Shown here: piece after piece, positions 1 to 64,000 of the stretch
How positions within the stretch are numbered: position 1 is the stretch's first letter
How the letters are laid out: each line of letters begins with the position of its first letter
Source: an uncultured Candidatus Saccharibacteria bacterium
GTDB taxonomy: Bacteria; Patescibacteriota; Saccharimonadia; CAILAD01; BJGX01
NCBI GenBank assembly: GCA_964610335.1
Contig: CAZSVP010000003.1
Location: 141,531 to 205,530 of the forward strand
Direction of reading: 5' to 3'
DNA: 64,000 bases
Translations under genes and position numbers: made by a program
Notes under the pieces: model-generated
Told to the model about the DNA's origin: nothing
What the model saw: the letters and a program-made list of their open reading frames with translations, nothing else
Databases searched by the model: none

Positions 1-258
1 AACCTTAAGTCTGGCGAAGGTAACCAAAGTATAGCCATTACGCAAGCGCGATCTGATTGGGATAGTCAGGCTTTGGCTGAGAATTACTTGGGCAAGAAGA
101 CTCAGCAGTACTTAGCTCTCCAAGCACAGGGGCTTACCATTTACGTCTATGGTGGTAACTCTGCTACTTGGGTGAACCATGGTAGTTGGTACAAGCTCGA
201 GGGTAAAGGTCCAGACATCAACCAAGATCAAATTATCAAGATAGCGACTAGTCTATGA
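1..258 (+). CDS. hypothetical protein, 5'-truncated at window edge
   Basis: Reading frame open from position 1 to TGA at 256-258; no recognisable motif. Confidence 0.3.
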   Translation, partial: NLKSGEGNQSIAITQARSDWDSQALAENYLGKKTQQYLALQAQGLTIYVYGGNSATWVNHGSWYKLEGKGPDINQDQIIKIATSL

Positions 259-596
259 ACGATGATCGATGGGGGGATCTAGTTGAGCTAATTGATGAGA
301 AATATACAGTTGATCACTTTGATCGAAGAGTGGAGAAGCTTGAGAACAACCCAGAGCTGACACAAACCATCGAGTCAATCGAGTTTGAGCGTGACAATGT
401 TAAATACAAGATAGAGCGGATCACTAGTCCGCGCATTGTAGACAAAAAAACGCACTTTCATCAGCGTGGAGTGGCGGCACGGGTTGAATACGTTTATGAC
501 CCAGAAGAGACTCAAACCAAGGTGATGTTCTTCAAGCAGATGACCGATGGTTACTGGAATGAGATCAGCCCCGAAGACCTGATGGCTGGCGCCTGA
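255..596 (+). CDS. hypothetical protein
   Basis: 113-aa ORF, ATGA overlap with upstream ORF (translational coupling); no recognisable motif. Confidence 0.4.
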   Translation: MNDDRWGDLVELIDEKYTVDHFDRRVEKLENNPELTQTIESIEFERDNVKYKIERITSPRIVDKKTHFHQRGVAARVEYVYDPEETQTKVMFFKQMTDGYWNEISPEDLMAGA

Positions 597-614
597 TCTG
601 ATATAATAAAGTAC

Positions 615-2036
615 ATGGCTAAACCAGTTCGAGTGAGATTTGCACCCAGCCCCACAGGGTTCCTGCATATTGGTGGTGTTCGCACCGCTTTATTCAATTA
701 TCTATTTGCCAAGGCCAATGACGGCAAATTCATATTGCGTCTGGAAGATACAGATCGTGAAAGGTTTGTTGAAGGCGGAGTAGAACAAATCGTCAAAAGC
801 CTAGACTGGGTGGGCTTGCACCCAGACGAAGGTGTTTGGTATGAGGAGAAACCAGGTAAGCATGGGCCATATATTCAGTCTAAGCGGATAAACCACTACG
901 ATGAGTATGCCAAGAAACTGGTTGACCAGGGCTTAGCCTACTACTCAGCTATTACGCCTGAAGCATTTACGGCTTTGCGCGAAGAAGCGATTGTACAGAA
1001 GCGACCATTTGTATACAAACAATCGATGGAGCCAAAAGCCAAACCCGCCACTACCGAGGGACTGCCAATTCGCTTGAAGGTAGCGGCCGGCGTTACCAAG
1101 TGGCACGATGAAGTGCGAGGTGAGTTTGAGACCAATCATGAACTTATCGACGACTTCATACTTGTCAAAGCCGACGGGTTCCCAACCTACAACTTTGCCA
1201 ACGTGGTTGACGATCACTTGATGCAGATAAGCCATGTGATCCGTGGCGATGAGTTCATTTCTACCACCGCTAAGCATGCTTTACTATACGATTTGCTTGG
1301 GTTTGACCGTCCTGCTTGGGTTCACTTGCCACCAATTCTTGGGCCCGATGGTAAGAAGAAGCTTAGTAAACGCGATGGAGACGTGGAAGTTCTCAATTAT
1401 CAAGAAAATGGCTATCTTTCGGCAGCACTCATCAACTTCTTAGCTTTGCTGGGCTGGAATGATGGAACCGAACAGGAGATTTTTAGTACAGAAGAGCTAA
1501 TCACTAAGTTTAGCCTGGATCGCATACAGAAGAGCCCAGCAGTATTTGATATTACTCGCCTTGATTGGATGAACGGTGAGTATATCCGCAACAAACTCAG
1601 TGAAGACGAGTTGACTGAAAAACTCAAGCCGTTTGTACCCAAAGAGTGGATGGATGATCTTGAGTACTTCAAGCGAGTGTTACAACTCGATGTAGAGCGC
1701 ATGAAGCGGCTCGATGAAGCTCAGTATCTTATGGAGATATTTTTTGTAACACCACAGGTAGATAAAACATTGCTTTGCAAGAAGGACAAAGAGAGTGATA
1801 TCAAGGATTGGCTAATAGCAGCTGCTGACGAGCTCAACCAGCTCGAAGAGTTTGGTCATGATGACATAGAAAGAGTGCTGCGGGCGCTGACCGAAACTCT
1901 AGAGATTAAGACCGGCAACTTGTTTTACGCATTGCGAGTAGCGCTAACTGGCCGTACCGAAGCTCCGGGGCTTTTTGATATAGTTGCCACACTCGGGCGT
2001 GATGAAGCTATTAAGCGCCTCCAAAATGCTCTATGA
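615..2036 (+). CDS. gltX: glutamyl-tRNA synthetase
   Basis: Class I aaRS motifs: PSPTGFLHIGG (HIGH) and KLSKR (KMSKS); length 473 aa typical of GluRS. Confidence 0.9.
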   Translation: MAKPVRVRFAPSPTGFLHIGGVRTALFNYLFAKANDGKFILRLEDTDRERFVEGGVEQIVKSLDWVGLHPDEGVWYEEKPGKHGPYIQSKRINHYDEYAKKLVDQGLAYYSAITPEAFTALREEAIVQKRPFVYKQSMEPKAKPATTEGLPIRLKVAAGVTKWHDEVRGEFETNHELIDDFILVKADGFPTYNFANVVDDHLMQISHVIRGDEFISTTAKHALLYDLLGFDRPAWVHLPPILGPDGKKKLSKRDGDVEVLNYQENGYLSAALINFLALLGWNDGTEQEIFSTEELITKFSLDRIQKSPAVFDITRLDWMNGEYIRNKLSEDELTEKLKPFVPKEWMDDLEYFKRVLQLDVERMKRLDEAQYLMEIFFVTPQVDKTLLCKKDKESDIKDWLIAAADELNQLEEFGHDDIERVLRALTETLEIKTGNLFYALRVALTGRTEAPGLFDIVATLGRDEAIKRLQNAL

Positions 2037-2692
2037 GCAAGTATTTGGTATTCTCGCATGGCTTTGGTGTGAAGAAAGACGATCGGGGCCTACTCACCGA
2101 CATTGCCGAAAACTCCCCAAAATACGAATCAGTACTTTTTGACTACAATGATGTCGATGAGGAGCACAATGTATTGACTGTAGCACCTTTACGGCGCCAA
2201 GCTGATATGTTACTAGATGAGATAGATATAGTCAGACAATCCGACCCAGATGCTGAAATTAGTTTGGTATGCCATTCGCAGGGTTGTGTAGTAGCAAGTA
2301 TTGCCAACCCATCAGATATCAAGCAAGCAATCTTTTTGGCTCCACCTGGCAATGTTAGTGCCGAGAGTATCCAGGAATTCTTTGGCAAACGACCAGGCAC
2401 AGTGGTAGAAGACGATGGAACTATGCGAGTACCGCGCGCTGATGGTAGCACTACCCGCATACCACAACAGTTCATAGATGATATTAAATCCGTAGATGTA
2501 GCCGAGCTTTATCCGAGCTTTGCGCGCCAAACCAAGCTTACTATTGTTGTGGCCAATCAAGACGAAGTACTTAAGCCTGTTGATTTTAGCTATCTAGCAG
2601 AAGATGTAAGATTGCTATATATAGACGGTGATCATAATTTCACAGGAGATGATAGAATAGGTTTGATAAATCAACTAGAGGAACTGCTATGA
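2033..2692 (+). CDS. alpha/beta-fold hydrolase (esterase-like)
   Basis: GXSXG nucleophile elbow (CHSQGC), later Asp/His candidates; overlaps gltX stop. Confidence 0.5.
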   Translation: MSKYLVFSHGFGVKKDDRGLLTDIAENSPKYESVLFDYNDVDEEHNVLTVAPLRRQADMLLDEIDIVRQSDPDAEISLVCHSQGCVVASIANPSDIKQAIFLAPPGNVSAESIQEFFGKRPGTVVEDDGTMRVPRADGSTTRIPQQFIDDIKSVDVAELYPSFARQTKLTIVVANQDEVLKPVDFSYLAEDVRLLYIDGDHNFTGDDRIGLINQLEELL

Positions 2693-4059
2693 AGATTACT
2701 TCGACAAATCCGTCTCGTAATTATGAAGAAATTGGAAGCGTTGAGCCCTCAACTGCCGAAGATGTTCAAGCCAAGATCACACAAGCTCATAAAGCGAAAT
2801 CTAGTTGGCGCGAACTTGGTATTCATGCTAGAACAAAGTTATTACAAAAGGTTGCTTCCGAAATTGAGCAATCAAAAGAACTTCTAGCTAAACTTATCGC
2901 CCAAGAAATGGGTATGCCAATAACTAGTGCACTATCTGAAGTCGACGATGCTTTGTACTATTGGCATTCTTATCTAAAAACTGCTGAAGGATTCTTAACA
3001 CCAGAGGTTACCCTCGAAACAGAGACTGAGCTTCATCAAGTCGTTCGAGAGCCGTACGGAGTGGTTGCTGCTATTGCTCCATGGAATTTCCCTATATCAA
3101 ATTTCGTATGGACTTGTGGTCAGAATTTAGCTGCCGGCAACGTGGTTGTGTTCAAACACTCAGAAGAAACACCGCTATGCGGCAAACTTATCGAAAAGAT
3201 TGTAAATAAAGTGCTTCCGGAGGGAGTATTCTCTGAATTATATGGCGATGGCACGGTTGGTAAAATGCTAGTTGAACAAGATATTAATTTTATCTGTTTC
3301 ACTGGTAGTACTGCCACCGGAATTAAGATCAATGAATCAGCAGCGCGACGGTTTATACCAACTTCGATGGAACTCGGTGGCTCAGCACCAGGAATAGTAT
3401 TGGAAGACTGTAATGTAACTGGTATTGCTGAAACCATATATTCGAACCGCTTTTCAAACTGTGGCCAAATGTGTGATGCTCTTAAACGGCTAATTGTTCA
3501 CGAATCAAAACTTGAACAAGTCAAAAATGAATTACTCAAGATTTTGGCTACCAAGAAAGTTGGCGATGCCCAAGATCCAAAAACTGATATCGGACCACTG
3601 GTAGCAAAACGCCAGCTTGAACTATTAGAGGAACAGGTAGCAGATGCTGTTACCAAGGGTGCCAACATACTTACTGGCGGTAATAGATTGGAAAAACTTT
3701 TGGGTGCTTATTATGAACCAACCTTGATAGAAAATGTAACTCCGGACATGAGGATTTGGCAGGAAGAAGTTTTTGGCCCAGTACTACCAATTGTAACTTT
3801 TAAGGCCGTAGATGAAGCTATTGACCTGGCAAATAACACCACTTATGGACTGGGTGCATATGTGTTTACTCAAGACAAGCAAAAATTTATGGATGTTGCT
3901 AATCAGCTAGAGTCGGGTATGGTTAGCCAAAACAATCTTAGCTACGTGAATTCGTGCAATTTCTTTGGCGGTTATAAGATGTCGGGGGGCGGACGTGAAC
4001 ACGCCAAGTTTGGTTTTGAAGAAGTTACTCAAACTAAAGTTATTGTTTCAGAAAAATAA
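2689..4059 (+). CDS. NAD(P)-dependent aldehyde dehydrogenase family protein
   Basis: ALDH Glu active-site motif ELGGSAP and Cys motif FSNCGQMC; ~456 aa. Confidence 0.85.
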   Translation: MKITSTNPSRNYEEIGSVEPSTAEDVQAKITQAHKAKSSWRELGIHARTKLLQKVASEIEQSKELLAKLIAQEMGMPITSALSEVDDALYYWHSYLKTAEGFLTPEVTLETETELHQVVREPYGVVAAIAPWNFPISNFVWTCGQNLAAGNVVVFKHSEETPLCGKLIEKIVNKVLPEGVFSELYGDGTVGKMLVEQDINFICFTGSTATGIKINESAARRFIPTSMELGGSAPGIVLEDCNVTGIAETIYSNRFSNCGQMCDALKRLIVHESKLEQVKNELLKILATKKVGDAQDPKTDIGPLVAKRQLELLEEQVADAVTKGANILTGGNRLEKLLGAYYEPTLIENVTPDMRIWQEEVFGPVLPIVTFKAVDEAIDLANNTTYGLGAYVFTQDKQKFMDVANQLESGMVSQNNLSYVNSCNFFGGYKMSGGGREHAKFGFEEVTQTKVIVSEK

Positions 4060-4076
4060 ACTTTGGCTTGGTAAGT

Positions 4077-5111
4077 CTAATTCCAGTCGAGTGTGCCGCC
4101 AGTTTGGTACTCGGTGACGCGAGTTTCGAAGAAGTTCTTTTCTTTGGTGAGATCAGCAGCTTCGCTCATCCATGGGAACGGGTTGGTTACATTGAACTGA
4201 GTCGGTAGGTCTACCATGGCAAGGCGACGATCGGCAATGTGCTCGATGTATTGTTTGAACCCATCGGCGTTCATACCAAATATCCCTTTGGGAAATACTT
4301 CTTGAGCGTAGGTATACTCAAGTTTGGCAGCTTCCTTGATAAGATCTACCATGTGTTGTTGAAACTCCTTGGTCCACAGCTCTGGCTGCTCCTCGCGAAT
4401 GGCGTTGATCATATTGATGCCGAAGTTGAGGTGCTGCGACTCGTCGCGCATGATGTATTGGATCTGCTCAGCGCTACCCGTAAGCTTGTTTTGGCGCTGA
4501 AACCCGAAGATCACAGCAAAGCTACTGTAGAAGAATATACCCTCTAGTATGAGCGAGAACACACAGAGGTTTTCCAAAAATTTCTGATCAGCCTCAAACG
4601 TACCAGTCTTGAAGCTGTCGTCAAATATTCCTTCGTTGAAGGTCAGGATGAACTTGGCCTTGGAAAAATGTGCAGCATTCTCGCGGTACATATTGAATAT
4701 CTTGCCGCCATCGAGGCCAAGACTTTCTACAATATACTGGTAGGCATGCGTATGGATGGCTTCTTCGTAACTTTGGCGCAATAGGTACATCCGACACTCT
4801 GGACTAGAGATGTGCTTGTACAGGGCCAGCACGATGTTGTTAGCGGCAATGGAATCGGCAGTAGTGAAGAACCCGAGTGCGGTTTCGAAGGCATGGCGCT
4901 CTTCTTCGGTCAGCTTGTTGCTTTTCCAGAGCTCAATGTCGTCTTGCATAGCTATCTCGGTAGGTAACCAATGGTTGGCATTGCCGGCATTGTAGGCGTC
5001 CCAGGCAAATGTGTGCTTCATGGGGTGCAGCTGGACTACATCGGCATCTTCACCATTGATTACTCGGCGTTTGTTGATGTCGACTCGTTTTTTGGTCATG
5101 CTTAGTGACAT
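4077..5111 (-). CDS. nrdB: ribonucleotide reductase class I small subunit (R2)
   Basis: Di-iron ligand motifs EEAIHTHAY and RDESQHLNFG; immediately downstream of nrdA. Confidence 0.9.
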   Translation of the reverse strand: MSLSMTKKRVDINKRRVINGEDADVVQLHPMKHTFAWDAYNAGNANHWLPTEIAMQDDIELWKSNKLTEEERHAFETALGFFTTADSIAANNIVLALYKHISSPECRMYLLRQSYEEAIHTHAYQYIVESLGLDGGKIFNMYRENAAHFSKAKFILTFNEGIFDDSFKTGTFEADQKFLENLCVFSLILEGIFFYSSFAVIFGFQRQNKLTGSAEQIQYIMRDESQHLNFGINMINAIREEQPELWTKEFQQHMVDLIKEAAKLEYTYAQEVFPKGIFGMNADGFKQYIEHIADRRLAMVDLPTQFNVTNPFPWMSEAADLTKEKNFFETRVTEYQTGGTLDWN

Positions 5112-5132
5112 GGGGTATCCTCCAGAAGGTGA

Positions 5133-7874
5133 TTAGATTAACTTAGTTTGCTGATCAGATTCTGGCTTGGGAGCATTATCGGCAATGGCACCAGCAAATT
5201 CTCGCTTGTGTGTAGCACCCATCTCAGCGGCGTTGACGGTAGATTTCTCAACTTGGGAGATTGCCAGACTACGCAGGTAGTAAGTAGTCTTGAGCCCCAT
5301 GCGCCAGGCATAGATATATAGATCGCTCAATTGTTTACCAGACACACCACTAACAAACACATTGAAGCTCTGGCTCTGATCTAGCCATTTGCCGCGATAG
5401 GCAGTGACGCGGATAAGGGCCATCGGGTCGATCTCAAACACTTCCTTGTACTTACGGCGCACATCTTCTGGTATCTCAGTAATCTTTTGGACTGAGCCGT
5501 CATGGAACTTCAACTTCTGCACCATCTCTGGACCCCACAGATTGAGTTTCTTAAGGTCAGTAACTAGGTAGGGGTTGATCACAGTAAATTCACCATTCAT
5601 GTTGGATTTCACATATAAGTTTTTGTAAATAGGCTCAATACATGGGTAACAGCCATTGATGTTGGAGATAGAGGCAGTTGGAGCTATCGCCATGGTGTTG
5701 CTATTGCGCATACCATATTTTTTCACTAGCGCACGAACAGGTTTCCAATCTAGCTTGCTAGTGCGCTTCACATCGATCTTCTCGCCGCGTTCTTTTTCAA
5801 GCATATCTAATGTATCGATGGGGAAGATGCCGCGATCCCACTTGGAGCCTTTGTAACTACTATAGGTACCTTTTTCGCGGGCAAGCTCAGCACTACCCAT
5901 GATGGCGTGGTAGCTGACAAATTCCATCGACTCGTCGGCAAAGGCTATTGCCTTGTCGCTCTCAAACTCCATGTCGAGCATATATAGAGCGTCTTGAAAG
6001 CCCATAATACCAATACCCACTGGGCGATGGCGCTGATTGGCAGTCTCATTCTCTTTGGTTGGGTAGAAGGTAATATCGATCACATTATCAAGCATGCGGA
6101 TGGCAGTCTTGACGGTATCGGCCAGTAGCTCACGATCGAGCTTGCCGCCTTTGATGTGAGTGGCAAGATTGACTGAGCCAATGTTGCAGACCGCTGTTTC
6201 CTCACGCGAGTTGTTGAGTGTGATCTCGGTACAAAGATTGGAATTGTGTACTACGCCGACATGGTCTTGCGGGCTGCGAACATTGCAAGCATCCTTAAAT
6301 GTAATCCATGGGTGGCCAGTCTCAAATAGCATGGTTAGCATCTTGCGCCACAACTGCAGCGCACTTACGCGGCGGAACTGACGAATCTTACCAGCATCGG
6401 CTAGTTTTTCGTACTCTTCATACTTTTGCTCAAACTCTTTGCCATATATATGATGAAGCTTTGGGACTTCCTCGGGGCTAAATAGTGTCCACTGCGCATT
6501 GGCCTCAACGCGTTTAATAAACAAATCTGGTACCCAGCTGGCTGTGTTCATGTCGTGAGTACGACGACGCTCGTCGCCAGTGTTTTTGCGTAGTTCTAAG
6601 AAATCTTCGAAGTCCAGATGCCAGTTTTCGAGATATACACAGGTAGCACCTATACGACGACCACTGCGGGCGATAGCTACGGTTACGTCATTGGCAATTT
6701 TGAGAAACGGCACTACACCCTGAGAAGGTATATTGATAGTCTTAATAAGCGAGCCAGTCGAGCGAATGTTGCTCCAGTCAGTACCAATGCCACCAGAGAA
6801 TTTACTCATTAGCGCATTGTCGCGATACACCTTGAAGATATGATCGAGATCGTCTTCGACAGTATTGAGATAGCACGAGCTCATCTGTGGCCATGATGTG
6901 CCGGAATTGAACAGAGTAGGTGAGCTAGGAGTATAGCGTTTGGTAGACAGGATATTGTAAAACTCTATCGCTACTGCAGTACGTTTCTTCTTGTCCTCGT
7001 TTAGCGCCATACCCATACTGACACGCATCCAAAATATCTGCGGCACTTCAAGTACTACCTTGCTCTCACGCTCAGGGCGCAGGAAGTAGTTGCTATATAG
7101 AGTTTGGAGTCCCATGTAGTCGATCATCTTGTCGCGGTCTGGCTTGATAGCATCGGCCAGCTTATCGAGCTCAAACTCAGCCATTTGCTTATGAAGCAGT
7201 TTGTTCTTGATACCGCTTTCTATGAAGTTCTTGAAGATTGTTTTGTAGGCTGTAGCGACTTCAGTAGTTTCACTGGCACCCAACACTTCCTTGTACATCT
7301 TCTTTTGCAATAGTCTTGCAGCCAAGCTATCGTAGGCCGGATCTTTTTCGATACTGCTTTTGGCAGCCAGTATCAGAGCATCGTCGAACTCATCTTCACT
7401 CATGCCATCGTAGACATTGGCCTTGGCGTATTCGGCCAGCTCTTCGATGTCGACGCCTTCTATACCATGGGCGGCCTCAACAAACGTTTTGATAATGGTA
7501 GGGTAGCCGTATTGAGCCGAGCTACCGTCGGCCATGGTTACAGATATGCCAGCATGCTCGAGCTTCTCAGCCTGGGCAGCCTCACGCATCATCTTGTGGG
7601 TGTCACGATAGATAATAAAGCTACGGGCAGTCTTGAAATAGCCACCGCGCATAAGTGCTTGTTCTACAAGGTCTTGGGTAGATTCTACGTCTGGCACATC
7701 GCCCGCAAATAAATCCTCCAGACCAGCCACCACGCCATCTACCAAGCTATCAATCTCATCGGCAGGAATCTCAGTCTCAGCCGATGCGCTAGCCTTTACT
7801 ATTGCTTGATATATACGCATGCGATCAAAGATTGCGATCTGGCCATTGCGCTTTTTTATTTGTGTAAAACTCAT
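5133..7874 (-). CDS. nrdA: ribonucleotide reductase class I large subunit with N-terminal ATP-cone
   Basis: ATP-cone (KRNGQIAIFDRMRIYQAIVKA), catalytic-site region NLCTEITL, 913 aa. Confidence 0.9.
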   Translation of the reverse strand: MSFTQIKKRNGQIAIFDRMRIYQAIVKASASAETEIPADEIDSLVDGVVAGLEDLFAGDVPDVESTQDLVEQALMRGGYFKTARSFIIYRDTHKMMREAAQAEKLEHAGISVTMADGSSAQYGYPTIIKTFVEAAHGIEGVDIEELAEYAKANVYDGMSEDEFDDALILAAKSSIEKDPAYDSLAARLLQKKMYKEVLGASETTEVATAYKTIFKNFIESGIKNKLLHKQMAEFELDKLADAIKPDRDKMIDYMGLQTLYSNYFLRPERESKVVLEVPQIFWMRVSMGMALNEDKKKRTAVAIEFYNILSTKRYTPSSPTLFNSGTSWPQMSSCYLNTVEDDLDHIFKVYRDNALMSKFSGGIGTDWSNIRSTGSLIKTINIPSQGVVPFLKIANDVTVAIARSGRRIGATCVYLENWHLDFEDFLELRKNTGDERRRTHDMNTASWVPDLFIKRVEANAQWTLFSPEEVPKLHHIYGKEFEQKYEEYEKLADAGKIRQFRRVSALQLWRKMLTMLFETGHPWITFKDACNVRSPQDHVGVVHNSNLCTEITLNNSREETAVCNIGSVNLATHIKGGKLDRELLADTVKTAIRMLDNVIDITFYPTKENETANQRHRPVGIGIMGFQDALYMLDMEFESDKAIAFADESMEFVSYHAIMGSAELAREKGTYSSYKGSKWDRGIFPIDTLDMLEKERGEKIDVKRTSKLDWKPVRALVKKYGMRNSNTMAIAPTASISNINGCYPCIEPIYKNLYVKSNMNGEFTVINPYLVTDLKKLNLWGPEMVQKLKFHDGSVQKITEIPEDVRRKYKEVFEIDPMALIRVTAYRGKWLDQSQSFNVFVSGVSGKQLSDLYIYAWRMGLKTTYYLRSLAISQVEKSTVNAAEMGATHKREFAGAIADNAPKPESDQQTKLI

Positions 7875-7913
7875 GTATCACCCTCCACCTTTAGTTTTTC
7901 GAGATCAAACAAA

Positions 7914-7929
7914 ACACTATATATAGTGC
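7914..7929 (-). promoter_or_regulatory. NrdR box 1 (perfect palindrome ACACTATATATAGTGC-like) upstream of nrdAB
   Basis: CACTATATATAGTG is a perfect inverted repeat; matches NrdR-box consensus acaCwAtATaTwGtgt. Confidence 0.7.
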
Positions 7930-7946
7930 TTTGTAGTTATACTACC

Positions 7947-7962
7947 ACCACATATAGTGCTT
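7947..7962 (-). promoter_or_regulatory. NrdR box 2 (ACACATATAGTGCT-like), about 33 bp from box 1
   Basis: Second imperfect palindrome with same core; tandem spacing of about 3 helical turns typical for NrdR operators. Confidence 0.6.
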
Positions 7963-8093
7963 GTGGTAGTACTTTGTCGTACATTCGTTTGATAATTGCT
8001 CTCACACAACTACTTACGAACATAATACGAATCTAGCCCCCTTGTTGTCAACTCTTTTACTCTCTCACGAAACAAAACTTAGTAGCATCATAG

Positions 8094-8120
8094 CCCGGCT
8101 GGGCAATAGCTACAATATGG
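8094..8120 (+). repeat. partial copy of CCCGG..GCAATAG.TAC repeat (see copies at 8334, 9176, 9434)
   Basis: CCCGGCTGGGCAATAGCTACAATATGG shares CCCGG-GCAATAG-TAC core with downstream copies. Confidence 0.4.
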
Positions 8121-8216
8121 TTTGTAAAAAATACAATGAAAAATCTGAGTTTGAAGTGATTTGTGCTACTGGTCAAAATATACGAAATATGTTAAAGTAG
8201 GCTGGCATTTTTTAGT

Positions 8217-8291
8217 GGTCCCATCGTCTAACGGTTAGGACACCAGATTCTCAATCTGGCAATCGGAGTTCGATTCTCCGTGGGATCACCA
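8217..8291 (+). tRNA. tRNA-Glu (anticodon CUC), CCA encoded
   Basis: Manual cloverleaf: acceptor GGTCCCA/TGGGATC, D-arm GTCT/GGAC, anticodon stem CCAGA/TCTGG with loop TTCTCAA (anticodon CTC), T-arm CGGAG-TTCGATT-CTCCG, discriminator A + CCA. Confidence 0.85.
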
Positions 8292-8333
8292 TGTCTTTAT
8301 ACAGAATTCTAGTCAACTTCAATAAGCTGCTGA

Positions 8334-8379
8334 GTTGGTTCGAATCCAGCCCCCGGAGCAATAGTACTTATGCTTAAAG
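8334..8379 (+). repeat. tRNA 3'-end-like fragment (T-arm GTTGG-TTCGAAT-CCAGC + acceptor-like tail) fused to repeat CCCGGAGCAATAGTACTTATGCTTAAAG; att-like copy a
   Basis: Canonical T-loop GGTTCGAATCC with pairing stem but no matching 5' acceptor/D/anticodon arms upstream; sequence repeated imperfectly at 9176 and 9434. Confidence 0.55.
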
Positions 8380-8400
8380 ACCTGAAAAGGTCCTTTTGAT

Positions 8401-9177
8401 ATGATAGTTATTATGAAGATTTTGTCACCAACTCTAAATTTTAATTCGCAGTCTGCAATAGATGAATTTAAGAAAGTTATTGGCGGGCTACCTAGTGATG
8501 TTGATGATTACATTGTTGGTGGTTCTGTTAGAAACGCTATTTTTAGAAAAATATTTGGTGAAGTACTTACTCAACGAGATTACGACCAAGTTGTTACAAA
8601 AAATTCAGATAAATATTTAGAGTATCTTAAATCTCTAGGGTTTTATCTCGGTAAACTAGACCGCCCTACTCAAAAGGTATATGCATACGACCTAATACCA
8701 AATCCACCTGCTGATAGTTATGTAGATTCATTGGTTTATGATATTCATACAATGGACAATACAACCATTGAAGAAAACCTAAGAACTAGTAGTGGTTTTA
8801 CAATCAACGGCTTTGCATTACCTATAAGAAAATTATTTGACGAAAACTGGTTTGACGAAATCATACAACTGCCAGGTGCACTAGATGATATGAAGAAAAA
8901 ACAGCTTAGGGTAAATAAAGATGGTTACAAAGAACAACCAGCGAATCTTTTTGCTGGAATTAGGTTTATGTCTAAAGGATTTTTACCACCTAGCAAAGAA
9001 GATGTTGAGTTATTACTAAACGAAATGCCAAACATCACTCCAGAAAGATTTGAAAAGGGCGTGAAGAAAGTCTGGGATTATGTTGGTGGCGAGCAAAAAG
9101 CTCGAGAGTATGTAAAACAGTTGAACATTGATATTGATATTTTTAATCGTGAAGAAATTCTGAGCAAACTAGGCTAG
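8401..9177 (+). CDS. truncated tRNA-nucleotidyltransferase/poly(A)-polymerase-family nucleotidyltransferase (head+neck domains only, 258 aa)
   Basis: YIVGGSVRN..DYD (Pol-beta NTase GG.VRD..D.D motif of CCA enzymes), FTINGFA (cf. RRDFTMNAIA), AGIRFMSKGF (cf. RAVRFVSELGF); ORF is ~35% GC versus ~47% flanks. Confidence 0.65.
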   Translation: MIVIMKILSPTLNFNSQSAIDEFKKVIGGLPSDVDDYIVGGSVRNAIFRKIFGEVLTQRDYDQVVTKNSDKYLEYLKSLGFYLGKLDRPTQKVYAYDLIPNPPADSYVDSLVYDIHTMDNTTIEENLRTSSGFTINGFALPIRKLFDENWFDEIIQLPGALDDMKKKQLRVNKDGYKEQPANLFAGIRFMSKGFLPPSKEDVELLLNEMPNITPERFEKGVKKVWDYVGGEQKAREYVKQLNIDIDIFNREEILSKLG

Positions 9178-9224
9178 TTCTAACTTCAGTTACTACCCGG
9201 AGCCATAGTACTTATGCTTAAAAG
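9176..9224 (+). repeat. att-like repeat copy b (degenerate T-arm-like AGTTCTAACTTCAG + CCCGGAGCCATAGTACTTATGCTTAAAAG)
   Basis: 29-nt near-identity to copy a (27/29), preceded by degenerated T-loop-like segment. Confidence 0.55.
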
Positions 9225-9230
9225 GCCCAC

Positions 9231-9434
9231 GTGTTTCATTTTGTTATAATAACGAATATGAAAACAATACGATATATTGCTGTTGTTTGTAATGCTATTT
9301 TTGTAGCTTGGCTATTATTTAATGCAATTGATGAGGGTTTTCGTGCAGTAAATCGTGTAGAACTAGTCTCGATGATTAGTCTAATAGCGCTACTGTTGCT
9401 CAACATTATTCTTCTACTACATCGGCGTGCCTAA
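9231..9434 (+). CDS. small hydrophobic protein (2 predicted TM helices), AT-rich
   Basis: 67-aa ORF, ~33% GC, two hydrophobic stretches; lies inside the repeat-bounded islet. Confidence 0.35.
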   Translation: MFHFVIITNMKTIRYIAVVCNAIFVAWLLFNAIDEGFRAVNRVELVSMISLIALLLLNIILLLHRRA

Positions 9435-9481
9435 GTTCAAATCTCCATTACAACCCGAAGCCAAAGTGCTAGTATCAAAAG
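9434..9481 (+). repeat. att-like repeat copy c (AGTTCAAATCTCC...CCCGAAGCCAAAGTGCTAGTATCAAAAG), most degenerate
   Basis: Aligns with copy b over about 45 nt with about 70% identity including T-loop-like AGTTCAAATC and CCCG.AGCCA.AGT.CT core. Confidence 0.45.
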
Positions 9482-9539
9482 AAGCCGTCGGAGCTCCTTT
9501 TTGATATACTTTAGTTAACAAATTAAACAAGGAGTAATT

Positions 9540-9830
9540 ATGCCCAAATCAAAATCTAACCCGGATATAGAAATCAACGCCAAAGTAAACAGTACCGAAT
9601 GGAAAGAGTGGGCAAAACAATGCAGCCAGGACAAAGCCAACAAATCGTCACATAGTGCAGCTGGTGCTTCTGGAGGATTATACTTTCTAGGATTTGTGGG
9701 GTCGCTGATTTACTGGATGCAAGCTGCAGGTAACTTTGGGGCTGTCATAACCGGAATACTTAAATCACTAGTGTGGCCCACCTATATAGTTTATAAGTTG
9801 CTCGAAGGTTTTTACGGCGTTGTAAGGTAG
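9540..9830 (+). CDS. small membrane protein, hypothetical
   Basis: Strong RBS AAGGAG 6 nt upstream of ATG; C-terminal hydrophobic segments; near-native GC. Confidence 0.5.
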   Translation: MPKSKSNPDIEINAKVNSTEWKEWAKQCSQDKANKSSHSAAGASGGLYFLGFVGSLIYWMQAAGNFGAVITGILKSLVWPTYIVYKLLEGFYGVVR

Positions 9831-9851
9831 TAGCACAAGAACAATCTACCT

Positions 9852-10712
9852 GTGAAACTTCCAACAAATAGCCATAGTTCAGACCATCCTCAAACCAACC
9901 GCACTTCGCACACCCAGCTACCCGCTGGCGATGAGATAATGCATATCTCCAATGCCGAAGAAAAGCGCGAACTGTTAGCAGAACGACAAAATGTGCATTT
10001 TGTAGACTTCAGTTCTATCAAGGTCATGTATGAAAAGTTTGGTATGGATACCGCAATATTTGATACGCCAGATCTTACGCCTCAATTTATCTTGGATACC
10101 GGCAACAGTCTAACCAATCAGCTAGTAACTACCTTGCTTCAAAAAAAGCTATCAGAGCAAGAAGTACAACTGTTGAAGGATTGCTACAGCTATTTGTCAG
10201 AGCAAGATGAGCCCCAAGCATCAGACTACATCTATGTATTTGGTGCCAAAACACCACTGCGGATTGAAAAAGCCATAGAGCTATACCAGCAAGGTCTAGC
10301 TCCGAAAATAATTGTAAGTGGCCGCGGACCATTCTATGGCACCGAACAAACTACCACTGAAGCTGGCATTTACTCGGCGATTGCTCAAGCTGCAGGTGTG
10401 CCACGGAGCGCCATAATAGTGGAAGATGCGTCGATTACTATACCCGACAATGTGCGTCGAACGCTAAATATGATGGATGCTAACAGTATGCCTTATAGCT
10501 CATTTATACTCGTTAACTCACCATATACTCAGCGACGCGGCTGGTGTGTGTGGAAGAAGCATACGCCTGAAGCAGTCAAACTATATCGCGCTAACTGTGC
10601 AGCTGGAGTTAAGTTTGATAGTGATAACTGGTATCAAAACGAAGATGGATTGAAAGTGGTGCTTGGCGAGTTTGTAAAATTGCGCAATACTATAGCGTTC
10701 AACGATGCTTAA
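9852..10712 (+). CDS. DUF218/YdcF-like (SanA/ElyC family) protein
   Basis: YIYVFGAKTPLRIEKAIELYQQGLAPKIIVSGRG and ...IIVEDASITIPDN match the DUF218 G-x-R-x-A...SGG...E..S.nT pattern; true start may be the internal Met (MHISNAEE). Confidence 0.55.
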   Translation: MKLPTNSHSSDHPQTNRTSHTQLPAGDEIMHISNAEEKRELLAERQNVHFVDFSSIKVMYEKFGMDTAIFDTPDLTPQFILDTGNSLTNQLVTTLLQKKLSEQEVQLLKDCYSYLSEQDEPQASDYIYVFGAKTPLRIEKAIELYQQGLAPKIIVSGRGPFYGTEQTTTEAGIYSAIAQAAGVPRSAIIVEDASITIPDNVRRTLNMMDANSMPYSSFILVNSPYTQRRGWCVWKKHTPEAVKLYRANCAAGVKFDSDNWYQNEDGLKVVLGEFVKLRNTIAFNDA

Positions 10713-11773
10713 AGATTGCCTTTGAAGAATTCAACAATGTGGCTCACTACTACAACTTGATTCTGTGCAAACAAATGATCATTACCTGGAGTAGTAAAGA
10801 AGTCTACTGGTTTGCTAGCTTGACGCAAGGCATCGGTGAGCCGTTGCGAGAAGTTTGGTGGTACCACTCCGTCGTTGGTACTGGTATATACCAGTGATAC
10901 CCCTGTAATGTACTTAACATAATTAATAGCCGATGCACTATCCCAGAAATTTGGGTTTGATTTAGGGTCGCCATACTTGTTGAGTAATTCTTCGCGCTTA
11001 GATTGTACTAGCGAGGGTAAGTCAGACGGTATTGGGCTATTGGGCCAATTGTATAGAATGTCTGAAATCGAACCTACCACACCCGATAGGTAAGCCGTCG
11101 CCTTAATGGCAGGCGAGCTTACTGCAGCTCGCAAACTTACATGTCCACCTAGGCTATGACCAATCATGCCAATACGATTTGGGTTGACCAAGCTGTACTG
11201 TTGCAAACTAGCGACTAGGTTGAGAACATCATAGGCATAGACCGGCGAAAAATGACCACCCTCTGGTGTGCCTTGGCTACTAGCATGACCTCGATAGTCA
11301 GGCTTTATTACCACAAAACCAGCTCGCGCCAACTGCGCCATCAGATTTTGGTAGGTAGGGGAATTGGTTGTTTGATACTCGCTGGGGTTGACGTAGCCAT
11401 GATTGAGTACGATAACTGGCCAACCGCCTATCGGTGCGTTACCGGGCGGCGTGAACATCTGAGCATATTGTTTGAGACCATCAGACGTGTAGGATACTAC
11501 TTGGTTATTATATCCTTCGCTACTACCTAGATTTTGCTCCACCAGGATTTGGCTTGCTTGATAACCACGCGATCTGATAGCTTCAATCTGTATAGGGTCG
11601 AGTTCGGCTTGAACGGGGACAGCTATTTGGGTAGTGGGTAACTCTATAGCTGGTCGACGCGCTGATCTACTAGAGACGAAATACAGTATCAAGCCTGCCA
11701 ACAACACAAAACTCACACTTATCCCTACTAACAATGCAACCTGCCTACTATTGTGCGTTTCTGACATATACAT
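10709..11773 (-). CDS. membrane-anchored alpha/beta hydrolase (S9/dienelactone-hydrolase-like)
   Basis: N-terminal TM helix, GXSXG motif GHSLGG, C-terminal Asp/His candidates. Confidence 0.6.
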   Translation of the reverse strand: MYMSETHNSRQVALLVGISVSFVLLAGLILYFVSSRSARRPAIELPTTQIAVPVQAELDPIQIEAIRSRGYQASQILVEQNLGSSEGYNNQVVSYTSDGLKQYAQMFTPPGNAPIGGWPVIVLNHGYVNPSEYQTTNSPTYQNLMAQLARAGFVVIKPDYRGHASSQGTPEGGHFSPVYAYDVLNLVASLQQYSLVNPNRIGMIGHSLGGHVSLRAAVSSPAIKATAYLSGVVGSISDILYNWPNSPIPSDLPSLVQSKREELLNKYGDPKSNPNFWDSASAINYVKYITGVSLVYTSTNDGVVPPNFSQRLTDALRQASKPVDFFTTPGNDHLFAQNQVVVVSHIVEFFKGNL

Positions 11774-11873
11774 ATCATACTACTGATACACAAGTTTTAA
11801 TAAGCAACCTAGTTTTGACAACCAAAATACTAGTAGTACAATTACTTTATATAAACATAAGGAGTATTAAGAC

Positions 11874-12269
11874 ATGGCAAACAAAGTAACAGGCTGGGTT
11901 GGCTGGGTTGCCTTCGCCGGTGTATATATGGTGATAGCTGGTATCTTCCAGATGATCACTGGTTTTGTAGCACTATTTAAAAACGACATTTACCTAGTTG
12001 GGAAGGAAGCAGTTTGGTTCTTTGACTACTCAACATGGGGCTGGATACACATGCTGCTTGGCCTTGTTGTCCTGCTTGTAGGTTTGGCAGTATTGGCTGG
12101 TCAAACATGGGGGCGAGTAGTAGGTGTACTATTTGTAGCAATTAGTGCTGTGGCAACCTTTGCCTTCTTGCCAATCTACCCAGTTTGGTCAATAGTGCTA
12201 TTGGTGGTCGATGCTCTGGTACTATATGCATTGATCGCTCATGGTGGAGAGATGAAAGAGCTGCAATAG
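11874..12269 (+). CDS. small integral membrane protein (4 TM), hypothetical
   Basis: RBS AAGGAG upstream; four hydrophobic helices rich in W/G/V. Confidence 0.5.
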   Translation: MANKVTGWVGWVAFAGVYMVIAGIFQMITGFVALFKNDIYLVGKEAVWFFDYSTWGWIHMLLGLVVLLVGLAVLAGQTWGRVVGVLFVAISAVATFAFLPIYPVWSIVLLVVDALVLYALIAHGGEMKELQ

Positions 12270-12295
12270 CTTTTCATAGCACTGAACCAGAAAAT

Positions 12296-12320
12296 AGGCC
12301 CTTATACAGGGCCTTTTTTC
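12296..12320 (+). terminator. rho-independent terminator
   Basis: AGGCCC-TTATACA-GGGCCT hairpin followed by TTTTTTC. Confidence 0.7.
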
Positions 12321-12341
12321 TGCTCGCTAGCAAGTAATAAT

Positions 12342-13124
12342 GTGAGGTATAATGTAGTTATGAAATCTATTTGGGATGGTTCGATCAATTTTGGGCTCGT
12401 AAACATACCTGTTCGTATGTACAGTGGCAGCACCAAACACGAGGGCATTGACCTTGCGATGTTACGCCGCTCAGACAAGTCACCAATACGCTATGAGCGA
12501 GTGGCCGAAGCAGATGGTAAGGAAGTAGCATTTGAGGATATTGCCAAAGGCTATGAATACGAAAAAGGCCAGTTTGTTTTGTTGAGTGACGAAGATTTTG
12601 AAAACGCCAACCAGCACAAGGCTCGCAACATCACTATCAAACAGTTTGTTAGCGAGGACGAGATAGACAGTCGCTACTACGACAAACCATACTACCTTGA
12701 GCCTGATGAGCACGCAGCCGATACTTACGCGCTGTTGCGCGATGCACTAGCACAAACCGACAAGATTGCTTTGGCACGCTATGTGTTACACGGTCATGAG
12801 AATATTGCCGCCATTAAACCAGTAGGTAAGCTACTGGTACTAAATCAAATGCGGTTTCCTGCTGATTTGCGTGAACCTAGCGAGCTTGATATACCAAATA
12901 CCAAAGCCGACAAGCCCGAGCTTGCGATGGCTGTGAAACTAATCAATCAGCTAACCAAGCCGTTCATCGCCGAGGATTGGCACGATACCTACACTGAGGA
13001 ATTGCGAGAAACAATTGATCGCAAGGTAAAGAATAAGCCCTCCAAAGCCAAAGGCAAACCACACAGCAAGCCGACTAGTGTCAAGGATTTAGCCCAAGCC
13101 CTAAAACAAAGCTTAAATAAGTAG
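12342..13124 (+). CDS. ku: Ku DNA end-binding protein (NHEJ)
   Basis: N-terminal MKSIWDGSINFGLVNIPVRMYSGS Ku signature; Lys-rich C-terminal tail; alternative start ATG at 12360. Confidence 0.9.
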   Translation: MRYNVVMKSIWDGSINFGLVNIPVRMYSGSTKHEGIDLAMLRRSDKSPIRYERVAEADGKEVAFEDIAKGYEYEKGQFVLLSDEDFENANQHKARNITIKQFVSEDEIDSRYYDKPYYLEPDEHAADTYALLRDALAQTDKIALARYVLHGHENIAAIKPVGKLLVLNQMRFPADLREPSELDIPNTKADKPELAMAVKLINQLTKPFIAEDWHDTYTEELRETIDRKVKNKPSKAKGKPHSKPTSVKDLAQALKQSLNK

Positions 13125-13131
13125 GTAGTAA

Positions 13132-15528
13132 GTGGGACTACGCGACTACTTACGCAAACGAGTATTTAGCAAAACCCCTGAGCCTCGCGGTAAGCACAAC
13201 AGGGGCAATAGCTCAGAGCTGCGGTTTGTTGTACAAAAGCATGCTGCTAGCCACTTACATTATGACTTTCGGCTGGAGCTCGATGGTGTACTTAAAAGCT
13301 GGGCCGTGCCCAAAGGAATTAGTCTCAATCCAAGCGAACACCACCTAGCGATTCAAACCGAAGATCACCCATTAGAGTACATCTCTTTTAAGGGCAAAAT
13401 ACCGGAAGGTAACTATGGTGCCGGTAAAGTAGAGATATACGATCATGGTACATATGAACCTCGCGCCTCGGTAGATGATAATGCCAAGGAAATCCGATCT
13501 GCCCTGCACAATGGTCACCTGACATTTATCCTTCATGGCGATAAGCTGAAGGGTGAGTTTGCACTTATTCGCAATGAACACTTTGCAAAGAATGGTTGGC
13601 TACTGATAAAGAAAGGTGATCAGTATGCCAAGCCACCAGGACCATACTACCTGCCCGACAAAGCCGATATGGATCCCGAAAAAGCCCTTTCGTCCTCGCC
13701 ACGGGTCAAGATGCCATCGCATATCAAACCAATGCTTGCAACACTGGTAGACAAGCCATTTGACGATGCTGGCTGGCTATACGAAGTCAAATGGGATGGC
13801 TATCGTGCACTCGCTTACAAACACAGCGGTAAGGTATCGCTTGAGTCACGCAACCAAAACGACTTTACTAGTTCATATCAAGAGATTACCGCAGCTGTTG
13901 CTAAGCTTAGACATGATGTCGTCTTGGATGGTGAAATGGTTGCAGTTGACAGCAATGGCCACCCGCATTTTGAATGGTTACAGAACTGGCGCACAGCACC
14001 GCAAGGCAAGTTGGTTTATTACGTGTTTGACTTACTATGGTGTGATGGCAAAGATTTACGCAAGCTGCCACTTAGAACTCGCCGATCAATATTGAGTAAC
14101 ATAATCCCCAAGGATTCTATTATCCGGCTTAGTGATGGGGTAGAGAACAAAGGCCTCAAATACTTCGAGCGAGCGGCCAAACTTGGCTTGGAGGGTATAG
14201 TTGCTAAAAGGTTAGATAGCACCTACCAAGAGAACGTTCGTGGTAAAAATTGGTTGAAGATCAAAACCCATATGCGACAAGAAGTTGTGATAGGTGGCTA
14301 CACAGAGCCACGCGGCAGTCGCTCTAGCCTTGGTTCATTATTGGTAGGCGTATATGTAGACAGTAAGTTTGTGTACTGTGGCCATGTCGGAACAGGTATG
14401 GACGAGTCAACACTCCAAGAATTGTATGCCAAATTGAGTAAGATTGAATCAAAATCCATGCCTTTTGATAATGAGCCAAAGTCAAACGAGACAGTACACT
14501 ATATCAAGCCAAAATACGTTTGCGAAGTAAAATTTGCCGAGTGGACTAGCAATGGTACTATGCGCCAGCCAGTTTACTTGGGTCTTAGACCCGACAAGAA
14601 GCCTCAACAAGTAGTTCGCGAGATTCCTACCAAAGCCAAGCAAGAATTTGAGCTTACACACCTCGATAAGGTGTTTTGGCCAGAGGGTAAGTTTACAAAA
14701 GGCGACCTACTAAAATACTACGAAAGTATTGCTGAGACACTGCTACCGTATCTAAACAACCGACCCCAGTCACTTCTGCGTCAACCAGATGGGTACAGAG
14801 GCCAAGCATTTTTCCAAAAAGATATATCGAAATTCGCGCCAGACTGGGCCAAAACTATATCTATTCATTCAGACTCATCAAACAAGGAGGTGGAGTATTT
14901 GATATGCAATGACCTGAAAACTTTGCAGTATATGGTACAGCTAGGCTGTATTGAGATCAATCCGTGGAACTCGCGCACCAAGCACTTGACCAAACCAGAC
15001 TGGGCAGTAGTGGATCTTGATCCTGAAGACATCAGTTTTGAAAAAGTCATTGAAGTCGCCAAGGTCGTACACAAGGTTTGTGAGGAGCTAAAAATTCCAT
15101 GCTACCCAAAAACTTCCGGCAAGACAGGTATCCACATATTTATTCCATTAGACGCAAAGTATAGTTACGATCAAGCCCGCCAGTTTGTTCAACTACTAGT
15201 AACAATTATTCACGAACGCACAAGCAAGATTACCAGTCTAGAGCGTAGTCCAGCGAAGCGCAAACACAAGATATACCTCGACTATTTGCAAAACAGCGAA
15301 GGCCAAACCCTTGCGTCCGCCTACTGTGTACGTCCAACTAAAGCCGCGAGTGTTTCAACACCACTACACTGGGATGAAGTGAGAGTTGGTCTTGACCCCA
15401 CAAAGTTTACTATCAAAACTACAGCAGCTCGTGTTAAGCGTGTAGGTGATCTCTGGAAACCTGTTCTGGGTGATGGAGTTGATTTAAAACAAGTATTGAG
15501 TAATCTAACAGGCATAACCAAGAAGTGA
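13132..15528 (+). CDS. ligD: ATP-dependent DNA ligase LigD (phosphoesterase-ligase-polymerase domains)
   Basis: PE domain (RFVVQKHAASHLHYDFRLE), ligase motif I EVKWDGYRA, C-terminal primase-polymerase domain (KTSGKTGIHIFIPL). Confidence 0.9.
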   Translation: MGLRDYLRKRVFSKTPEPRGKHNRGNSSELRFVVQKHAASHLHYDFRLELDGVLKSWAVPKGISLNPSEHHLAIQTEDHPLEYISFKGKIPEGNYGAGKVEIYDHGTYEPRASVDDNAKEIRSALHNGHLTFILHGDKLKGEFALIRNEHFAKNGWLLIKKGDQYAKPPGPYYLPDKADMDPEKALSSSPRVKMPSHIKPMLATLVDKPFDDAGWLYEVKWDGYRALAYKHSGKVSLESRNQNDFTSSYQEITAAVAKLRHDVVLDGEMVAVDSNGHPHFEWLQNWRTAPQGKLVYYVFDLLWCDGKDLRKLPLRTRRSILSNIIPKDSIIRLSDGVENKGLKYFERAAKLGLEGIVAKRLDSTYQENVRGKNWLKIKTHMRQEVVIGGYTEPRGSRSSLGSLLVGVYVDSKFVYCGHVGTGMDESTLQELYAKLSKIESKSMPFDNEPKSNETVHYIKPKYVCEVKFAEWTSNGTMRQPVYLGLRPDKKPQQVVREIPTKAKQEFELTHLDKVFWPEGKFTKGDLLKYYESIAETLLPYLNNRPQSLLRQPDGYRGQAFFQKDISKFAPDWAKTISIHSDSSNKEVEYLICNDLKTLQYMVQLGCIEINPWNSRTKHLTKPDWAVVDLDPEDISFEKVIEVAKVVHKVCEELKIPCYPKTSGKTGIHIFIPLDAKYSYDQARQFVQLLVTIIHERTSKITSLERSPAKRKHKIYLDYLQNSEGQTLASAYCVRPTKAASVSTPLHWDEVRVGLDPTKFTIKTTAARVKRVGDLWKPVLGDGVDLKQVLSNLTGITKK

Positions 15529-15549
15529 TATTTGCTATAATACTTATGT

Positions 15550-15978
15550 ATGGTAGTAGAAAAACTTCAAACTCCGTCGCGCATAGTATTGAGTGCTGTA
15601 GCTGTGCTGGTAATGCTGCTAAGCTTTTATTTTATTGGTAACCCACTGTTTGCCCGTAAGAATAGTAGTAGCGAAGCACCTCGTCCAGTAGAGGCCCCTA
15701 CAGAACAACAGCAGCAGAATACTACAACTCCTGTCCAACCAAGCCAAATCCAAACCCCAAGCACTAGCCAAACCACGTCGTGTAATACTTCGCAGAAGGC
15801 CGCGTTTACCAGCCAATACAATAGCCAAATTGCGGCTGAGAATAGCCGGCATGATGCGCAGATAGCTTTTCTTAACTCCACTGGCGGCGACACATCTGCC
15901 GAAAACGCTGCCCACAGCGCCAATGTAGCTGCCATCAATGCGCAGTACCAAAGCAACCTACGCTCCATTGGTTGCTAG
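15550..15978 (+). CDS. membrane-anchored Gln/Thr/Ser-rich hypothetical protein
   Basis: N-terminal TM helix then low-complexity QQQQNTTTPVQPSQIQTPSTSQTTS. Confidence 0.4.
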   Translation: MVVEKLQTPSRIVLSAVAVLVMLLSFYFIGNPLFARKNSSSEAPRPVEAPTEQQQQNTTTPVQPSQIQTPSTSQTTSCNTSQKAAFTSQYNSQIAAENSRHDAQIAFLNSTGGDTSAENAAHSANVAAINAQYQSNLRSIGC

Positions 15979-16032
15979 TATTTTTTATACGTAAGCGCTA
16001 TAGTTGTTAGCAAATAATATAGGATTAACATC

Positions 16033-16458
16033 ATGAGAAAAGGTTCAGCAATTGTTATTGTCGTATTAGTTATCGCAGCACTGCTTTTGGCGATCGGTGG
16101 TTGGTGGTTGGTAAACCAACGTAACCGCACTCAAGCGCCTCAAAGTGATGGTAGTATCCAGAATGAAAACAACTCATCTAGTACTAGTGAGAATGGTGGA
16201 GTTACCAATGCTAGTAGTGTCAGTATCGCAAACATGGCATTTTCACCCTCTACTATTACTGTAAAGAAGGGTACTGCAGTTACTTGGACAAACAATGATA
16301 GCACTACCCACAACGTGACAGCTGGTAACAACGGCTTTAGTAGCGGTAGTTTAGCACCAGGCAAAACATTTAGTTTTACTTTTGATAAGGCTGGAAGCTT
16401 TAGCTATACCTGCACCATTCATCCAAGTATGAAGGGCACAGTATTAGTAACTGACTAG
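16033..16458 (+). CDS. cupredoxin (plastocyanin/amicyanin-like blue copper protein), membrane anchored
   Basis: Type-1 Cu ligands H (TTHNV), C-x2-H-x2-M (YTCTIHPSM); N-terminal TM anchor. Confidence 0.7.
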   Translation: MRKGSAIVIVVLVIAALLLAIGGWWLVNQRNRTQAPQSDGSIQNENNSSSTSENGGVTNASSVSIANMAFSPSTITVKKGTAVTWTNNDSTTHNVTAGNNGFSSGSLAPGKTFSFTFDKAGSFSYTCTIHPSMKGTVLVTD

Positions 16459-16466
16459 GAGTAAGT

Positions 16467-17354
16467 ATGAACATAATTGAAACCAAAAAGCTTACGAAAT
16501 TCTACGGCAAAGAACGTGGCATCGAAGATTTGGATATGCAAGTCGCACAGGGTGAGATATTTGGTTTTATAGGTCCAAATGGGGCTGGTAAGTCAACTAC
16601 TATACGAACAATACTGTCAATTATTCACCCTACCAGCGGCTCTGCCACAATCTTTGGACGTGACGTCACCAAGTTTGGACCGGAGATCCGCCAAGAAGTT
16701 GGTTATTTACCATCCGAAGTCTACTACTACGACAATATGAAAGTGATTGATCTACTCCGATACTCAGCAAGTTTTTATAACAAGCCAAAAGATCATACCG
16801 AACACCGTATCAAGGAAATAGCTGATTTACTGCACTTGGATCTGAAGAAGAAAATCGACAACCTCTCATATGGCAACAAGAAAAAGGTTGGAATCGTCCA
16901 AGGCTTACTTCATGAGCCTAAGCTGATTATTCTAGACGAGCCCACTGGAGGACTCGACCCACTAATCCAGCAAAAGTTTTTCAATCTCATACGTGATGAA
17001 AACAAGCGAGGTGCCACCGTGCTGTTTAGCTCGCACATACTCGGTGAGGTACAACGGCTATGCAGCCGGGTAGGGATCATAAAGGACGGTAAGATCATCA
17101 AAATTGAAAAGCTTAGTGAACTAATGCAAAACAGCACTAAGCGATTTAAACTAGTTTCTGTCAAACCAATCAACAAAGAATTGCTTTCAAAAATTAAAGG
17201 CATCAGTGAGCTCACTCAAGACAAAGATGAGGTCAACTTCTTGTTTCGTGGTCACTTAAAAGATGTTACAAAGATTATTGCTGAGCTAGACCTGGTAAAC
17301 CTAGAGGTTACCGAGCCTGACCTGGAAGAAATATTTTTGCACTACTATAAGTAA
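16467..17354 (+). CDS. ABC transporter ATP-binding protein
   Basis: Walker A GPNGAGKST, signature LSYGNKKKV, Walker B ILDEPTGGLD. Confidence 0.85.
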   Translation: MNIIETKKLTKFYGKERGIEDLDMQVAQGEIFGFIGPNGAGKSTTIRTILSIIHPTSGSATIFGRDVTKFGPEIRQEVGYLPSEVYYYDNMKVIDLLRYSASFYNKPKDHTEHRIKEIADLLHLDLKKKIDNLSYGNKKKVGIVQGLLHEPKLIILDEPTGGLDPLIQQKFFNLIRDENKRGATVLFSSHILGEVQRLCSRVGIIKDGKIIKIEKLSELMQNSTKRFKLVSVKPINKELLSKIKGISELTQDKDEVNFLFRGHLKDVTKIIAELDLVNLEVTEPDLEEIFLHYYK

Positions 17355-18151
17355 TGAATATTTTTTGGCAAGAGCTCAAATACTACCGACGTTCGACCAT
17401 AATATGGATAATCACACTATGTGTTGTTACCATGGTTTTCTTATCTATCTACACATCGCTAGCTAGCCAGATAGATAGCTTTCGCGATATTGTTTCCCAC
17501 TATCCGAAAGCATTATTGGAGGCAATAAATTTTAGATTCGAAATATTTTACAGCATCTACGGATACCTCTCTTACATTATGACTTTCATTTGGTTGGCTG
17601 GTGCTATCCAGGCTATGAACCTTGGTTTAGGCGTGATATCCAAAGAAGTCAGTGGCAAAACGGCTGATTTTCTACTTAGCAAGCCAGTAAGCCGAAACAA
17701 AATGCTTTTTCAAAAATTTGCCTCTGCTTTGATACTAATCGTAATAACTAACCTTGTCTTTACGCTTTCAGCAGCCATGAGCGCCAAGCTATTTTCGCCA
17801 AGCAGTTTTAATATGAAGTTATTCTTGCTAGTGTCATTTTCGTTGTTTTTTGTTCAGTTATTCTTCTTGGCGGTTGGCTTTGTAGCGGGCGTGGTTTTGC
17901 CCAAAGTAAAGACAGTTGTCAGTGTAACTCTGCCTGTTGTGTTTGCTCTATTTATCGTGGCATCATTTGGTGCGATAGTGGATAGGCCAGAGGTCTACTA
18001 CGTCACACCATTTAAATACTTTGATGCAACATATATTTTCCAACATGGACATTATGAGCCCAAGTATATGCTGATACTGGCGGGCGTAGTGATAGTGAGT
18101 TTGGTGATCAGTTTTGTCGTGTATAACCGCAAGGATATCCCCCAGCTATGA
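17354..18151 (+). CDS. ABC-2 family permease
   Basis: Six hydrophobic helices, overlaps ATPase stop; ABC-2 exporter topology. Confidence 0.6.
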   Translation: MNIFWQELKYYRRSTIIWIITLCVVTMVFLSIYTSLASQIDSFRDIVSHYPKALLEAINFRFEIFYSIYGYLSYIMTFIWLAGAIQAMNLGLGVISKEVSGKTADFLLSKPVSRNKMLFQKFASALILIVITNLVFTLSAAMSAKLFSPSSFNMKLFLLVSFSLFFVQLFFLAVGFVAGVVLPKVKTVVSVTLPVVFALFIVASFGAIVDRPEVYYVTPFKYFDATYIFQHGHYEPKYMLILAGVVIVSLVISFVVYNRKDIPQL

Positions 18152-18954
18152 AGATGTTTTGGCATGAGCTAAGATCAACTTACAAGGGGCTGTTGGGGTG
18201 GACAGCAGGAATACTGTTTTTTCAGTTGTCAGGGTATTCCAAGTTTGAGGGTTTTAAGGCATCTAGTTCAACCTCGCTCAATGGCATAGCCAATGCTTTC
18301 CCTAAATCCATATTGGTACTTTTTGGTATGAATGACCTCAACTTCGTAACCCTAATTGGGTATTTTGGAATTCTATACGTATTTTTTGCCTTAATGGCTG
18401 CGATCCATGCTGGGCTATTGGGCGCAGGTATAATCTCAAAAGAAGAACGCGATAAAACTTCAGAGTTTTTATACACAAGACCAGTAAGTAGAAACAAGGT
18501 ACTCACGACCAAGCTAGCGGCTGGTCTGGTCAATGTGTTGGTCTTGTTTGTGGTGATTGCCGTTTCCTCAATTGTTGGGGTGGCAATTGTTAATGGCCAC
18601 AACTACGAGCTCACTGGCCAGGTCATAAACCTGATGTGGGGGATATTAATATTTCAAATATTCTTCTTCAGCATGGGAGTAATGTTTGCCGGACTTTTTA
18701 AACGTCCTAAGTTGCCAACCCTGGCCGTCACTGTTGCCATAGTCGGCGCATACTTTGTCTCAGCGCTCTCGCAGCTTAGCGATAGCTTAAATTGGCTGCG
18801 TTTTTTGACCCCGTTTCGCTGGGTAGCCGCGCCAAGTATAATTTACGCAACACATGTGGGCTATGGCTACGTAGCACTAGCAATTGGATTGTCGATATTG
18901 TTTGTTGTACTGGGGTACGTATTCTACAACAAACGAGATCTAACTGTGGCCTAA
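18148..18954 (+). CDS. ABC-2 family permease (paralogue)
   Basis: Similar N-terminus (MxxFWxELR) and topology to preceding permease; ATGA overlap. Confidence 0.6.
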   Translation: MKMFWHELRSTYKGLLGWTAGILFFQLSGYSKFEGFKASSSTSLNGIANAFPKSILVLFGMNDLNFVTLIGYFGILYVFFALMAAIHAGLLGAGIISKEERDKTSEFLYTRPVSRNKVLTTKLAAGLVNVLVLFVVIAVSSIVGVAIVNGHNYELTGQVINLMWGILIFQIFFFSMGVMFAGLFKRPKLPTLAVTVAIVGAYFVSALSQLSDSLNWLRFLTPFRWVAAPSIIYATHVGYGYVALAIGLSILFVVLGYVFYNKRDLTVA

Positions 18955-18971
18955 TCTACCTGTAAGGAAAA

Positions 18972-19517
18972 CTAGTTTAGCTTTGGTAAAACTAAACCAA
19001 GAAGTACACCCACACTGCGCCATTCTTGCATTTGTCCTTGTTCAATAGCTTTGATAATTTCAACAGTGGTCATCCAAGTTACTTCGATGTCTTCACCTTG
19101 CTCGAGCTGTTGGCCAGTGGTTATTTCTTCATATTCACGTACTAAGAAGTAATAAAGATCCCACTCCACAGTCGCACCAGCTTTGGCGATACTAATAAGT
19201 TCGGGTCTTTTTATATCCAGCCCGCACTCTTCGCGAGCTTCGCGGGTAGCACCCTCGAGAGCTGCCTGAGTCATATCGCCGTTGCGATACTGGTTATACT
19301 GTTCTAGAGTGTCGTAGACTTTGCCGCCGGGCAGACGATAATCAACATTGCCAGTCTCATGCCGATGCTCACGAGTAATCAAGATCTTATTTTCAGGCGA
19401 TACAATAATCAGCCGCGTGCCGGGTGGGCGACGATACTGTTCAAACACTCGTCCGTCGGGTTGAGTGGTGTGCACTACTTCACCGACTCTGCCTTCAAAT
19501 ACGATGTCCTCTTTCAT
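18972..19517 (-). CDS. NUDIX hydrolase
   Basis: Nudix box GGKV...AALEGATREAREECGL (REx2EExGu). Confidence 0.7.
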   Translation of the reverse strand: MKEDIVFEGRVGEVVHTTQPDGRVFEQYRRPPGTRLIIVSPENKILITREHRHETGNVDYRLPGGKVYDTLEQYNQYRNGDMTQAALEGATREAREECGLDIKRPELISIAKAGATVEWDLYYFLVREYEEITTGQQLEQGEDIEVTWMTTVEIIKAIEQGQMQEWRSVGVLLGLVLPKLN

Positions 19518-20557
19518 AAGTCAGCCTTCTTGGGCAGCTTCAACTCCATGTTGCCGGGCAGGGGAGTATCTGGCTCAGGATCGATACAAGCTTCGAGCTC
19601 GGCAACAATCTTCTTCTCATCAACATCTTGTCCGATAAACACGAGCTCGGTCTTGGGCTCGGCACTTTTTGGCCAATTGTCCCAAACTATCTCAGCCCGA
19701 ACTCCGACTAACTGGAATATATAGCGCCGCAGGTGGCCTTTGACATTAAAATCCAAGAATCCCTTAGCACGATATATGTTGGTAGGGATCTTGCGATTTG
19801 CAAACTGTTCAAATTTGCGCGGATCGAGTGGTTTGTCGCTGGTCCAAACGAACTGTTGATAGTGTTCGTGGATATGATCTTTGTGATCCGTAGTTTCATG
19901 ATCTGACTCGGTCGTAGTCGCAACTTGGCCGGAACCTGTCTTGTACAAATCAGTGTCGAGTACCAGGCGCACGTCGAGCTCACCTCGGACTGTTTCGATT
20001 ATGCGCGCTTTAGGATTAAACATACCGATCAGCTGATGGATCTCCTTGATCTTGGCTTTAGGCACCATATCGACCTTGTTGATTACCACAAAGTCGCTGA
20101 ATATTATTTGGTCGCGCGCGGTGTCATTGGCACTAGCATTCTTTTCCAAGTTCTCAGCGTCAAGTACTGTCACAATACTGTCTAGCCGGACTCGTTGGCC
20201 GAGAGTATCGCGCAAGGTAAGTGCTAAATCGCGTGGCTCGGCTAAGCCACTAGCCTCGATTAATATGTAGTCGATGTTGCTATTAGGGGTAATAAACTGA
20301 TCGATAGCTTCTTGGAGATCGAGAGTTTGCAAGCTGCAGCATATGCAGCCCGAGGTTAGTTCGAGCTTTTGGTCGGTTTGGCTTTTCACCAAACCAGCAT
20401 CGATGTTGATGTCGCCAAAATCATTGACCACCACACCAATGTTCATACCTTCGTTGTGGGTAAGGATGTAATTGAGTAGAGTGGTTTTGCCAGCACCCAA
20501 GAAGCCTTGAAGCACTGTGATGGGGATCTTGCGATATTGTATTTCTGGTTTGTTCAT
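19514..20557 (-). CDS. COG0523 (CobW/HypB/UreG-family) metallochaperone GTPase
   Basis: P-loop GFLGAGKTT, CICC metal-binding motif, C-terminal CobW_C-like domain with His-rich stretch (HETTDHKDHIHEH). Confidence 0.8.
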   Translation of the reverse strand: MNKPEIQYRKIPITVLQGFLGAGKTTLLNYILTHNEGMNIGVVVNDFGDINIDAGLVKSQTDQKLELTSGCICCSLQTLDLQEAIDQFITPNSNIDYILIEASGLAEPRDLALTLRDTLGQRVRLDSIVTVLDAENLEKNASANDTARDQIIFSDFVVINKVDMVPKAKIKEIHQLIGMFNPKARIIETVRGELDVRLVLDTDLYKTGSGQVATTTESDHETTDHKDHIHEHYQQFVWTSDKPLDPRKFEQFANRKIPTNIYRAKGFLDFNVKGHLRRYIFQLVGVRAEIVWDNWPKSAEPKTELVFIGQDVDEKKIVAELEACIDPEPDTPLPGNMELKLPKKADL

Positions 20558-20559
20558 AG

Positions 20560-20573
20560 GGTATAATTATACC
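20560..20573. promoter_or_regulatory. perfect 14-bp palindrome GGTATAATTATACC in 33-bp divergent intergenic region
   Basis: Self-complementary; contains TATAAT on both strands; candidate metalloregulator (Zur-like) operator or bidirectional -10. Confidence 0.4.
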
Positions 20574-20589
20574 AATAAAAGGAGTTGCA

Positions 20590-21330
20590 ATGGAATTTAA
20601 CCTGAAATTTATAGGTAAGGAGAAGGTAGCCACCGATGCTTGGCGACTAGACTTTGAAAAACCCAAAGGCTACAAACACCAAGCAGGACAATACAACGAG
20701 TTTCATCTCAAACACGCCGGAGTAGACGACCGTGGTGAAACCAGATGGTTTACCGCAAGTAGCTCACCCACAGAGGAGCACCTAAGTATTACCACTCGGC
20801 ATGTCAAGGATCATCCGTCAACTTTCAAAAATGCGCTATTTGACTTGAAGAAGGGCGACAGCGTGCCTGCCAAGGGCCCAATGGGTGAGTTTGTTTTGCC
20901 CCAAGACAAATCAGTCAAGCTAGTCTGGGTAGCAGGAGGGATTGGCATAACACCATTTGTCAGCCAAATGCGTTATCTGCTTGATACTAAGGATTTGAAT
21001 CGCGATATTATATTATTCTATGGTAGCCGCAGCGATGCCGACATAGTCTGCCCAAATCTGCTAAATGAAGTACGTGATGCCATGAAACATTTTAAACTAG
21101 TGCGTGTTTACTCTGAGGAACCACCGTCGTTTATAGATGAACACGTAGAGACAGGGCTAATTGACGAAAAGCTGATCAACAAATACTTACCTGATTTGCA
21201 GGATCGAGAGTTCTTTGTGTCAGGGCCTGAGCCGATGGTGGACTCGTTTAAACAAATGCTTGGTTTTATGGGTGTTCGTGACAACCATATACATCAAGAC
21301 TGGTTCCCTGGCTATACCGAGAGATACTAA
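20590..21330 (+). CDS. FNR-like oxidoreductase (FAD-binding_6 / NAD-binding_1)
   Basis: RWFTASSSP (RxYS FAD motif) and GGIGITPFVS (NAD(P) binding GGxGxxP). Confidence 0.7.
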   Translation: MEFNLKFIGKEKVATDAWRLDFEKPKGYKHQAGQYNEFHLKHAGVDDRGETRWFTASSSPTEEHLSITTRHVKDHPSTFKNALFDLKKGDSVPAKGPMGEFVLPQDKSVKLVWVAGGIGITPFVSQMRYLLDTKDLNRDIILFYGSRSDADIVCPNLLNEVRDAMKHFKLVRVYSEEPPSFIDEHVETGLIDEKLINKYLPDLQDREFFVSGPEPMVDSFKQMLGFMGVRDNHIHQDWFPGYTERY

Positions 21331-21373
21331 GCATTTTTTGATAGCCCTTATGCTATACTAGTACCAGATAGTT

Positions 21374-23032
21374 ATGCAGATCGTAGGCAAAGAAAAAAGT
21401 CTCCAATCGGTAGTACTTGATGCTACTGTCGTTAACCAAGCAATAGTGCTCGGCTTTTGTTTGATTGTAACTGTATTTGGCATCACGATTCCATCAAACT
21501 TGTTGATATATATCAATGCACCATTGGCAGTGTTTGGTCTTATATACGATTTCTTTTTGTTCAACCGTATTAGCGGACGGCTACCATACTTCAGTAGCTA
21601 CTTGGCAATACTGATAGTGATGTTGCAATACTTTGTTGTGATCTCTGTGACAGGCGGTTTCAACTCACCATACTATGGTGCCTGGCTACTTATACTCACT
21701 ATGAGTTGTGTGCTTGGTATTAGAGCATTTGTGGTCAATGTTTTTTTGGCGGCCATCGGGTTCTTGGTAACAATTGGTCTTATGAGTATTGGCAGTGGTC
21801 ATGTACAGTTCAATATTGTAAGTCTTGGCCTCAATGTCGTGGCTCTGCTTTTTGGTGCATTTATTGCTGTTGCTTTTGAACAGTTTAAGCAAGCTACTAG
21901 CTTTGCTAGCCGTATAAGTAATCAAATAGATAGTACACAATTCTCCGAAAAGCTTATGCTTGCTAGCATTGCCGATCCAGTGATTGGGCTTGATAACAAT
22001 CGCAAGATTGTGCTCATGAACATTGCCGCTGAGGACATGTTTGGTTGGGATCTCAAAAGTGCCACCGGGGTTTTTTACCTCAATGTCATGAAACTGCGTG
22101 ATGGCACCGGCAATGAATTAACCAATGCCAACGATCCGTTCTTGCAGGTGTTTGAAAAAAAAGTGCAAGTTACAACCGATGCATACTCAGTCACTGACAA
22201 GCAAAACAACAAAATTGCGGTTTCGATGTCGATTGCACCCACAGTAGATGTCAACAACGAGATCTCAGGCGCAATTGCAGTATTACATGATATTTCTGAT
22301 CAAAAAGCATTGCAACGTGAGCGCAATGAGTTTGTTTCTACAGCCAGCCATGAAATGCGCACACCAGTGGCTGCCATTGAGGGTTATATATCTATGGCTA
22401 CAAATCCCAATCTAGCCACCATCGATGAACGCGGCAAGAATTTCTTGGAAAAAGCCCACAACTCCGCAATCCACCTAGGCAAGCTTTTCCAAGACCTACT
22501 AAGTGTTACTAAGATTGAGGACCGCCGTTTGCAGGAGCATCGTGAAGTATTCAATTTAAGCGATATTGTCAGCCAAATTAGTTCAGAAATGGAGATGGTA
22601 GCTCAGCGTAAAGGATTGAAACTGTATACACACATTGGTAAATCTGCTGGCATCAATGAATCTGTAATTGCTCCTATTTATCTGATAAATGCTGACCCTA
22701 GTAGAATTCGTGAGGTTATAACAAACCTTGTAGACAACGCCATCAAATACACACCACAGGGTTCGGTTGAGATCGAACTAACTGGTGATAAAAACAATGT
22801 TACGCTCAATGTAAAAGACACCGGCATGGGTATAGCGCCAGACGACTTGCGCCATATGTTTGAAAAGTTTTACCGGGTCAACAACTCTCTAACGCGTGAC
22901 ATCGGTGGTACGGGTCTTGGCCTCTACATAGCACGCAGCTTGATAGAACTGTATGGCGGTAAGATGTTGGTAAGTAGTAAGCCAGGAGAGGGCTCAACAT
23001 TTGGTTTTACCTTACCACTAGCCAAAAAATAA
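21374..23032 (+). CDS. multi-TM sensor histidine kinase with PAS domain
   Basis: About 5 N-terminal TM helices, PAS-like segment, H-box SHEMRTPVAAIEGY, HATPase_c G-boxes DTGMGI and GGTGLGLYIA. Confidence 0.85.
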   Translation: MQIVGKEKSLQSVVLDATVVNQAIVLGFCLIVTVFGITIPSNLLIYINAPLAVFGLIYDFFLFNRISGRLPYFSSYLAILIVMLQYFVVISVTGGFNSPYYGAWLLILTMSCVLGIRAFVVNVFLAAIGFLVTIGLMSIGSGHVQFNIVSLGLNVVALLFGAFIAVAFEQFKQATSFASRISNQIDSTQFSEKLMLASIADPVIGLDNNRKIVLMNIAAEDMFGWDLKSATGVFYLNVMKLRDGTGNELTNANDPFLQVFEKKVQVTTDAYSVTDKQNNKIAVSMSIAPTVDVNNEISGAIAVLHDISDQKALQRERNEFVSTASHEMRTPVAAIEGYISMATNPNLATIDERGKNFLEKAHNSAIHLGKLFQDLLSVTKIEDRRLQEHREVFNLSDIVSQISSEMEMVAQRKGLKLYTHIGKSAGINESVIAPIYLINADPSRIREVITNLVDNAIKYTPQGSVEIELTGDKNNVTLNVKDTGMGIAPDDLRHMFEKFYRVNNSLTRDIGGTGLGLYIARSLIELYGGKMLVSSKPGEGSTFGFTLPLAKK

Positions 23033-23091
23033 TCGTTTGGTATAATGAGTACAACGCTTGAAAGCATAAACGTAAACGAGGGTGTAATTAA

Positions 23092-23565
23092 ATGGCAAAA
23101 ATCCTAATAGTAGAAGACGATATCAGCTTACGAGACGTTTACACGGCTCGATTGCAGGCCGAAGGTTTTCAGATATCCACTGCCAGCAATGGCGAAGAAG
23201 CCTTAGCGGTCGCTGTCAAAGAACGCCCCGACTTGATTATTTTGGATATCATGATGCCACGTATATCTGGTTTTGATGTGCTCGACATTATTCGTACTAC
23301 ACCAGAGATTGCTCACACCAGAGTTGTTATGATGACTGCACTTAGTGCACCAGAAGACCGCGAACGTGGAGAGAAATTGGGAGTAGATGAATACTTAGTG
23401 AAATCACAGGTTACACTCGAAGATGTTGTCGGCACTATTAAGCGAGTATTAGGCGGCGCTAGTGCTGCCGGCGATACAACTCAGCCACAAAACAGTGCAG
23501 CCCCTGCCGCTACGCCGCCAACTCAGCCAGCTGCTGACCAGCCGCCAACCCCACCTGCGCAATAA
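23092..23565 (+). CDS. single-domain response regulator (receiver) with Pro/Ala/Gln-rich tail
   Basis: Receiver motifs ILIVEDD, phospho-acceptor D in LIILDIMMP, conserved K; no output domain. Confidence 0.8.
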   Translation: MAKILIVEDDISLRDVYTARLQAEGFQISTASNGEEALAVAVKERPDLIILDIMMPRISGFDVLDIIRTTPEIAHTRVVMMTALSAPEDRERGEKLGVDEYLVKSQVTLEDVVGTIKRVLGGASAAGDTTQPQNSAAPAATPPTQPAADQPPTPPAQ

Positions 23566-23645
23566 GCAATCAAACTAAGATCCTACTAAAGGTCTTTTTT
23601 GTATACTCTAGTTATGGGCGCCTATATCTGGTAAAATAGCATATT

Positions 23646-24956
23646 ATGCGACAACTACATACCGAACTGCTTAAACATATTGATGAGACAGTAACTATTG
23701 CTGGCTGGCTGTACAAAAAACGTTTGCTTGGTGGGCTCAACTTTCTTGTAATCCGTGACCGCAGCGGGCTTACTCAAGTACTAGTGGAGGATGAAAAAGA
23801 AGTAGCCAAACTTGAAACTCTTCAGCTTGGTAGTGTTCTACAGATTGAAGGAAAGGTTTTCAAGGACGAGCGCGCTCCAGGTGGGGTTGAGATACATGAA
23901 CCAACTATTAATGTACTTACTGCTGTACATGATGTAATGCCAATTGAAATAGATAAGCCGATCAGTCACAAACCAGAGCATCTAGATTCGCTGTTTGAGC
24001 ACCGTGTGCTTAGCCTACGTAACACAACTGAACAACAGATATTTAAAGTTCAGGCTGGAGTTGAGGCAATATTACGAGATCAGCTGTTGGCCAGGGGCTT
24101 TATACCATTTCATAGTCCTAAAATCCTGGCTGAACCTACCGAAGGTGGAGCTGAGACTTTTCAGCTCGACTACTTTGATCGCTCAGCGACCTTGGCTCAA
24201 TCAGCCCAGTTCTACAAACAAATGATGGTAGGTGTGTACGAGCGGGTTTTTGAGGTGGGTGGCACATATCGAGCTGAGCCATCACTTACTACTCGACATA
24301 TGAGCGAGTACATCACAGTTGATGTTGAAATGGGGTTTATCGAGAGCTTTGCCGACATCAAAAATCTTTTGTCAGAGCTTATTTATAACCTCAACGAACA
24401 AATTTGGAAGACCTGCGAGTCTGAGCTAACTATGCTCAATGCCAAACCAGCCAAGCTAACCAAGCAAATTCCTGAGTTGCCAATGCACGAGCTGCACGAG
24501 CTGTTTTTCAAGCAGACCGGTGAAGATACTCGCGGCGAGAAAGACCCCACACCAGCCGAAGAACGATTTGCCAGTGAATATGCCCTTAAGAAGTGGGGTA
24601 GTGAAGCTGTATATATTACTGACTTTCCAACCGCTGAAATGAAGTTTTACCATATGATTAACCCCGACAATCCAGATGTTTGCGAACGGGCTGATCTAAT
24701 ATTTCGCGGCGTGGAAATAGTAACACTGACTCAACGCGAACATCGCTATGCAATTCTTGTCGAACAACTCAAAGCCATGGGCGCCGATCCTGATGATCCC
24801 GGCTTTAAATACTACTTACAGGCATTTCAATATGGTATGCCGCCACATGGCGGGTTTGGTTTGGGTCTAGAGCGACTGACTCAGAAAATCATTGGGCTGA
24901 ACAACGTCAAAGAAGCAACGCTGTTCCCGCGCGACATGCATCGTTTAAGCCCATAG
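23646..24956 (+). CDS. class IIb aspartyl/asparaginyl-tRNA synthetase (archaeal-type AspRS-like, 436 aa)
   Basis: Motif 2 FRGVEIVTL..RE, motif 3 GMPPHGGFGLGLERL, C-terminal LFPRDMHRLSP. Confidence 0.8.
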   Translation: MRQLHTELLKHIDETVTIAGWLYKKRLLGGLNFLVIRDRSGLTQVLVEDEKEVAKLETLQLGSVLQIEGKVFKDERAPGGVEIHEPTINVLTAVHDVMPIEIDKPISHKPEHLDSLFEHRVLSLRNTTEQQIFKVQAGVEAILRDQLLARGFIPFHSPKILAEPTEGGAETFQLDYFDRSATLAQSAQFYKQMMVGVYERVFEVGGTYRAEPSLTTRHMSEYITVDVEMGFIESFADIKNLLSELIYNLNEQIWKTCESELTMLNAKPAKLTKQIPELPMHELHELFFKQTGEDTRGEKDPTPAEERFASEYALKKWGSEAVYITDFPTAEMKFYHMINPDNPDVCERADLIFRGVEIVTLTQREHRYAILVEQLKAMGADPDDPGFKYYLQAFQYGMPPHGGFGLGLERLTQKIIGLNNVKEATLFPRDMHRLSP

Positions 24957-24972
24957 TACTAAAGGAGGTTGT

Positions 24973-25650
24973 TTGAGCTACGATGTAGAACTCGATATCT
25001 ATACTGGACCACTTGATTTGCTGCTTGAGCTAATTGAACGGCAGGATCTAGATATATGCGATGTAAGCCTAAGTAAGGTAACCGATGGATACTTGGATCA
25101 CATGAGCTCAGAAACACTCTCAAACGCCGATATGAATGCATTTCTGTCAGTCGCAGCACAACTTATCAAGATCAAGGCACGCACAGTTTCTGGTATCCTC
25201 GAGCCTAATACAGAACAAGACGACAAAGATGAAAACTTAGTGCAAAAACTGCAAGACTACCAACAACTAAAAGAACGCGCCAAAGTACTGAAACAATTGC
25301 ATACTTTATCTAAGCAAAGTTTTACTACTGGTAGTCAAGCAACTAGTAACAACTACCAACACCTAAGCGATCGACTTAGTATTGGATTACAAAAACTGAC
25401 ACTGGCCAAGCAGACAAGAGAGCAATTCCAGCTTCGACTTGCTCGTAACCAGCCACAACTTGCCAAACACCGACAAGAATTCCAACAGTTACTACAAACA
25501 CTAAAGCGAGTTCAGCTCGGCGAACTTATGAGCCAATGCGACAGTCACGATCAGCAGGTTGTATATTTTCTATGTATCCTGGAATCAGTGCGTAGCCAAA
25601 GACTAAGCCTTGGCTATCACAATCAAGCAATATTTTTGGAAGCAGTTTAG
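24973..25650 (+). CDS. scpA: segregation and condensation protein A
   Basis: N-terminal ELDIYTGPLDLLLELIERQDLDI ScpA signature. Confidence 0.8.
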   Translation: MSYDVELDIYTGPLDLLLELIERQDLDICDVSLSKVTDGYLDHMSSETLSNADMNAFLSVAAQLIKIKARTVSGILEPNTEQDDKDENLVQKLQDYQQLKERAKVLKQLHTLSKQSFTTGSQATSNNYQHLSDRLSIGLQKLTLAKQTREQFQLRLARNQPQLAKHRQEFQQLLQTLKRVQLGELMSQCDSHDQQVVYFLCILESVRSQRLSLGYHNQAIFLEAV

Positions 25651-25651
25651 T

Positions 25652-26158
25652 ATGGATAACTTGCAAAACAAGATACTAGCAATGCTTTTTACTAGTCCTA
25701 AACCTCTATCACTTAAGGCGATTGCAAGTGCTACCAAAACCAAAGAATCAGATCTGGAAAAAGCGCTCAAAGCACTGAGTTTATTTCTTAAACCCACGTG
25801 CTTAGAGGTTCGAGTTTTCCCGAAGGGATACCTGCTAGTAACCAAACCAGACTACGCGGAATTTGTGGGTAGCCTGCCTCATACCAAGAAACCACAGCTT
25901 TCATCAGCTAGCCTGGAAGTTTTGGCAGTAGTTGCTTATCAGCAACCTGTCAGCAAGACTTCGATTGATGAACAGCGCGGTGTTCAAAGTGATGTTTCGC
26001 TACAAAACCTCCAAGAGCTTAGGCTGGTAGAAGAGGTGATACGTACTATTGACCAAGTGCCAGAAGCATACTGGCAAACAACTGAGCAATTTCTGCTTCA
26101 GTTTGGTTTAGAGGATATAGATGAACTACCAAAACCCAACATCAATTCGCCTAAATAA
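25652..26158 (+). CDS. scpB: segregation and condensation protein B
   Basis: Tandem winged-helix ScpB pattern (AYQQPVSKTSIDEQRGV...LVEE); start taken at ATG directly after scpA stop (track ORF begins 25610). Confidence 0.75.
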   Translation: MDNLQNKILAMLFTSPKPLSLKAIASATKTKESDLEKALKALSLFLKPTCLEVRVFPKGYLLVTKPDYAEFVGSLPHTKKPQLSSASLEVLAVVAYQQPVSKTSIDEQRGVQSDVSLQNLQELRLVEEVIRTIDQVPEAYWQTTEQFLLQFGLEDIDELPKPNINSPK

Positions 26159-26828
26159 GGCGTTGGTTCAACTTGGTTTGGCACCTAGTCGGCGCAAGGC
26201 CGATGAAATGATTATGTCTAGTAAAGTAAGAGTCAACGACCAAGTTACTACCAAACTAGCAACCACCGTATCAATTGAGGCAGACAAGATTACAGCATCT
26301 GGCAAAACTGGTAAATTCAGTTCTCTAAAACCTACTGTGCTCATACTCAATAAACCAACTGGCTATGTTTGTTCACACAATCCCCAGGGCAATGATCGTT
26401 CGATCTTTGCCCTTTTACCCAAACAATTCTCAAGCCTTAAGATAGCCGGGCGACTTGATAAGGATAGTGAGGGATTGGTCCTGCTTACTAGTGATGGTGA
26501 TCTGGCAAATCGTTTGTCGCACCCTCGTTATGAGAAGATGAAATTGTACGAGGTAGTAGTAGACAAGCCTTTGTATGACACACAAATTAAGCAACTTGGC
26601 GAAGGGGTAAAACTACACGATGGTATTAGTAGCTTTGACAAAGTTGTATTGCGAAAATCACGACAACTTTCAATCACGATTCATGAGGGTCGCAATCGAC
26701 AAATCCGCCGAACATTTTCAGCATTGGGATTTACGGTAACTAAACTCAAGCGTGTTCAATTAGGCAATATTAGTTTGGATAATCTTCCGAGTGGGAAGTA
26801 TCGTAAAGTTGATACAATAGAATTATGA
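26121..26828 (+). CDS. rluB: S4-domain pseudouridine synthase (RluB/RsuA family)
   Basis: S4 domain IRLNKALVQLG..SRRKADEMI, catalytic motif AGRLDKDSEGLVLLTSDG. Confidence 0.8.
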   Translation: MNYQNPTSIRLNKALVQLGLAPSRRKADEMIMSSKVRVNDQVTTKLATTVSIEADKITASGKTGKFSSLKPTVLILNKPTGYVCSHNPQGNDRSIFALLPKQFSSLKIAGRLDKDSEGLVLLTSDGDLANRLSHPRYEKMKLYEVVVDKPLYDTQIKQLGEGVKLHDGISSFDKVVLRKSRQLSITIHEGRNRQIRRTFSALGFTVTKLKRVQLGNISLDNLPSGKYRKVDTIEL

Positions 26829-27742
26829 ATTTACTGATTGTTCTTACATTGTTACTCGCTACAGCCCTGGGACCACTTGGTCAGGGTTTTGGAGTGATTG
26901 CAAATAAACTAAGTCAAATCACTCCCGCTCAGGCCAAAAGCCATAGTGTTGCCTTGCGGCCCAATGCACTGATGCCTAAACCAACTATAAAGCCGAATGT
27001 GAAGCCGCTAGCCATAAGTGCTCAAGCAGGAATGATAATGGATCCAGCTACCAGTGAAGTAATCGTAAAAAAGAGTAGCCACGAGCGGCTCGCACCGGCC
27101 TCGCTTACAAAGCTTATGACAGCACTTGTCATAATGGATCGGCACAAACCAGATGAGATTGTAGAGGTCGAAAACCAGTTTAGTTCAACCCAGGCCGATG
27201 CCCAGAAAGTAGGATTGAAGGTAGGACAAAAATTTCGCCTTAGCGATCTGATGCAAATGCTTTTGGTATACTCGGCAAATGATGCTGCCGAAGCCCTAGC
27301 TGTCTATGATGCCGGCTCAGTCGAAGCCTTTGTGAATCGTATGAACGAGTACAGCGCAAAACTTGGTCTTGATGATAGCCATTTTGAGAACCCAACAGGA
27401 CTCGATGCTACTAACCACTACAGCTCAGCGGCTGACCTTGTATCTATGGCACGAATACTGCTACACAATCAAAGCTTTCGCACTATCGTGCGCCAGCCGC
27501 GTGGCGTAGTACAATCTCTCGGTGGCACCAACTTTAGTTTTGCATCGACCAACCAACTCCTAGCTTATCCTTACATAATTGGCCTTAAAACTGGTAAGAC
27601 TGAGCAAGCAGGTGAATGCCTAGTTACCCTAAGCGCCAAAGACGGACATGAGCTCATTACCGTAGTGCTAAACAGCCCTAACCGTTTCCAAGAGAGCAAA
27701 AATATGGTAGACTGGGCGTTTGCCAATACAATTTGGAAATAA
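26825..27742 (+). CDS. dacA: D-alanyl-D-alanine carboxypeptidase (S11, PBP5-like)
   Basis: SxxK (ASLTK), SxN (SANDAA), KTG (KTGKT) motifs; signal peptide. Confidence 0.8.
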   Translation: MNLLIVLTLLLATALGPLGQGFGVIANKLSQITPAQAKSHSVALRPNALMPKPTIKPNVKPLAISAQAGMIMDPATSEVIVKKSSHERLAPASLTKLMTALVIMDRHKPDEIVEVENQFSSTQADAQKVGLKVGQKFRLSDLMQMLLVYSANDAAEALAVYDAGSVEAFVNRMNEYSAKLGLDDSHFENPTGLDATNHYSSAADLVSMARILLHNQSFRTIVRQPRGVVQSLGGTNFSFASTNQLLAYPYIIGLKTGKTEQAGECLVTLSAKDGHELITVVLNSPNRFQESKNMVDWAFANTIWK

Positions 27743-27748
27743 TAACTC

Positions 27749-29086
27749 ATGAATGTCAAATCACTACCTACAATAGTTATTGTCGGCTTGCCCAACGCCG
27801 GCAAGAGTACTTTGTTTAATCGACTGGCCGGACGTCGACAAGCCATCATAGCCGACGAAGCCGGCACCACGCGTGATTTAGTACAAGCCGACTGTGTATT
27901 GGGAGGTAAGGCTGTGCATTTGATCGATACTGCCGGACTCATGAAACCATCTGGTGAGATTGAGCAAGATGCTCAAACCAAAATTGAGCAGGCGCTTGCG
28001 TCAGCCAATGTAATTTTGCTAGTAGTAGATGCTGCCACACCTCCTAGCCAGACTGAACGTCAGCTAGCCGCTCGCTTGCATAAGGCCGCTAAACCACTAA
28101 TATTGGTGATGGCCAAAGCTGACCAAAGGGAGAAGCTTGATCCGTCTGAGTTTGCAGCCTTCGGCATCAAACAAATGTTTGCCACCTCGTCTATTCACAA
28201 TACCGGTACCGAGGAATTGGCGAGGGCAATTGCTGGATGGTTGCCAAAATCTGATGCAGCAGCACGAGTGCCTGAGATTGAGGGCATATCTGTAGCACTG
28301 ATCGGAAGACCCAATGTTGGTAAGTCGAGCCTGATAAACAAACTCAGTGGTACCGATCTGGCAATCGTAAATGAGCAAGCCGGTACTACACGCGATACCA
28401 ACCAAGCTACCATCGAGTACAAGGGTGAAACTATTACATTGACAGATACAGCCGGCATTCGTCGTGCCGGTAAGGTTGGTAAGGGTGTAGAATTCTTCTC
28501 AGTCAATCGCGCTCAAAGTGCTATCGATCGAGTCGATGTGTGCATAGCCCTGGTAGACGCTAGCGAAGGACTGACTGCTCAAGATGTACACGTGCTTGGC
28601 CAAGCCAAAGAGGCTGGCAAAGGGCTTATAATAGCCATTAATAAATGGGACACCATGGACGACGAGCACGAGCAGGCTCAGCTACTTAGTAAGCTCAAAC
28701 GATCACTGCAATTTGCCTGGTGGGCTCCAGTGATATATATCTCAGCTGCAACGGGGCACAATACCAACAAACTTCTAGATACTGTAATAGAAGTACACAA
28801 ACGTATGGGTATTGAGCTACGCACTACAGAACTCAATAAGTTAGTACAAGAAGCTATGGCCAAACATCCGCCAGCCGGGCGGGGAAATATCCACCCCAAG
28901 CTGAATTACGTTACTCAAACCGGTACCAACCCACCCAAACTTACATTCTTCGGAGCACATACCGAAGACATCCACTTTAGCTATCCACGCTACCTCGAAA
29001 ACCGCCTGCGCGAACAGTTTGACCTCACCGGTGTACCGGTAGTAATCGAGATGAAAAGTAAGTACAAGGATAAGACCAAGGGCTGA
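27749..29086 (+). CDS. der: ribosome biogenesis GTPase Der (EngA)
   Basis: Two tandem GTPase domains (GLPNAGKST, GRPNVGKSS) plus KH-like C-terminus. Confidence 0.9.
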   Translation: MNVKSLPTIVIVGLPNAGKSTLFNRLAGRRQAIIADEAGTTRDLVQADCVLGGKAVHLIDTAGLMKPSGEIEQDAQTKIEQALASANVILLVVDAATPPSQTERQLAARLHKAAKPLILVMAKADQREKLDPSEFAAFGIKQMFATSSIHNTGTEELARAIAGWLPKSDAAARVPEIEGISVALIGRPNVGKSSLINKLSGTDLAIVNEQAGTTRDTNQATIEYKGETITLTDTAGIRRAGKVGKGVEFFSVNRAQSAIDRVDVCIALVDASEGLTAQDVHVLGQAKEAGKGLIIAINKWDTMDDEHEQAQLLSKLKRSLQFAWWAPVIYISAATGHNTNKLLDTVIEVHKRMGIELRTTELNKLVQEAMAKHPPAGRGNIHPKLNYVTQTGTNPPKLTFFGAHTEDIHFSYPRYLENRLREQFDLTGVPVVIEMKSKYKDKTKG

Positions 29087-29148
29087 AGTATTAAAGCTGA
29101 GCTAGCTGCCACTTCCACCTTCCGTCTTCTGCCTTTATACTTAACTGT

Positions 29149-29712
29149 ATGAAACTAATAGTCGGCCTGGGCAACCCAGGAAGTGAATATACCCAAACTC
29201 GCCACAACATCGGTTTTATGGTTGCTGATGAGTTAGCCAACCACTACCAGACCAGTTTTAGTGCTGATAAGAAGCTTAAGGCCGACATTGCCAAGTTTGA
29301 GTATCGCGATGAGTCTATATTGATTGCCAAGCCTCAAACCTTCATGAACCTGAGCGGTGACAGTGTGCGGCTGGTGATGGACTACTATAAGGTAGCACTC
29401 GAAGACGTGTGGGTGGTAAGTGACGATCTCGATCTGGAACTTGGTACTGTCCGCATCCGCCAAGGTGGAAGTGGTGGTGGACACAATGGTCTCAAGGATA
29501 TCATCCAGAAGGCCGGCGAAGACTTTGTGCGCTTTCGTGTGGGAATCAAAAACAACTTGTTAGATCGAGTACCTGCCGAAGATTTTGTATTGCAGAAATT
29601 CAGCAAAGAAGAGATTGAGCAACTACCCACAATTGTATCCAAGACTTCTACAATCGTGATAGATGTGATAGAAAATGGTGTCGAGCACGCCTCGCACTTA
29701 GTAGGACTATGA
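29149..29712 (+). CDS. pth: peptidyl-tRNA hydrolase
   Basis: MKLIVGLGNPGSEYTQTRHNIGF Pth signature. Confidence 0.9.
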   Translation: MKLIVGLGNPGSEYTQTRHNIGFMVADELANHYQTSFSADKKLKADIAKFEYRDESILIAKPQTFMNLSGDSVRLVMDYYKVALEDVWVVSDDLDLELGTVRIRQGGSGGGHNGLKDIIQKAGEDFVRFRVGIKNNLLDRVPAEDFVLQKFSKEEIEQLPTIVSKTSTIVIDVIENGVEHASHLVGL

Positions 29713-30302
29713 CTGGGGAGTCACTAGCGGGTGATTATGGCGATGTTGGTGCTGCTTATCGTAATATGGAAGCTCAAAAGTCACCGACCGATGTCGTATT
29801 AAGCACTCTTCACGCTACGGCTGAACAGCACGAAGATGGCGATAACTTCCGCTATTACACCCTTCAAAAACCGGAAGATTTTCTGAAATGGATGGCGGGC
29901 CAAGGCATAATTATGCACGGCACTACACGTAAGCTTGATCAGCTAGAACCACGAGCTGCCAACGACACCGCCAAAGAGTCAGGTAATCGTACAGCAGTAT
30001 ATATGACGGGCTCCGCCGAAATGGCTATGTTTAGTGCACTGACAGGTGGGGTAGAGATCAATGGCTGGCGCAGGAGTGGGATCAGTACTACTAGAGAGCC
30101 TGGAAAGCTACCAGTCACAGAAGTGACCTTTGCAGTCGAACACGACGAGCATGTCTATCCCGAGGGTTTCGTGTATCTAATTGATCAAGCTGATTCGGAT
30201 GAGCTTAGTGATAATGAATACAAATCATATAAGCCAGTCACTCCACTAGCGGCAATCAAGATCACTCGCAACCAATTCAACCATCCAATCGAAAAAATCT
30301 AA
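29709..30302 (+). CDS. hypothetical protein
   Basis: 197-aa ORF, ATGA-coupled to pth; no recognisable motif. Confidence 0.45.
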   Translation: MTGESLAGDYGDVGAAYRNMEAQKSPTDVVLSTLHATAEQHEDGDNFRYYTLQKPEDFLKWMAGQGIIMHGTTRKLDQLEPRAANDTAKESGNRTAVYMTGSAEMAMFSALTGGVEINGWRRSGISTTREPGKLPVTEVTFAVEHDEHVYPEGFVYLIDQADSDELSDNEYKSYKPVTPLAAIKITRNQFNHPIEKI

Positions 30303-30651
30303 AAAACCTGCTAAATAGTGTTTGTTTTTTGTTCGCTTATGCTTTATAATTATTGGTGACGTCGTAGTACCTTCCTGGCCATATTGGCCGTCGTCATTCG
30401 GGCCCCAATGAACTTTTTGATAATTTTACAAAATCCAAAGCGCTCCAAGCTCGCAATGGGTAATGCGTGTGTGCCAAAATGAAAAAGATCTCGGTGTGAA
30501 TCGAGATAGAAACAAACAGCTACTCTTATGTCTCTAAGTGGTTGATAGAGGGGGTGCCACTAAGCAGCCATGAGTTGTACAGCGATAGTAAAGCTCAAGC
30601 AGTAGGTTGAGCATAGAGCTTCGATGGTCAGTCTGCTGCTTGAGCTTGCTA

Positions 30652-30930
30652 AAACAAAAACAGACTAGTAGGCAAGCCCATAGTCTGTTTGTACACACCC
30701 TTTAACGCCGTCCCATGAGAATGGATTTTTCGGTCTCAAAATATATATATAGACCGCGGCGATTAAAGGGAGTAGCCTGCTACCACGAGAACCTAAAAGG
30801 AGGGTGAGTTTTAGGTCGTTTGGCTCGGGTAGCAGAGTACTCCCTTCAAACAAGTGTTTGATGATTTGGTTATTACCCTCACGGTTACTAACCCCTCGCA
30901 AAGTGCACACAATTACTGTGATTACTGAAT
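30652..30930 (-). ncRNA. candidate small RNA (promoter TTGACA-N17-TGaTAGTAT to intrinsic terminator), family unknown
   Basis: Minus-strand sigma70-like promoter around 30937-30965, rho-independent terminator (stem CAGACTA/TAGTCTG then TTTTTGTTTT) at 30652-30690; internal nested helices. Confidence 0.35.
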
Positions 30931-31012
30931 CGCAAGCTATACTATCACAGTACTCGTAGTTTGTCAATACTTTTAACACAAGAAGTTTTTACAACTCTTA
31001 TGGTTACCAGAT

Positions 31013-31876
31013 ATGAACGAGAAATCAAATATACAAGAACTGTGTTTAAATAGCAAGGGCTATCCGGAACTTTTAGCCACTATAGCCGCACCACCCAAAA
31101 AATTATATCTGAGAGGCAGTATCAAAGAGCTGCCATTAATTGCAGTAGTAGGCACGCGAAAGCCCACTGAGTATGGTCGCAAACTGTGCTATCGTATTTG
31201 CTATGATCTAGCTAGTAGCGGGATTGGGATAGTAAGTGGCCTAGCTTATGGCATCGATGCCATAGCACATCAAGCCGCTCTCGATGCTCGTGGTTATACA
31301 ATAGCTGTACTAGGTAACGCAATAGACAGTATTTATCCTGCTGGTAACCAACATATAGCAGGCAATATTCTAGAATCTGCTGGGGCAATTGTCAGTGAGT
31401 ACGAGCCAGGCGCCAATACTCAGCGGTTCAACTTCCCAGCTCGTAATCGCATAATTGCTGGACTAAGTCTGGGAGTATTAATACCAGAAGCAGATGCAAA
31501 AAGCGGTAGTCTTATCACCGCCAACTTTGCCGTTCAAGAAAACCGCATGGTTATGGCAGTACCAGGTAGTATATTTAATCTACGTAGTGCTGGACCCAAT
31601 AATTTACTCAAAAGTGGTGCTAAGCCTGTGACTGATGCTACAGATGTGCTGGCCGAGTTTGAATTACGCAACCCAGCCCTGACACGCAAAGCCCCCAAGC
31701 CTGCTAGCGCTACTGAAGCACGTATAATTGAGCTTGTAGAAGATGGTACAAATACTACCGAAGAGTTACTACGCCAGCTAGAACTCACTAGCCCTGAACT
31801 TGCCCAAACCCTTAGCCTGATGGAGATCACTGGCAAACTTCGCAGCCTTGGCGCTGGGCAGTGGGTAGCTCGATAA
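31013..31876 (+). CDS. dprA: DNA processing protein A (Smf)
   Basis: DprA Rossmann core (VVGTRKPTEYG, GLAYGIDAIAHQAAL, NRIIAGLS) plus C-terminal winged helix. Confidence 0.85.
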   Translation: MNEKSNIQELCLNSKGYPELLATIAAPPKKLYLRGSIKELPLIAVVGTRKPTEYGRKLCYRICYDLASSGIGIVSGLAYGIDAIAHQAALDARGYTIAVLGNAIDSIYPAGNQHIAGNILESAGAIVSEYEPGANTQRFNFPARNRIIAGLSLGVLIPEADAKSGSLITANFAVQENRMVMAVPGSIFNLRSAGPNNLLKSGAKPVTDATDVLAEFELRNPALTRKAPKPASATEARIIELVEDGTNTTEELLRQLELTSPELAQTLSLMEITGKLRSLGAGQWVAR

Positions 31877-31878
31877 TA

Positions 31879-31907
31879 TTGATTGTTCGTATAAAAAGTT
31901 GTACTAT
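31879..31907 (+). promoter_or_regulatory. sigma70-like promoter copy 1 (TTGATT-N17-TACTAT) for high-GC ORF-A
   Basis: Hexamers at 31879-31884 and 31902-31907; part of a ~35-50 bp motif repeated at 32360 and 32962. Confidence 0.5.
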
Positions 31908-31944
31908 CATCTGGTCCATACACGATCCCGACGAAAGGCCAAGA

Positions 31945-32280
31945 ATGTTCACCACAAAAGTTGAGGAACTCTGTCTGAGAGGCGAAGGCAAGGTGTTGTG
32001 CCACGGCACTGAAGTCCTGGACATGTTCGGACTGACCTACTTCGAAGTCGACCGACACCGGTTAGACCCAGAAGCGCGTGACCTCCTGCAAGGCTTGCTC
32101 GGTACCAGTTCCGTCCGTGGCCTCAAGATCACCCAGAACTTCGGGTCGAAACCCAACTTCAAGGTTCGGGTGTGCTTCGACAGGGTTCCGATCGATCATC
32201 TGGTGTTTGCGTTCAACGAGATCGCTCAGATGATCCAGCACCACATGCCAGAACTCGCTGGCGCGCCCGGCAGCGCCTGA
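31945..32280 (+). CDS. hypothetical protein, high-GC foreign gene (ORF-A, 111 aa)
   Basis: RBS GAAAGG 6 nt upstream of ATG 31945; ~60% GC versus ~45% in dprA; own promoter and terminator; track ORF starts at GTG 31861 overlapping dprA. Confidence 0.5.
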   Translation: MFTTKVEELCLRGEGKVLCHGTEVLDMFGLTYFEVDRHRLDPEARDLLQGLLGTSSVRGLKITQNFGSKPNFKVRVCFDRVPIDHLVFAFNEIAQMIQHHMPELAGAPGSA

Positions 32281-32326
32281 ACCACCAGGTTGCTCTGCCT
32301 CTATCCCGCCCCCATCCGACACGATT

Positions 32327-32356
32327 CCGCTCTCGGAAGAGGGCGGTTTCGCATTT
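32327..32356 (+). terminator. intrinsic terminator after ORF-A
   Basis: CCGCTCTC-GGAA-GAGGGCGG hairpin followed by TTTCGCATTTAT. Confidence 0.6.
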
Positions 32357-32359
32357 ATA

Positions 32360-32388
32360 TTGATTATTTACGGCTAAAGTTGTATACT
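32360..32388 (+). promoter_or_regulatory. sigma70-like promoter copy 2 (TTGATT-N17-TATACT) for NDT-like gene
   Basis: Hexamers at 32360-32365 and 32383-32388; near-duplicate of copy 1 architecture. Confidence 0.5.
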
Positions 32389-32433
32389 TGCCCAGTTCTT
32401 TGAACATAATTCGTCCTCAACCAAGGAGATCCC

Positions 32434-32907
32434 GTGGACACACTTGATACCATGGTGGCTTATCGCCACACCGGAGTGCCAGAGGCCGAGCTGGCTGAGC
32501 TCATGGAGGCAGTCAAAGTGGCTCTTGACGCCACTGGCTGGAACTGGCACTGCACCTACTGGGAAGAGGGAAACTTCCGCTCCCAGGGAGCCGGCCGGCG
32601 CGAGATCATGGACCATGCTCGTGAACAGCTCGATCAGATCAATTTCCTGATCTGCATCGTCGACAGCCCGATCGACAGCCCCGGCATGGTCTGGGAGATG
32701 GGCTACTGCCGCGCCAAGAAAATACCAATCCTGGCCTTGGTGCGTGCTGGTTGCAGCAACACCTACGGTGCCGACATGGCCGACAAGGTGGCCGAGTACG
32801 GTGAACCCTGGCAGATCGCCACTATCCTGGAGGATGTGGTGCACCATGGCGGTGCGCTCAACTACATCGCACAAGCCGGGGTAGTCCTCTACGAGTTCGA
32901 GTCATAG
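32434..32907 (+). CDS. nucleoside 2-deoxyribosyltransferase-like (SLOG/NDT-DNPH1 family) protein, 157 aa, high GC
   Basis: Active-site region DSPGMVWEMGYCRAKKIPILAL matches NDT/DNPH1 D.G..fE.G.a.a.gKP pattern with candidate catalytic Glu; RBS AAGGAG; GTG start; ~60% GC. Confidence 0.6.
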   Translation: MDTLDTMVAYRHTGVPEAELAELMEAVKVALDATGWNWHCTYWEEGNFRSQGAGRREIMDHAREQLDQINFLICIVDSPIDSPGMVWEMGYCRAKKIPILALVRAGCSNTYGADMADKVAEYGEPWQIATILEDVVHHGGALNYIAQAGVVLYEFES

Positions 32908-32960
32908 CCCGTCGCCAGCCGCGAAAATTCGTCCCAGGTGGTGACGGGTTTTCGCTTTTT
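32908..32960 (+). terminator. intrinsic terminator after NDT-like gene
   Basis: CCCGTCGCC...GGTGACGGG stem followed by TTTTCGCTTTTT. Confidence 0.5.
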
Positions 32961-32974
32961 ATTGATATTAATAT

Positions 32975-33004
32975 TTGACAACATTGTACTCACTCATATA
33001 TAGT
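32975..33004 (+). promoter_or_regulatory. topA promoter (TTGACA-N18-TATAGT), within repeat copy 3
   Basis: -35 TTGACA 32975-32980, -10 TATAGT 32999-33004, 60 nt upstream of topA ATG. Confidence 0.45.
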
Positions 33005-33064
33005 ACCGAACTTGACGCCGCTCACAATTTACTGCAACATAAGCGTTAACTACATTGATTTTAT

Positions 33065-35386
33065 ATGTCTAAAAACTTAGTAATAGTCGAATCACCAGCC
33101 AAAGCCAAGACAATTGAGAAATATCTTGGCACTGACTATCAGGTCCTCAGCTCGATGGGCCACATTCGCGATCTTCCCAAAAGTGGCATAGGCATAGATA
33201 TTGCCCATAATTTCAAACCTGAATATGAGATAAGCCCCGACAAAACTAAGACTGTCAGTGAGCTAAAGCGGGCCGCCAAAGGCAAAACCATTTGGCTAGC
33301 TACTGATGAAGACCGCGAAGGAGAGGCTATAAGCTGGCATCTGTGTTCAGCACTTGGCATCGATCCCAAAACTACCAAGCGTATCGTATTTCACGAGATC
33401 ACCAAGCCTGCTATTACTGAGGCCGTTAAATCACCACGCACAGTTGACCTAAATATGGTTGATGCCCAGCAAGCCCGACGTGTGCTTGACCGGCTAGTAG
33501 GCTACGAACTAAGTCCGGTCTTGTGGAAGAAAATTAAAACAGGCCTTAGCGCAGGTCGTGTGCAGTCAGTTGCTGTACGACTCATAGTAGAACGTGAGCG
33601 CGAAATAGAGCAATTTGCCGAAAAATCAGATTATAAGGTTACAGCTGAATTTTCTTCTAATAGTGGCGAGGTACTCAAGGCAGAGTTAAATACTAGATTC
33701 CCTGATAGCAAAACTGCTGAATCTTGGTTGAAAAAGGTAATTGGCAAGAACTTCGTACTCCAATCTGTCGAGAAAAAACCAGGTAAACGCAGCCCAGCTG
33801 CGCCATTTACTACCTCAACGCTTCAACAAGCCGCCTCGACTCGCTTAGGCTTCAGTGTGCGCCAAACTATGGTATTGGCCCAAAAACTCTATGAGGCAGG
33901 CCATATTACTTATATGCGTACTGATTCGGTCAGCCTTAGCGATCAAGCCCTCAAACAAGCTCGACAGGTTATTGAATCTGAATTTGGCAAAGATTTCTAC
34001 CTGGCGCGTCACTACAAGAACAAGTCCGCCAATGCCCAAGAGGCCCATGAGGCGATTCGACCAACAAACTTCGCAGTTGCTAAATGCGGTAATGAACCAG
34101 CCCAAATCAAACTTTACCAACTTATCCGCGCTCGTGCCCTTGGATCTCAAATGGCAGATGCCAAACTAGAGAAGACTGAAATGATCATAGTAACAGATGG
34201 TACTACAGAGAAGTTTGTTGCCAAAGGAGAGGTAATTGTGTTTGCCGGATTTCTACAAGCATATCCTAATTCTACAGGTAGAGATGACAGTATTCTACCT
34301 GATCTCAAATCTGGTGATCAGCTTAAGACTAATACAATCGTAGCCACCCAAACATATGCTCGACCATTAGCTCGCTATACTGAGGCCAGCCTGGTGCGCG
34401 AGCTCGAAAAGCGCGGCATTGGCCGACCAAGCACCTATGCACCAACCATATCCACCATCCAGACTCGTGAATACGTAACTAAATCTGAAGATATGGAAAA
34501 GCAGCGCGAGGTCACAATCCTAACCTTGCAATCTGGCAAGATCACAGTTGAGAATACCACTGAAAATTACGATACAGATCGAAACCGCCTTCGCCCAACA
34601 GATACTGGTACTGTGGTGACAGATTTTTTGGTTAAGTATTTCGCAGAAATCTTAGATTATGACTTTACCGCCAAGGTAGAGGCCGAATTTGATGATATTG
34701 CCAAAGGTGAAGAAAAGTGGCAAACCATGATAGCTGATTTTTACAAACCATTTCATAAGCTAATAGAGAGTAGTGAAGAAATCAGCCGACACGAAGCTAG
34801 CCAGGGAAGAATACTTGGAAAAGACCCAAAAAGTGGCAAGCCGGTGATAGCCAGGCTAGGCCGATATGGTGCCATGCTCCAGATAGGACAAGCTGAAGAT
34901 GAAGAAAAGCCTAAGTTCGCCCCTATGCCATCTGGCCGTAAGATAGGCGATGTTACACTTGAAGAAGCCCTGACCATGTTTAAACTACCAAGGGTAGTCG
35001 GGAAAACCGCCGAAAGTGAAGAGATTACTGCCAATATAGGACGATTTGGGCCTTACGTGAAGGTAGGTGACAGCTATGTGTCTATCAAGGACGAGGATCC
35101 ATTTAGTATCGATGAAGCAACTGCACGAAAGCTGATTATTGCCAAACGCAAAGCTGATGCCGAAAAGATTATTCAGAACTTCGAGGCAGAGAAGATACAG
35201 GTGTTGAATGGACGCTTTGGGCCCTATGTAACAGATGGCACCACCAATTCTAAAGTCCCCAAAGATCAAGACCCTAAGAAACTCAAACTCAAAGACTGCC
35301 AAGCTATGCTTGAGGAAGCACGTAACAAGCCGACTAAAGGTCGTCGATTTGCCCCAAAGGGTACCAAAAAAGCCACCAAAAAATAG
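33065..35386 (+). CDS. topA: DNA topoisomerase I
   Basis: TOPRIM N-terminus (LVIVESPAKAKTIEKYLG), active-site Tyr region, C-terminal Lys-rich tail; 773 aa. Confidence 0.9.
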   Translation: MSKNLVIVESPAKAKTIEKYLGTDYQVLSSMGHIRDLPKSGIGIDIAHNFKPEYEISPDKTKTVSELKRAAKGKTIWLATDEDREGEAISWHLCSALGIDPKTTKRIVFHEITKPAITEAVKSPRTVDLNMVDAQQARRVLDRLVGYELSPVLWKKIKTGLSAGRVQSVAVRLIVEREREIEQFAEKSDYKVTAEFSSNSGEVLKAELNTRFPDSKTAESWLKKVIGKNFVLQSVEKKPGKRSPAAPFTTSTLQQAASTRLGFSVRQTMVLAQKLYEAGHITYMRTDSVSLSDQALKQARQVIESEFGKDFYLARHYKNKSANAQEAHEAIRPTNFAVAKCGNEPAQIKLYQLIRARALGSQMADAKLEKTEMIIVTDGTTEKFVAKGEVIVFAGFLQAYPNSTGRDDSILPDLKSGDQLKTNTIVATQTYARPLARYTEASLVRELEKRGIGRPSTYAPTISTIQTREYVTKSEDMEKQREVTILTLQSGKITVENTTENYDTDRNRLRPTDTGTVVTDFLVKYFAEILDYDFTAKVEAEFDDIAKGEEKWQTMIADFYKPFHKLIESSEEISRHEASQGRILGKDPKSGKPVIARLGRYGAMLQIGQAEDEEKPKFAPMPSGRKIGDVTLEEALTMFKLPRVVGKTAESEEITANIGRFGPYVKVGDSYVSIKDEDPFSIDEATARKLIIAKRKADAEKIIQNFEAEKIQVLNGRFGPYVTDGTTNSKVPKDQDPKKLKLKDCQAMLEEARNKPTKGRRFAPKGTKKATKK

Positions 35387-35439
35387 TTGACCAAAACAAC
35401 TTTCGATGATATAATTGGGTGAGTAATTGATGCCAACAG

Positions 35440-36516
35440 ATGGGATTCATCGAGGCATCACATTTATTTTTCACCATAAACACTATGAAACAGTCAACTA
35501 ATCTAGATCGCGCAGCCCTGAGCAATGCGATTGAACACAATCTCAAATTACTCAAGAAAGATCGCGACCGCGAGGTATTGCGTCGTCGTCACGGCGTGGC
35601 TGCTTCTGGTCAGAATCAGACTCTTGAGCAAATTGGACAAGAGTTGGGAATAACTCGTGAACGAGTACGCCAGATAGAAAAGGCTGCTACCAACCGTATC
35701 CGCCAAAACCACAATTCACAGACTGATGTACACAATCAGATTGATGAAGTGCTGGCAAATTACGGTGGAGTGATGTGTTTTGGTGATCTTTGTACTGAAT
35801 TAAACCTAGATGAAGCTGACCAAGCCCACCTAGCACTTATCCTTAAGCTAAACCCTAATATTGGTTGGTACGACGAGCAACAATACGCTATACCATTGGT
35901 TGTGATCAATGACAGTTTTAGCGAAAGCGATATTATGGCTTTGCACGATGACTTGATTAGTACTATGACTGAACTCAAAAAGCCAGCTAAGTTTAGCACA
36001 GTTGCTGCCCGTATAGATGGTCCACATCAGGAGTCTACTTTGCAACAGATAGCTTTGGCCTCTACTAAGATTTCGAATTTTGAAGATAATTGGGGACTAA
36101 GTAAATGGCCAGAAGTTAACCCTAAAAGTATTCGAGATAAGATATTTCTAGTACTTAAAAAAGCTGGCCGACCAATGCACTTTACCGAAATTGCCAATAA
36201 CATAGGTAAGCTCAAAGCCAACCCCAAAAAAGTTACGACGCAAGCTGTGCACAACGAGCTTATCAAAGATAAGCGTTTTGTCTTGATAGGGCGTGGCATC
36301 TATGCTCTTACGGAATGGGGCTATCAGGCCGGCACTGTTGCTGATATTATAGAAGAAGTGCTACGCGAGAGCTCGCCACTGAGCCGCGATGAGATAATCC
36401 GTCGTGTACTGGCCCGACGTCAGGTCAAAGCTAGCACAATTGTACTCAATTTGCAGGAGAAACCTCAATTTGAGCGAGTCGACAAAGGCGTATACCAACT
36501 GAGTACACGGCAGTAA
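35440..36516 (+). CDS. DNA-binding protein with N-terminal sigma-70 region-4-like HTH and C-terminal HARE-HTH domain
   Basis: TLEQIGQELGITRERVRQIEKAATNRIRQ resembles sigma70 r4.2; C-terminal PMHFTEIANNI...RFVLIGRGIYALTEW matches HARE-HTH (RNAP delta-like) pattern; start may be ATG 35485. Confidence 0.5.
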   Translation: MGFIEASHLFFTINTMKQSTNLDRAALSNAIEHNLKLLKKDRDREVLRRRHGVAASGQNQTLEQIGQELGITRERVRQIEKAATNRIRQNHNSQTDVHNQIDEVLANYGGVMCFGDLCTELNLDEADQAHLALILKLNPNIGWYDEQQYAIPLVVINDSFSESDIMALHDDLISTMTELKKPAKFSTVAARIDGPHQESTLQQIALASTKISNFEDNWGLSKWPEVNPKSIRDKIFLVLKKAGRPMHFTEIANNIGKLKANPKKVTTQAVHNELIKDKRFVLIGRGIYALTEWGYQAGTVADIIEEVLRESSPLSRDEIIRRVLARRQVKASTIVLNLQEKPQFERVDKGVYQLSTRQ

Positions 36517-36571
36517 TAGACGCCTAAATAGTCCTCGTATAACTGAGTCGTAGTCTGCATAATACACCACC

Positions 36572-39310
36572 ATGCAAGAATTTTTTTCAATTATCGCCAA
36601 TATTATCAACCTGCTTGGTACTGTTTTGTTCCGCTACTGGGGCTGGACTGTCGTAGCAGCTATTCTGGCGTATTTAATCTGGCAGAATCGGCGTAAAATC
36701 GAATATGTAAGTACCAGTGAGCACATACTTTTACAGATAATTGTGCCTAAGAACAACGAGCAAAAAGAGCTCAACGCCGAACAAATGTTTGCCGCTCTGC
36801 ATGGGATACTGCGCCCGAGCGCTGAAATACAAAAAGAAGGCAGTATCCAAGAACACATCAGTTTTGAAATAGCAGCACAAGGCAACAAGATACATTTCTA
36901 TGTGTGGACCCCAAAGCACCTCAAGTCATTTGTAGAAAGCCAGGTTTACGCACAGTATCCAACAGTTCAGATCTATGAAATGGACCAAGACTATGCAGTA
37001 ACCGCGCTGAACAACCGAGTACCATATAGCACAGATCTAGTTCTCACCAAAGACGAAATATTTCCTATCAAAACATTCCCTAGTTTTGAAGTAGATCCAC
37101 TAGCAGGCATGACCACGGCATTGGCCTCACTTAGTGAGCAAGAAGAAATGTGGATACAGGTACTATTGAGACCGACTGACGATAGTTGGCACAAAAAGTC
37201 ACTGAATTACGTTGAAGAGATCCGTACTGGCAAGAAGAATGTATCCCTTTCTCAACTGTTACTCGGCGACTGGAAAAAAAAGTTGGTACAGGCGCCATTT
37301 GCATTCTTGGGTGCCTTGTTTAACGCTGCCTTCAAACCTGTTGGTGGTGGCGACAAGAAAGATGAAAAGAAAGAAAAGAAGGAGCTTAGTCCAGGTACTA
37401 CTACCATGCTAACTGCTGTTGAAACTAAGGCCGAAAAGCTTGGTTATGAAACACGAATTCGAGCAATGTATCTTGGTACCAGCGACGACAACGCCAAAAC
37501 TCGTATACAAGCGTTGGTTGGTGGTTTTAAGCAGTTTAATACAATCAACCTCAATGGTTTCACCAACGATGGCATCCACGCTGGTGAAGAAGGGTTACGG
37601 GACTATCGAGCACGATTGTTCGACAGTAAAGGGTACGTGCTCAATATCGAAGAAGTAGCTAGTCTTTACCATTTGCCCCATGTCTCGGTTGAGACTCCTG
37701 GAGTTGCATATACCAATACCAAAGTGGGGGAGCCTCCAGCCAATCTGCCAACACAGCTCAACACACCACCCGAAGCCCTTAGCTTAATCGGCAGTACCAA
37801 TTTCCGACAAGCCAATATCAAGTTTGGTATCAAGCGCACTGATCGCAAACGTCATCTATACATAGTAGGTAAAAGTGGCGTAGGTAAGTCATTCTTGCTT
37901 GAGCTACTTGCAATTTCTGACCTATACCACAATCAAGGCTTTGCAGTAGTTGACCCACATGGTGACTTTGCCCAAAACATCATGAAGTATTTGCCTAAAG
38001 AGCGTATTGACGATGTTGTTTACTTCAACCCAGCTGACACTGAATTTCCTATTGGATTTAATCCAATGGAAGTCCAAGATGAATTCAGACGAAACAATAT
38101 AGCCTCTGAGATCATAGGTGTACTTAAGAAAATGTTTGGTGATAGCTGGGGACCACGCCTTGAACATATTCTTCGTTTTACACTACTGGCACTACTTGAG
38201 AGCCCTGATAGTACCATGCTAGGCATCACACGTATGCTTACCGATAAGAAATATCGCAATGAAGTAGTCAAAAACGTTACCGACCCTGTAGTAAAAGCCT
38301 TCTGGGTCAATGAGTTTGCCGCCTGGAACGACAAGTTTGCCTCTGAAGCTGTGGCTCCAGTATTGAACAAAGTCGGTGCATTTACGGCCAACCCACTAAT
38401 TCGTAATGTAATTGGTCAGACCAAGAGTACGTTTAATATACGTGAGATGATGGACCAAGGTAAGATCTTAATAGTTGATCTCAGCCGAGGCCGCATTGGT
38501 GAAGACAACGCAGGTATCTTAGGCGCATTACTAATTACCAAGATTCAACTCGATGCCATGAGTCGTGCTGACATAGGTGATATAGAAGCCCGTCGACCAT
38601 TCTATCTATATGTTGATGAATTTCAGAATTTTGCGACCGAAAGTTTTGCAGTTATTCTTTCTGAAGCTCGTAAATACGGCCTATTCCTCACTATTGCTAA
38701 CCAGTACATTGCCCAAATGCCGGAAGAAGTACGTGATGCCGTATTTGGTAACGTTGGTTCCATGATATCATTCCGCGTTGGCGCCGATGATGCCGACTAC
38801 CTTACCAAGTATTTTGAACCGGTATTCGAAGCTGCAGACCTTACCAATCTAGGTATACAAAACATCTATGTCACTATGAGTATAGATGGTGAAACCTCCC
38901 AGCCGTTCTCAGCCAAGACACTACACCGACCAGAGTCTCAGCAAGATCTGACAGCAACAATCATTGAGCACTCACGCCATCGCTACACCAAATCAAAAGC
39001 CGAGGTGGAAGCCGAGATAGTAGCCTGGAGCGGATTTAGTTCAGGAAGTGACGACTCTAAACAGTCAACTCACGATACTGGTGGCCACGACAAACCAACT
39101 GATCAGCCCAAAGAACCACTTATACCTGTGGTAGATCATAAACCGAACTTAATTGGCGTAGAGCCCAAAAAATATTCTGAGGAATACAAAAAACGCGCCC
39201 CTCGTGCACAAGGGCAAGGCTCGAACCGACAACAAAGCAGTAACAAAAACGAATCCGGCAAGAGCTCAAATAATCGTCGCAGACGGCCAAGAAACCGCAA
39301 TAGTAAGTAA
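36572..39310 (+). CDS. VirD4/TraG/TraD-like type IV coupling-protein-family ATPase (FtsK/HerA superfamily), 912 aa
   Basis: N-terminal TM helices, Walker A IVGKSGVGKS, Walker B-like YLYVDEFQNF, TIANQY motif; basic low-complexity C-terminal tail. Confidence 0.6.
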   Translation: MQEFFSIIANIINLLGTVLFRYWGWTVVAAILAYLIWQNRRKIEYVSTSEHILLQIIVPKNNEQKELNAEQMFAALHGILRPSAEIQKEGSIQEHISFEIAAQGNKIHFYVWTPKHLKSFVESQVYAQYPTVQIYEMDQDYAVTALNNRVPYSTDLVLTKDEIFPIKTFPSFEVDPLAGMTTALASLSEQEEMWIQVLLRPTDDSWHKKSLNYVEEIRTGKKNVSLSQLLLGDWKKKLVQAPFAFLGALFNAAFKPVGGGDKKDEKKEKKELSPGTTTMLTAVETKAEKLGYETRIRAMYLGTSDDNAKTRIQALVGGFKQFNTINLNGFTNDGIHAGEEGLRDYRARLFDSKGYVLNIEEVASLYHLPHVSVETPGVAYTNTKVGEPPANLPTQLNTPPEALSLIGSTNFRQANIKFGIKRTDRKRHLYIVGKSGVGKSFLLELLAISDLYHNQGFAVVDPHGDFAQNIMKYLPKERIDDVVYFNPADTEFPIGFNPMEVQDEFRRNNIASEIIGVLKKMFGDSWGPRLEHILRFTLLALLESPDSTMLGITRMLTDKKYRNEVVKNVTDPVVKAFWVNEFAAWNDKFASEAVAPVLNKVGAFTANPLIRNVIGQTKSTFNIREMMDQGKILIVDLSRGRIGEDNAGILGALLITKIQLDAMSRADIGDIEARRPFYLYVDEFQNFATESFAVILSEARKYGLFLTIANQYIAQMPEEVRDAVFGNVGSMISFRVGADDADYLTKYFEPVFEAADLTNLGIQNIYVTMSIDGETSQPFSAKTLHRPESQQDLTATIIEHSRHRYTKSKAEVEAEIVAWSGFSSGSDDSKQSTHDTGGHDKPTDQPKEPLIPVVDHKPNLIGVEPKKYSEEYKKRAPRAQGQGSNRQQSSNKNESGKSSNNRRRRPRNRNSK

Positions 39311-39832
39311 AGACTTGCTAAGTGGTAAGAAGTTTTAGTAAACAAATAGAGTCAATATATAGACGACAGGGCTAAACTGCTTATGCTAGGCAATAGTATA
39401 GTAGTGAAGATGGTGTAACATACATGATTGGCTATGTATTGCTTAGTCGCACAATGTATATTTTACGTACTAATATATACATATAGCTGTAATCAATGTA
39501 GATTCTAAATATTCATAACTTGCCTATATGTTTCTATCAATACTACTAGAAACAGTAGTTAATCGCACAGCTTGGTTGATACTCTATACTCGAAACTATC
39601 TGCATTAACAAGTGCTTCTCTAGTATAAACAAAAACCGAACTTAATTGTGTAGAAAAGTTACTTATTGGGCTTGTAACTGCAACACATGATTGGGCATCA
39701 AGTACTAGTGTTTCCGTGCTAATGTTTACAATTTCCTAATGCAAAGTATACATCACGTTAACTCTCTTATTCGTACAGCCCTTTTCGTGTTAAAATTGTG
39801 CGTCACTTGACTTTTGAATGACTATATTGCTT

Positions 39833-40636
39833 TTATTTATAGAAGGCTCTATTATCTATTCTGACATCAATATATTCGTTGATTTTTTTACCTTGTTTCT
39901 TGGTAAGCTCTAGTACAGCCTTGAGATCGCGCAATTGGTTGGTACTTGGTCGTGAAGTGTCGAATTTTATTCGGTATCCGCTACTAGTGAGGGCAGAAAG
40001 TTCATACGTGGTATCATAAATATCATAGTTGTTTATTGACCCTACTATAGCTGGGAGCTCAGCATTTATTTCACGGACAAATTTCACAAACTGTTCAGAT
40101 GCTACTTGTTGTCCTTCATGCAACGGGATATTAGAGTTATCCACAACTTGGGCAAATTGACTATCATCTTGCGTCACTGCACGAAACGCTCTCCCATCAT
40201 CACTTATAGCGAAGTTCTCAACGCCACTGCGCCATCGCAACTGCGCGTGATGCAGCTGAACTACTGCGACTAGTTTTAACGGGATGCTCAAGCGTATATG
40301 AATAGACTCGATCAAGGGGTTTTGTTTCAGCGCTGTTTGTTCGATCTGTTTTGTATTGAGGCTAAACAAATTCCCCGAAAATAAGTTCTCACTCAGTTGG
40401 AGTTGGATATTCTTCTTTACATCCTGAGCAGTGGCGCCCTCTACTCCTTCGACTGTTACCTCTTTTACCTTAAGTAATGTTGTGCCTAAAACAATATAGA
40501 TTCCAGTCAGTACCAAGACAATTGTCAGTACAATGCGTACGATACTCCACATTCGAATTGGTGTACGAGGTGCCTTCTTGAGTGGCTTGTTAAACGAAAT
40601 ATTGGAGTTACGTACCACCCGCCTTTGTGAATTCAT
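39833..40636 (-). CDS. ftsQ: cell division protein FtsQ/DivIB-like (POTRA)
   Basis: Single N-terminal TM, POTRA-like VKEVTVEGVEG; last gene of dcw cluster. Confidence 0.6.
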   Translation of the reverse strand: MNSQRRVVRNSNISFNKPLKKAPRTPIRMWSIVRIVLTIVLVLTGIYIVLGTTLLKVKEVTVEGVEGATAQDVKKNIQLQLSENLFSGNLFSLNTKQIEQTALKQNPLIESIHIRLSIPLKLVAVVQLHHAQLRWRSGVENFAISDDGRAFRAVTQDDSQFAQVVDNSNIPLHEGQQVASEQFVKFVREINAELPAIVGSINNYDIYDTTYELSALTSSGYRIKFDTSRPSTNQLRDLKAVLELTKKQGKKINEYIDVRIDNRAFYK

Positions 40637-41778
40637 GCATGCTTCCCTGTTTTCGCAGATTGATTGATCAGAGCAACAATAGCTTGTGCCGATTTAGGCT
40701 GGTAAAGTTTGCCAAGATTGAGTAGTAAATGTGACATCTCAGCCGGACGATCTAAAACACGATCTATACTTGCCCGAATAGCGACCAAACTAATCTCTTC
40801 TTGGCGGAAGATTCTTGCAGCCCCAAGACTCTCCAGTACTTGGGCATTTTGCCACTGATGGCGATTGCTCACTGGAGCAACTACAATGGGAACAATCTCG
40901 TTGGCTGCTAGTTCCATAATTGTATTCACACCCGGTCGAGTGATCGCTACATCAGCCATCGCATAGAGCTGGCGTATTTGATCAGCATCCACAAATCCAA
41001 AAACTTCATAATTTTGCTGTTGTTCGGGAGTTAGCCTGCTACGATGCACCCTAGCCAATTCAATGTCCTGCTTCCCTGTTATATGCAAGACCCTATACCC
41101 TTCTAACACCCGGTTCAGATTGTCAAAAATAAACTCATTGATGACATGTGCACCCTGCGATCCACCGATCACTAGAAGTGTAGGTTTGTCAGACATGCTA
41201 TGTTCGGTTTTTGTTTGTTTTTCAGCAATAACATCTGAGCGTACCGGGTTGCCAACATAATGAAGCTTGGAGCGCACAGCCTCGCTTAAACCTTTGTAGT
41301 ACTGTTTGGGAAAGCCGACACCTATAGCCGCAGCTTGCTTGAGTAACATCCGGTTACCCTTACCTATTTCAATATCCGACTCGTGCAATACAAGTGGTAT
41401 ATGTAGATGTGTAGCAGCCATGCCTACTGGCATTCCGACATTTCCTCCCTTCACCAATACAACATCTGGTTTGAACTGTCGTAGTTGACGACGAGCAGCA
41501 AGATAACCTTGTAAACTCCGTGAAGCATCTGCAGCGTTGCTAAACTGGGTTTTTACATCCAGCGCCTCGCGCATCGCACCACGATTGTAGCGGCGAAACT
41601 TGCCTGCTTTTACGCCCACGTACTTTACCCCTCGACTCTCGACGAGTTCACGTTCGGCATCACTCTGAGTACCTATGAACAAGATAATGTTGTTTGGGTC
41701 AGCCTTGAGTACGTCAAGCACGGCCAGTAGCGGTGTGATGTGCCCGCCGCTGCCGCCGCCCGAAAGGACGATTCGCAT
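40633..41778 (-). CDS. murG: UDP-GlcNAc:undecaprenyl-PP-MurNAc-pentapeptide GlcNAc transferase
   Basis: MRIVLSGGGSGGHITP MurG N-terminus with AAGGAG RBS 8 nt upstream; track ORF extends to 41862. Confidence 0.85.
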   Translation of the reverse strand: MRIVLSGGGSGGHITPLLAVLDVLKADPNNIILFIGTQSDAERELVESRGVKYVGVKAGKFRRYNRGAMREALDVKTQFSNAADASRSLQGYLAARRQLRQFKPDVVLVKGGNVGMPVGMAATHLHIPLVLHESDIEIGKGNRMLLKQAAAIGVGFPKQYYKGLSEAVRSKLHYVGNPVRSDVIAEKQTKTEHSMSDKPTLLVIGGSQGAHVINEFIFDNLNRVLEGYRVLHITGKQDIELARVHRSRLTPEQQQNYEVFGFVDADQIRQLYAMADVAITRPGVNTIMELAANEIVPIVVAPVSNRHQWQNAQVLESLGAARIFRQEEISLVAIRASIDRVLDRPAEMSHLLLNLGKLYQPKSAQAIVALINQSAKTGKHA

Positions 41779-42964
41779 GTCTAGTCTCCTTAGTTGAATA
41801 ACGTGAAATGTTTTGCAATATACCCACGGCGGCCAGTAATGCAAGCAAACTTGTACCGCCATAGCTGATAAACGGCAAAGTAATTCCGGTCAAGGGTATA
41901 ATACCAAGCATGGCAGCAATATTGATCGTTGCTTGAGCGCCGATCCAAATTGTAATACCAGCAGCTACAAGTCTGGCAAATTCATCTTGGGTACTTGCAA
42001 CTATGCGAAATCCACGATACACCAATAAGCCAACTAGCCCAATTACCACACTACATCCAAGTATGCCAAATTCTTCACCGATAATTGCGAATACTGAATC
42101 GTTGGTAGCTTCGGGTAAATATCCATAAGCTTGCAAGCTTTTGCCAATCCCGCGGCCGAACAAACCACCTGAGCCCAAGGCGATTAGAGCTTGGTTGATG
42201 TGGTAACTGGCACCAGATGGATCATCGCTATGGTTTAAAAATGTTAGCACTCGACTAAGTCGGTACGGGAATAGTAGCACCATAGCAACCGCCGAGCCCA
42301 GGGCTGCTCCTAGAGCTATAACAAAAAGTCGTATTTGCACACCACTCATCCAATACATACCAAATCCGATCATAGCGATAACCATAGCACTACCCATGTC
42401 GCGCTGGATAACTGTAACCAAGCCCGCCGATACAAATAACAAAATTAGAAACGGTAGTAAGCCTTCCAGCCAGCTTTTTACGTTTAACTTGCTATTATTC
42501 TTTTGTAACCAATGTGCCAAATACAGCACAAAACCCAGTTTAAAGAACTCAACTGGCTGAAAATTTAGAAACCCTATACGGACCCAGCGCGAAGCGCCAT
42601 TGATATTGACACCTATTTTTGGCACCAGCACCAAAAACATCAACCCAAGAGATATATAAAAGACATATGGTGCAGCTCGTCGTAACCAGCTGAGTGGTAT
42701 TTTTGTGCAAGCGTACCAAACAACCAAGCCTAGCCCGAAGCTCACCAATTGGTTGTAAAACAAACTATTACGGTCACTAGCCCCACCTGTTTGTTTGAGA
42801 ATACTTACCCAACCTGTGGAGTAAACCATTACCAAACCAATTGCTATTAGAGCCAGCACAATTACCGCTATTGAGTAGTCAACTCGACGTCCAACCAGTG
42901 GGGCTGGCTTGCGTAATTCCATGTTTCGTTTTTGGTCCAGCTTAACCTCCTCCCAGCAGCCCAA
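41714..42964 (-). CDS. ftsW: SEDS-family cell division protein FtsW
   Basis: About 10 TM helices, SEDS pattern; position between mraY and murG. Confidence 0.8.
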   Translation of the reverse strand: MGCWEEVKLDQKRNMELRKPAPLVGRRVDYSIAVIVLALIAIGLVMVYSTGWVSILKQTGGASDRNSLFYNQLVSFGLGLVVWYACTKIPLSWLRRAAPYVFYISLGLMFLVLVPKIGVNINGASRWVRIGFLNFQPVEFFKLGFVLYLAHWLQKNNSKLNVKSWLEGLLPFLILLFVSAGLVTVIQRDMGSAMVIAMIGFGMYWMSGVQIRLFVIALGAALGSAVAMVLLFPYRLSRVLTFLNHSDDPSGASYHINQALIALGSGGLFGRGIGKSLQAYGYLPEATNDSVFAIIGEEFGILGCSVVIGLVGLLVYRGFRIVASTQDEFARLVAAGITIWIGAQATINIAAMLGIIPLTGITLPFISYGGTSLLALLAAVGILQNISRYSTKETRHANRPFGRRQRRAHHTATGRA

Positions 42965-43976
42965 TCACCAAGCCTAGCCCTGCAAAAACGGCACCAATCA
43001 CCCAAAAACGCATAGTTACCTTGGTTTCAGGCCAACCTATTGCCTCAAAATGGTGGTGTATAGGAGCGGACAAAAAGATCTTACGATGAAATAGCTTCTT
43101 GCTAAGTATTTGTAGAGCGCTGGATCCACCTTCGAGTACGAATACGGCGCCGATAATTGGTAGTACAAGTACGGAGTTGGTTAACATGGCAACAATCCCC
43201 AGCGCAGTACCGAGTGCAAATGAGCCAGAATCGCCCATCATAAATCGCGCTGGGAATATGTTGAACCATGTATATGCAAGTATCGTACCAACAATTGCCA
43301 TACAGAATCCAGCAATTCCAACATTGCCTTGGATAAATGCGATAGCCGCAAAGGCTGCGAAAGCCATACTTAGTAACCCACCCGAAAGCCCATCCAAACC
43401 ATCGGTTATGTTAACAGCATTGGCGGTAGATACCACAACTAATATAAACAATGGTATATAGAGCCAGCCAATCTCAAAATTGCCAACAGCTGGTACGTGT
43501 ATTTGGCTATAGCCGAGTCGGAAGAAAAAGTAGGCCGCACCCAATACAGCCACTAGTAATATCAAGGTAAACTTCATTTTCGACCTTAGCCCAGCTACAC
43601 CCTTACCAGATCCTCTAATATTGATAATATCGTCGAGCAAGCCAACCATGCCTGCACCTAAGAAACCAAACAATGGTAGATATGTTTGGCTTCGGCTCCA
43701 ATTAAATGCCAGCGTCACTGTACTAACCGCGATTATCATAATAATACCTGCCATTGTGGGTATATTACGTTTGTGTTTGGCGGCGTGTAGCTTATGGAAT
43801 ATTGGTGCTTTCTCGCCTGTTGTTGCCGTTTCTCGAATTTGCTTCCATAGCTTAAGTTTGAATGCAAAGTGAGTATAGACTGGTGTAAGCAACATGCTTA
43901 ACACAAAACTGCCAAAGCACAAGGCAAATACAAACGCTAATTGATTGACACTGGTTTTTTCTAAGAATGCATACAT
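42942..43976 (-). CDS. mraY: phospho-N-acetylmuramoyl-pentapeptide transferase
   Basis: NAVNITDGLDGL and DDIINIRG MraY motifs. Confidence 0.9.
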   Translation of the reverse strand: MYAFLEKTSVNQLAFVFALCFGSFVLSMLLTPVYTHFAFKLKLWKQIRETATTGEKAPIFHKLHAAKHKRNIPTMAGIIMIIAVSTVTLAFNWSRSQTYLPLFGFLGAGMVGLLDDIINIRGSGKGVAGLRSKMKFTLILLVAVLGAAYFFFRLGYSQIHVPAVGNFEIGWLYIPLFILVVVSTANAVNITDGLDGLSGGLLSMAFAAFAAIAFIQGNVGIAGFCMAIVGTILAYTWFNIFPARFMMGDSGSFALGTALGIVAMLTNSVLVLPIIGAVFVLEGGSSALQILSKKLFHRKIFLSAPIHHHFEAIGWPETKVTMRFWVIGAVFAGLGLVIGLLGGG

Positions 43977-43997
43977 AGTGTATATATTATACCTGAA

Positions 43998-45749
43998 TTA
44001 GTCGGTTTTGGGCGGTATTTTGTAGTATGCAAACAACTCTCTTGCTACTGTTGCAAATGCCGGCACGGCAGTGCTTTCAGCAAATCCCTCAACCCTTGGA
44101 TAATCAATCCGAACCAGAATAATAAACTTAGGATCCTCAACAGGTGCAAACCCTACAAAACTACCTATATTCTTTTTCTCTTCATAGCCTTTACCATCAG
44201 CTCGTGGCACCTGGGCAGTACCGGTTTTACCAGCTATGCGATAACCCTTGGTTTTGGTTTGATAGCCAGAACCTTTCTCTACTACTGAAATCATCATATC
44301 AGCAACTGTAGCGGCCGCCTGGCTATCAATAACATCATCTGCTGCAACCTTTGGCTTTACTTCTACGATCTTGCCATCTGGTGATATAGTTTTACTAATT
44401 AGCTGTGGCTCGTAGCGTGTTCCACCATTGGCAATAGCCGCCACAGCGGATATCATTTGCATACTAGTAACACTAATACCTTGTCCAAAACTCATATTGG
44501 CGTAATCAATATCTGCAACCTTGGGTTGTTTGATGGGAGCATTGGCTTCACCTGCCTGAGCTATACCCGTTTTTTGGCCAAAGCCAAATTTTTGAAAGTA
44601 GTTGTACAATGCTTCTTTCGATTGCAAAGTTATCTTCTTAGGATCACTACCTAAGCTTTGTAGCACAAAAATTGCCCCTGTATTGAGAGATTTCTGTATC
44701 ACATCAGTCATGGTCTGAATACCAAATTTGTGATTCTCAGCGTTTTTGACTGTATAGCCGCTTATTTCTAACTCACCTTTGTCGTCGTATTTAGTATCTG
44801 GTTTCACTTTTCCAGCATCTATACCTGCAGCCATGGTGATGACTTTGAAGCCCGAACCTGGCTCAAATAAGCTCGACACAGCTGAGTTGGTGAAATTTCG
44901 ATATTGGTCGCTAGCGACCTGGCCGTAATTGTTGGGATCAAAGTCTGGGTAGTTTACCAGTGCCTTTATGGCACCAGTCTTGGGATCCATCACAATAATA
45001 CTACCTGATTCTGCCTTATTGTTTTGTACCGCAGCACTTAGTGCATCATGTGCCAATGACTGGATTTTACGATCCAAAGTCAACACATATGATTGACCAT
45101 CTTGTGAGCTCTGAGCGATGTTCTCCGTACTTGTAATCGGCACCCCCAAACTATCAGTCACTGCTTTAAGCAAACCATCTTTGCCATGTAACTGCGTTTC
45201 GTGATACTGTTCAATACCGTACTGTCCCTCACCGTCACTATTAACATATCCTAGTACATGAGAAAACAAATTTGATTCTGGATAGTAGCGACCTGCGCGA
45301 GGCACCACAAACAAACCCGCCAGTTTTAGGTCCTTGATAGCCTGGGCAGTGTCGTAGTTGACGCCCTTCTTGAATTCAACGTACCGGCCATTGGCACCGG
45401 CTTTGAGTTTTTGTTGTAGCTTGTCTACCGGCTCCTGTAGGACCTTGCTCAGCTGTTCTGCGGCAGCAGACTGGTCTTTGATGAACTTAGGGTCGCCGGC
45501 CACAACAAATTGTTGCTGATTAAGCGCTATTGGGTACAGACCATCAGATTCTTCAAGATATATTTGCCCACGAGCCGCTGGTATCTCGAACTGTCGATAC
45601 TGTTGACGTGCAGCCTGCGCAACATATTTATTGTGTTGCCACAACTGCACATAGCTAAGTCGAATAAAAATTGCAGCAAGCATGACGCCAAAAAAGATTG
45701 CAAGTACAAGCAATCTTTTGCGGTGTTTTTGTTCTGCCGCTACCGGCAT
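43998..45749 (-). CDS. ftsI: penicillin-binding protein 3 / transpeptidase FtsI
   Basis: N-terminal TM, dimerisation domain, SxxK (SGFK), SxN, KTGT motifs. Confidence 0.85.
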   Translation of the reverse strand: MPVAAEQKHRKRLLVLAIFFGVMLAAIFIRLSYVQLWQHNKYVAQAARQQYRQFEIPAARGQIYLEESDGLYPIALNQQQFVVAGDPKFIKDQSAAAEQLSKVLQEPVDKLQQKLKAGANGRYVEFKKGVNYDTAQAIKDLKLAGLFVVPRAGRYYPESNLFSHVLGYVNSDGEGQYGIEQYHETQLHGKDGLLKAVTDSLGVPITSTENIAQSSQDGQSYVLTLDRKIQSLAHDALSAAVQNNKAESGSIIVMDPKTGAIKALVNYPDFDPNNYGQVASDQYRNFTNSAVSSLFEPGSGFKVITMAAGIDAGKVKPDTKYDDKGELEISGYTVKNAENHKFGIQTMTDVIQKSLNTGAIFVLQSLGSDPKKITLQSKEALYNYFQKFGFGQKTGIAQAGEANAPIKQPKVADIDYANMSFGQGISVTSMQMISAVAAIANGGTRYEPQLISKTISPDGKIVEVKPKVAADDVIDSQAAATVADMMISVVEKGSGYQTKTKGYRIAGKTGTAQVPRADGKGYEEKKNIGSFVGFAPVEDPKFIILVRIDYPRVEGFAESTAVPAFATVARELFAYYKIPPKTD

Positions 45750-45751
45750 GG

Positions 45752-46069
45752 CTACTTAGTGTATTGGTAGTTTCCGGCTGGGCTGAGGTTGGCAGCAGTA
45801 CGGCTTTTGAGCTCACTAACAGATTGTAAGCGGGCAGCCTCTACTTCCAAGCGTTGTTGTTGGGCAATAAGTTCAGTCTTACTGTTGGACAACTGGGAAA
45901 CACGATAATTAAATGTTGAGGTTTTGGTCACCTGATTAAGATATAACAACGCTAGTACAATCACAAGTCCGATTAGCAATACCGTAGATGTCACCGGCCC
46001 TGCTTGTACCATAGTAGCAGTACGAGTAAGGTTTTGATTGCGCTTGAGCCCTAGGCTGGCTGTTGTCAT
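45752..46069 (-). CDS. ftsL: FtsL-like small bitopic division protein
   Basis: 105 aa, one TM helix then coiled-coil; position between rsmH and ftsI. Confidence 0.5.
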   Translation of the reverse strand: MTTASLGLKRNQNLTRTATMVQAGPVTSTVLLIGLVIVLALLYLNQVTKTSTFNYRVSQLSNSKTELIAQQQRLEVEAARLQSVSELKSRTAANLSPAGNYQYTK

Positions 46070-46283
46070 TTGGTTTTGCTCCTTTTTGTTTGAAAATTTT
46101 TGTTTTTGTTTTTGTGTTTGTCTTTTTTTTGCAGTGTTCCCTGATGTTTTACGTGTTTTGGTTTACTAGTTTGTAGGCCTTAGCCTTTTTTGACGACGCG
46201 TACTTTGAGGCGTCGAGCCCGTGGGCTTTCGTTTTTGATCACGAGTGTCATAAGAGTTGTAACCCTCCTTATGGTTTTTTGTG

Positions 46284-47192
46284 TTAGTTTATCTTCTCAA
46301 CGACTCGCAGCCTGGCGCTGCGGGCACGTGGATTAGTGTTGTCAAATTGTTCGCCCTTGATAGGACGGCTGGTAACCTTGACAAATGATGCAAACTGCTC
46401 GATCGCTCCGCGTTCGTTACGAGTTGGTGTTGTCCATTCTCGAAACGTATGCTTTACAAGTCGATCTTCGCCGCTGTGAAAACTGATTATTGCTACCCTT
46501 CCACCAATTGCTAGCAGGTTGGGGATATTTCCTAGCAGCTGCTGAAGCTGAGTCAACTCTTGGTTGACTTCCATCCGAAGCGCTTGAAAAAACTTGGTAG
46601 CAGGATCAATTTTCCGCTCTCTTGCGTGTACCACACTACTTATGAGGAGTTGCAGTTGATGGGTGCTGGTGATTGGTTGTACTTGTCTCTGCGTCACTAT
46701 GGCATGTGCGACTGCTTTGGACTGTGGGTGTTGCCCATATGTCCGAAAAAGCTGTGTCAGCTCGGCCTCGCTGTAAGTGTTAACAATGTCAGATGCGGAT
46801 ATTGGATTGCGCTGATCCATCCGCATGTCTAGCGGTCCATCTAGCTTGAAGCTAAACCCTCGATCTGCTTCGCCGAGCTGCTTGGAGCTTACTCCAAGGT
46901 CCGCGATCACTATGTCGAGTGGTTGGCCTACGTCAGCTAAACTCAGTTGACCAAAAGGTTTATGGAGCAAATGACAATTAGCTTGGCCATGAAATTTCTG
47001 GCGTAAGTAATTGATTGCGTCATGATCCTGGTCATTGAGATAGCCAACACCTGTAGATGAAACTGCTTTAAAAAGTAGTTCACTGTGTCCGCCGTAACCG
47101 GCGGTACAATCCAAGAACCGTTGCCCATGAGTTGGCTTTACCAACTCAATAAGCTTGTGGCTCAATACCGGAATGTGTGGTGTTTGCATCAT
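46284..47192 (-). CDS. rsmH: 16S rRNA m4C1402 methyltransferase
   Basis: RsmH pattern IPVLSHKLIELV, DCTAGYGGHSE, SFHSGEDR. Confidence 0.85.
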   Translation of the reverse strand: MMQTPHIPVLSHKLIELVKPTHGQRFLDCTAGYGGHSELLFKAVSSTGVGYLNDQDHDAINYLRQKFHGQANCHLLHKPFGQLSLADVGQPLDIVIADLGVSSKQLGEADRGFSFKLDGPLDMRMDQRNPISASDIVNTYSEAELTQLFRTYGQHPQSKAVAHAIVTQRQVQPITSTHQLQLLISSVVHARERKIDPATKFFQALRMEVNQELTQLQQLLGNIPNLLAIGGRVAIISFHSGEDRLVKHTFREWTTPTRNERGAIEQFASFVKVTSRPIKGEQFDNTNPRARSARLRVVEKIN

Positions 47193-47509
47193 ATGTCAAG
47201 GTTACCTATTCAGCAGCCAGCTGTTTTGTCATTTTTGTTTTTGTCGAAAAAGAGTTAAATACAAAGCGCCGCTCAAAGTTTGAACGGTAGCTTGTACGTA
47301 AGTGGCAAGGACTTAAGTTGAGATAAGTCCTTATAGTGAGAGAGAGTTGGTGTGTGAGGTGGAGTTTTTGGTTCACAGGTTCTAGGGTAAATTTATAAGC
47401 GTCACCCTCCAGAAACGCTCACTGACTGCCGAATAGCTAACTTTGGTTTTGATGTTTGTTGTTTGTTTTGGTTTGTAAAAGTACTTGGCTTTGGTGCCCT
47501 TCAGCTAGT

Positions 47510-47863
47510 CTATGTCTTGGCCATGATTCGGAAGTAATTTCCGGCGCGTACTGCCACAACATCGTGATCGATGCCTGCATAGCTCAGCTGATGAGCTTCA
47601 AATGTTATTCGTCCTTGTTTTTGGTCAACAGTTGCTTCGGTTTTGCCGCTGCGAAATTGTACATTGAGATCAGCTACCTTTTGGTCGAGGATACTACCTC
47701 TTAGAGCTGATTCCATGTCTTGTTGCCAAACCTTTTCGGGGTACATATGTAGATAGTTGTCAAAACCACGTGTGATTACCACTTTGTCGCCAAACTCCAA
47801 ACGCAGCTCCTTGGGGAGCGTCAGTCGGTTTTTGTCGTCAAGTTTCCGTTCGAAGTAGTCCAT
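47510..47863 (-). CDS. mraZ: transcriptional regulator MraZ
   Basis: KLDDKNRLTLPKELR DXXXR motif; first gene of dcw cluster. Confidence 0.8.
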   Translation of the reverse strand: MDYFERKLDDKNRLTLPKELRLEFGDKVVITRGFDNYLHMYPEKVWQQDMESALRGSILDQKVADLNVQFRSGKTEATVDQKQGRITFEAHQLSYAGIDHDVVAVRAGNYFRIMAKT

Positions 47864-47895
47864 CTCTGTTGGTTCTCTATCTGTGAGTGTCTTGG

Positions 47896-47944
47896 CTACC
47901 CACGACTACCCACTAACACCAGTATACTACCCACTTCTACCCAC
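47896..47944 (-). promoter_or_regulatory. four direct GTGGGTAG repeats (MraZ-box-like) upstream of mraZ
   Basis: CTACCCAC on + strand at 47896, 47906, 47927, 47937 (spacings 10, 21, 10 bp); MraZ operators are GTGGG direct repeats. Confidence 0.6.
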
Positions 47945-48066
47945 ATGCAATACATTTAAACAACTTTTCTTTACAAATTCTTATGTTTATTACATAATAC
48001 GAACAAAAACCGAATTACATACTCACCTACTTCCGCCAATCAAATTCAAGCCTTATACTTATACAT

Positions 48067-48570
48067 ATGAAACGACCACATTCCCGACGTATATCGCCGG
48101 ACTACATACATAGTGGTTTCTTTGGCGTTGAAGACAGTCTGGTATCTACCACTGGTGCACTAGCGGGCATTGCTGTTGGTGCCGGTAGCACAGAGGTGAT
48201 CTTGCTCACTGCCTTAGTGATTATTGCCGTGGAGTCTACCTCAATGGCCGCTAGTGAGTTTGTCAGCGAAGAGACTGAAGAAGACATCGAGAAACTCAAA
48301 AACCCCGCCAGCCCGTTGGTGAGCGGCCTGATTATTTTCATTACCTATGTGTTAGCTGGCCTTATACCACTAGCTCCCTACTTGTTCTTGCCACACCTTA
48401 CAGCCATACCTGTAAGTATTGGGTTGGCGCTGCTCGGTCTAATAATACTAGGTGTATACAAGGGTAAGATAACTCACAAAAGTCCTGTGCGCTCCGCCAT
48501 CGAAGTATTCATAATCGGTGGCATCGCTGCTGGTATTGGATTGGTTGTCGGACTAATCTTTAAGGTTTAG
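48067..48570 (+). CDS. VIT/CCC1-family (DUF125) membrane protein
   Basis: GVEDSLVSTTGALAGIAVGAG matches VIT family G.nDGLVS...Lv.GvagA motif; TM helices. Confidence 0.6.
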   Translation: MKRPHSRRISPDYIHSGFFGVEDSLVSTTGALAGIAVGAGSTEVILLTALVIIAVESTSMAASEFVSEETEEDIEKLKNPASPLVSGLIIFITYVLAGLIPLAPYLFLPHLTAIPVSIGLALLGLIILGVYKGKITHKSPVRSAIEVFIIGGIAAGIGLVVGLIFKV

Positions 48571-49441
48571 ATTTTAGATCGCCAATAGTATCTTCTATTA
48601 GTTTTTGATGTTCAGGATTTGCCCATGCGACCGTCAATACAGCCTGTAGCCAGCTCTCGGGTGCACCACCGTCCAAGAATACTCCACTACTCTCGTGTAC
48701 AGCGATCCGATTGGACTTGGCCATAGACTCAATTGCCTCTACCAGTATGTACTCGGGATTGGTAGAAACTTTTTGCTGCTTACGAATGGCTTCAAATATC
48801 TTAGGAGTAAAGACATATTTACTAATATTGATTAGGTTGGATGGAGCTTGCCCAGGCTTGGGTTTCTCGACAAACGAATCGAGAAAGCCGTCACCATCCC
48901 GAGAGAGCACACCATACTTCTCTAGTTCCGAATCGGGTTTTGGTACACTATCTACTACACCTTCGCACTCTGTCTTGTTCAGTAGTTCAATCAAGTGAGC
49001 TGTCTCGGACTCTTCGGACTTGTGCCAGATAAAATCATCTCCAGTAAACACAATGAACGCTTCTTCACTTCCGAGATATTTTTCAGCCGCTAGTAAAGTG
49101 CGGTAGGTGCCATATGGTAAGTAGTCGTCGAGAAAAGAGTATTCGAAATTGCACTGCGTATACTGGTCTATTAGCTCTTGGTGCTTCTCGTACTTACCGT
49201 ATTGTTTGAGATGCTGCACCAAACTGGCCGGAGGTTTGAGATATTGCTGGATCTGGTCATGATCGCTGCTGACACCAATTACAAAATCGGTAATGCCAGC
49301 TTTGATGCAATCTTGTAAGTTAAAATCCAAAATCGGCCGATTCATAATCGGCAGCATCTCTTTTTGCACTGCCTTGGTCTCTGGAAGCCATCGCGTGCCA
49401 AAGCCACAGGCAGTGATGAGGGCTTTGCGGACTTTTTTCAC
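48560..49441 (-). CDS. galU: UTP--glucose-1-phosphate uridylyltransferase
   Basis: KALITACGFGTRWLPETKAVQKEMLPIMNRPIL matches GalU N-terminal nucleotide-binding signature. Confidence 0.75.
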   Translation of the reverse strand: MKKVRKALITACGFGTRWLPETKAVQKEMLPIMNRPILDFNLQDCIKAGITDFVIGVSSDHDQIQQYLKPPASLVQHLKQYGKYEKHQELIDQYTQCNFEYSFLDDYLPYGTYRTLLAAEKYLGSEEAFIVFTGDDFIWHKSEESETAHLIELLNKTECEGVVDSVPKPDSELEKYGVLSRDGDGFLDSFVEKPKPGQAPSNLINISKYVFTPKIFEAIRKQQKVSTNPEYILVEAIESMAKSNRIAVHESSGVFLDGGAPESWLQAVLTVAWANPEHQKLIEDTIGDLKSKP

Positions 49442-49470
49442 TTCAATATCTTTCTGCTACTCAGGTTTGA

Positions 49471-50193
49471 CTAGCTCTTCTTCCACTCTTTCATCAGCGA
49501 ATAATCCACATTGGTGCGGCCACCATTTACCGTCACAACGGAGCCAGTGGTAAAACTAGAGTCATCGGAAAGCAAAAACATTGTCGTCTTAGCTATTTCT
49601 CCTGCAGTAGCAATTCTATCAAGTGGGGTTATCTCTTTTATTGCCTCTAGTAACTCATCACTATCTGGTCCCATGTCTGTGTCAACCCATCCAGGTGCCA
49701 ACGAGTTCGCGCGGATACCTCTGTGCCCCAATACATTTGCTAAACTATTGGTCAGACTAATGAGACCTGCTTTTGCAACAGAATATGCAAAACCAGCATA
49801 TTCACCAAGGTATGCATCATCACTAACGATATTCACTATTGAGCCACCACTAGGCATGTTCTTCGTTAAACTATGGCAAATAATATATGGGGCTGTAACC
49901 ATAACCTCTAGTGATCGATCCCACTTGGCTAAGTCAAAATGTTCAATACTCTCTTCTTCAAAGATTCCGGCACAATTAACTATATAGTTGAATTCTTGCG
50001 ATTCCAGCTCTTTAAGAGCACTTTGCAGCCTTGCTCGATCACTTAGGTCTACTTTGAGATAACTTACGTTCTTAATATTCGCTGGCTTGGTGCTATTATA
50101 TGTACCTACTACTTCTATATTATTAGTGGCAAGAATTTTGGCAATTGCCAATCCCATACCCTTTGATGCACCTGTTACAAAAGCTTTTTTCAT
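49471..50193 (-). CDS. short-chain dehydrogenase/reductase
   Basis: TGASKGMG cofactor motif and YSVAK catalytic YxxxK. Confidence 0.8.
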   Translation of the reverse strand: MKKAFVTGASKGMGLAIAKILATNNIEVVGTYNSTKPANIKNVSYLKVDLSDRARLQSALKELESQEFNYIVNCAGIFEEESIEHFDLAKWDRSLEVMVTAPYIICHSLTKNMPSGGSIVNIVSDDAYLGEYAGFAYSVAKAGLISLTNSLANVLGHRGIRANSLAPGWVDTDMGPDSDELLEAIKEITPLDRIATAGEIAKTTMFLLSDDSSFTTGSVVTVNGGRTNVDYSLMKEWKKS

Positions 50194-50194
50194 A

Positions 50195-50575
50195 TTAATT
50201 TTCCTTCTGCGCGGTTACACTTATCTCAATACTAGCTCCAAGCGGCAAAGAACTTACGCAGATTGCTTCACGAACCGGAAACGGTTCGCTAAAGTAGCTC
50301 GGGTATACTTCGTTTAGTTCAGGCATAATCGTCATATCGGTGACATATATTACGACTTTGACCACATCACCTAGCCCTGAATCGGCAGCATGCAAAATCG
50401 CTTCGATGTTGCCCATAACCTGTTTCATTTTGTCTGTAACTGTACCCTCAACGAGCGAGTTATCTGGTTTGACGTGCACCTGGCCTGAGACATAGATGGT
50501 GTTGTCGCAAACTAACGCCTGAGAGAGAATATGATCAGCTTTTGGTGCTTTGTCGGTCTTGACTTGCTTTTTCAT
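50195..50575 (-). CDS. RidA/YjgF-family reactive intermediate deaminase
   Basis: RidA pattern (VKVVIYVTDM, PVREAICVSSLPLGASIEI). Confidence 0.75.
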   Translation of the reverse strand: MKKQVKTDKAPKADHILSQALVCDNTIYVSGQVHVKPDNSLVEGTVTDKMKQVMGNIEAILHAADSGLGDVVKVVIYVTDMTIMPELNEVYPSYFSEPFPVREAICVSSLPLGASIEISVTAQKEN

Positions 50576-51936
50576 TTTAACTTTTCTATTAGATAGTCTT
50601 TGAGCTCTTCTATCTTAATCCGTTCTTGTTTCATACTATCGCGCTCACGTACCGTTACTGCCTTGTCTTCTAAGCTATCGAAATCGACAGTCACACAGTA
50701 TGGTGTACCGATCTCGTCCTGGCGACGGTAGCGCTTACCAATCGACTGGGTCTCGTCGTATTCAACATTGTATTCCCCTGCTATTGAACTAAATACTTCC
50801 ATGGCTACCTTGTTGAGCTCGGGTTTCTTGCTAAGTGGTAGTACAGCTACTTTGACAGGAGCAAGCTCAGGCTTGAGCCGGAGTACCACACGCTCTTCGT
50901 CGCCCACTTTCTCGACAGTATAGGCTTCAGTAAGTGCTGCTATAAATAACCGTCCCACGCCCATCGATGATTCGATTACATTTGGCGTGTAGCGTTTGCC
51001 ACTGGCCTCATCGAAGTAGCTCAAGTCTTTGCCACTCACCTTCATATGGGAGGTTAGATCGTGATCAGTACGATCATGGATACCGCAGAGCTCCTTGCTG
51101 CCATGTGGGAAGTTGTAGTAGATATCGTGGGCGGCAGCGGCATAGTGAGCTCGCTCGCCCTCGCCATGCTCGTGCCAGCTGATGTTAGCTTCGCCCAATC
51201 CAACGTCTTCTAGCAAAAAGTTACGAGTAAATTCACGCCAGTTCTCATACTCGTGCTCTCTCTCATCAGGATGGATGAAGTACTGCATCTCCATCTGTTC
51301 TAGCTCACGTACACGGAATATGAAGTCGCGTGGAGTGATCTCGTTGCGAAAGGCCTTACCAATCTGGGCAATACCAAATGGTATTTTGGCTCGTGTAGTC
51401 TCACGCACATTATCGTAGTTGATATAGATGCCACCAGCAGTCTCTGGGCGTAGATATGTTAGTGTAGTGTCATCCTCGGCAGGACCAATGTGGGTGGTAA
51501 GCATCATATTAAACTGCCGCGGTGGCGTAAATGTACCAATCTTGCCACAATTGGGGCAAGCCTTTCCAACTAATGCCTTCGATAGCTCCATAAGATCACC
51601 TGTATCAACGTCGGCGACATGATCGGCCCGGAAACGATGGTTGCAAGCTTTGCAGTCAATCATGGGATCGACGAAACCTGCCACATGGCCACTAGCTTCC
51701 CAAAGCTTAGGGTTTTGGATAATAGCGCTATCAAGTCCGTAGATGTTCGGGTTGCGGTACACAAAAGCCTTCCACCAAGCCTGTTTGAGATTGTTGATCA
51801 GCTCCACGCCATATGGGCCGTAGTCCCAAAAGCCACCGATGCCTCCGTATATCTCACTGGCTTGAAATACAAAACCACGCCGCTTACAGTAACTGACGAG
51901 TTCTTCCATTGTTAGTTTTGAGGGCTGTTTGTCCAT
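50572..51936 (-). CDS. glyS: glycyl-tRNA synthetase (dimeric alpha2 type)
   Basis: N-terminal RRGFVFQASEIYGGIGGFWDYGPYGVELINN GlyRS signature; class II motifs. Confidence 0.9.
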   Translation of the reverse strand: MDKQPSKLTMEELVSYCKRRGFVFQASEIYGGIGGFWDYGPYGVELINNLKQAWWKAFVYRNPNIYGLDSAIIQNPKLWEASGHVAGFVDPMIDCKACNHRFRADHVADVDTGDLMELSKALVGKACPNCGKIGTFTPPRQFNMMLTTHIGPAEDDTTLTYLRPETAGGIYINYDNVRETTRAKIPFGIAQIGKAFRNEITPRDFIFRVRELEQMEMQYFIHPDEREHEYENWREFTRNFLLEDVGLGEANISWHEHGEGERAHYAAAAHDIYYNFPHGSKELCGIHDRTDHDLTSHMKVSGKDLSYFDEASGKRYTPNVIESSMGVGRLFIAALTEAYTVEKVGDEERVVLRLKPELAPVKVAVLPLSKKPELNKVAMEVFSSIAGEYNVEYDETQSIGKRYRRQDEIGTPYCVTVDFDSLEDKAVTVRERDSMKQERIKIEELKDYLIEKLK

Positions 51937-51972
51937 AGATTATGTCCGATTATACCAGATTGTAACTAGCAT

Positions 51973-52671
51973 TTATAGCAACTCTGTCGAGCGCAAGCGA
52001 ATATGAAAATGATATTCCAAGTATTTGGCTAGCAACTGCCAACTCTCTGTAAATACTTGCTCAGTGGCTTTGAGCCGACTAAGCTGAGCTGGCTTGAGAT
52101 GGCCAAGTATGCGCCAAAGCTTAATAGTATCTTCCGACATAGGCAAACCATGTTCCGTGCGAGCTACCCCTACTCTTCCTTCTTGATAGTCAAAGAAGTA
52201 TTCGCCAGAAGATCGTTCTTCAATAAACTCCGGCTGGCTACCAATGGAATGGAGTAGGTACAAACATAGATAGCTCATGACAAGTGGTGGTGGGGTATGC
52301 TTGGCGACACAACTAAATAAATCACACAACACATCCACCAATCCATCAACAGTTTGATTGTCTTCAAGTAACCTATCCACTAATTCAAGTAATGCAAACC
52401 CTACTGCAACTTCTTCTAAGCTAGAGGTGCTGATTGGCGATGGTGTGATGGTTTGTGTTTGGGTAAGGATAGCAAGGGACTTACCCTTGTGTAATTGCAA
52501 ACGAACTAGTGAGAAAGGCTCTAGATGCCCAGCTCTGCGACTACCTAATTTGCGAACCCCTTTGGCAACAAATGCCGACTTGCCTTCGTGGCTGTAGAAC
52601 CTAATCAAGCGATCAGCTTCCCCAATATTTTTGCGCGCCAACACATAGCCAGTTATGCTATGTTGGTTCAT
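51973..52671 (-). CDS. recO: DNA repair protein RecO
   Basis: ITGYVLARKNIGEADRLIRFYSHEGK...AKG RecO N-terminal OB-fold signature. Confidence 0.8.
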   Translation of the reverse strand: MNQHSITGYVLARKNIGEADRLIRFYSHEGKSAFVAKGVRKLGSRRAGHLEPFSLVRLQLHKGKSLAILTQTQTITPSPISTSSLEEVAVGFALLELVDRLLEDNQTVDGLVDVLCDLFSCVAKHTPPPLVMSYLCLYLLHSIGSQPEFIEERSSGEYFFDYQEGRVGVARTEHGLPMSEDTIKLWRILGHLKPAQLSRLKATEQVFTESWQLLAKYLEYHFHIRLRSTELL

Positions 52672-53057
52672 AAATCTTCGAGCTGTAACAAGGCTTTGAT
52701 TTGAGTCACAAGCTCAGTCGGTGATATCTGTGCTTTCACATATAGCGCTGAGATACCAAGGCTTTTTTTGACCTCGTCTTTTAGCTGTAATTCTGCCGGC
52801 AACAGATTGGTAATAATAACAATTGGTGTCTTGTCTTGTCGATGATCCTTGCGGATCTCCTTGATTAGTTGCAAACCATTGATCTTGGGTAGCAATATGT
52901 CGATCAACAAAATGTCAAACTTCTTATCAGCCAATGCAGTTAAGGCTGCTTGAGCGTCTATAGCATGAACTACTTCAAACCCAGCCTGCTCAAACTTTTG
53001 TACATACATGTGGGCAATCGTTGCATCATCTTCTACTAGAAGTATGGCCTTACTCAT
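52668..53057 (-). CDS. single-domain response regulator (receiver only)
   Basis: ILLVEDD, DILLIDILLP, conserved K; 129 aa. Confidence 0.8.
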   Translation of the reverse strand: MSKAILLVEDDATIAHMYVQKFEQAGFEVVHAIDAQAALTALADKKFDILLIDILLPKINGLQLIKEIRKDHRQDKTPIVIITNLLPAELQLKDEVKKSLGISALYVKAQISPTELVTQIKALLQLEDL

Positions 53058-53110
53058 ACCCTTATTGTACTCCTTAGGCCCAAATACTCAACTATAGCAA
53101 GTTTGATTGT

Positions 53111-53821
53111 CTAAGGATTAAGTTTGATCTGTTGAACTATGGCGTTAAATGCGTCTAAGTAGTCTTTATTACTGTCAGTTTGTAGAGTGAACACCTTATC
53201 TCGAACCGGGAAGATAATAACAGTGCTTTCTACCTTGGTTTTTTGATCAATCTTGCCGGTATACTTGATACCCTTGATACCAGATACAATCACTTCTTCA
53301 GTCTTGATATTGTTGCTCGCTTGCTTGGCAAGGCCATCATAGCGTCGCTTCTCACCATCGTAAGATGTTGTAGCTTGATTGAAACGGAAAGCTTGAATAT
53401 CTGCCTTACCATCAACATTGTTTGGATTGGCGACACCATTGATCGCTCCATTTTGGTTAGGATTAACCCAGAGCGAATACGACTTTGGTAATATCAGCTC
53501 GAAACTACCGTAGCTCTCGGGCGCGACATAAGTACGTGTATCTTTGATAGTATCACTGGCGTACTGTTTCTCATCTTTGTCCTTTTGGGCAGAGCTGCCG
53601 TCCTGATAACCACTATTGTACTTAGCATCCAGCTTCTGTTGAGTACTATTTGCTCGAGTTGCAAACACTATTGTTGTAATTAGCAAAATTACCGCCACTA
53701 CTGCGAGCACTATTAACAGTATCTTATTTTGCTGTGCTTTCTGAGCGCTCGATTTACCGGCTTTACCTGGCTCGTGCAGTGGTTCCTGGCTAATTGTCTG
53801 TGGTGTGAGTTCTTGTTCCAT
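53111..53821 (-). CDS. membrane-anchored hypothetical protein
   Basis: One TM helix then extracytoplasmic domain; no motif. Confidence 0.4.
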   Translation of the reverse strand: MEQELTPQTISQEPLHEPGKAGKSSAQKAQQNKILLIVLAVVAVILLITTIVFATRANSTQQKLDAKYNSGYQDGSSAQKDKDEKQYASDTIKDTRTYVAPESYGSFELILPKSYSLWVNPNQNGAINGVANPNNVDGKADIQAFRFNQATTSYDGEKRRYDGLAKQASNNIKTEEVIVSGIKGIKYTGKIDQKTKVESTVIIFPVRDKVFTLQTDSNKDYLDAFNAIVQQIKLNP

Positions 53822-53838
53822 ACCGCCCTATTGTACCA

Positions 53839-54369
53839 CTAACCTTTCTTTAGATTGGCCTGCCCAGGAGCCCAGTCCATTGGACATAAGCCACCAGTCT
53901 GCAAAGCCTTTACTACACGCATTGTCTCTTCCACACTACGTCCGACATTGCTATCAGATATCACCACATACCGTAAGTTCCCATCTGGGTCAATTACAAA
54001 TGTTCCTCGTTCGGCTTCACCATTCTCCTCATTGAGAACTTCATAGGAGCGGCTCAAGGTATGAGCCGTGTCAGCAATTATCGGGAAAGATACTTCTGAT
54101 AAATCACGTTCAAACCAAGCTTTGTGACTATAAACACTGTCTGTGCTCGCTGCCACAAGCTCAGTGTTTATTTTTTCAAAGTCCTTACACATATGAGCAA
54201 AGCCCTTGATCTCGGTAGGACAAACAAACGTGAAGTCACGTGGGTAGAAGAATAATACAACCCACTTGCCTTTCAAATCTTTCAATTTCAGTTCCTTATA
54301 ATCTTCTTTCAAACCTTTTTGGTAGGCCGGTAGGCTGAAATCTGGTGCTGGTTGGTTTAGCTTTAACAT
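53839..54369 (-). CDS. peroxiredoxin (AhpC/Prx family)
   Basis: Peroxidatic Cys motif FTFVCPTEI. Confidence 0.85.
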   Translation of the reverse strand: MLKLNQPAPDFSLPAYQKGLKEDYKELKLKDLKGKWVVLFFYPRDFTFVCPTEIKGFAHMCKDFEKINTELVAASTDSVYSHKAWFERDLSEVSFPIIADTAHTLSRSYEVLNEENGEAERGTFVIDPDGNLRYVVISDSNVGRSVEETMRVVKALQTGGLCPMDWAPGQANLKKG

Positions 54370-54392
54370 ATTGTCTCCTTATTTTGAAAAAA

Positions 54393-54980
54393 TTAACTTG
54401 CTTGATTTACGACACGCTTGTTTACAACATCCCAATCGATCGCAGCCATGAATGTGTTGATATAGTCCTTGCGCGCAGTAGCATAATCCAAAAAGTAGGC
54501 ATGCTCATATACATCCATTACTAAGACTAGCTCTGTATCAACGACTCCACCTTGGTTGTGAGCGTCAAAGACATAGTTTTCTAAACTATTGAGGCTGTAA
54601 TCAAAAGCCAATACGACCCACCCACGCGCTGATATGCCAAGAGCTGCAAACTCAGCTTGCCACTTGTCTATGCTGCCCCAGCGTTTCTCAATCAGATTCT
54701 TAATTGTTCCACTACACTCAGTTGGTTTGTCTGTCATGTTATCAAAGTATGACTCATGCAACTTTATGCCATTGAGCGCAAAGTTTTTCTCAACAAACAA
54801 CTCACGTAGATCAGAGAAAGTGCCATTGGTTGATTCCAGATCCACTGTCGCTGTTTTCTCTACAATTTCATTATACTTCTTGACGTAGCCAGCATATAGC
54901 ACATCATGATGCTCACTTAATTGTTTTTCACTTAGCCCTGGCAAAGACTTGTACTTGAGAGGCTTTACTTCTAATTTCAT
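54393..54980 (-). CDS. sodA: Fe/Mn superoxide dismutase
   Basis: C-terminal DVYEHAYF..Y signature (D-x-W/Y-E-H-A-Y). Confidence 0.85.
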   Translation of the reverse strand: MKLEVKPLKYKSLPGLSEKQLSEHHDVLYAGYVKKYNEIVEKTATVDLESTNGTFSDLRELFVEKNFALNGIKLHESYFDNMTDKPTECSGTIKNLIEKRWGSIDKWQAEFAALGISARGWVVLAFDYSLNSLENYVFDAHNQGGVVDTELVLVMDVYEHAYFLDYATARKDYINTFMAAIDWDVVNKRVVNQAS

Positions 54981-55012
54981 ATAGCTATTGTAGCGAAGAA
55001 GTTACCCTTACG

Positions 55013-55513
55013 TCAAAACTTGTAATAAATCAGAACACCTTGTGACTTTGTTGGCCTGCGTTTTGGCAAGCGATATCCACACATCACAAGCCAAGCACCA
55101 CGCTTGATTGTTTTGATAGTAGTTTGCTCGATTTTTGCAGCAATCGAGCGCACTCCAAATACATATATCAGATCTGCCTCACTAAGATCAGCCTTGATAA
55201 AGCTTCCAAGCTTGATCTTGGTATTATGGTCACCTCGAAACCTCCAACGGCAGAGCAGGTACAATAATGGATTGGTCTCATAACCAACGGCCCCATAACC
55301 ATGTTGTCGAGCTGCCGCCAACAACTTACCATCACCACAGCCTAAGTCATAGAAAGTAGCCCCCTTGGACAATTTGACAGATGAGAATAACTGTTTGGTG
55401 GTTTTGTCCAATGTTGGTACATACGGTGCCCCAAACAGCACGCTACTCAAAAAGAATACTAATAAAAGTATTATGCCAACGAATTCAACTATTAGAAAAA
55501 TCTGACCAATCAT
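55013..55513 (-). CDS. membrane-anchored class I SAM-dependent methyltransferase
   Basis: Motif I DLGCGDGKL; N-terminal TM. Confidence 0.6.
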   Translation of the reverse strand: MIGQIFLIVEFVGIILLLVFFLSSVLFGAPYVPTLDKTTKQLFSSVKLSKGATFYDLGCGDGKLLAAARQHGYGAVGYETNPLLYLLCRWRFRGDHNTKIKLGSFIKADLSEADLIYVFGVRSIAAKIEQTTIKTIKRGAWLVMCGYRLPKRRPTKSQGVLIYYKF

Positions 55514-55981
55514 CTATGATTGTTTTGATAACCAGCCCAACACTTCAGGAACGGTTTTGAGCGGTGCCAGCTTAGGCCAAACGGCGGCTATCTTGAGGTC
55601 CTTGTCTACAATTACCCCACTGCGAATAGTGCCCATAAACTTACGGCCATACATATTGCGCTCACCCCATGCGCCATACGGATCAATCATCTTGTTGTCC
55701 GGATCAGCCAGAATCGGGAATGGCAACTTGTGGTTCTCGGCAAACTTGGTGTGACTAGCCACATCGTCGCGGCTCACGCCAATCACTTCTATCTCCTTAG
55801 CCTGTAGCTCTTCAAAGTGATCACGCAGGCTACATGCTTGTGTAGTACAGCCAGGAGTTTCGTCTTTCGGATAGAAATAGATCAAAGTGGTATGGCCACG
55901 AAGCCCCTCAAGAGTGTGCTCTTTGCCATGTTGATCGGCCAGCTTAAAGTCTGGTGCTTTATCACCTACCTGCAAATTCAT
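55514..55981 (-). CDS. bcp: thiol peroxidase Bcp (PrxQ)
   Basis: FYPKDETPGCTTQAC motif. Confidence 0.85.
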   Translation of the reverse strand: MNLQVGDKAPDFKLADQHGKEHTLEGLRGHTTLIYFYPKDETPGCTTQACSLRDHFEELQAKEIEVIGVSRDDVASHTKFAENHKLPFPILADPDNKMIDPYGAWGERNMYGRKFMGTIRSGVIVDKDLKIAAVWPKLAPLKTVPEVLGWLSKQS

Positions 55982-56343
55982 TGATTTGTCTCCCTAGCTT
56001 CCCCATCTACTTTTGGAGTTGAATTTTGGTCAGGTGCTTGGCCTGGGTTGCCCCAGTTGCCAGTTTTGGTTGCTGCTGGAGACGACGGTTTATCTAGTTT
56101 GTTGATGCGAACCAATCCAACAATACCTAGAATTGGACCTGCTACAAACCCTAGAACTGAGATAACAACTAGTATATTTAGGATGTTGAGATACAGTGAT
56201 GATATTGGTCCAGTTGAACCTGGTGAAACATAGTTCACTACTGCAGACAAGGTTAGACTAGCAACCAGTAGAATGAATGGGCCCATAAACCCAATTATCA
56301 TCCAGTGAATATACTTTTTTTTGAGTTTGGCTGTGTCTTGCAT
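55978..56343 (-). CDS. small membrane protein, hypothetical
   Basis: Three hydrophobic helices. Confidence 0.4.
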   Translation of the reverse strand: MQDTAKLKKKYIHWMIIGFMGPFILLVASLTLSAVVNYVSPGSTGPISSLYLNILNILVVISVLGFVAGPILGIVGLVRINKLDKPSSPAATKTGNWGNPGQAPDQNSTPKVDGEARETNQ

Positions 56344-56359
56344 AATCCCTCCTATTTAC

Positions 56360-57100
56360 TTATTGTCTAGCTCGCAAATACTGATCCCAGTGCTGATACA
56401 ATTTGCCAGTTGCAAATAGATCTTGAGCATTGTACTTGGCAATTTCGAGATAGCGACCTTCACGATATGCAGGATCGACTTGACTACCATCAATGCCAGC
56501 GACTTTTGGACTAGTAATTCCAAATGCTCGGCACCAACGATGTAGGCTACCTTTGTACATAGCTCCACCAAAAAATGTCAGTTGGTCGAACAAATCTATG
56601 TGTTGGACCGATCGAACTCCAGAAGAATTGTAGCGATTGCCTACCAGATCACGGGTCGGTCGGATACCAAGAATAGCACTACGTATCATCATGTATGGCA
56701 CGTCGGCTCGGCGCCCAAAGAAGCTTATAAACTCGTCGGCAGTTTCGGCCAAGGCCCAAAATTTTGTCAACATCTCGGCCTCGGTCATGCTGACATATTT
56801 AACACCTTCTTCTTCGAGCTCTTCAGTATCCTTACCCTCAGTATCATAGTAAACAGCGCCCTGCTCGCTCTCTATGTCGTATAAGCCGATAGCAATTATT
56901 TTACCTGTCAATGGGCTAAATACTAGATTGCGTTTAAGCTCTTTGAGAGCTTGCTCATAGCGCTCTGGTTCTATTTCGGGGTCGGGCAATTTTTTGGTGA
57001 GATCTTTTTTGGTAGCTTCATCAAAGTCATCAAAGTTCTCCCCCACCATCTCTATATCAAATACTAATCGTTTTTTATGCATTGACACATTATAACACAA
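56360..57100 (-). CDS. predicted DEDD/PolB-like 3'-5' exonuclease (RNase H fold)
   Basis: VFDIE (Exo I), later YNAQD (Exo III YxxxD); start may be internal Met (MHKKRL, 57082). Confidence 0.45.
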   Translation of the reverse strand: MCYNVSMHKKRLVFDIEMVGENFDDFDEATKKDLTKKLPDPEIEPERYEQALKELKRNLVFSPLTGKIIAIGLYDIESEQGAVYYDTEGKDTEELEEEGVKYVSMTEAEMLTKFWALAETADEFISFFGRRADVPYMMIRSAILGIRPTRDLVGNRYNSSGVRSVQHIDLFDQLTFFGGAMYKGSLHRWCRAFGITSPKVAGIDGSQVDPAYREGRYLEIAKYNAQDLFATGKLYQHWDQYLRARQ

Positions 57101-57198
57101 TCTGATCTGGTTCTTGATTGAATAATACTTCTACTTATTGTATAATTGCCAACCAACATTGCGTTCGTATTTCTACTGGCCGACCATAAGGAGTCGCA

Positions 57199-57915
57199 AT
57201 GAGCAACACCACAACTGACAGCTTTGGAGAGTTGGTAGTGCGACGAGCCGATCAGCTGCGCCAGCGCGGCGATGCCGGCGGTGCTTGCCGGGATTTCAAC
57301 AAGGCCTACAACTTGCTGCGTAGCGAAGGCAAGGCCTGCGACCCCGTCATGCGTGACTGCTTGCATATGTGGGGAGTTGCGCTCTGCAGCAAAGGCAACC
57401 CGGCCGAGGCATTGAGCAAGTTCCGCCAAGCAATTCAGTTGTCCATCGACATCGGTGACCAGCCAAGTCGCATGGCCATGGGCAACATCATGCGTGATGA
57501 AGCCAAGGCTCAGATGCTGCTCGGCGAGCTCGATCGTGCCGAAGAGTGTCTCATCAGCTCACAACAGATTCTCAAGCCAGAGACCGAATGGGATCAGACT
57601 GCGCTACAAGGATTGGCCAACACCATCGGATTCCAAGGCCGTCTCGAAGTGTACCGTCACAATCTCGGTCTAGCTCTGCAATATCTACGCGAAGCTGATC
57701 GCCTGCTAGGCGCGATCGGAGCCGATCAACCCCGACTGTACAACCTGCTGGTGTTGTCTCGCACAGCTCACATGGCAGGTATGGCCGAAGCTGCTGGACA
57801 TGCTCGTGCAGCTTGGCCACTGGCCAAAAGGTATGGCGGCCGTAGCCATCGCATCCGAGCAATGCTGCTGATGCTCCCGATCGCCTGGCGGCTCGAAGCT
57901 CGCATGAGCTCGTAG
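57199..57915 (+). CDS. TPR-like hypothetical protein, high GC
   Basis: Helical repeat composition; ~60% GC; first gene of high-GC island. Confidence 0.45.
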   Translation: MSNTTTDSFGELVVRRADQLRQRGDAGGACRDFNKAYNLLRSEGKACDPVMRDCLHMWGVALCSKGNPAEALSKFRQAIQLSIDIGDQPSRMAMGNIMRDEAKAQMLLGELDRAEECLISSQQILKPETEWDQTALQGLANTIGFQGRLEVYRHNLGLALQYLREADRLLGAIGADQPRLYNLLVLSRTAHMAGMAEAAGHARAAWPLAKRYGGRSHRIRAMLLMLPIAWRLEARMSS

Positions 57916-58065
57916 CACCCAAGAGTGCTTTTACCCGTCCCCAACGAACGTCCCTGACATTTGTTGGGGACGTTCGTGTTTTTGGAGATGATTTTAATTC
58001 AATAATTGCTTGCCGGAGTGCGGAAGTATGATCACTCACACCTCCGCACCCCGAAGTTCACCCCC

Positions 58066-59496
58066 TCAGAGGATCTCGCCAGGGCTGTAGCGAGCTGCCT
58101 CTGGGTACTTGGCCATCACCGGCTCGATCGAGCGCACGAAGTTGCCCACCTGCGCTACCGCTACACCGGTCATCTCGATCGGATTGGCCAATGCTTCGCG
58201 CAGATCGGCCAGCTCGACGCACTGCATGTTGGGATCAGCCGCTATCCGTTCCAGCAGATCGTTGGGCAGACCCCCAACTTCTCGCTGTGCCATCTTGAGT
58301 GCCAAGGCATGCTCCTTGATGACCTCGTGGGCCTTCTCACGACCCATGCCGGCACGAACCGCGGCCATCAACAGCTTGGTAGTGCCCAGGTACGGCAGTT
58401 GCTCGCGCAACTCGGTCTGAATCATGGCCGGAAAGAATCCGAACTCATCGAGCACCGTGAGCCAGGTCTGGTAGAGCCCATCGAGGGCGAAGAACGAGTC
58501 CGGAAGCACCACGCGGCGAATCACGCTGCAGCTCACGTCGCCCTCGAACCAGGTGTCGCCAGCCAGCTCGTTGGCCATGGTGACATGACCGCGCAGCGTG
58601 CACTGCAGCGCACGGATGCGCTCACAGCTACGAGAGTTTTCCTTGTGCGGCATGGCGCTGCTACCGGTCTGGCCAGGTTTGAAACCCTCGCTAGCCAAGC
58701 CCAGACCCGACATCAACCGAATCATCTGAGCAAAGTTGCCGGCTGGCGCTGCCAGTAGCAATAGCAGCTCGACCACCTCGGAGTCGTAGCTACGTGGATA
58801 GACCTGCCCCACCGAGTTCATCGACTCGGCAAAGCCGAGATGCTCGGCAATCCGCCGTTCCAGCTCCACCACGTCATCTGGGTTGCTCAGCAGATCCAAC
58901 TGATCCTGCTGAGTACCAACCGGACCCTTGATACCACGCAACTGGTAGTGCTCGATCACATACTCGAGCTTGTCCAGGAAGTGCAGCAGCTCCTCGCCGA
59001 TGGTGGCGATTCGCTTGCCCACCGTGGTGGGCTGAGCTGGCACGAAGTGACTGCGTCCGGCGATCACCACACCAACGTAGTTGGTGGCTGACTCACCCAA
59101 GCGAGCCAGCGCTGCCACCACACGGATGCGGATCAGCTTGAGACTCCGCAGCACCTGCATCTGCTCGACGTTGTCGGTCAGGTCACGGCTGGTCATACCC
59201 TTGTGCAGGTGCTCATGGCCAGCCAGCGCGCAGAACTCCTCGATCCGCGCCTTCACGTCGTGGCGGGTGCGGCGCTCGCGAGTGGCGATGGACTCGAGAT
59301 CCACCTGATCGATGACGGCTTCGTAGGCCTCGATCACGCCATCGGGCACATCCACACCCAAATTCTTCTGGGCGCGCAGTACGGCCAGCCAGAGCTCGCG
59401 CTCCATGATCACCTTCTGCCGTTCACCCCAAACCTCACGCACCTCCTCGGAGGCGTAGCGCATGGCCAGGACATTGCTGATTTCAGTGATGGCCAC
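58066..59496 (-). CDS. purB: adenylosuccinate lyase
   Basis: Fumarate-lyase signature GSSAMPHKEN; 476 aa; high GC. Confidence 0.85.
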   Translation of the reverse strand: MAITEISNVLAMRYASEEVREVWGERQKVIMERELWLAVLRAQKNLGVDVPDGVIEAYEAVIDQVDLESIATRERRTRHDVKARIEEFCALAGHEHLHKGMTSRDLTDNVEQMQVLRSLKLIRIRVVAALARLGESATNYVGVVIAGRSHFVPAQPTTVGKRIATIGEELLHFLDKLEYVIEHYQLRGIKGPVGTQQDQLDLLSNPDDVVELERRIAEHLGFAESMNSVGQVYPRSYDSEVVELLLLLAAPAGNFAQMIRLMSGLGLASEGFKPGQTGSSAMPHKENSRSCERIRALQCTLRGHVTMANELAGDTWFEGDVSCSVIRRVVLPDSFFALDGLYQTWLTVLDEFGFFPAMIQTELREQLPYLGTTKLLMAAVRAGMGREKAHEVIKEHALALKMAQREVGGLPNDLLERIAADPNMQCVELADLREALANPIEMTGVAVAQVGNFVRSIEPVMAKYPEAARYSPGEIL

Positions 59497-59654
59497 TGTG
59501 GCCTCCTCTTTGTCAATGCCTACAATAAGTAGACGGTACGAACAACAAAAGCGGCATCATGCCGCCTTGTACATTAGTATATGAGTATTGCTAGTCCAGA
59601 TCAAATTTGGTAAACTCACCGAGACCTCGACAACTGAATAGAAAGGCAGTCGTC

Positions 59655-61025
59655 ATGACGCCAACCAAACCAATCCTGCCCGTCAATGCTCGCATCGTGG
59701 TAGTCGGCAATGGTGGCCGCGAGGCCGCATTGGCTCGCCGACTTCGTCAAGACAGCCCGGAACGCGTGGTACATGTGGTGCCAGGCCGTGAGGGTTGCAT
59801 CCTTGGCTCCGAACCGCTTGATGGACGAAGCTTGCTCGACGTTTGTCTGAACCTCGAAGCTGATCTGTACGTGATCGGACCTGAAGCCCCATTGGTCGAC
59901 GGCCTGGCCGACGACTTGCGCAAGCAAGACAAGCTGGTGATCGGCCCTGGTGCCGACGGTGCCCAGCTCGAGGGCAGCAAGATCTGGATGAAGCAGCTGC
60001 TCGACGATGCAGGTGTGCCGACTGCCGCCTGGCAGGAGGGCGGCTTCGCCGAGATCGAAGACCTGCTGGAGTTCATCAACTACCTCGGCGGCAGCGCAGT
60101 AGTCAAGACCGACTACCTGGCTGCTGGCAAAGGTGTGGGGGTGTTTCACAACGACGCCGACGCCGCTGGTCGCGATGCCATACAGAAGACCGGCCCGCTC
60201 GAGTCAGGGCGCCGCGTGGTGGTCGAAGAAGTGATGGAAGGCGAAGAACTCTCAATGTTCTTCCTATGTGATGGTCAGCGTGCCGTCTTCTGCGGCTCAG
60301 CCCAGGACTACAAGTACCTAATCAAGGATGGTGTGAGCTACATGACCGGCGGTGTCGGCAGCTATTCACCCGTCGAGTGGCATACGCCCAAGCTGATCGA
60401 CATGGTAACCACCAACATCGCGCAACCGACGCTCAAGGCCTTACAGGCACGCGGCATCGACTACCGCGGCTTCCTGTTCTGCGGGCTGATGTTGACGCAG
60501 GACGGACCCAAGGTGCTGGAGTACAACATCCGCTTCGGAGATCCGGAGGCGCAGGCGGTGCTGCCACGCATCATCGGCGACTTCGGCCAGATGCTCTACG
60601 AAGCCGCCCATGGCCAGCTCACCAGCCCGGTGCAGCTCGACGATCGTGCTGCAGTGTGTGTGGTGGCCTGTGGTCGCGACTACCCGGCCGCCAGCCAGCT
60701 CGACGCTCTGATCAGCTGGCAAGCCGGTGTCGATTACGACGGCGAGCACGCCTACCGCCTACATGCCGGCACCCGCGAGGCGCCTCATGCCATGATCGCC
60801 ACCGATGGTGGTCGGGTGCTCAACTTCGTCGGTCTTGGCAGTCGTGTGTCGACAGCCCGGCGTCGTGCCTACAAGCTGGCACGCTCCGTCGAGTGGGATG
60901 GCATGGTGCTGCCCAACTACATCGCAGCCGAAGCGGCTCTCATCTCTGGTGATGAAGCACAGGCACAAAAGCAAGAGATGGCACAACGACGAGCAGCGCT
61001 AGCAACCAAAATCGATGCCGACTGA
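59655..61025 (+). CDS. purD: phosphoribosylamine--glycine ligase
   Basis: ARIVVVGNGGREAALARRL (PurD N-terminus), ATP-grasp core, C-terminal GGRVLNFVGLG; RBS GAAAGG before ATG 59655 (track ORF starts 59607). Confidence 0.8.
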   Translation: MTPTKPILPVNARIVVVGNGGREAALARRLRQDSPERVVHVVPGREGCILGSEPLDGRSLLDVCLNLEADLYVIGPEAPLVDGLADDLRKQDKLVIGPGADGAQLEGSKIWMKQLLDDAGVPTAAWQEGGFAEIEDLLEFINYLGGSAVVKTDYLAAGKGVGVFHNDADAAGRDAIQKTGPLESGRRVVVEEVMEGEELSMFFLCDGQRAVFCGSAQDYKYLIKDGVSYMTGGVGSYSPVEWHTPKLIDMVTTNIAQPTLKALQARGIDYRGFLFCGLMLTQDGPKVLEYNIRFGDPEAQAVLPRIIGDFGQMLYEAAHGQLTSPVQLDDRAAVCVVACGRDYPAASQLDALISWQAGVDYDGEHAYRLHAGTREAPHAMIATDGGRVLNFVGLGSRVSTARRRAYKLARSVEWDGMVLPNYIAAEAALISGDEAQAQKQEMAQRRAALATKIDAD

Positions 61026-61102
61026 GCAAGTCGAGCAGTAGGCCGAATGAGCCTTCAACGAGAGTCTTTGACTTCTATGTTGGAGGCTCTTGTTGTAATT
61101 AT

Positions 61103-61348
61103 TTACTTGGTTGGTTTAGTTTGGGCTGCATAATTGATCTGTTCTATAAAGTCACCTATCCACGGTACCCCACCCAGGTAGCGTAAAGCCAAACTAAGTA
61201 ACACTATAAATACCGCTACACCAATCACACCGCCAATACCACGCCAGAATCCTATCCACAGATTTAACTTCATGAGTTTCTTCTTGTTGTGTGTGAGTTC
61301 TACCAGTCTTTGTAATGCAACTGCTTCCGATGTCTTGGGATCTTTCAT
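61103..61348 (-). CDS. small membrane protein, hypothetical
   Basis: 81 aa with two hydrophobic helices. Confidence 0.4.
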   Translation of the reverse strand: MKDPKTSEAVALQRLVELTHNKKKLMKLNLWIGFWRGIGGVIGVAVFIVLLSLALRYLGGVPWIGDFIEQINYAAQTKPTK

Positions 61349-61843
61349 CTAGTTTTTCTCCATATGTAGTTTTATCCACTTGGCTCCATCACAGAGATAA
61401 TAGGCCATAATATTGAGCTCTTCAAAACTAGGTAAATCAAACTGTTCGGCAATGGATGCAAGGTCATTGATGGCCACCTCGGTGTCGACCAACGAAAACA
61501 CCACTACAGTAGGTATACTATAACGACGCCAATGGTCAAACAGTTTATTACTGAGAAACGAGACTATCTGTTGAGTACGCTCTGCAACTGGAAGATTTGC
61601 TGGCACCTGTACTGCGCAAAGTTCACGCTCAAAGTAGCACTCGGCGCTAGCCTGATTGTCAGAGATTATTACACTTTCAAAGCCAAGTTCCTGACCTTCT
61701 GATATATATACCAGGTCCGGGTTCTCTTCAAATCTTTCAAACTGATAGCTAGCGTAGTCTGAGCAAATACCTATAAACTGGTCAACTAAATCTTTCTCGC
61801 GATGCTTTTTTTGAGATATGTTGGTTATAGCATTGGGCTTCAT
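61349..61843 (-). CDS. hypothetical protein
   Basis: 164-aa ORF contiguous with neighbours; no motif. Confidence 0.4.
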   Translation of the reverse strand: MKPNAITNISQKKHREKDLVDQFIGICSDYASYQFERFEENPDLVYISEGQELGFESVIISDNQASAECYFERELCAVQVPANLPVAERTQQIVSFLSNKLFDHWRRYSIPTVVVFSLVDTEVAINDLASIAEQFDLPSFEELNIMAYYLCDGAKWIKLHMEKN

Positions 61844-61851
61844 AGATAGTA

Positions 61852-62259
61852 TTATTGGTCACCGTGCTCTGCAGCTTCAGCTGCTTCAGCATCGGCCTTA
61901 GTCCGGTGAATAGTACCTTCAGGATGGTTGGGCGGAGCATAGATAGAGTACAGCTTGAGTGACTCACTACCACGGTTGACTACATTGTGCCAAGTTCCTG
62001 CTGGAATAATAAGCGCCATATCTGCCTTGAGCTCACCTACTTCCTTCATGGCATCTTCACTCTCTCCAAGTAACACTGTGCCACTACCGGCCTCAGCTCG
62101 TAAAAACTGATCGACGTGTGGGTGTACTTCGAGTCCGACATCCTCACCGGGCTTGATATCCATTACAGTAAGCTGCAAATGCTTGCCGGTAAACAGTGTC
62201 GTTCGGAATGTTTCATTCTTGATGGTCTCATCTTCGATATTGCCAAGATAGTGTTTCAT
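61852..62259 (-). CDS. cupin-domain protein
   Basis: Cupin motifs G(X)5HxH-like (VHPHVDQF) and later His. Confidence 0.6.
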   Translation of the reverse strand: MKHYLGNIEDETIKNETFRTTLFTGKHLQLTVMDIKPGEDVGLEVHPHVDQFLRAEAGSGTVLLGESEDAMKEVGELKADMALIIPAGTWHNVVNRGSESLKLYSIYAPPNHPEGTIHRTKADAEAAEAAEHGDQ

Positions 62260-62333
62260 ATATTCTCCTTCGTGAGTGTTATCGCCAGATATCTAGCGTT
62301 GATATTAGTATACCAAACATCGATGATTTCTTC

Positions 62334-62362
62334 TTGCTAATTACACTGCTTCATTGTATAAT
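62334..62362 (+). promoter_or_regulatory. sigma70 promoter TTGCTA-N17-TATAAT with TG extension, upstream of RRM protein gene
   Basis: -35 62334-62339, -10 62357-62362 preceded by TG; leaves about 110-nt 5' UTR. Confidence 0.55.
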
Positions 62363-62478
62363 CCTAGTCAAGCGGGTTCTTACCCCTATCACGCCCCGGA
62401 CGAGCAGCTTGCTAAGGTCAGAGAGTGAGTTAGTAAGAGGTCGTCCCGCCGTGATAAAGATAAGAAGGTAGAAAAAAT

Positions 62479-62730
62479 ATGTCTTTCAAGATTTATGTTG
62501 GCAACCTAGCCTACGCTACCGACGATGCTGGTCTCAAAGCCGCCTTTGAAGAGCACGGTACTGTCGAAAGCGCTTCTGTTGTCTTGGACAAATACACAGG
62601 CCGCTCACGCGGTTTTGGTTTTGTCGAGATGGCTAACCAAGAAGAAGGTGAAGCTGCTGTCAAAGCTATGGACGGAAAAGAACTCGATGGTCGCGAACTA
62701 CGCGTCAACGAAGCTCGTCCTAAAGAATAA
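62479..62730 (+). CDS. RRM-type RNA-binding protein
   Basis: RNP-2 IYVGNL and RNP-1 RGFGFVEM motifs; 83 aa. Confidence 0.85.
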   Translation: MSFKIYVGNLAYATDDAGLKAAFEEHGTVESASVVLDKYTGRSRGFGFVEMANQEEGEAAVKAMDGKELDGRELRVNEARPKE

Positions 62731-62754
62731 GACTTAAGTCTTAAACTTCAAAAA

Positions 62755-62778
62755 CAGACCCTCATGGGTCTGTTTTTG
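62755..62778. terminator. bidirectional rho-independent terminator
   Basis: CAGACCC-TCAT-GGGTCTG flanked by A-run upstream and TTTTTG downstream. Confidence 0.7.
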
Positions 62779-62781
62779 TAT

Positions 62782-63303
62782 TTAGGCCAACTTGGGACGC
62801 TTAACAGGTTTCTGTAACCCTAGTTTCATCACCTCGCCCAGGATCCGATCGCATTCATCTTCGAGAAGATCATAATCAAAGTTGGGATGTTTACTAATTA
62901 CTTGTTGCTTGATATAGCTTAATGCTTCTGGATAATCATGTTTGTAGCGATCCATTAACTGTTTCCAGGCAAAACCCTTGAGGTAGCTCGCCAATTTCTT
63001 GTCGTATTTGATTACCCCCAGATCAAGTAATAACGCGATTGAAGGATGTGCCAAATAGCCCTGCCAATAACTACCGGAATCGTTTGAGGATATTATATTG
63101 TGTGTCGGGTCATATTCGACGTTATAGAACTTCTTACGATCCGACGAGTAGACCTTGGCTGTATTACCACTGCGCTCTATGCGGCCGTCGGCTAGGATTG
63201 CCAGTGCCTCGTAGACTTTAGCAATATTTGGCTTCTTCCAATTCATAGTTACATAATAGCAAAACCACCCAACAAATGGGTGGTTTCGATAGTTATATGA
63301 CAT
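62782..63303 (-). CDS. hypothetical protein
   Basis: 173-aa ORF; no motif. Confidence 0.4.
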   Translation of the reverse strand: MSYNYRNHPFVGWFCYYVTMNWKKPNIAKVYEALAILADGRIERSGNTAKVYSSDRKKFYNVEYDPTHNIISSNDSGSYWQGYLAHPSIALLLDLGVIKYDKKLASYLKGFAWKQLMDRYKHDYPEALSYIKQQVISKHPNFDYDLLEDECDRILGEVMKLGLQKPVKRPKLA

Positions 63304-63307
63304 TCAA

Positions 63308-63772
63308 TTACTTAAGTCTGTGCATTGGGCCATGATCGCCTCTATGGCCTAGTGGGCCACGTAATGCGAAAGGTTCAGGTATGTGATTGTCCTCGGCCCA
63401 TTTCTTCAACTCATCGTGCTTTTGCTTCATAGCATCTCGTCGCTCTTGAGGAGATTTGTCCTTGAGACTATCTCTAAAACTCTGCATCTCTGCCGCTTTG
63501 GCCAGTATCATACCTTTTTGTTCTGTTGTCAGCTTACCTTCTTTGATAGCCTGGTCAAGCCGTTCTGTTAGCTTTTGTAGCCGATCAGCTTGATTCTGCT
63601 GATGATGCTCTTGTCTAAACTGTTGCATCTGCTCATGCTTGATACCAAACTTTGCCGCCAAGTCTTGCAAAAAATTGCCAGCATGTGCCTGTGGTGCAGA
63701 TACACTTACCAAGGCCAAGCTGGCCAGCGCTACCACACTACTAGTAATAATTACTGCTTTGCGATTTGCCAT
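63308..63772 (-). CDS. periplasmic Spy/CpxP-like (LTXXQ motif) protein
   Basis: Signal peptide, LTERL and LTTEQ (LTXXQ) motifs, helical and charged. Confidence 0.55.
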   Translation of the reverse strand: MANRKAVIITSSVVALASLALVSVSAPQAHAGNFLQDLAAKFGIKHEQMQQFRQEHHQQNQADRLQKLTERLDQAIKEGKLTTEQKGMILAKAAEMQSFRDSLKDKSPQERRDAMKQKHDELKKWAEDNHIPEPFALRGPLGHRGDHGPMHRLK

Positions 63773-64000
63773 ATATTTCAGTCCCCTTGTTTTTAGTTGC
63801 AGTTATTAATACAGAGTATTGCCGTGAATGTGACACATATTTTCTAATACTATATCAGCCCATCAAGGTTGCGAGCTTACGTACGGTATTTACATTGCGC
63901 ACTGTCATCATTTTGTATATCTTAGTACCAATTAGCTTAACCTCATTACCCTTAGTGACATTCTGCCGAGCGGTATTCCACACCAAAACGCCGTGAATAT

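Follow-up and report, generated by a model that had tools for sequence, protein, structure and literature searches.

A probable gene-cassette array bounded by tRNA-Asn-derived sites in a Saccharibacteria genome, of a kind that recurs among its relatives

Analysis of a 64,000-nucleotide stretch of DNA from an uncultured Candidatus Saccharibacteria bacterium (the window) revealed three co-directional repeats, here called sites, which derive from the 3′ end of tRNA-Asn(GUU) and follow one another between small genes. The region from 8334 to 9830 is probably a short array of gene cassettes, such as is found repeatedly in related Saccharibacteria (Table 1). The reading that we favor, and consider likely to be right, is that such arrays are anchored at a tRNA and consist of mobile cassettes lacking an integrase, which are swapped by a site-specific recombinase supplied in trans, and that the copy in the window has been orphaned. 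The DNA between the sites is AT-rich, with GC contents of 34.3% and 35.9% (in line with an early estimate of ~33–37%) compared to 45.5% for the whole window, and the array adjoins tRNA-Glu and nrdA.

Table 1. Positions of the sites, genes and flanking features of the array in the window.
Feature	Position	Strand	Description
tRNA-Glu(CUC), intact	8217..8291	+	Called by ARAGORN and Rfam (62.3 bits); bounds the array on the left
Site C1 as a whole	8334-8412		
C1 left arm, 3′ part of tRNA-Asn(GUU)	8334..8361	+	T-arm, acceptor strand and discriminator; 5′ half absent
C1 T-arm	8334-8350		T-stem GTTGG 8334-8338, T-loop TTCGAAT 8339-8345, T-stem CCAGC 8346-8350
C1 acceptor 3′ strand	8351-8357		CCCCGGA, followed by G at 8358 and CAA at the CCA position
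C1 right arm	8362..8412	+	Box TAGTACTTATGCTTAAAG at 8362-8379; terminator-like hairpin at 8379-8392 and T-run
C1 extended −10 TGATATGAT	8397-8405	+	Ends 7 nt 5′ of the ATG; putative promoter, read from sequence only
Cassette gene 1	8413..9177	+	254 aa, truncated class-II tRNA nucleotidyltransferase-like
Site C2	9175..9257	+	Stop codon, T-loop-like box AGTTCTAACTTCAG, GGAGCCA, box TAGTACTTATGCTTAAAA; nhmmer E = 2e-20 (8-site profile) and 2e-13 (27-site core profile)
C2 extended −10 TGTTATAAT	9242-9250	+	
Cassette gene 2	9258..9434	+	58-aa hydrophobic protein
Site C3	9433..9515	+	Most diverged copy in the window; core 9433-9479; nhmmer E = 3e-14 (8-site profile) and 2e-7 (27-site core profile)
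C3 extended −10 TGATATACT	9502-9510	+	
Gene 3	9540..9830	+	96 aa, membrane-like; last recognizable cassette 5′ of a conserved DUF218 gene
Candidate fourth, distal site remnant GTGAAACTTCCAACAAATAGCCATAGTTCAGACC	9851..9885	+	By-eye likeness to the left arm plus AGCCATAGT

Each site reproduces the final ~25 bases of tRNA-Asn and joins them to a trailer of ~20 bases, with a core of ~50 nt and a length of 80–100 nt when the expression signals are included. The parts follow in a constant order: first the stop codon that closes the upstream gene and a T-loop-like box, next a stretch ending in GGAGCCA and the box (A/T)AGTACTTATGCTTAAA, and lastly a terminator hairpin followed by a promoter of the extended −10 type. 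The left arm comprises the 3′ end of tRNA-Asn(GUU) from the T-loop to GGAGCCA in variably degenerate form, and the trailer box of the right arm is either (A/T)AGTACTTATGCTTAAA or another allele, GGAATTATTTTCG. Across 19 sites from several genomes, conservation of the boxes AGTTCTAAC.TCC and AAGTACTTATGCTTAAA reaches 90% or more, and within each genome the sequence of the sites is homogeneous. All sites in a locus lie on the strand of the tRNA, including those next to cassette genes that are reversed (L044, L043). The core is neither palindromic nor structured, RNAalifold finding no pairs in the 19 aligned cores; apart from the variable terminator 3′ of the core, there is no hairpin. To judge from its position, the extended −10 would often give a leaderless mRNA, with predicted starts of this type at 8413 and 9258 in the window, and the promoters and terminators of the sites are predicted to be functional. 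A profile search of 603 kb (the 64-kb window plus ~540 kb of other loci) returned no sites outside arrays, which argues against a REP-like element scattered through the genome.

The sequence-only reading had described this region as an integration hotspot bearing four copies of an att-like repeat, three of which (C1 to C3) are real; the partial copy that it placed at 8094 has no profile match, even with the search limited to 8040-8216. Its 28-nt motif (8352-8379) does recur at 9196-9223, with 26 of 28 positions identical rather than the 27 of 29 first counted and a chance expectation of 0.00 for a second match with two mismatches, and the more decayed third copy that it located near 9454 is homologous (C3). 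Core identities are 38/48 columns for C1 and C2, 37/51 for C2 and C3, and 31/50 for C1 and C3; therefore the copies decay with distance, as had been proposed. The T-arm fragment with an acceptor-like tail and no 5′ half was also read out as described (8334-8358), and the repeat unit proved larger than reported, ~80 nt, extending through the hairpin to TTTTG(A/T)TAT. To the two small genes noted between the copies we add a third after C3. No second complete tRNA had been expected, and ARAGORN and Rfam call only the tRNA-Glu, even at E≤10; at the fragment itself, tmRNA and other Rfam families are likewise absent at this threshold. The 42-nt spacer between tRNA-Glu and C1 was considered as a decayed tRNA-Asn 5′ half and rejected, being too short and, by eye, without similarity.

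The progenitor of the repeat is tRNA-Asn(GUU) and not the adjacent tRNA-Glu, whose own 3′ end is unlike the repeat. The C1 left arm matches the 3′ end of a phage tRNA-Asn at 24 of 25 positions, and in locus L021 an intact tRNA-Asn occupies the position of the window fragment, 5′ of the same gene 1. Homology between L021 and the window starts inside the T-arm of this tRNA; the order there is intact tRNA-Asn, the same trailer box, gene 1 (91% identical) and the same degenerate left arm (AGTTCTAACTTCAGTTACTACaCGGAGCCA), beyond which the DNA is unrelated, and the arrangement of the C1 right arm is thereby also present 3′ of the intact tRNA. An intact target tRNA stands at the end of the array in L021, L042 and L059, and L042 carries an 18-nt exact copy of its own tRNA-Asn 3′ end 0.8 kb downstream. 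The window retains only the 3′ 28 nt. Because C1 keeps the T-arm without the 5′ half of the tRNA and the locus has no intact tRNA-Asn, the window array is an orphan, separated from its anchor. An analogous layout based on the 3′ end of tRNA-fMet flanks gene 1 homologues in L031 and L033. Among viral contigs, the trailer-box motif had no match, the tRNA-Asn 3′ end matched phage tRNA genes only, and the only match of the left-arm box, within an unrelated gene of a phage, is a chance one.

Comparison of the window with related loci revealed differences by whole cassettes, bounded by the repeats, between the window and L044 or L045 and between L021 and L059; the comparison loci are all contigs assembled from short-read metagenomes, for which misassembly at repeats is possible. 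Strain L044 has flanks 95–100% identical to those of the window (100% over tRNA-Glu and the 42-nt spacer, 95% from C2 onward) and between C1 and C2 encodes a reversed 396-aa gene in place of gene 1, which is not present in L045, L059 or L043 either. L045 has a 269-aa gene in place of gene 2, whose protein is 100% identical in L044. Both loci retain C3 5′ of gene 3, the adjacency of gene 3 to the DUF218 gene (98% in L044, 91% in L045) and the 9851-9885 stretch, the candidate fourth site, which has no nhmmer match around ~9860 even when the search is limited to the stretch. Within a shared frame of an uncharacterized gene, tRNA-Asn, the array and OmdA (67% identical), L021 has one cassette and L059/L060 have 12 sites or more in 9.3 kb. 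At least 13 sites lie within 10 kb in L043, the upper end of the range observed. Most cassettes contain one or two genes, and co-directional arrays with one site per cassette are found in L043, L059 and, with three sites, the window. Their cargo resembles accessory genes and includes a HAD hydrolase, a GNAT protein, a 2′-5′ RNA ligase, a heliorhodopsin, a Vgb-lyase-like protein and many small proteins, both membrane proteins and proteins of no assigned function. Among the compared contigs there were no circular junctions and no empty sites. The earlier interpretation as an integration footprint holds for att-like sites derived from a tRNA 3′ end and for units inserted serially without an integrase. 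It does not hold for mere decaying remnants: the architecture is kept in at least six related metagenomic genomes, and near-identical strains differ by whole cassettes at the sites. By synteny of NrdA, the only close relative is L001 (89%), whose contig ends before the locus.

The junction between cassettes falls at a constant position. In L059, left arms of identical sequence continue, immediately 3′ of GAGCCA, into one or the other of two right arms that are unrelated to each other. Gene 1 retains its downstream left arm in three contexts (the window, L021 and L023), and this arm is identical at 31 of 32 positions between the window and L021, compared to 84% for the gene itself. Gene 2 shares with L044 an upstream right arm of ~97% identity and a left arm of ~80%, the latter a family-level likeness only. 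A crossover inside the T-loop-like box was rejected, given that left arms remain attached to the gene 5′ of them. At C1, the tRNA-like left arms of the window and L044 differ at 6 of 28 positions downstream of 112 identical nt, and they look like different tRNA-Asn alleles (GCTGG/CCAGC versus GCCGG/CCGGC type). It looks as though the C1 arm traveled with the cassette in this exchange, an outcome not expected from a single crossover after CCA.

Searches for the enzyme were negative wherever they were made. Pfam identified no recombinase or integrase among ~55 window ORFs, the cassette genes included, consistent with the sequence-only reading, nor among genes adjoining arrays in the other loci or in the cassettes or gene tables of L021, L043, L044 and L059, and no array start adjoins an integrase in the manner of IntI, attI and Pc. 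A divergent gene beside tRNA-Asn is conserved (P0152 family; L021 and L041; 395–437 aa, nine cluster representatives), and as a candidate recombinase it was set aside, with no Pfam, NCBIfam or PHROG match and no significant PDB match (best E = 0.025, TFIIB); a single-sequence model of the family (pLDDT 35) was unusable. The product of gene 1 consists of head and neck domains only, and its AlphaFold2 model (pLDDT 94.5) has A-adding and CCA-adding enzymes as best Foldseek matches (E = 1e-10); it also matches PHROG 2244 (E = 5e-9). Its family adjoins the ends of tRNA-Asn, tRNA-Ser or tRNA-fMet in several lineages. A role for gene 1 as the mobility enzyme is unlikely, given its nucleotidyltransferase fold, its absence from most arrays and the occurrence of distant homologues in contexts without tRNAs.

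In the model that we favor, an array would start at an intact tRNA-Asn, as in the relatives, and grow downstream. A cassette would run from a right arm through one or two genes to a left arm, and cassettes would be gained, lost and swapped by recombination with the junction directly after the CCA end of the tRNA. Sites more distant from the anchor would be older and more decayed. Exchange would be catalyzed by a dedicated recombinase encoded elsewhere, most likely a tyrosine recombinase, and cassettes would pass through a circular intermediate.

Homologous recombination could also shuffle cassettes between strains, with the junction modules serving as anchors of 50–100 nt of homology for RecA-dependent double crossovers that follow natural transformation. 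Genes for DprA and RecO lie in the window, no search has found an integrase, the homogeneity of sites within a genome is the pattern expected from gene conversion, and the C1 arm that seems to have moved with its cassette is easier to reconcile with variable crossover points than with a fixed one. Nevertheless, we consider this explanation, though a serious rival, the less likely one: independent combinations of left and right arms are joined at the same nucleotide after GAGCCA, the sites are strictly co-directional, and an origin from a tRNA 3′ end together with an array start at an intact tRNA are hallmarks of integrase att sites. Moreover, homologous recombination would account for exchange between arrays, but not for the acquisition of sites by new genes.

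Two further explanations dispense with present-day exchange by a recombinase, and we rate both lower still. The repeats might be inert scars of integrase-bearing islands that long ago inserted at the tRNA, lost their integrases by deletion and have since decayed without any current role; this would agree with the absence of an integrase, the drop in identity with distance from the first site and the state of the tRNA part of C1, which is a pseudogene fragment: its CCA has become CAA, and its T-stem contains a G-U pair. This account is improbable, since the degenerate left arm is itself conserved (the boxes shared by the 19 sites), the cassettes are mostly of one or two genes and much smaller than decayed islands, and strains with 95–100% identical flanks differ by whole cassettes. 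Alternatively, the sites might act in RNA, as tRNA-like 3′-UTR or processing signals ending in ...GCCA that are cut or tailed by tRNA-processing enzymes, possibly including the product of gene 1. That sites start at or overlap the upstream stop codon and end in GGAGCCA, and that a tRNA nucleotidyltransferase homologue stands beside tRNA ends in several lineages, would fit such a role; yet the 19 cores have no consensus structure by RNAalifold, the 5′ acceptor strand is absent, Rfam returns no tRNA-like match, the orientation of the sites stays fixed despite neighboring genes on the opposite strand (L044, L043), and gene 1 is missing from most arrays, making a role at the RNA level very improbable.

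Tandem integrative elements separated by partial tRNA copies are known at tRNA and tmRNA genes, namely the tycheposons of Prochlorococcus, in which newer units displace older ones away from the tRNA (bioRxiv 10.1101/2020.12.28.424599), and the ssrA islands of Dehalococcoides (PMC3146451). The arrays described here share with both the tRNA anchor, direct repeats of the tRNA 3′ end between units and content that varies between strains. In contrast, each of those elements brings a tyrosine or serine recombinase of its own and extends over kilobases, whereas the units here are mostly of one or two genes without a recombinase; the repeat here adds a trailer box, terminator and promoter, its degenerate arm is conserved, and arrays reach a dozen or more units. 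Of the features that mark a tRNA-targeting island, the tRNA 3′ end does recur as a direct repeat on the distal side of the inserted DNA (C2, C3), and an internal integrase is absent.

Cis-mobilizable elements (CIMEs), known from work on ICESt1, are flanked by att sites, lack recombination genes and are moved by the integrase of a related element. The cassettes resemble them as integrase-less, att-bounded DNA accumulating in tandem at one attachment site; however, CIMEs arise by the decay of ICEs or IMEs and have a known cognate ICE, no such helper is seen within the 64-kb window, and the units here resemble designed single-gene cassettes. CIMEs and their site-specific accretion have been reviewed (PMC5704250).

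Long co-directional arrays of small, mostly uncharacterized genes with a recombination site after each gene are also typical of sedentary chromosomal integrons and CALINs, whose cassettes vary between strains and among which orphan, integrase-less arrays exist. In Vibrio, the VCR sites are homogeneous within a genome, as are the sites in the arrays here. Unlike integrons, these arrays have no IntI or attI, and their sites are derived from a tRNA and lack the imperfect palindrome (R′′-L′′/L′-R′) and the fold of attC; integron cassettes use a common Pc promoter, whereas the cassettes here appear to bring their own promoter and terminator. CPR bacteria, Saccharibacteria among them, have very small genomes in which few mobile elements can be recognized, and their ways of trading accessory genes are poorly understood. 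We found no description of arrays of this type in Saccharibacteria or Patescibacteria in the literature searchable by full text. We tentatively suggest, as a possibility that goes further than the exchange model, that these arrays are an independently evolved, integron-like gene-capture platform of some Saccharibacteria, previously undescribed, with a tRNA-Asn anchor (paralleled elsewhere by tRNA-fMet), linear tRNA-derived sites, their own terminator and leaderless promoter, and a recombinase acting in trans that is perhaps of an unrecognized family. If so, cassette arrays would have a second origin, with integron-like architecture arising from a tRNA att site, and a compact array that swaps single-gene cassettes would be a route to strain-level variation in reduced genomes. 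The site profile could serve as a marker of the flexible gene pool in metagenome-assembled genomes, and the site could become an integration target for Saccharibacteria, which are hard to manipulate.

Finally, if a housekeeping recombinase moves the cassettes, they would be comparable to the IMEX and pdif modules of the Xer/dif system, which are likewise small and integrase-less. The dif site is 28 bp long, with an 11-bp XerC arm, a 6-bp center and an 11-bp XerD arm; the window contains neither the dif site of this genome nor its xer genes. In contrast to the alternating inverted repeats of pdif, the sites here are direct repeats, and the anchor is a tRNA rather than the replication terminus. 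The trailer box TTATGCTTAAA resembles the XerD arm of dif, TTATGTTAAAT, a likeness that serves as a lead only.

The only tRNA called in the 64 kb by ARAGORN and Rfam is tRNA-Glu(CUC), and 42 bases 3′ of it lies a clean T-arm (GTTGG / TTCGAAT / CCAGC) followed by CCCCGGA-G-CAA and then TAGTACTTATGCTTAAAG. As the sequence-only reading had claimed, this T-arm lacks a 5′ half: neither tool called a complete second tRNA at the locus, and a permissive Rfam search of positions 7900-10000 gave no second tRNA-like match. The recurrence it had reported at 9196 also held, a 28-nt motif being found there with two mismatches (0 copies expected by chance), as did the AT-richness of the DNA between copies (34-36% GC versus 45.5% for the window). 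Alignment of three regions showed, however, that the repeat unit is longer than it had described, ~80 nt, with the order T-loop-like box, GGAGCCA, AGTACTTATGC box, hairpin and TTTTG(A/T)TAT. A first profile search of the window recovered three sites, C1 (E = 3e-15), C2 (E = 2e-20) and C3 (E = 3e-14), and a core profile of 27 sites matched these three only; neither the proposed fourth, partial copy at 8094 nor a candidate picked by eye at ~9860 gave a match, even in a restricted search.

The 3′ end of the adjacent tRNA-Glu is unlike the tRNA-like part of C1, which instead agrees with the 3′ end of a phage tRNA-Asn in 24 of 25 positions. Gene 1, which lies between C1 and C2, has its closest homologue (91% identity) on a related metagenomic contig, L021. 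There the gene comes right after a complete tRNA-Asn(GUU), and the tRNA's T-arm, acceptor strand and CCA lead into TAGTACTTATGCTTAAAAG, a hairpin and TTTTTTGATATGAT, in exactly the order seen at C1. At the nucleotide level, L021 and the window are homologous from within the tRNA-Asn T-arm to ...CGGAGCCAT behind gene 1; at this point L021 shows the degenerate arm also present at C2 (AGTTCTAACTTCAGTTACTACaCGGAGCCA) and then unrelated sequence. Judged by these alignments, the C1 fragment is the 3′ end of a tRNA-Asn. The earlier observation was essentially right and its interpretation, repeated integration at a tRNA 3′ end, right in kind, although it named the wrong tRNA (Glu rather than Asn) and underestimated the feature.

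Coordinates of features in the window and on related metagenomic contigs
Feature	Sequence	Position	Strand
Boxes ACACTATATATAGTG and CACCACATATAGTGCTT	window	7909-7962	
tRNA-Glu(CUC)	window	8217-8291	
Site C1	window	8334-8412	
T-arm in C1	window	8334-8350	
Hairpin and T-run (scan tool)	window	8379-8392	
Gene 1	window	8413-9177	+
Site C2	window	9175-9257	
Second copy of 28-nt motif	window	9196-9223	
Gene 2	window	9258-9434	+
Site C3	window	9433-9515	
Gene 3	window	9540-9830	+
Alpha/beta hydrolase	window	10709-11773	-
Ku and LigD	window	12342-15528	
High-GC stretch	window	57000-61000	
Adenylosuccinate-lyase-like protein	window	58066-59496	-
PurD	window	59607-61025	+
P0152-family gene	L021	8648-9835	
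Terminal 24-nt repeat	L023	1-24, 1620-1643	
55-nt repeats	L043	2582-2636, 6595-6649	
Alpha/beta hydrolase	L059	2475-3509	
P0152-family gene	L059	10001-11314	

The DUF218 gene, which flanks the array on its right, served to collect close relatives. In one of them, L044 (DUF218 98% identical), identity to the window is 100% over tRNA-Glu and the 42-nt spacer and 95% from C2 through gene 2 (58 aa), C3 and gene 3 (96 aa) into DUF218. The place of gene 1 between C1 and C2 is taken by a reverse-oriented 396-aa gene; gene 1 is not in L044, nor is the 396-aa gene in the window. L045 (88%) has the order site, 269-aa gene, site, gene 3 and DUF218, with gene 2 missing. In L023 and L025, gene 1 (85%) stands between a degenerate site and another site, beyond which come a 232-aa gene and one more site. 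On this comparison, the sites evidently bound exchangeable cassettes. L023, a 1643-bp contig from 5 samples, carries the same 24 nt (CTTATACTTAAGACTCTCTAGGTC) at both ends, inside a site, and might represent a circle of two cassettes, a tandem duplication or an artefact of the assembly graph.

Scanning metagenome contigs with GGAGCMAWAGTACTTATRCTTAA identified three matches (L041, L042 and L043). L043 packs at least 13 sites, all pointing the same way, into 10 kb; between them lie one- or two-gene units, some of them reverse-strand, encoding a HAD hydrolase, DUF4386, a Vgb-lyase-like protein, heliorhodopsin and small unknown proteins. L043 also holds a second family of 55-nt repeats (91% identical) ending in GGTTCTAGACCGCTCTGCTGAGCCAAAG, another tRNA-3′-end-like arm in the same array region. 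L041 and L042 each contain an intact tRNA-Asn and then sites. Extension of L041 yielded L059 and L060, 99.99% identical contigs from different sources. In both, a 437-aa gene is followed by a tRNA-Asn in divergent orientation, by an array of at least 12 sites that spans 9.3 kb and shares the tRNA-Asn strand throughout, and finally by OmdA. L021 shares this frame, with a 395-aa homologue of the 437-aa protein (27.5% identity, E = 7e-9), tRNA-Asn, gene 1, one site and OmdA (67% identity); the same chromosomal locus thus carries a single cassette in L021 and a dozen in L059 and L060.

Each site comprises a left arm, the degenerate tRNA-Asn 3′-end copy from T-loop to GGAGCCA, and a right arm of trailer box, putative terminator hairpin and predicted extended -10. 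In L059, near-identical left arms (TTCTAACATCCATGACCACCCCGAGCCA) continue, directly after GAGCCA, into one of two right arms that are unrelated to each other, TAGTACTTATGCTTAAA and GGAATTATTTTCG, the latter also found behind the tRNA in L042. Gene 1 has its downstream left arm behind it in all of the window, L021 and L023, irrespective of the sequence that comes next; upstream of gene 2, the window and L044 agree at ~97% in the right arm and only at the family level of ~80% in the left arm. Arm retention and the L059 joins therefore define the cassette as right arm, gene(s) and left arm, with the tRNA CCA end as the exchange point.

Two boxes in the site core, AGTTCTAAC.TCC and AAGTACTTATGCTTAAA, are at least 90% conserved and separated by ~14 variable nt ending in GGAGCC; a variable hairpin and T-run follow 3′ of the core. 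The extended -10, TGnTAtnaT, precedes the ATG by 6-7 nt in gene 1, gene 2 and many L059 cassettes, a spacing that predicts leaderless transcripts. Left arms are homogeneous inside a genome and different between genomes. RNAalifold predicted no paired positions in 19 aligned cores; the core is thus a linear sequence motif and not an attC-like hairpin or tRNA-like RNA. A role of the sites at the RNA level is very improbable.

The array is probably driven by a site-specific recombinase acting in trans. Pfam searches revealed only housekeeping genes and no recombinase among the ~55 window ORFs searched, recombinase domains were absent from the cassette and array-adjacent genes of the compared loci, and no matching attP was found in viral collections. 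The divergently transcribed gene beside tRNA-Asn in L021 and L059 encodes a protein of 395-437 aa from a very small family (P0152, 9 cluster representatives) with no Pfam, NCBIfam, PHROG or significant PDB match, and occupies the position held in integrons by intI. Cassette exchange by homologous recombination is the rather unlikely alternative. Some share of homologous recombination is suggested above all by the C1 tRNA-like arm, in which 6 of 28 positions distinguish L044 from the window, the 112 nt upstream being identical; the two arms look like different functional tRNA-Asn alleles, and the arm seems to have travelled with its cassette, a misfit to a junction at the CCA end. That the repeats are inert scars we consider improbable.

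Among known systems, the closest in behaviour are tycheposons (bioRxiv 10.1101/2020.12.28.424599) and the Dehalococcoides ssrA islands (PMC3146451), in which units integrate in tandem at a tRNA or tmRNA gene, are separated by partial copies of it and displace older units inward. CIMEs are the counterpart of the integrase-less, att-flanked units seen here. Chromosomal integrons and CALINs are alike in array architecture, within-genome site homogeneity and orphan arrays, but their defining IntI and folded attC are absent here. The full-text literature searched contained no description of such arrays in Saccharibacteria.

Gene 1 belongs to a rare family (31 cluster representatives). The model of its 254-aa product (pLDDT 94.5) best matches A-adding and CCA-adding enzymes (E = 1e-10, TM ~0.65 over 250 residues), and the gene matches PHROG 2244, tRNA nucleotidyltransferase; on this model, it is a homologue of class-II CCA-adding/A-adding enzymes with head and neck domains only. 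In L027 the homologue follows tRNA-Ser(GGA); in L031 and L033 it follows a tRNA-fMet 3′ end, and a degenerate tRNA-fMet 3′-end copy, weaker in L033, lies downstream of it. More distant homologues have no tRNA nearby. We interpret gene 1 as a cargo gene frequently carried by tRNA-targeting cassettes, and a functional link to tRNA ends is possible.

Ku and full-length LigD, a non-homologous end-joining pair, are encoded ~2.5 kb right of the window array and kept at the same place in L044 and L045. The alpha/beta hydrolase beside the window DUF218 gene has a 52% identical homologue in a reversed cassette inside the L059 array, and the window array may formerly have been longer to the right than its recognisable sites. 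NrdA of the window and of an uncultured Candidatus Saccharibacteria MAG share 89% identity; immediately 5′ of the nrdA start stand two palindromic boxes, 31 nt apart, which we take to resemble NrdR boxes. Finally, a stretch of ~60% GC (~45% elsewhere) encodes an adenylosuccinate-lyase-like protein and the phosphoribosylglycinamide synthetase PurD; the two look like purine-synthesis genes of high-GC donor origin, an unusual case for Saccharibacteria.

Follow-up and report, generated by a model that had tools for sequence, protein, structure and literature searches.

The open reading frame described here lies in a window of 64,000 nucleotides (the whole stretch of DNA analysed, from an uncultured Candidatus Saccharibacteria bacterium) and is an intact, real gene, whose product, here called the NTase, is identified by profile comparison and structural modelling as a head-and-neck form of the class II CCA/poly(A) nucleotidyltransferases, with body and tail absent. 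The NTase belongs to a small, uncharacterised family of proteins of ~255 aa, about half the size of their CCA-building relatives, and its gene forms a single-gene, strain-variable accessory cassette of foreign composition downstream of tRNA-Glu/nrdA. We give about an even chance to the overall reading that the NTase is a selected, head-neck offshoot of the class II Pol-beta nucleotidyltransferases, which would perform stand-alone RNA 3'-end tailing as accessory cargo.

The frame of the ORF is closed 15 nt upstream of its ATG (the stop-to-stop ORF runs from 8386), and a canonical class II profile found no body or tail remnants among the forward-frame ORFs of at least 25 aa in 7875-10800, while the NTase ORF itself covers positions 11-213 of the 453 in that profile (61.6 bits). 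A preliminary description of this DNA had called the protein truncated. The ORF does end before the body and tail, but it is not a broken gene, and since every full-length relative has 235-270 aa, "truncated" holds as an evolutionary description only. The true start is probably ATG 8413, giving 254 aa instead of 258, because the homologues start at the position of M5. The head and neck motifs first read in the ORF are all present in the sequence (YIVGGSVRN...RDYD, residues 37-62; SGFTINGFA, 131-139; FAGIRFMSKGF, 184-194). The GC content of the ORF is 34.2% versus 45.5% for the whole window, its GC3 is 25% versus 41-61% in adjoining genes, and the NTase gene is AT-richer than its own flanks in 6 of 8 loci. 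In IMG-type annotation the protein is labelled "tRNA nucleotidyltransferase/poly(A) polymerase".

Table 1. Features of the NTase gene and its surroundings (nucleotide positions in the window; motif positions as residues of the NTase)
Feature	Position	Strand	Remarks
tRNA-Glu (CTC), CCA genome-encoded	8217..8291	+	ARAGORN; Rfam tRNA 62 bits
Decayed tRNA-Asn 3' part, left att-like boundary	8320..8360	+	aligns with intact tRNA-Asn(GTT) of L001
Direct repeat copy 1	8352..8378	+	last 9-10 nt of tRNA-Asn plus 17-nt trailer (CCCGGAGCAATAGTACTTATGCTTAAA)
Terminator-like hairpin GACCTGAAAAGGTC, then CTTTTGA	8379..8399	+	terminator scan; directly 5' of start codon
NTase ORF, head-plus-neck class II-type	8401..9177	+	258 aa
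NTase motif A	G40 G41 S V R44 N45		alignment with GGxVRD
NTase putative catalytic carboxylates	D60, D62, D114		D60-Y-D62
NTase motif B part	133-136		FTIN
NTase motif C	D163		
NTase motif D remnant	E178-Q-P-A-N182...R188 F189		
NTase family-specific C-terminal motif	K223, Y227-V-G-G		
Right att-like core, 30-nt tRNA 3'-end-like fragment	9177..9206	+	common to window, L029 and L001
Direct repeat copy 2	9196..9222	+	CCCGGAGCCATAGTACTTATGCTTAAA
67-aa AT-rich ORF, two hydrophobic segments	9231..9434	+	33.8% GC
Third, degenerate tRNA-3'-end-like copy	9435..9507	+	closes the 67-aa cassette

To place the NTase among known nucleotidyltransferases, we compared its sequence, family profile and predicted fold with several libraries. 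Pfam PF01743, proposed earlier as a test, gave no accepted match in the window NTase (E 0.13; 13.1 bits, below the cut-off of 23; residues 37-71 only), though 14 of 36 family members reached E<=0.1 (best 7e-6); no other Pfam family, including DUF1814/AbiEii, matched the window NTase or the 36 members. Searches of PDB sequences by phmmer and the family profile returned no CCA enzyme and chance matches only (E>0.5), and the NCBIfam models for CCA, PcnB and A-adding enzymes were matched only below threshold (E 7e-4 to 9e-3), by 1-3 members each; TIGR01942 pcnB, for instance, was reached by one family member at E 0.0014. Since sequence-only comparison is too weak, fold and profile-profile methods were required to establish homology. 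By hhalign, the family aligns with 13 canonical PF01743+PF12627 proteins at 99.5% probability (E 3e-23, 189 columns, query 15-226 on template 1-210 of 425), a set that was picked from the family's own weak matches and is thus biased toward alignment. The best sequence-library match of the NTase is phrog_2244, "tRNA nucleotidyltransferase" (E 5e-9, residues 120-225), which 24 of 36 family members also match. The AF2 model of the NTase has pLDDT 95.2 and pTM 0.89, and all 47 Foldseek PDB matches at E<=0.001 are CC-, CCA- or A-adding enzymes, E. coli PAP or TENT5/FAM46; among the matches listed, solved class II CCA/PAP-type structures give E 9e-11 to 2e-5 and TMq 0.57-0.65 over 237-265 columns. 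These more sensitive methods place the NTase as a CCA/PAP-clade core with neither body nor tail, as first proposed.

The residue pattern was read from the hhalign alignment of the family with the canonical set, by which residues were mapped to motifs A-E. In common with class II CCA enzymes, the NTase family keeps GG-x-x-R, DxD, the third carboxylate, FTIN, the motif C hinge Asp, the R-F of the neck (motif D) helix and the R and K of motif E. Across 52 family sequences, D62 and R44 never vary, and G41, N45, R59, D60, D114, N136, R188 and K223 are at least 90% conserved. The pairing of FTINGFA with RRDFTMNA and of AGIRF with RAVRF in the preliminary description is correct, though the adjoining, functionally critical residues are gone. 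The RRD of motif B is missing, RRDFTINA being aligned with T-S-S-G-FTINGFA, whose three corresponding positions are unconserved in the family. The motif D template is also missing: F-x-E-D-P-L-R-x-L-R-A-x-R-F aligns with Y-K-E-Q-P-A-N-L-F-A-G-I-R-F, so that E-Q-P-A-N-L-F-A stands for EDxxRxxR, with D replaced by Q (variable), R by N182 and the second R by A185. Besides, GGxVRD has become GGxVRN (N in at least 90% of family members), and the flexible-loop segment between the D114 strand and motif B is ~15-17 residues shorter, a gap seen by hhalign across the family. What the family gains is a nearly invariant K223/Y227-V-G-G motif (K...YVGG) at the C-terminal end of the neck. R44, N45, R59, Y61, N136, N182, K223 and Y227 are candidates for the residues that stand in for RRD/EDxxR. 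Longer relatives with the same GGSxRN...DYD signature exist, among them P0113 (425 aa), in which RRD and EDPLR are retained. In CCA enzymes, Asp/Arg side chains of motifs B and D template CTP/ATP (PMC8563995, PMC3925840), the flexible loop between motifs A and B is the specificity switch from C to A (PMC8563995, PMC2910056), and body and tail grip the acceptor/T-arm and elbow of tRNA; the roles of these domains and of the catalytic carboxylates in class II enzymes are described in PMC3925840 and PMC8563995.

The fold of class II CCA enzymes (Thermotoga maritima 3H37/5HC9, Geobacillus stearothermophilus 1MIV, Planococcus 6QY6) can be aligned over all 258 aa of the NTase (TMq 0.60-0.65), while those enzymes, with body and tail, have 370-450 aa. 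The best structural matches (E 9e-11) are the Aquifex aeolicus CC-adding (3WFO-3WFS) and A-adding (4WBY-4WC2) enzymes, specialised class II enzymes that each do part of the CCA reaction; unlike the NTase, they keep the Asp/Arg template and the body and tail that bind the top half of tRNA (PMC3925840). PcnB (E. coli 3AQK-3AQM) has a class II head-neck core and tails RNA 3' ends without measuring tRNA, and by analogy it offers the closest functional parallel for an untemplated tailing by the NTase, although it retains a body domain and a C-terminal RNA-binding region. Bacterial PAP also retains motifs B and D. Phage tRNA nucleotidyltransferases of PHROG 2244 (Aeromonas and Mycobacterium phage proteins in BFVD) are structural matches to E 2e-8, but have 330-450 aa with C-terminal domains that the NTase lacks. 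TENT5/FAM46 proteins, compact two-domain (NTase plus helical) stand-alone RNA tailers, demonstrate that RNA tailing is possible for a head-plus-helical protein with no tRNA-type anchoring domains; yet they are eukaryotic, with crystallised constructs of ~330 aa, 11-14% identity and a fold match weaker than class II (E 6e-6 to 1.5e-5, TMq 0.46-0.52).

From the conserved core we infer that the NTase is catalytically active. An NTP would be bound between head and neck, and two-metal nucleotidyl transfer would carry the nucleotide onto a 3'-OH, likeliest that of an accessible RNA 3' end. The enzyme would act with no protein template for C or A and without measuring tRNA; its role would then be stand-alone tailing or modification of 3' ends and not CCA building. 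Loss of RRD and of the motif D Arg/Asp could disturb NTP binding, so the acceptor, and even the donor, may differ from those of class II enzymes. RNA 3' ends are the most likely acceptor. As counterpoints, a pI of 5.2 in the window NTase is unexpected for a non-specific RNA binder, and with body and tail gone the protein presents no obvious RNA-holding surface. The Saccharibacteria-type subgroup of the family is acidic in general (most members pI 4.9-6.8) and a second subgroup is strongly basic (pI ~10).

A rather unlikely alternative, though the best of the rivals, is that loss of the RNA-holding domains was followed by a re-tooling of the head-neck cleft for a non-RNA acceptor, which might be a small molecule (for instance an antibiotic or metabolite), a nucleotide or a protein side chain. 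The disappearance of both the RNA-positioning domains and the base-templating residues, the new K223/Y227-V-G-G motif and the acidic pI of the window subgroup would fit it, as would the nucleotide-handling and house-cleaning genes near several family loci (NUDIX, HD, CYTH, Ham1 and AAA_18/AAA_33 kinases; RNR in the window). These neighbours vary between loci, however, and the significant structural matches, among the 50 PDB matches listed, are all RNA 3'-end nucleotidyltransferases; antibiotic NTase, cGAS/DncV-type, adenylyltransferase and MenT structures do not occur among those 50. Nucleotide-metabolism genes are generally common in such small genomes.

The family is very rare and patchy. 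We collected 40 homologues of 241-270 aa each, plus one partial sequence of 164 aa, and a search of 1.84 billion representatives gave 119 matches to the family (68 at E<=1e-10), whose full-length members have 235-261 aa. In total there are ~70 relatives or clusters, with complete members of 235-270 aa, in contrast to thousands of relatives for the neighbouring NrdA. Hosts are Saccharibacteria, other Patescibacteria and, apparently, DPANN-like archaea. Genome-collection scans with the single NTase protein as query found no relatives, and a scan with the alignment found one Saccharimonadales MAG. The gene is under purifying selection: dN/dS is 0.039 (dS ~1.1) against the 91%-identical copy in L001, one of the related loci.

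Turning to the location of the gene, the variable region starts at tRNA-Glu, the divergent neighbour of nrdA, and this conserved pair recurs on L026, a distant Saccharibacteria contig, where another gene comes next. Behind it lies a decayed tRNA-Asn, which consists of an anticodon-arm-like stretch, a T arm (GTTGG-TTCGAAT-CCAGC), the acceptor 3' strand and a CCA changed to CAA, and which neither ARAGORN nor Rfam calls. The 27-nt direct repeat has 26/27 identity between copies and occurs only twice in 64 kb, with 0 copies expected by chance, which speaks against its being a widespread promoter or REP-like element, an idea that was rejected. The right core (9177..9206) contains a T-arm-like GTTCTAACTTCAG..., an acceptor-like ACCCGGA, G and CCA; its first base is the last of the NTase stop codon, and by itself it does not fold stably. 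We also considered whether the tRNA-like flanks could be structured RNAs, serving the NTase as minihelix substrate or mimic, and rejected this: for the copies after the NTase and after the 67-aa ORF, folding energies are no better than those of shuffles (z +0.6 to +1.1), and Rfam shows no second tRNA.

The 67-aa ORF, AT-rich and with two hydrophobic stretches as already described, perhaps starts at M10 (9258) and forms a second small cassette. It is an orphan, for which a search of 5.8 billion proteins gave just 3 homologues, all near-identical. The degenerate copy behind it reads GTTCAAATCTCC...CCCGAAGCCA, trailer, hairpin and TTTTTGATAT, and its counterpart in L029, the locus of a near-identical strain, is nearer the consensus (CCCGGAGCCATTGTACTAGTATCAAAAAG).

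L029 is collinear with the window on both sides (flanks 96-99% nt identical), yet lacks the NTase gene: where the window has ~8383-9175 it has 1,521 bp that encode an unrelated protein of 396 aa. It parts from the window right after TTTTTGAT, whereas the window and L001 run on into the NTase gene; the end of the hairpin is thus the left breakpoint of the variable segment, and homology with L029 restarts at 9176. L001 carries the same cassette behind an intact tRNA-Asn, and its homology with the window stops at 9206. A 395-aa gene beside the tRNA-Asn of L001 was considered as the same gene as the 396-aa replacement in L029 and rejected (BLASTP E 0.28). The AT-rich islet between att-like repeats thus holds up, and the claim is now stronger than sequence alone allowed, since a near-identical strain has other DNA in place of the cassette. 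There is no integrase within the islet, the segment between the repeats holding the NTase ORF only, so it is from the tRNA-derived boundaries alone that we infer site-specific recombination. Horizontal exchange is the best reading of the NTase gene.

The arrangement resembles islets at the 3' ends of tRNA genes in its boundaries (the tRNA-Asn 3' end from T arm to CCA, plus trailer), its foreign composition and its content varying between near-identical strains. It departs from usual tRNA islets in its size (~0.8 kb, one ORF, no integrase), in the three att-like copies that bound two tiny cassettes, and in that the left tRNA-Asn is itself a non-functional remnant in the window strain.

A cassette of this kind, AT-rich, with one gene, varying between strains and bounded by att-like sites of tRNA origin, might also suit a toxin or defence effector, which would extend tRNA acceptor ends with nucleotides and so block translation, in the manner of MenT/AbiEii. 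These are small stand-alone Pol-beta-fold NTases, often mobile, that extend tRNA acceptor ends and so set a precedent for poisoning tRNA 3' ends (PMC7450476). One distant homologue (L005) has an integrase, a Fic protein and a caspase-helicase gene in its vicinity. MenT/AbiEii belong to DUF1814, however, another family, which the NTase does not match. To our knowledge, MenT/AbiEii toxins are always paired with an antitoxin gene. When flanking ORFs of 21 loci (about 10 independent) were compared all-against-all, no adjacent partner or antitoxin gene was common to independent loci; the only neighbour families that recur are NUDIX hydrolases, at two loci (in one of them at a distance of 3 kb), and ABC-transporter ATPases of a generic kind, and most family contexts are ordinary housekeeping genes. 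The 67-aa ORF is not a partner, since it is kept in L029, which has no NTase, and missing from L001. PADLOC returned for 36 members only three single-member matches to unrelated models (E 0.003-0.008) and no DUF1814/AbiEii, and the IMG/VR viral contigs scanned contain no family member. The toxin or defence reading raised at the outset is therefore unlikely.

Quite improbable is a minimal housekeeping enzyme for tRNA 3'-end repair (CCA-, CC- or A-adding); with CCA already present in the tRNA genes themselves, such an enzyme would suffice. Descent from class II CCA-type enzymes is in its favour, and so is the genomic setting, as CCA is encoded in tRNA-Glu of the window and tRNA-Asn of L001, and in the two closest loci the NTase gene lies directly 3' of tRNA genes. 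Besides, the 64-kb window and ~190 kb of related loci, which amount to only a small part of any genome, yielded neither a canonical cca gene nor an NTase paralogue. The IMG-type annotation of the protein also favours it. Against it, the family has replaced or lost the four templating Arg/Asp and the C-to-A loop segment, and lacks the body and tail that anchor tRNA, which makes the CC- or A-adding role suggested earlier unlikely; moreover, the family counts ~70 clusters versus thousands for NrdA, the gene is missing from L029, its codon composition is foreign, and canonical class II CCA enzymes are reported in Patescibacteria (bioRxiv 10.64898/2026.05.29.728689). A decaying fragment or catalytically dead pseudo-enzyme, as the score under the Pfam threshold, the loss of several canonical motifs and the decayed tRNA gene alongside might suggest, is hardly credible given the uniform family length, the dN/dS of 0.039, the model pLDDT of 95, three metal-binding carboxylates at least 90% conserved in 52 divergent members and no body or tail remnants downstream.

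Returning to the RNA-tailing reading, a bolder and doubtful extension of it is that these proteins form a novel functional class of RNA 3'-end NTase, which evolved from CCA enzymes within ultra-small symbionts (Saccharibacteria/Patescibacteria and DPANN-like archaea) and spreads as a single-gene cassette via tRNA-Asn-derived recombination sites. If this were true, the rebuilt pocket, with K223/Y227-VGG for RRD/EDxxR, would confer another nucleotide or acceptor specificity, for instance in tagging or extending RNA/tRNA 3' ends in symbiont-host-phage conflicts.

In conclusion, neither the NTase family, whose function we propose from homology, fold and residue pattern, nor the cassette swapping upsets present understanding. 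At this locus, near-identical Saccharibacteria strains have exchanged cassettes the size of a gene at tRNA-3'-end-like sites with no local integrase, which bears on how tiny genomes acquire accessory genes. Class II CCA enzymes are textbook polymerases templated by protein side chains, and the NTase family, a natural and strongly conserved derivative that keeps the catalytic metals, shows what a bare head-neck core can do without template, switch loop or tRNA ruler; it may be the sign of a so far overlooked modification of RNA 3' ends in Patescibacteria and DPANN-like symbionts.

The 258-aa ORF of the nucleotidyltransferase (NTase) carries every motif quoted in the preliminary description. Its frame is closed 15 nt 5' of the ATG, and an upstream extension is ruled out since a tRNA-Glu gene and a tRNA fragment sit just upstream; as homologues begin at the M5 position, the true start is probably ATG 8413. 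The ORF aligns with positions 11-213 of a 453-position canonical class II profile, and no C-terminal half of such an enzyme was found among the forward-frame ORFs of at least 25 aa in 7875-10800. The GC content is 34.2% (GC3 25%), in line with the ~35% claimed, versus 45.5% for the window and a GC3 of 41-61% for neighbouring genes. The 67-aa ORF downstream is equally AT-rich.

Searching 5.8 billion proteins, we found 40 relatives with 37-91% identity, 39 of which are 241-270 aa long (the other is a 164-aa partial). When 1.84 billion cluster representatives were searched exhaustively by profile, 119 matched at E<=0.001 (68 at E<=1e-10), and the full-length ones have 235-261 aa with a single outlier of 338 aa. 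Judging from these lengths and match counts, the family is real, uniform in length and very rare. The protein had been called truncated, which holds for the missing body and tail and fails for the gene, the whole family being of like length. Between the NTase and the 91%-identical copy of locus L001, dN/dS is 0.039 (dS about 1.1), therefore the gene is under strong purifying selection. The exact protein is labelled “tRNA nucleotidyltransferase/poly(A) polymerase” in one source, and its relatives are mostly “hypothetical”. Among GTDB representative genomes the sole family match is one Saccharimonadales MAG, and the best named matches of the adjoining NrdA (66-68% identity) are without exception “Candidatus Saccharibacteria” or “Patescibacteria group”; hence the window is from a Saccharibacteria (TM7) genome.

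The Saccharibacteria-type subgroup of the family is acidic (pI about 5-6.5), and another subgroup (proteins P0027-P0039) is very basic (pI about 10). The contig of one basic member (L012) also encodes ribosomal protein S17e and Alba, which are archaeal markers, and presumably comes from a DPANN-type archaeon. The basic subgroup is also found on an NCBI “Patescibacteria group bacterium” contig (L005), and its occurrence on both kinds of contig suggests that the family was transferred between ultra-small bacteria and archaea. Besides, two genes downstream of family member P0030, L005 encodes a stand-alone 185-aa HD-domain protein, which matches the HD part of the canonical CCA-enzyme profile (E 3.6e-5, at this one locus only) and could correspond to the HD phosphohydrolase domain of bacterial CCA enzymes, split off as a separate gene. 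A class II enzyme of canonical length (P0113, 425 aa) shares with the family the unusual GGSIRN...KDYD signature and the insertion before DxD, and retains RRD, EDPLR and the C-terminal half; the short family may have arisen from a full-length lineage that P0113 represents.

The PF01743 match proposed as a check stayed below threshold for the NTase (E 0.13, 13.1 bits versus a cut-off of 23), and NCBIfam and PDB sequence searches gave nothing significant. PF01743 was touched by 14 of 36 family members (best E 7e-6). PHROG 2244, “tRNA nucleotidyltransferase”, matched the NTase at E 5e-9 and 24 of 36 members. Ten of the family profile's weaker matches were looked at: seven are proteins of 329-502 aa above the PF01743 threshold, and four of these seven also match PF12627. 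In hhalign, the family aligned to 13 canonical-type proteins, taken from the family profile's own weaker matches, with 99.5% probability (E 3e-23, 189 columns, query 15-226 versus template 1-210 of 425). The AlphaFold2 model built from the family alignment has a pLDDT of 95.2 and a pTM of 0.89, and all 47 of its Foldseek matches in PDB at E<=0.001 are CCA/PAP-clade RNA 3'-end nucleotidyltransferases or TENT5/FAM46 (E 6e-6 to 1.5e-5). The former include the Aquifex CC-adding (E 9e-11) and A-adding enzymes, the CCA-adding enzymes of Thermotoga, Geobacillus, Planococcus and human, and E. coli poly(A) polymerase; for the CCA/PAP-type enzymes the alignments span 237-265 columns, and TMq is 0.57-0.65. 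Among viral structures, the matches were tRNA nucleotidyltransferases of phages and giant viruses. Thus hhalign, PHROG 2244 and Foldseek agree with the CCA/PAP-clade membership without body and tail that had been read from the sequence: the NTase is the head and neck of a class II enzyme and nothing further.

Combining the hhalign register with family conservation, we mapped the motifs. Motif A is kept as G40-G41-x-x-R44 (its final D is N45 in at least 90% of the family). Motif B keeps F-T-I-N, motif C keeps D163, and the motif D helix keeps P180 and R188-F189; the D60-x-D62 pair, D114, and an Arg and K223 in the helix after motif D are also retained. D60, D62 and D114 line up with the three catalytic carboxylates; those of the Aquifex A-adding enzyme are Asp31, Asp33 and Glu74 (PMC3925840). 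A nearly invariant K223...Y227-V-G-G motif at the C-terminal end is specific to the family. In place of RRD, motif B has non-conserved T-S-S/G, and the stretch from the D114 strand to motif B, which would hold the flexible loop, has lost about 15-17 residues. Motif D lacks its D and its two R (EDPLRxLRAxRF is now EQPANLFAGIRF), and the entire body and tail are gone. In canonical enzymes, two Arg/Asp couples form the amino-acid template for CTP/ATP by stacking and base-pairing, and the flexible loop drives the C-to-A switch (PMC8563995); the base-reading Asp and Arg sit in the neck, while the tRNA is held by body and tail at its acceptor/T helices and elbow (PMC3925840). Given these roles, the family has kept the chemistry while dropping every element defining CCA specificity.

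The att-like repeats reported earlier are a 27-nt direct repeat (26/27 identical), with just these two copies in the 64 kb and none expected by chance. In L001, the 91% homologue lies behind an intact tRNA-Asn(GTT), and the trailer and terminator-like hairpin between the two match those of the window as far as the start codon, while the window has the tRNA-Asn 3' part alone, with CCA mutated to CAA. After the NTase stop codon, a tRNA-like fragment of 30 nt, similar to a T arm, acceptor strand and CCA, precedes the same 17-nt trailer, and a third, degenerate copy of such a 3' end, with trailer and hairpin, follows the 67-aa ORF. As structured RNAs these copies were rejected, for they fold no better than shuffled sequence and are sequence relics.

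A near-identical strain without the NTase (L029) has an NrdA ~100% identical at the protein level. It aligns with window 1-8382 at 98.5% and with 9176-11666 at 96.2%, and the segment between, essentially the NTase ORF, is swapped for 1,521 bp with an unrelated 396-aa ORF (no Pfam family; best CarboxypepD_reg, E 0.095). The left breakpoint falls directly after TTTTGAT of the hairpin and the right one at the start of the tRNA-like fragment, at whose last base the homology between window and L001 stops. The divergent nrdA/tRNA-Glu pair also occurs on a distant Saccharibacteria contig, with yet another gene after it, and in 6 of 8 loci the AT content of the NTase gene is markedly above that of its flanks. 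From the replacement in L029, the tRNA-derived boundaries and this composition, the gene is accessory, horizontally exchanged cargo. No integrase was found within the islet, and the NTase cassette, the 396-aa ORF, the 67-aa cassette and the three att-like copies look like single-gene cassettes in a small array that can be exchanged with no local integrase. We hold the classification and the cassette statements together with high confidence.

The decayed tRNA-Asn 3' half is present in both variants, mutated further in L029; an intact tRNA-Asn gene must lie elsewhere in the genome, and the decayed half seems to persist only as a recombination boundary. Independent short-read assemblies break repeatedly between nrdA/tRNA-Glu and the NTase gene, as would be expected of a junction repeated elsewhere (the real tRNA-Asn) or polymorphic in the population; contigs with the exact NTase protein (L023, L024, L025) end 139-182 nt upstream of the gene. 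In two others (L030, L031) the contig ends upstream of nrdA, at a distance of about 370 nt. Two related A/T-rich palindromic boxes, ACAAAACACTATATATAGTGCTTTGT and CACCACATATAGTGCTT, 31 nt apart and also found in L022, immediately precede the nrdA start; in spacing and sequence they resemble tandem NrdR boxes regulating ribonucleotide reductase operons. Elsewhere in the window, a Ku gene followed by a multidomain LigD (ligase, primase-polymerase and LigD_N) gives this small Saccharibacteria genome a complete NHEJ module of two genes.

Coordinates of the NTase gene and associated features
Feature	Sequence	Position	Strand
nrdA start	window	7874	-
Palindromic boxes	window	7909-7934; 7946-7962	
tRNA-Glu	window	8217-8291	
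tRNA-Asn 3' part	window	8320-8360	
27-nt direct repeat	window	8352-8378; 9196-9222	
Segment swapped in L029	window	~8383-9175	
NTase ORF	window	8401-9177	+
tRNA-like fragment	window	9177-9206	
67-aa two-TM ORF	window	9231-9434	
Third tRNA-like copy, trailer, hairpin	window	9435-9507	
Ku, LigD	window	12342-15528	
396-aa ORF	L029	4144-5334	opposite to NTase
tRNA-Asn 3' half	L029	about 5525-5555	-
HD-domain protein	L005	7405-7962	
Basic family member	L012	5001-5732	

By homology and fold the NTase belongs to the class II nucleotidyltransferases, which it resembles at the catalytic centre. It is not to be classed as a CCA-, CC- or A-adding enzyme or PAP, since four defining features (RRD, flexible loop, EDxxR, body/tail) are missing. 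Further short PF01743-like proteins exist in metagenomes, part of them with intact RRD/EDxxR, so the architecture alone is not unprecedented; a literature search for a characterised one found none, and we know of none.

The analysis shows that the NTase is a class II head-neck core which is folded and under selection and whose two-metal site is intact. In the activity we propose, an NTP would be bound in the head-neck cleft and the NMP transferred to a 3'-OH, most likely that of an RNA; neither the class II protein template nor a measuring of tRNA would take part, and the NTase would be a stand-alone tailing or end-modifying enzyme. Descent and all structural neighbours make an RNA 3' end the likeliest acceptor, and TENT5/FAM46 and PcnB are precedents for compact or tRNA-independent tailing enzymes. 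We put this forward tentatively, at slightly under even chances.

A non-RNA acceptor is a serious rival, though unlikely: the RNA-holding parts are lost, the NTase's subgroup is acidic (pI 5.2 here) and nucleotide-handling neighbour genes are frequent, but they are not conserved between loci. A toxin or defence effector, as once suggested, is rather improbable, with nothing specific in its support. All-against-all comparison of flanking ORFs in 21 loci (about 10 independent) gave no conserved gene beside the NTase; a NUDIX hydrolase (at two independent loci) and a generic ABC-transporter ATPase are the only other recurring genes, and the neighbourhoods are mostly housekeeping genes. The 67-aa ORF is an orphan of close strains, absent beside the 91% homologue and present in the NTase-less strain. 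PADLOC gave only three matches, each of a single member (E 0.003-0.008) and to an unrelated model, and a search of viral contigs found no family member. One distant locus lies near integrase, Fic and caspase-helicase genes. With a different domain and no antitoxin beside it, the NTase is not a MenT/AbiEii-type toxin. For the 67-aa ORF itself, 5.8 billion proteins held three homologues only, all near-identical, and it is weakly like the Mbov_0395 pilin-like conjugal transfer family of mycoplasma ICEs (E 0.005, below cut-off).

The other earlier suggestion, a minimal housekeeping CCA, CC or A enzyme, is very improbable in view of the template, loop and body/tail losses, the rarity of the family, the gene's foreign composition and its absence from a near-identical strain, and the canonical class II CCA enzymes reported in Patescibacteria (bioRxiv 10.64898/2026.05.29.728689). 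No canonical cca gene was found in the window or about 190 kb of related loci, a scope too small to inform. A pseudo-enzyme is hardly credible, contradicted by the conserved carboxylates and dN/dS. The NTase is of interest to specialists in tRNA nucleotidyltransferases and in Patescibacteria accessory genomes, and could be a field-changing surprise only with biochemistry.

Follow-up and report, generated by a model that had tools for sequence, protein, structure and literature searches.

In the 64,000-nucleotide stretch analyzed here (the window), from a Candidatus Saccharibacteria bacterium, the interval from dprA to topA, both core genes, holds two small genes of deviant composition, one of them for a 157-aa NDT/DNPH1-like protein and the other, ORF-A, for an orphan. 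They raise the question of how such genes came to lie at this junction and what they contribute to the cell. Saccharibacteria are epibionts of ultra-small cell size whose genomes are reduced; they are generally regarded as unable to make nucleotides and as taking up DNA naturally. An earlier note on this sequence had read the pair as an insert built by duplication of, or recombination at, the topA promoter region, ORF-A being the uncharacterized partner of the enzyme. The features discussed below are collected in Table 1.

Table 1. Positions in the window of the genes and predicted signals at the dprA-topA junction
Feature	Position	Strand	Basis and remarks
dprA	31013..31876	+	Left core flank, native GC; PF02481, 1.9e-72; GC3 0.35
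P1, promoter-like TTGATT-17-TACTAT	31879..31907	+	Directly after the dprA stop; sequence reading
ORF-A, 111-aa orphan	31945..32280	+	RBS GAAAGG, 31933-31938
T1, putative terminator hairpin CCGCCC...GGGCGG with tail TTTCGCATTTATATT, ORF-A module	32306..32361	+	Folding; -20.9 kcal/mol, z -2.1
P2, promoter-like TTGATT-17-TATACT, NDT module	32360..32388	+	Promoter scan
157-aa NDT/DNPH1-superfamily protein	32434..32907	+	Start GTG; RBS AAGGAG, 32423-32428
T2, putative terminator hairpin CCCGTCGCCA...TGGTGACGGG with tail TTTTCGCTTTTTATT, NDT module	32906..32963	+	Folding; -25.8 kcal/mol, z -4.4
Native topA promoter TTGACA-18-TATAGT	32975..33004	+	Best promoter match of the region, 11/12
topA	33065..35386	+	Right core flank, native GC; PF01131, 5e-111, plus Toprim; GC3 0.41

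Both small genes are present at the sizes originally proposed, and the rise in GC was reproduced, from 0.44 to 0.48 in dprA and topA to 0.55 to 0.60 across 31.9 to 32.95 kb. GC3 is 0.72 in ORF-A (GC, 0.568; GC1/2/3, 0.61/0.38/0.72) and 0.75 in the 157-aa gene (GC, 0.597), against 0.431 (sd 0.059) in 50 other ORFs of the window (z = 5.0 and 5.5, respectively). The foreign-looking composition is thus borne out by both GC and GC3. Periodicity of GC1/2/3 also favors the plus-strand frames of both genes over the overlapping antisense ORFs. All genes in the neighborhood are core housekeeping genes, and mobility genes are absent. The window holds a second high-GC island at 57.2 to 61.0 kb, with PurB, PurD, and TPR genes. 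Its PurB has a far higher score with PDB entry 4nle, which we take to be a Mycobacterium enzyme, than with any of the other adenylosuccinate lyase families; this second island is consistent with capture of host-derived nucleotide metabolism.

The dprA-topA junction is polymorphic. At least five arrangements were found across two lineages: ORF-A with the NDT-like gene, as in the window; the NDT-like gene alone (L001 and L013 to L020); ORF-A and the NDT-like gene with an 81-aa gene; ORF-A alone (L005); and an unrelated 89-aa gene with the NDT-like and 81-aa genes, the 89-aa gene replacing ORF-A in L006 to L008. The islet spans 0.6 to 1.5 kb and was recovered from more than 30 independent assemblies. 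DprA is 97% identical to that of the window at the amino acid level in L001 and 82% identical in L005. The islet thus occupies the same junction in two lineages with 82% identical DprA and is not a private, recent insert. Nor do the relatives carry the same genes at native GC and without repeats; their copies always have a high GC content, with GC3 reaching 0.83, and their repeats are clearer. The survey was limited to exact-protein look-ups because scans of metagenome contigs, with a 26-mer from the topA leader and with the DprA alignment, gave no matches; a scan of genome contigs with DprA gave one locus. None of the relatives reached by these look-ups had an empty dprA-topA junction, and the original insertion itself was thus not seen.

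Close relatives differ by whole modules. In L009, direct terminator repeats of 53 nt (96% identical) lie exactly 1000 nt apart and bracket the NDT module. L005, which is 99.5% and 99.2% identical to L009 on the two sides, lacks exactly the 1000 bp that these repeats bracket, with one 53-nt copy common to both alignments. Comparison of L006 with L009 revealed a 393-nt module with the 89-aa gene in place of the 553-nt ORF-A module, between flanks that are 96 to 99% identical. Divergence of the islet genes is also discordant with that of their flanks, in both directions. Between the window and L001, the flanks show a dS of 0.25 to 0.30 and a dN of 0.012, against a dS of 1.19 and a dN of 0.28 for the NDT-like gene, bearing in mind that high GC3 narrows the synonymous range and may distort dS comparisons. 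Between L001 and L009, the NDT-like genes are 80% identical in nucleotide sequence and the flanks 71 to 72%, with dS saturated. Omega of the islet genes lies between 0.16 and 0.42, as expected under purifying selection.

Deviant composition together with variable presence in close relatives marks the dprA-topA islet as strain variable and probably horizontally acquired, a neat but fairly ordinary case. Searches of protein and phage records found no donor homologues of ORF-A or the 157-aa protein, nor did a search of plasmid records for the latter; with neither donor nor outgroup for either, the argument for horizontal origin is built from composition and discordant divergence. Known islets and hotspots that are lost by direct-repeat recombination share with this one the core flanks, the deviant composition, presence or absence between near-identical strains, and an indel bounded by repeats, here of 1000 bp. 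Unlike them, the dprA-topA islet is very small and is not accompanied by an integrase, transposase, or tRNA, and its repeats are the modules' own terminator copies instead of att sites. Integron gene cassettes likewise form arrays of small single-gene units, each of which terminates in an imperfect palindrome; however, no IntI integrase lies nearby, each islet unit has its own putative promoter, and the palindromes consist of GC-rich stems with T tracts, resembling terminators, and lack the GTTRRRY core. An integron cassette array is therefore ruled out by the housekeeping neighbors, the promoter-bearing units, and the terminator-like palindromes. Taken as a whole, this is a well-documented ordinary islet and not a novel type of system.

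As had been claimed, a ribosome-binding site, a TTGATT-17 promoter-like site, and a hairpin could be located for each gene, all as predictions. P1 has positional homologs in L001 (TTGATT-17-TATTAT) and in L005 and L009 (TTGCAT-17-TAGTAT) and would putatively drive whichever module stands first; positional homologs of P2 occur in L009 and L006. The two hairpins were found by direct folding; an automated terminator scan missed them because branched, long-loop hairpins fall outside its rules. In general, the terminator hairpins have fold z scores of -4 to -6 with compensatory pairs, T1 of the window being weaker. The outer stem of T2 is maintained by compensatory changes across the window, L001, and L009; T2 is present in L001, and its tail differs in L005. 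T-rich tails lie 3' of both hairpins, with GGGCGG(G)TTT(T)CGC.TTT in common. Judged by its alignment with T1 and T2 of relatives, T1 is a degenerate copy of this T element. The 5' leader of the NDT-like gene has lost, in the window, a hairpin that is still present in relatives. Rfam gave no match for the window region, nor for the NDT leader and terminators of relatives.

ORF-A has an ortholog of 108 aa (60% identity; dN/dS, 0.42) at the same junction in L005, L009, L010, and L021. This ortholog was its only true relative in an exhaustive phmmer search of 1.84 billion representatives; a second match, to a repeat protein, was spurious. ORF-A matched no family in Pfam, NCBIfam, PADLOC, or PHROGs, and its profile returned only noise (E > 0.3) against PDB sequences. 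A single-sequence AF2 prediction reached a pLDDT of 44.5. Kinship with the 89-aa replacement gene was considered and rejected, as the two are unrelated. An obligate partnership of ORF-A with the NDT-like gene is contradicted by relatives that have the NDT-like gene alone, ORF-A alone, or the 89-aa gene in place of ORF-A. Because each is found without the other, the two are independent modules and not obligate partners.

The 157-aa protein proved more informative. It scores 26.2 bits (E = 9.6e-6) against PF05014, 2.6 bits under the gathering cutoff of 28.8 bits. One ortholog (P0002, 65% identical) exceeds the cutoff at 32.5 bits, and another (P0003) scores 22.9; PF05014 membership of the window protein follows from its homology to P0002. 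The only Pfam matches of the protein and its orthologs are to PF05014 and PF15891, with TIR and SLOG models absent. An AF2 model (pLDDT, 73.7; pTM, 0.74) has five strands, and Foldseek placed human DNPH1 as its best match in the PDB (TM 0.72/0.78; rmsd, 2.5), with NDTs from four organisms also retrieved. The predicted model thus has a flavodoxin-like alpha/beta fold that superposes on solved DNPH1 and NDT structures. Viral NDTs matched it in BFVD at TM values of up to 0.74/0.84. The NDT/DNPH1-type identity first read from the sequence was thus upheld by PF05014, through P0002, and by the predicted fold, and on these grounds the protein belongs to the NDT/DNPH1 superfamily. Derivation of the protein from the neighboring DprA as a SLOG duplicate was rejected, as no sequence similarity to DprA was found.

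Within that superfamily, the protein is rare. Among 5.8 billion sequences, its subfamily comprises three 90%-identity clusters, all from the same Saccharibacteria clade, and no further relatives came from a second, word-based search that used the NDT alignment. NCBIfam, PADLOC, and PHROGs returned nothing useful for it. No tblastn match at E ≤ 1 was found in plasmid records for the 157-aa protein or in 50,697 phage records for either protein, and IMG/VR yielded nothing when scanned with the two protein alignments, with the terminator, or with the leader hairpin. The protein is thus a near-orphan from a rare branch of the DNPH1/NDT enzymes.

Four residues, Y10, D60, S82, and E88, show no variation among the three clusters. 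The glutamate motif (G-x-x-x-E-x-G, after strand 4) occurs as S82-P-G-M-V-W-E88-M-G-Y; in 7m5h, the residue aligned with E88 is the Glu of DAGVASEIGV. In the predicted model, Y10 is found at the end of the strand formed by residues 5-11, and D60 belongs to the helix of residues 55-66, the expected places at the level of secondary-structure elements. The catalytic triad of DNPH1 is Y24/D80/E104, with Y24 where strand 1 ends and D80 where the helix preceding strand 3 begins (PMC10603095); Y10, D60, and E88 are candidate counterparts. With the 2'-deoxynucleoside 5'-phosphate N-hydrolase DNPH1/Rcl, and with the bacterial CMP/hmCMP N-glycosidases MilB and BlsM, the protein shares the alpha/beta fold, a length of about 150 aa, and the invariant Glu in G-x-x-x-E-x-G. 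In contrast, identity in the structural alignments to DNPH1 is only 19 to 23%, a PDB sequence search found no sequence-level match to DNPH1, and a GSIRGG-type phosphate loop is absent. By a rule taken from the literature, DNPH1-type nucleotide N-hydrolases differ from nucleoside transferases in having Ser instead of Asp six positions ahead of the catalytic Glu and, following strand 1, a loop that binds phosphate. At these positions, the window protein has S82, six residues upstream of E88, but D81 precedes it, and its loop reads Y-R-H-T-G. From the Rcl/NDT literature, we take the phosphate-binding Ser of DNPH1 to be at the position equivalent to S82; the position of Asp92 in Lactobacillus leichmannii NDT is presumably the one occupied by Ser here, with Asp as the adjacent residue.

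The NDTs (7m5h from Enterococcus faecalis and those of Chroococcidiopsis, Desulfotalea, and Bacillus psychrosaccharolyticus) share the PF05014 match and a structural TM of 0.55 to 0.65, and 7m5h was the sole PDB sequence match, aligned over the catalytic Glu region; however, identity is 10 to 16%, and the window protein stays under the Pfam cutoff. A third point of comparison is DmtZ from Gordonia phages with Z genomes, a dAMP hydrolase/phosphodeoxyribosyltransferase that belongs to the NDT family (PMC12884076). Like the islet protein, DmtZ is a stand-alone NDT-fold protein; it has about 145 aa and a high-GC actinobacterial-phage context. A protein of Gordonia phage Ghobes is a structural match to the 157-aa model (E = 1.2e-3). 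However, tblastn of the islet protein against the 50,697 phage records detected no sequence similarity, and the PurZ, DutZ, and DpoZ context is absent at the islet. Taken together, sequence and model suggest that the 157-aa protein is probably an N-glycosidase or transferase acting on deoxynucleotides or deoxynucleosides.

We regard it as reasonably probable, though well short of certain, that the locus is a small strain-variable islet of independent modules, shuffled at terminator repeats and carrying an NDT/DNPH1-like salvage or sanitation enzyme. The islet would be made of separate promoter-gene-terminator modules, here those of ORF-A and the enzyme, with similar promoters and copies of a single structured terminator element lying between them. 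Modules may be deleted or reinserted when terminator repeats recombine, and alleles could be replaced by DNA exchange between related strains, possibly through natural transformation using the conserved dprA and topA flanks. The most likely activity of the enzyme would be to cleave or transfer the base of deoxynucleosides or of their 5'-monophosphates, by way of a covalent intermediate between Glu88 and the sugar. It may serve to salvage nucleotides or to sanitize the nucleotide pool in an organism that relies on scavenging for its supply.

Other readings of the locus account for parts of this evidence. The earlier note had described a segment of about 50 bp occurring three times, the third copy being the topA promoter, from which the two-gene cassette array would have arisen by duplication or recombination. 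Short blocks (TTGAT... and ...TTGTAC) do recur near the topA promoter (32962 to 32988), and the terminator tails are alike. Without gaps, however, copies 1 and 2 match at 26 of 46 positions, which is the chance level (random 46-mers drawn from the window reach 26.1 ± 1.0 in their best chance match). P1 in copy 1 and P2 in copy 2 do share ATATTGATT-N11-AAGTTGTA, found nowhere else in the window, a pattern defined post hoc from both sites. The supposed third copy, at 32943 to 32970, belongs to the NDT cassette as its 3' tail; the topA promoter is separate and downstream, its two hexamers are conserved in L001 and L005 with a variable spacer, and L005 keeps it without any third copy. What survives of the proposed cassette origin is a part for repeated terminator and promoter DNA in building or rearranging the array; derivation from the topA promoter does not. 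Given also the many assemblies in both lineages and the separate occurrence of ORF-A and the NDT-like gene, we consider a recent, private insert assembled at the topA promoter, with ORF-A as functional partner, highly improbable. Functionless remnants of old transfers, decaying and kept by drift, would account for the degenerate T1, for the leader hairpin lost in the window but kept by relatives, and for the ready loss of modules (as in the L001 type and L005). Yet all assemblies examined have intact reading frames, dN/dS is 0.16 to 0.42, and the catalytic motif is invariant, so that we judge this reading, with its variant in which the high-GC stretch is an assembly chimera, very unlikely. Logan, ENA, JGI, and NCBI assemblies from many samples, among them an 11.5-kb contig of 100% identity, contain the same junction, which rules out the chimera itself.

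A conflict locus, anti-phage or toxin/immunity, would explain a different set of observations. The 157-aa protein would then be an NDT/TIR-like effector degrading nucleotides or NAD, and the ORF-A, 81-aa, and 89-aa genes interchangeable regulators or immunity factors. NDT-like folds are known from conflict systems, and fast-evolving, strain-variable small genes are also typical of such loci. Indeed, gene content here varies between strains, allele divergence is far above that of the flanks, and the proteins are orphans. The best BFVD match is annotated as a TIR domain-containing protein (E = 9e-8; TM 0.77/0.72), and a CAP12/Pycsar-TIR protein is also among the structural matches. Against this, PADLOC-DB has no family at E ≤ 1 for either protein, TIR and SLOG models are missing from the Pfam matches, and the 157-aa protein is a single domain without a sensor. 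The genes are found singly, hence form no obligate pair, and a predicted promoter and terminator for each gene are unlike a toxin-antitoxin operon; a toxin-antitoxin or other obligate two-gene system was rejected for these reasons. With omega below 0.5, positive selection is not indicated at the whole-gene level. The defense or signaling module suggested earlier thus drew no support from PADLOC, PHROGs, the domain content, which lacks sensor and partner domains, or the neighboring DprA, which is unrelated in sequence, and we think a conflict locus quite unlikely.

The reading of independent modules shuffled at terminator repeats can be carried further, on more tentative ground. The junction might be a site of recombination-driven shuffling where genes captured from high-GC actinobacterial hosts, or from the phages of these hosts, are stored and exchanged by a naturally transformable epibiont, the orphan DNPH1-like enzyme having a new specificity tied to that lifestyle; we consider this possible but doubtful. 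If it is true, the enzyme may cleave host-derived or phage-modified deoxynucleotides for salvage, sanitation, or protection, and the ORF-A, 81-aa, and 89-aa genes would be further lifestyle factors. The islet beside dprA is a concrete case of accessory genes being gained, swapped, and lost without mobile-element machinery, with a repeat-bounded indel caught between 99%-identical strains. A new substrate specificity of the enzyme, if there is one, would extend the NDT/DNPH1 toolbox for nucleoside-analogue synthesis and would bear on how these epibionts process the nucleotides that they scavenge.

The jump in GC content that the earlier note placed between dprA and topA reappeared on recomputation: GC is 0.55-0.60 over 31.9-32.95 kb, compared with 0.44-0.48 in dprA and topA. 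The two genes of this islet, ORF-A and a 157-aa nucleoside 2-deoxyribosyltransferase (NDT)-like gene, are GC3 outliers by 5.0 and 5.5 standard deviations, respectively (background of 0.431±0.059 in the 50 other ORFs of the window). For both, low-GC2/high-GC3 periodicity favors the plus-strand frame over overlapping antisense ORFs, one of which was picked by a public gene call in the related locus L002. Because an ortholog (108 aa, 60% identity; dN/dS of 0.42) occupies the same junction in a second lineage, ORF-A is a real gene. ORF-A has no family in the four libraries searched and one true relative (P0005, the L005 ortholog) among 1.84 billion representatives; its structure model is unusable (pLDDT of 44.5). 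As had been proposed, each gene carries its own putative RBS, promoter-like site (P1 or P2), and hairpin with a T-rich tail (T1 or T2; predicted folding of -20.9 kcal/mol, z of -2.1, and -25.8 kcal/mol, z of -4.4, respectively).

Features of the window and of related loci
Feature	Locus	Position	Strand	Details
GC-poor patch	window	8001-9000		GC 0.36; sole tRNA of the window, 8217-8288
Stretch before dprA	window	30303-31012		~710 nt
dprA	window	31013-31876		GC 0.464; GC3 0.35
P1, promoter-like	window	31879-31907		TTGATT-17-TACTAT
RBS of ORF-A	window	31933-31938		GAAAGG
ORF-A	window	31945-32280	+	GC 0.568; GC1/2/3 0.61/0.38/0.72
P2, promoter-like	window	32360-32388		TTGATT-17-TATACT
RBS of 157-aa gene	window	32423-32428		AAGGAG
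157-aa gene	window	32434-32907	+	GC 0.597; GC1/2/3 0.63/0.41/0.75
Third repeat copy	window	32943-32970
Putative topA promoter	window			TTGACA(32975)-18-TATAGT(33004)
topA 5' leader	window; L001; L005	32993-33050; 10525-10585; 7425-7480
topA	window	33065-35386		GC 0.455; GC3 0.41
HerA/TrwB/TraG-like ATPase	window	36572-39310		912 aa
NDT 5' leader	L001; L009, L006	9925-10000; 7925-8000
81-aa gene	L006; L009; L003	8532-8777; 8532-8777; 773-1018
89-aa gene (g89)	L006; L003	7605-7874; 1-117		also in L007, L008
Second high-GC island	window	57150-61050		GC 0.55-0.68; GC3 0.64-0.77 (z of 3.5-5.8)
TPR protein	window	57199-57915	+
Adenylosuccinate lyase PurB	window	58066-59496	-
GAR synthetase PurD	window	59607-61025	+	or later start

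Relatives were surveyed by exact-protein look-ups across many independent assemblies, after which the intergenic sequences were read. The islet is present beyond the genome of the window, in two lineages and five junction types. Lineage A flanks share 93-99% mutual identity, and lineage B DprA is 82% identical to that of the window. Type A2 is the commonest form in lineage A (28 blocks of the collection), and the islet genes are high-GC in every type (NDT GC3 of 0.68-0.83). ORF-A had been suggested to be the partner of the NDT-like gene; NDT occurs without ORF-A (A2 and B3) and ORF-A without NDT (B2), and thus the two are independent modules.

Arrangements of the dprA-topA junction
Type	Lineage	Loci	Arrangement
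A1	A	window, L002, L004	P1-ORF-A(111)-T1-P2-NDT(157)-T2
A2	A	L001, L013-L020	P-leader with two hairpins-NDT(147)-T2
B1	B	L009, L010, L021; L011, L012 partial	P1-ORF-A(108)-T1-P2-leader-NDT(164)-81-aa gene-T2
B2	B	L005	P1-ORF-A-T only
B3	B	L006-L008; L003 partial	native-GC 89-aa coiled-coil gene-P2-leader-NDT(164)-81-aa gene-T2

The GC-rich NDT leader of the relatives, which has no Rfam match, forms two hairpins (ATTCGA-loop-TCGAAT and GCTGCGG-loop-CCGCAGC) with conserved stems and variable loops; in the window, the second is gone and the first degraded. The lineage B 81-aa gene, absent from the lineage of the window, is high-GC, begins 36 nt past NDT with its own RBS, and is probably cotranscribed with it; its Cys-rich product (four Cys, including CWRC) has no Pfam family. 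The 89-aa coiled-coil protein in the place of ORF-A shows a weak, subthreshold CHASE3 match and was rejected as an ORF-A relative, the two being unrelated.

A ~50-bp repeat spanning terminator tail and promoter had been described in three copies, the third taken as the topA promoter. As a full repeat it did not hold up, with copies 1 and 2 identical at 26 of 46 ungapped bases, the chance level (26.1±1.0 for the best match of random 46-mers from the window). What survives are short shared blocks: P1 and P2 both carry ATATTGATT-N11-AAGTTGTA, a combination confined to these two sites within the window, by a pattern defined post hoc, and T1 and T2 have the common tail GGGCGG(G)TTT(T)CGC. The third copy is absent from L005; it is the tail of the NDT-module terminator and not the topA promoter. 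The putative topA promoter is a separate site, the best promoter match of the region (11/12). In a three-way alignment with L001 and L005, both of its hexamers and the leader that follows show no change, and only the spacer differs. This topA leader is nucleotide invariant (including CTCATATATAGTACCGAACTTGACGC and CTGCAACATAAGCGTTAAC) across lineages with saturated synonymous sites and might bind a protein or have a regulatory role; it has no Rfam match, and its predicted structure is weak and differs between the two lineages (z of +0.55 and -1.86).

The terminator forms a conserved structured element in folding predictions, with a 10- to 13-bp outer stem around a small inner hairpin (z of -4.3 to -6.0 for T2 of the window and the copies in relatives). 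Across T2 of the window, T2 of L001, and T1/T2 of L009, outer-stem pairing is preserved through substitutions including C-G to T-A and T-A to T-G to C-G. T1 of the window is degenerate, and this accounts for the chance-level appearance of the repeat there. The element was looked for as a genome-wide repeat and not found as one.

In L009, P2-NDT-81-aa gene lies between T1 and T2, which form 53-nt direct repeats with 96% identity and a spacing of exactly 1000 nt. The left and right sides of L005 align to L009 at 99.5% and 99.2% identity, respectively, with one 53-nt copy common to both alignments. That copy carries two T1-specific bases and then the T2 downstream flank, which indicates a crossover inside the repeat. 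Deletion in L005 would be the more parsimonious direction, as the NDT module is common to A1, A2, B1, and B3. In L006, a 393-nt g89 segment replaces the 553-nt ORF-A-module segment of L009 between flanks of 96-99% identity, with breakpoints at the dprA stop and P2. Type A2 opens with TAATATTGATT, as P1 does in the window, and then runs into an NDT leader, which would fit a P1/P2 crossover, the spacers being too diverged for proof. Judged from sequence divergence, the history of the islet genes differs from that of their flanks, suggesting that alleles have been replaced or exchanged between lineages. Omega was 0.16-0.42 throughout; thus, the islet genes are maintained by selection.

Divergence of islet and flanking genes (dS may be biased, as high GC3 restricts synonymous change)
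Comparison	Gene	dS	dN	Nucleotide identity
Window vs L001	dprA, topA	0.25-0.30	0.011-0.013	93-94%
Window vs L001	NDT	1.19	0.28	69%
L001 vs L009 (A vs B)	dprA, topA	saturated	0.13-0.16	71-72%
L001 vs L009 (A vs B)	NDT	0.79	0.13	80%
Window vs L009 (A vs B)	ORF-A	0.78	0.33	69%

The surroundings are core housekeeping genes. Upstream lie a sensor kinase with a response regulator, a class II aminoacyl-tRNA synthetase gene (PF00152, tRNA-synt_2), scpA/B, genes for a pseudouridine synthase, a D-Ala-D-Ala carboxypeptidase, and a Der/EngA-like GTPase (a KH-like domain and two MMR_HSR1 domains), and pth. Downstream are a sigma-r4/HARE-HTH protein, a HerA/TrwB-like ATPase, ftsQ, murG, and ftsW. This ATPase (DUF8128 in relatives), two genes past topA, is kept in all relatives and belongs to the core neighborhood rather than the islet. 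The stretch before dprA has no convincing ORF and is conserved in relatives, where gene callers differ (a 104-aa minus-strand or a 54-aa plus-strand call); Rfam gave no match there at the gathering threshold. No integrase, transposase, or tRNA lies near the islet.

There is good support for an islet of foreign composition, made up of autonomous promoter-gene-terminator modules and set in core intergenic space. Equally well supported is a mechanism in which homologous recombination at duplicated terminator/promoter DNA would rearrange the modules and exchange between related strains would refresh the islet. Natural transformation would be the obvious exchange route in Saccharibacteria. The locus is a genomic islet of a familiar kind in miniature, set apart only by the absence of any mobility gene and by recombination at repeats that are copies of its own terminator. 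Integron and toxin-antitoxin pair were rejected as classes for the locus.

The proposed NDT/DNPH1-type identity of the 157-aa protein was borne out largely through its ortholog and its predicted structure. Its sole family match, PF05014 (Nuc_deoxyrib_tr; 26.2 bits, E of 9.6e-6), is below the cutoff of 28.8, which the 65%-identical ortholog P0002 exceeds (32.5 bits). The AF2 model, built from three sequences (pLDDT of 73.7; pTM of 0.74), predicts an alpha/beta fold with five strands. Its top solved-structure match is human DNPH1 (TM of 0.72/0.78, rmsd of 2.5, 20% identity), followed by NDTs of Chroococcidiopsis, Desulfotalea, B. psychrosaccharolyticus, and E. faecalis; BFVD matches include viral NDTs (TM up to 0.74/0.84), a giant-virus protein annotated "TIR domain," and a Gordonia phage Ghobes protein. 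HMMER aligned DSPGMVWEMGY to the Glu motif of 7m5h. Y10, D60, S82, and E88 are invariant across the three known clusters and, by predicted secondary structure, would be at the positions expected of the DNPH1 Y24/D80/E104 triad (PMC10603095). The subfamily is very rare (three 90%-identity clusters in 5.8 billion sequences), and all members with examined context sit at the dprA-topA junction. We found no literature linking Saccharibacteria with deoxyribosyltransferases. The enzyme is a divergent, previously undescribed member of the NDT/DNPH1 superfamily.

As to function, we give about an even chance to the following: the 157-aa enzyme would use Glu88 for attack on C1' of its deoxynucleotide or deoxynucleoside substrate, with release or exchange of the base, and would act in salvage or pool sanitation in a nucleotide-scavenging epibiont. 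Ser82, at the phosphate-Ser position of DNPH1 in the Rcl/NDT literature, hints at monophosphate substrates. We consider it unlikely that the islet acts in conflict, a role suggested by the variability of the locus, its orphan proteins, and a viral structural neighbor annotated "TIR domain" but opposed by the lack of any PADLOC or TIR model match, sensor domain, or obligate partner.

A larger, second high-GC island encodes a TPR protein, PurB, and PurD, with AT-rich promoter-like DNA upstream of each gene. PurB scores 568 bits to PDB 4nle, versus no more than 226 bits to any other adenylosuccinate lyase family; 4nle is a Mycobacterium enzyme, a hint of an actinobacterial donor. Both PurB and the TPR protein fall in 90%-identity clusters of 11 to 12 members from other assemblies. 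The second island suggests that this genome repeatedly acquires genes of nucleotide metabolism from high-GC donors.
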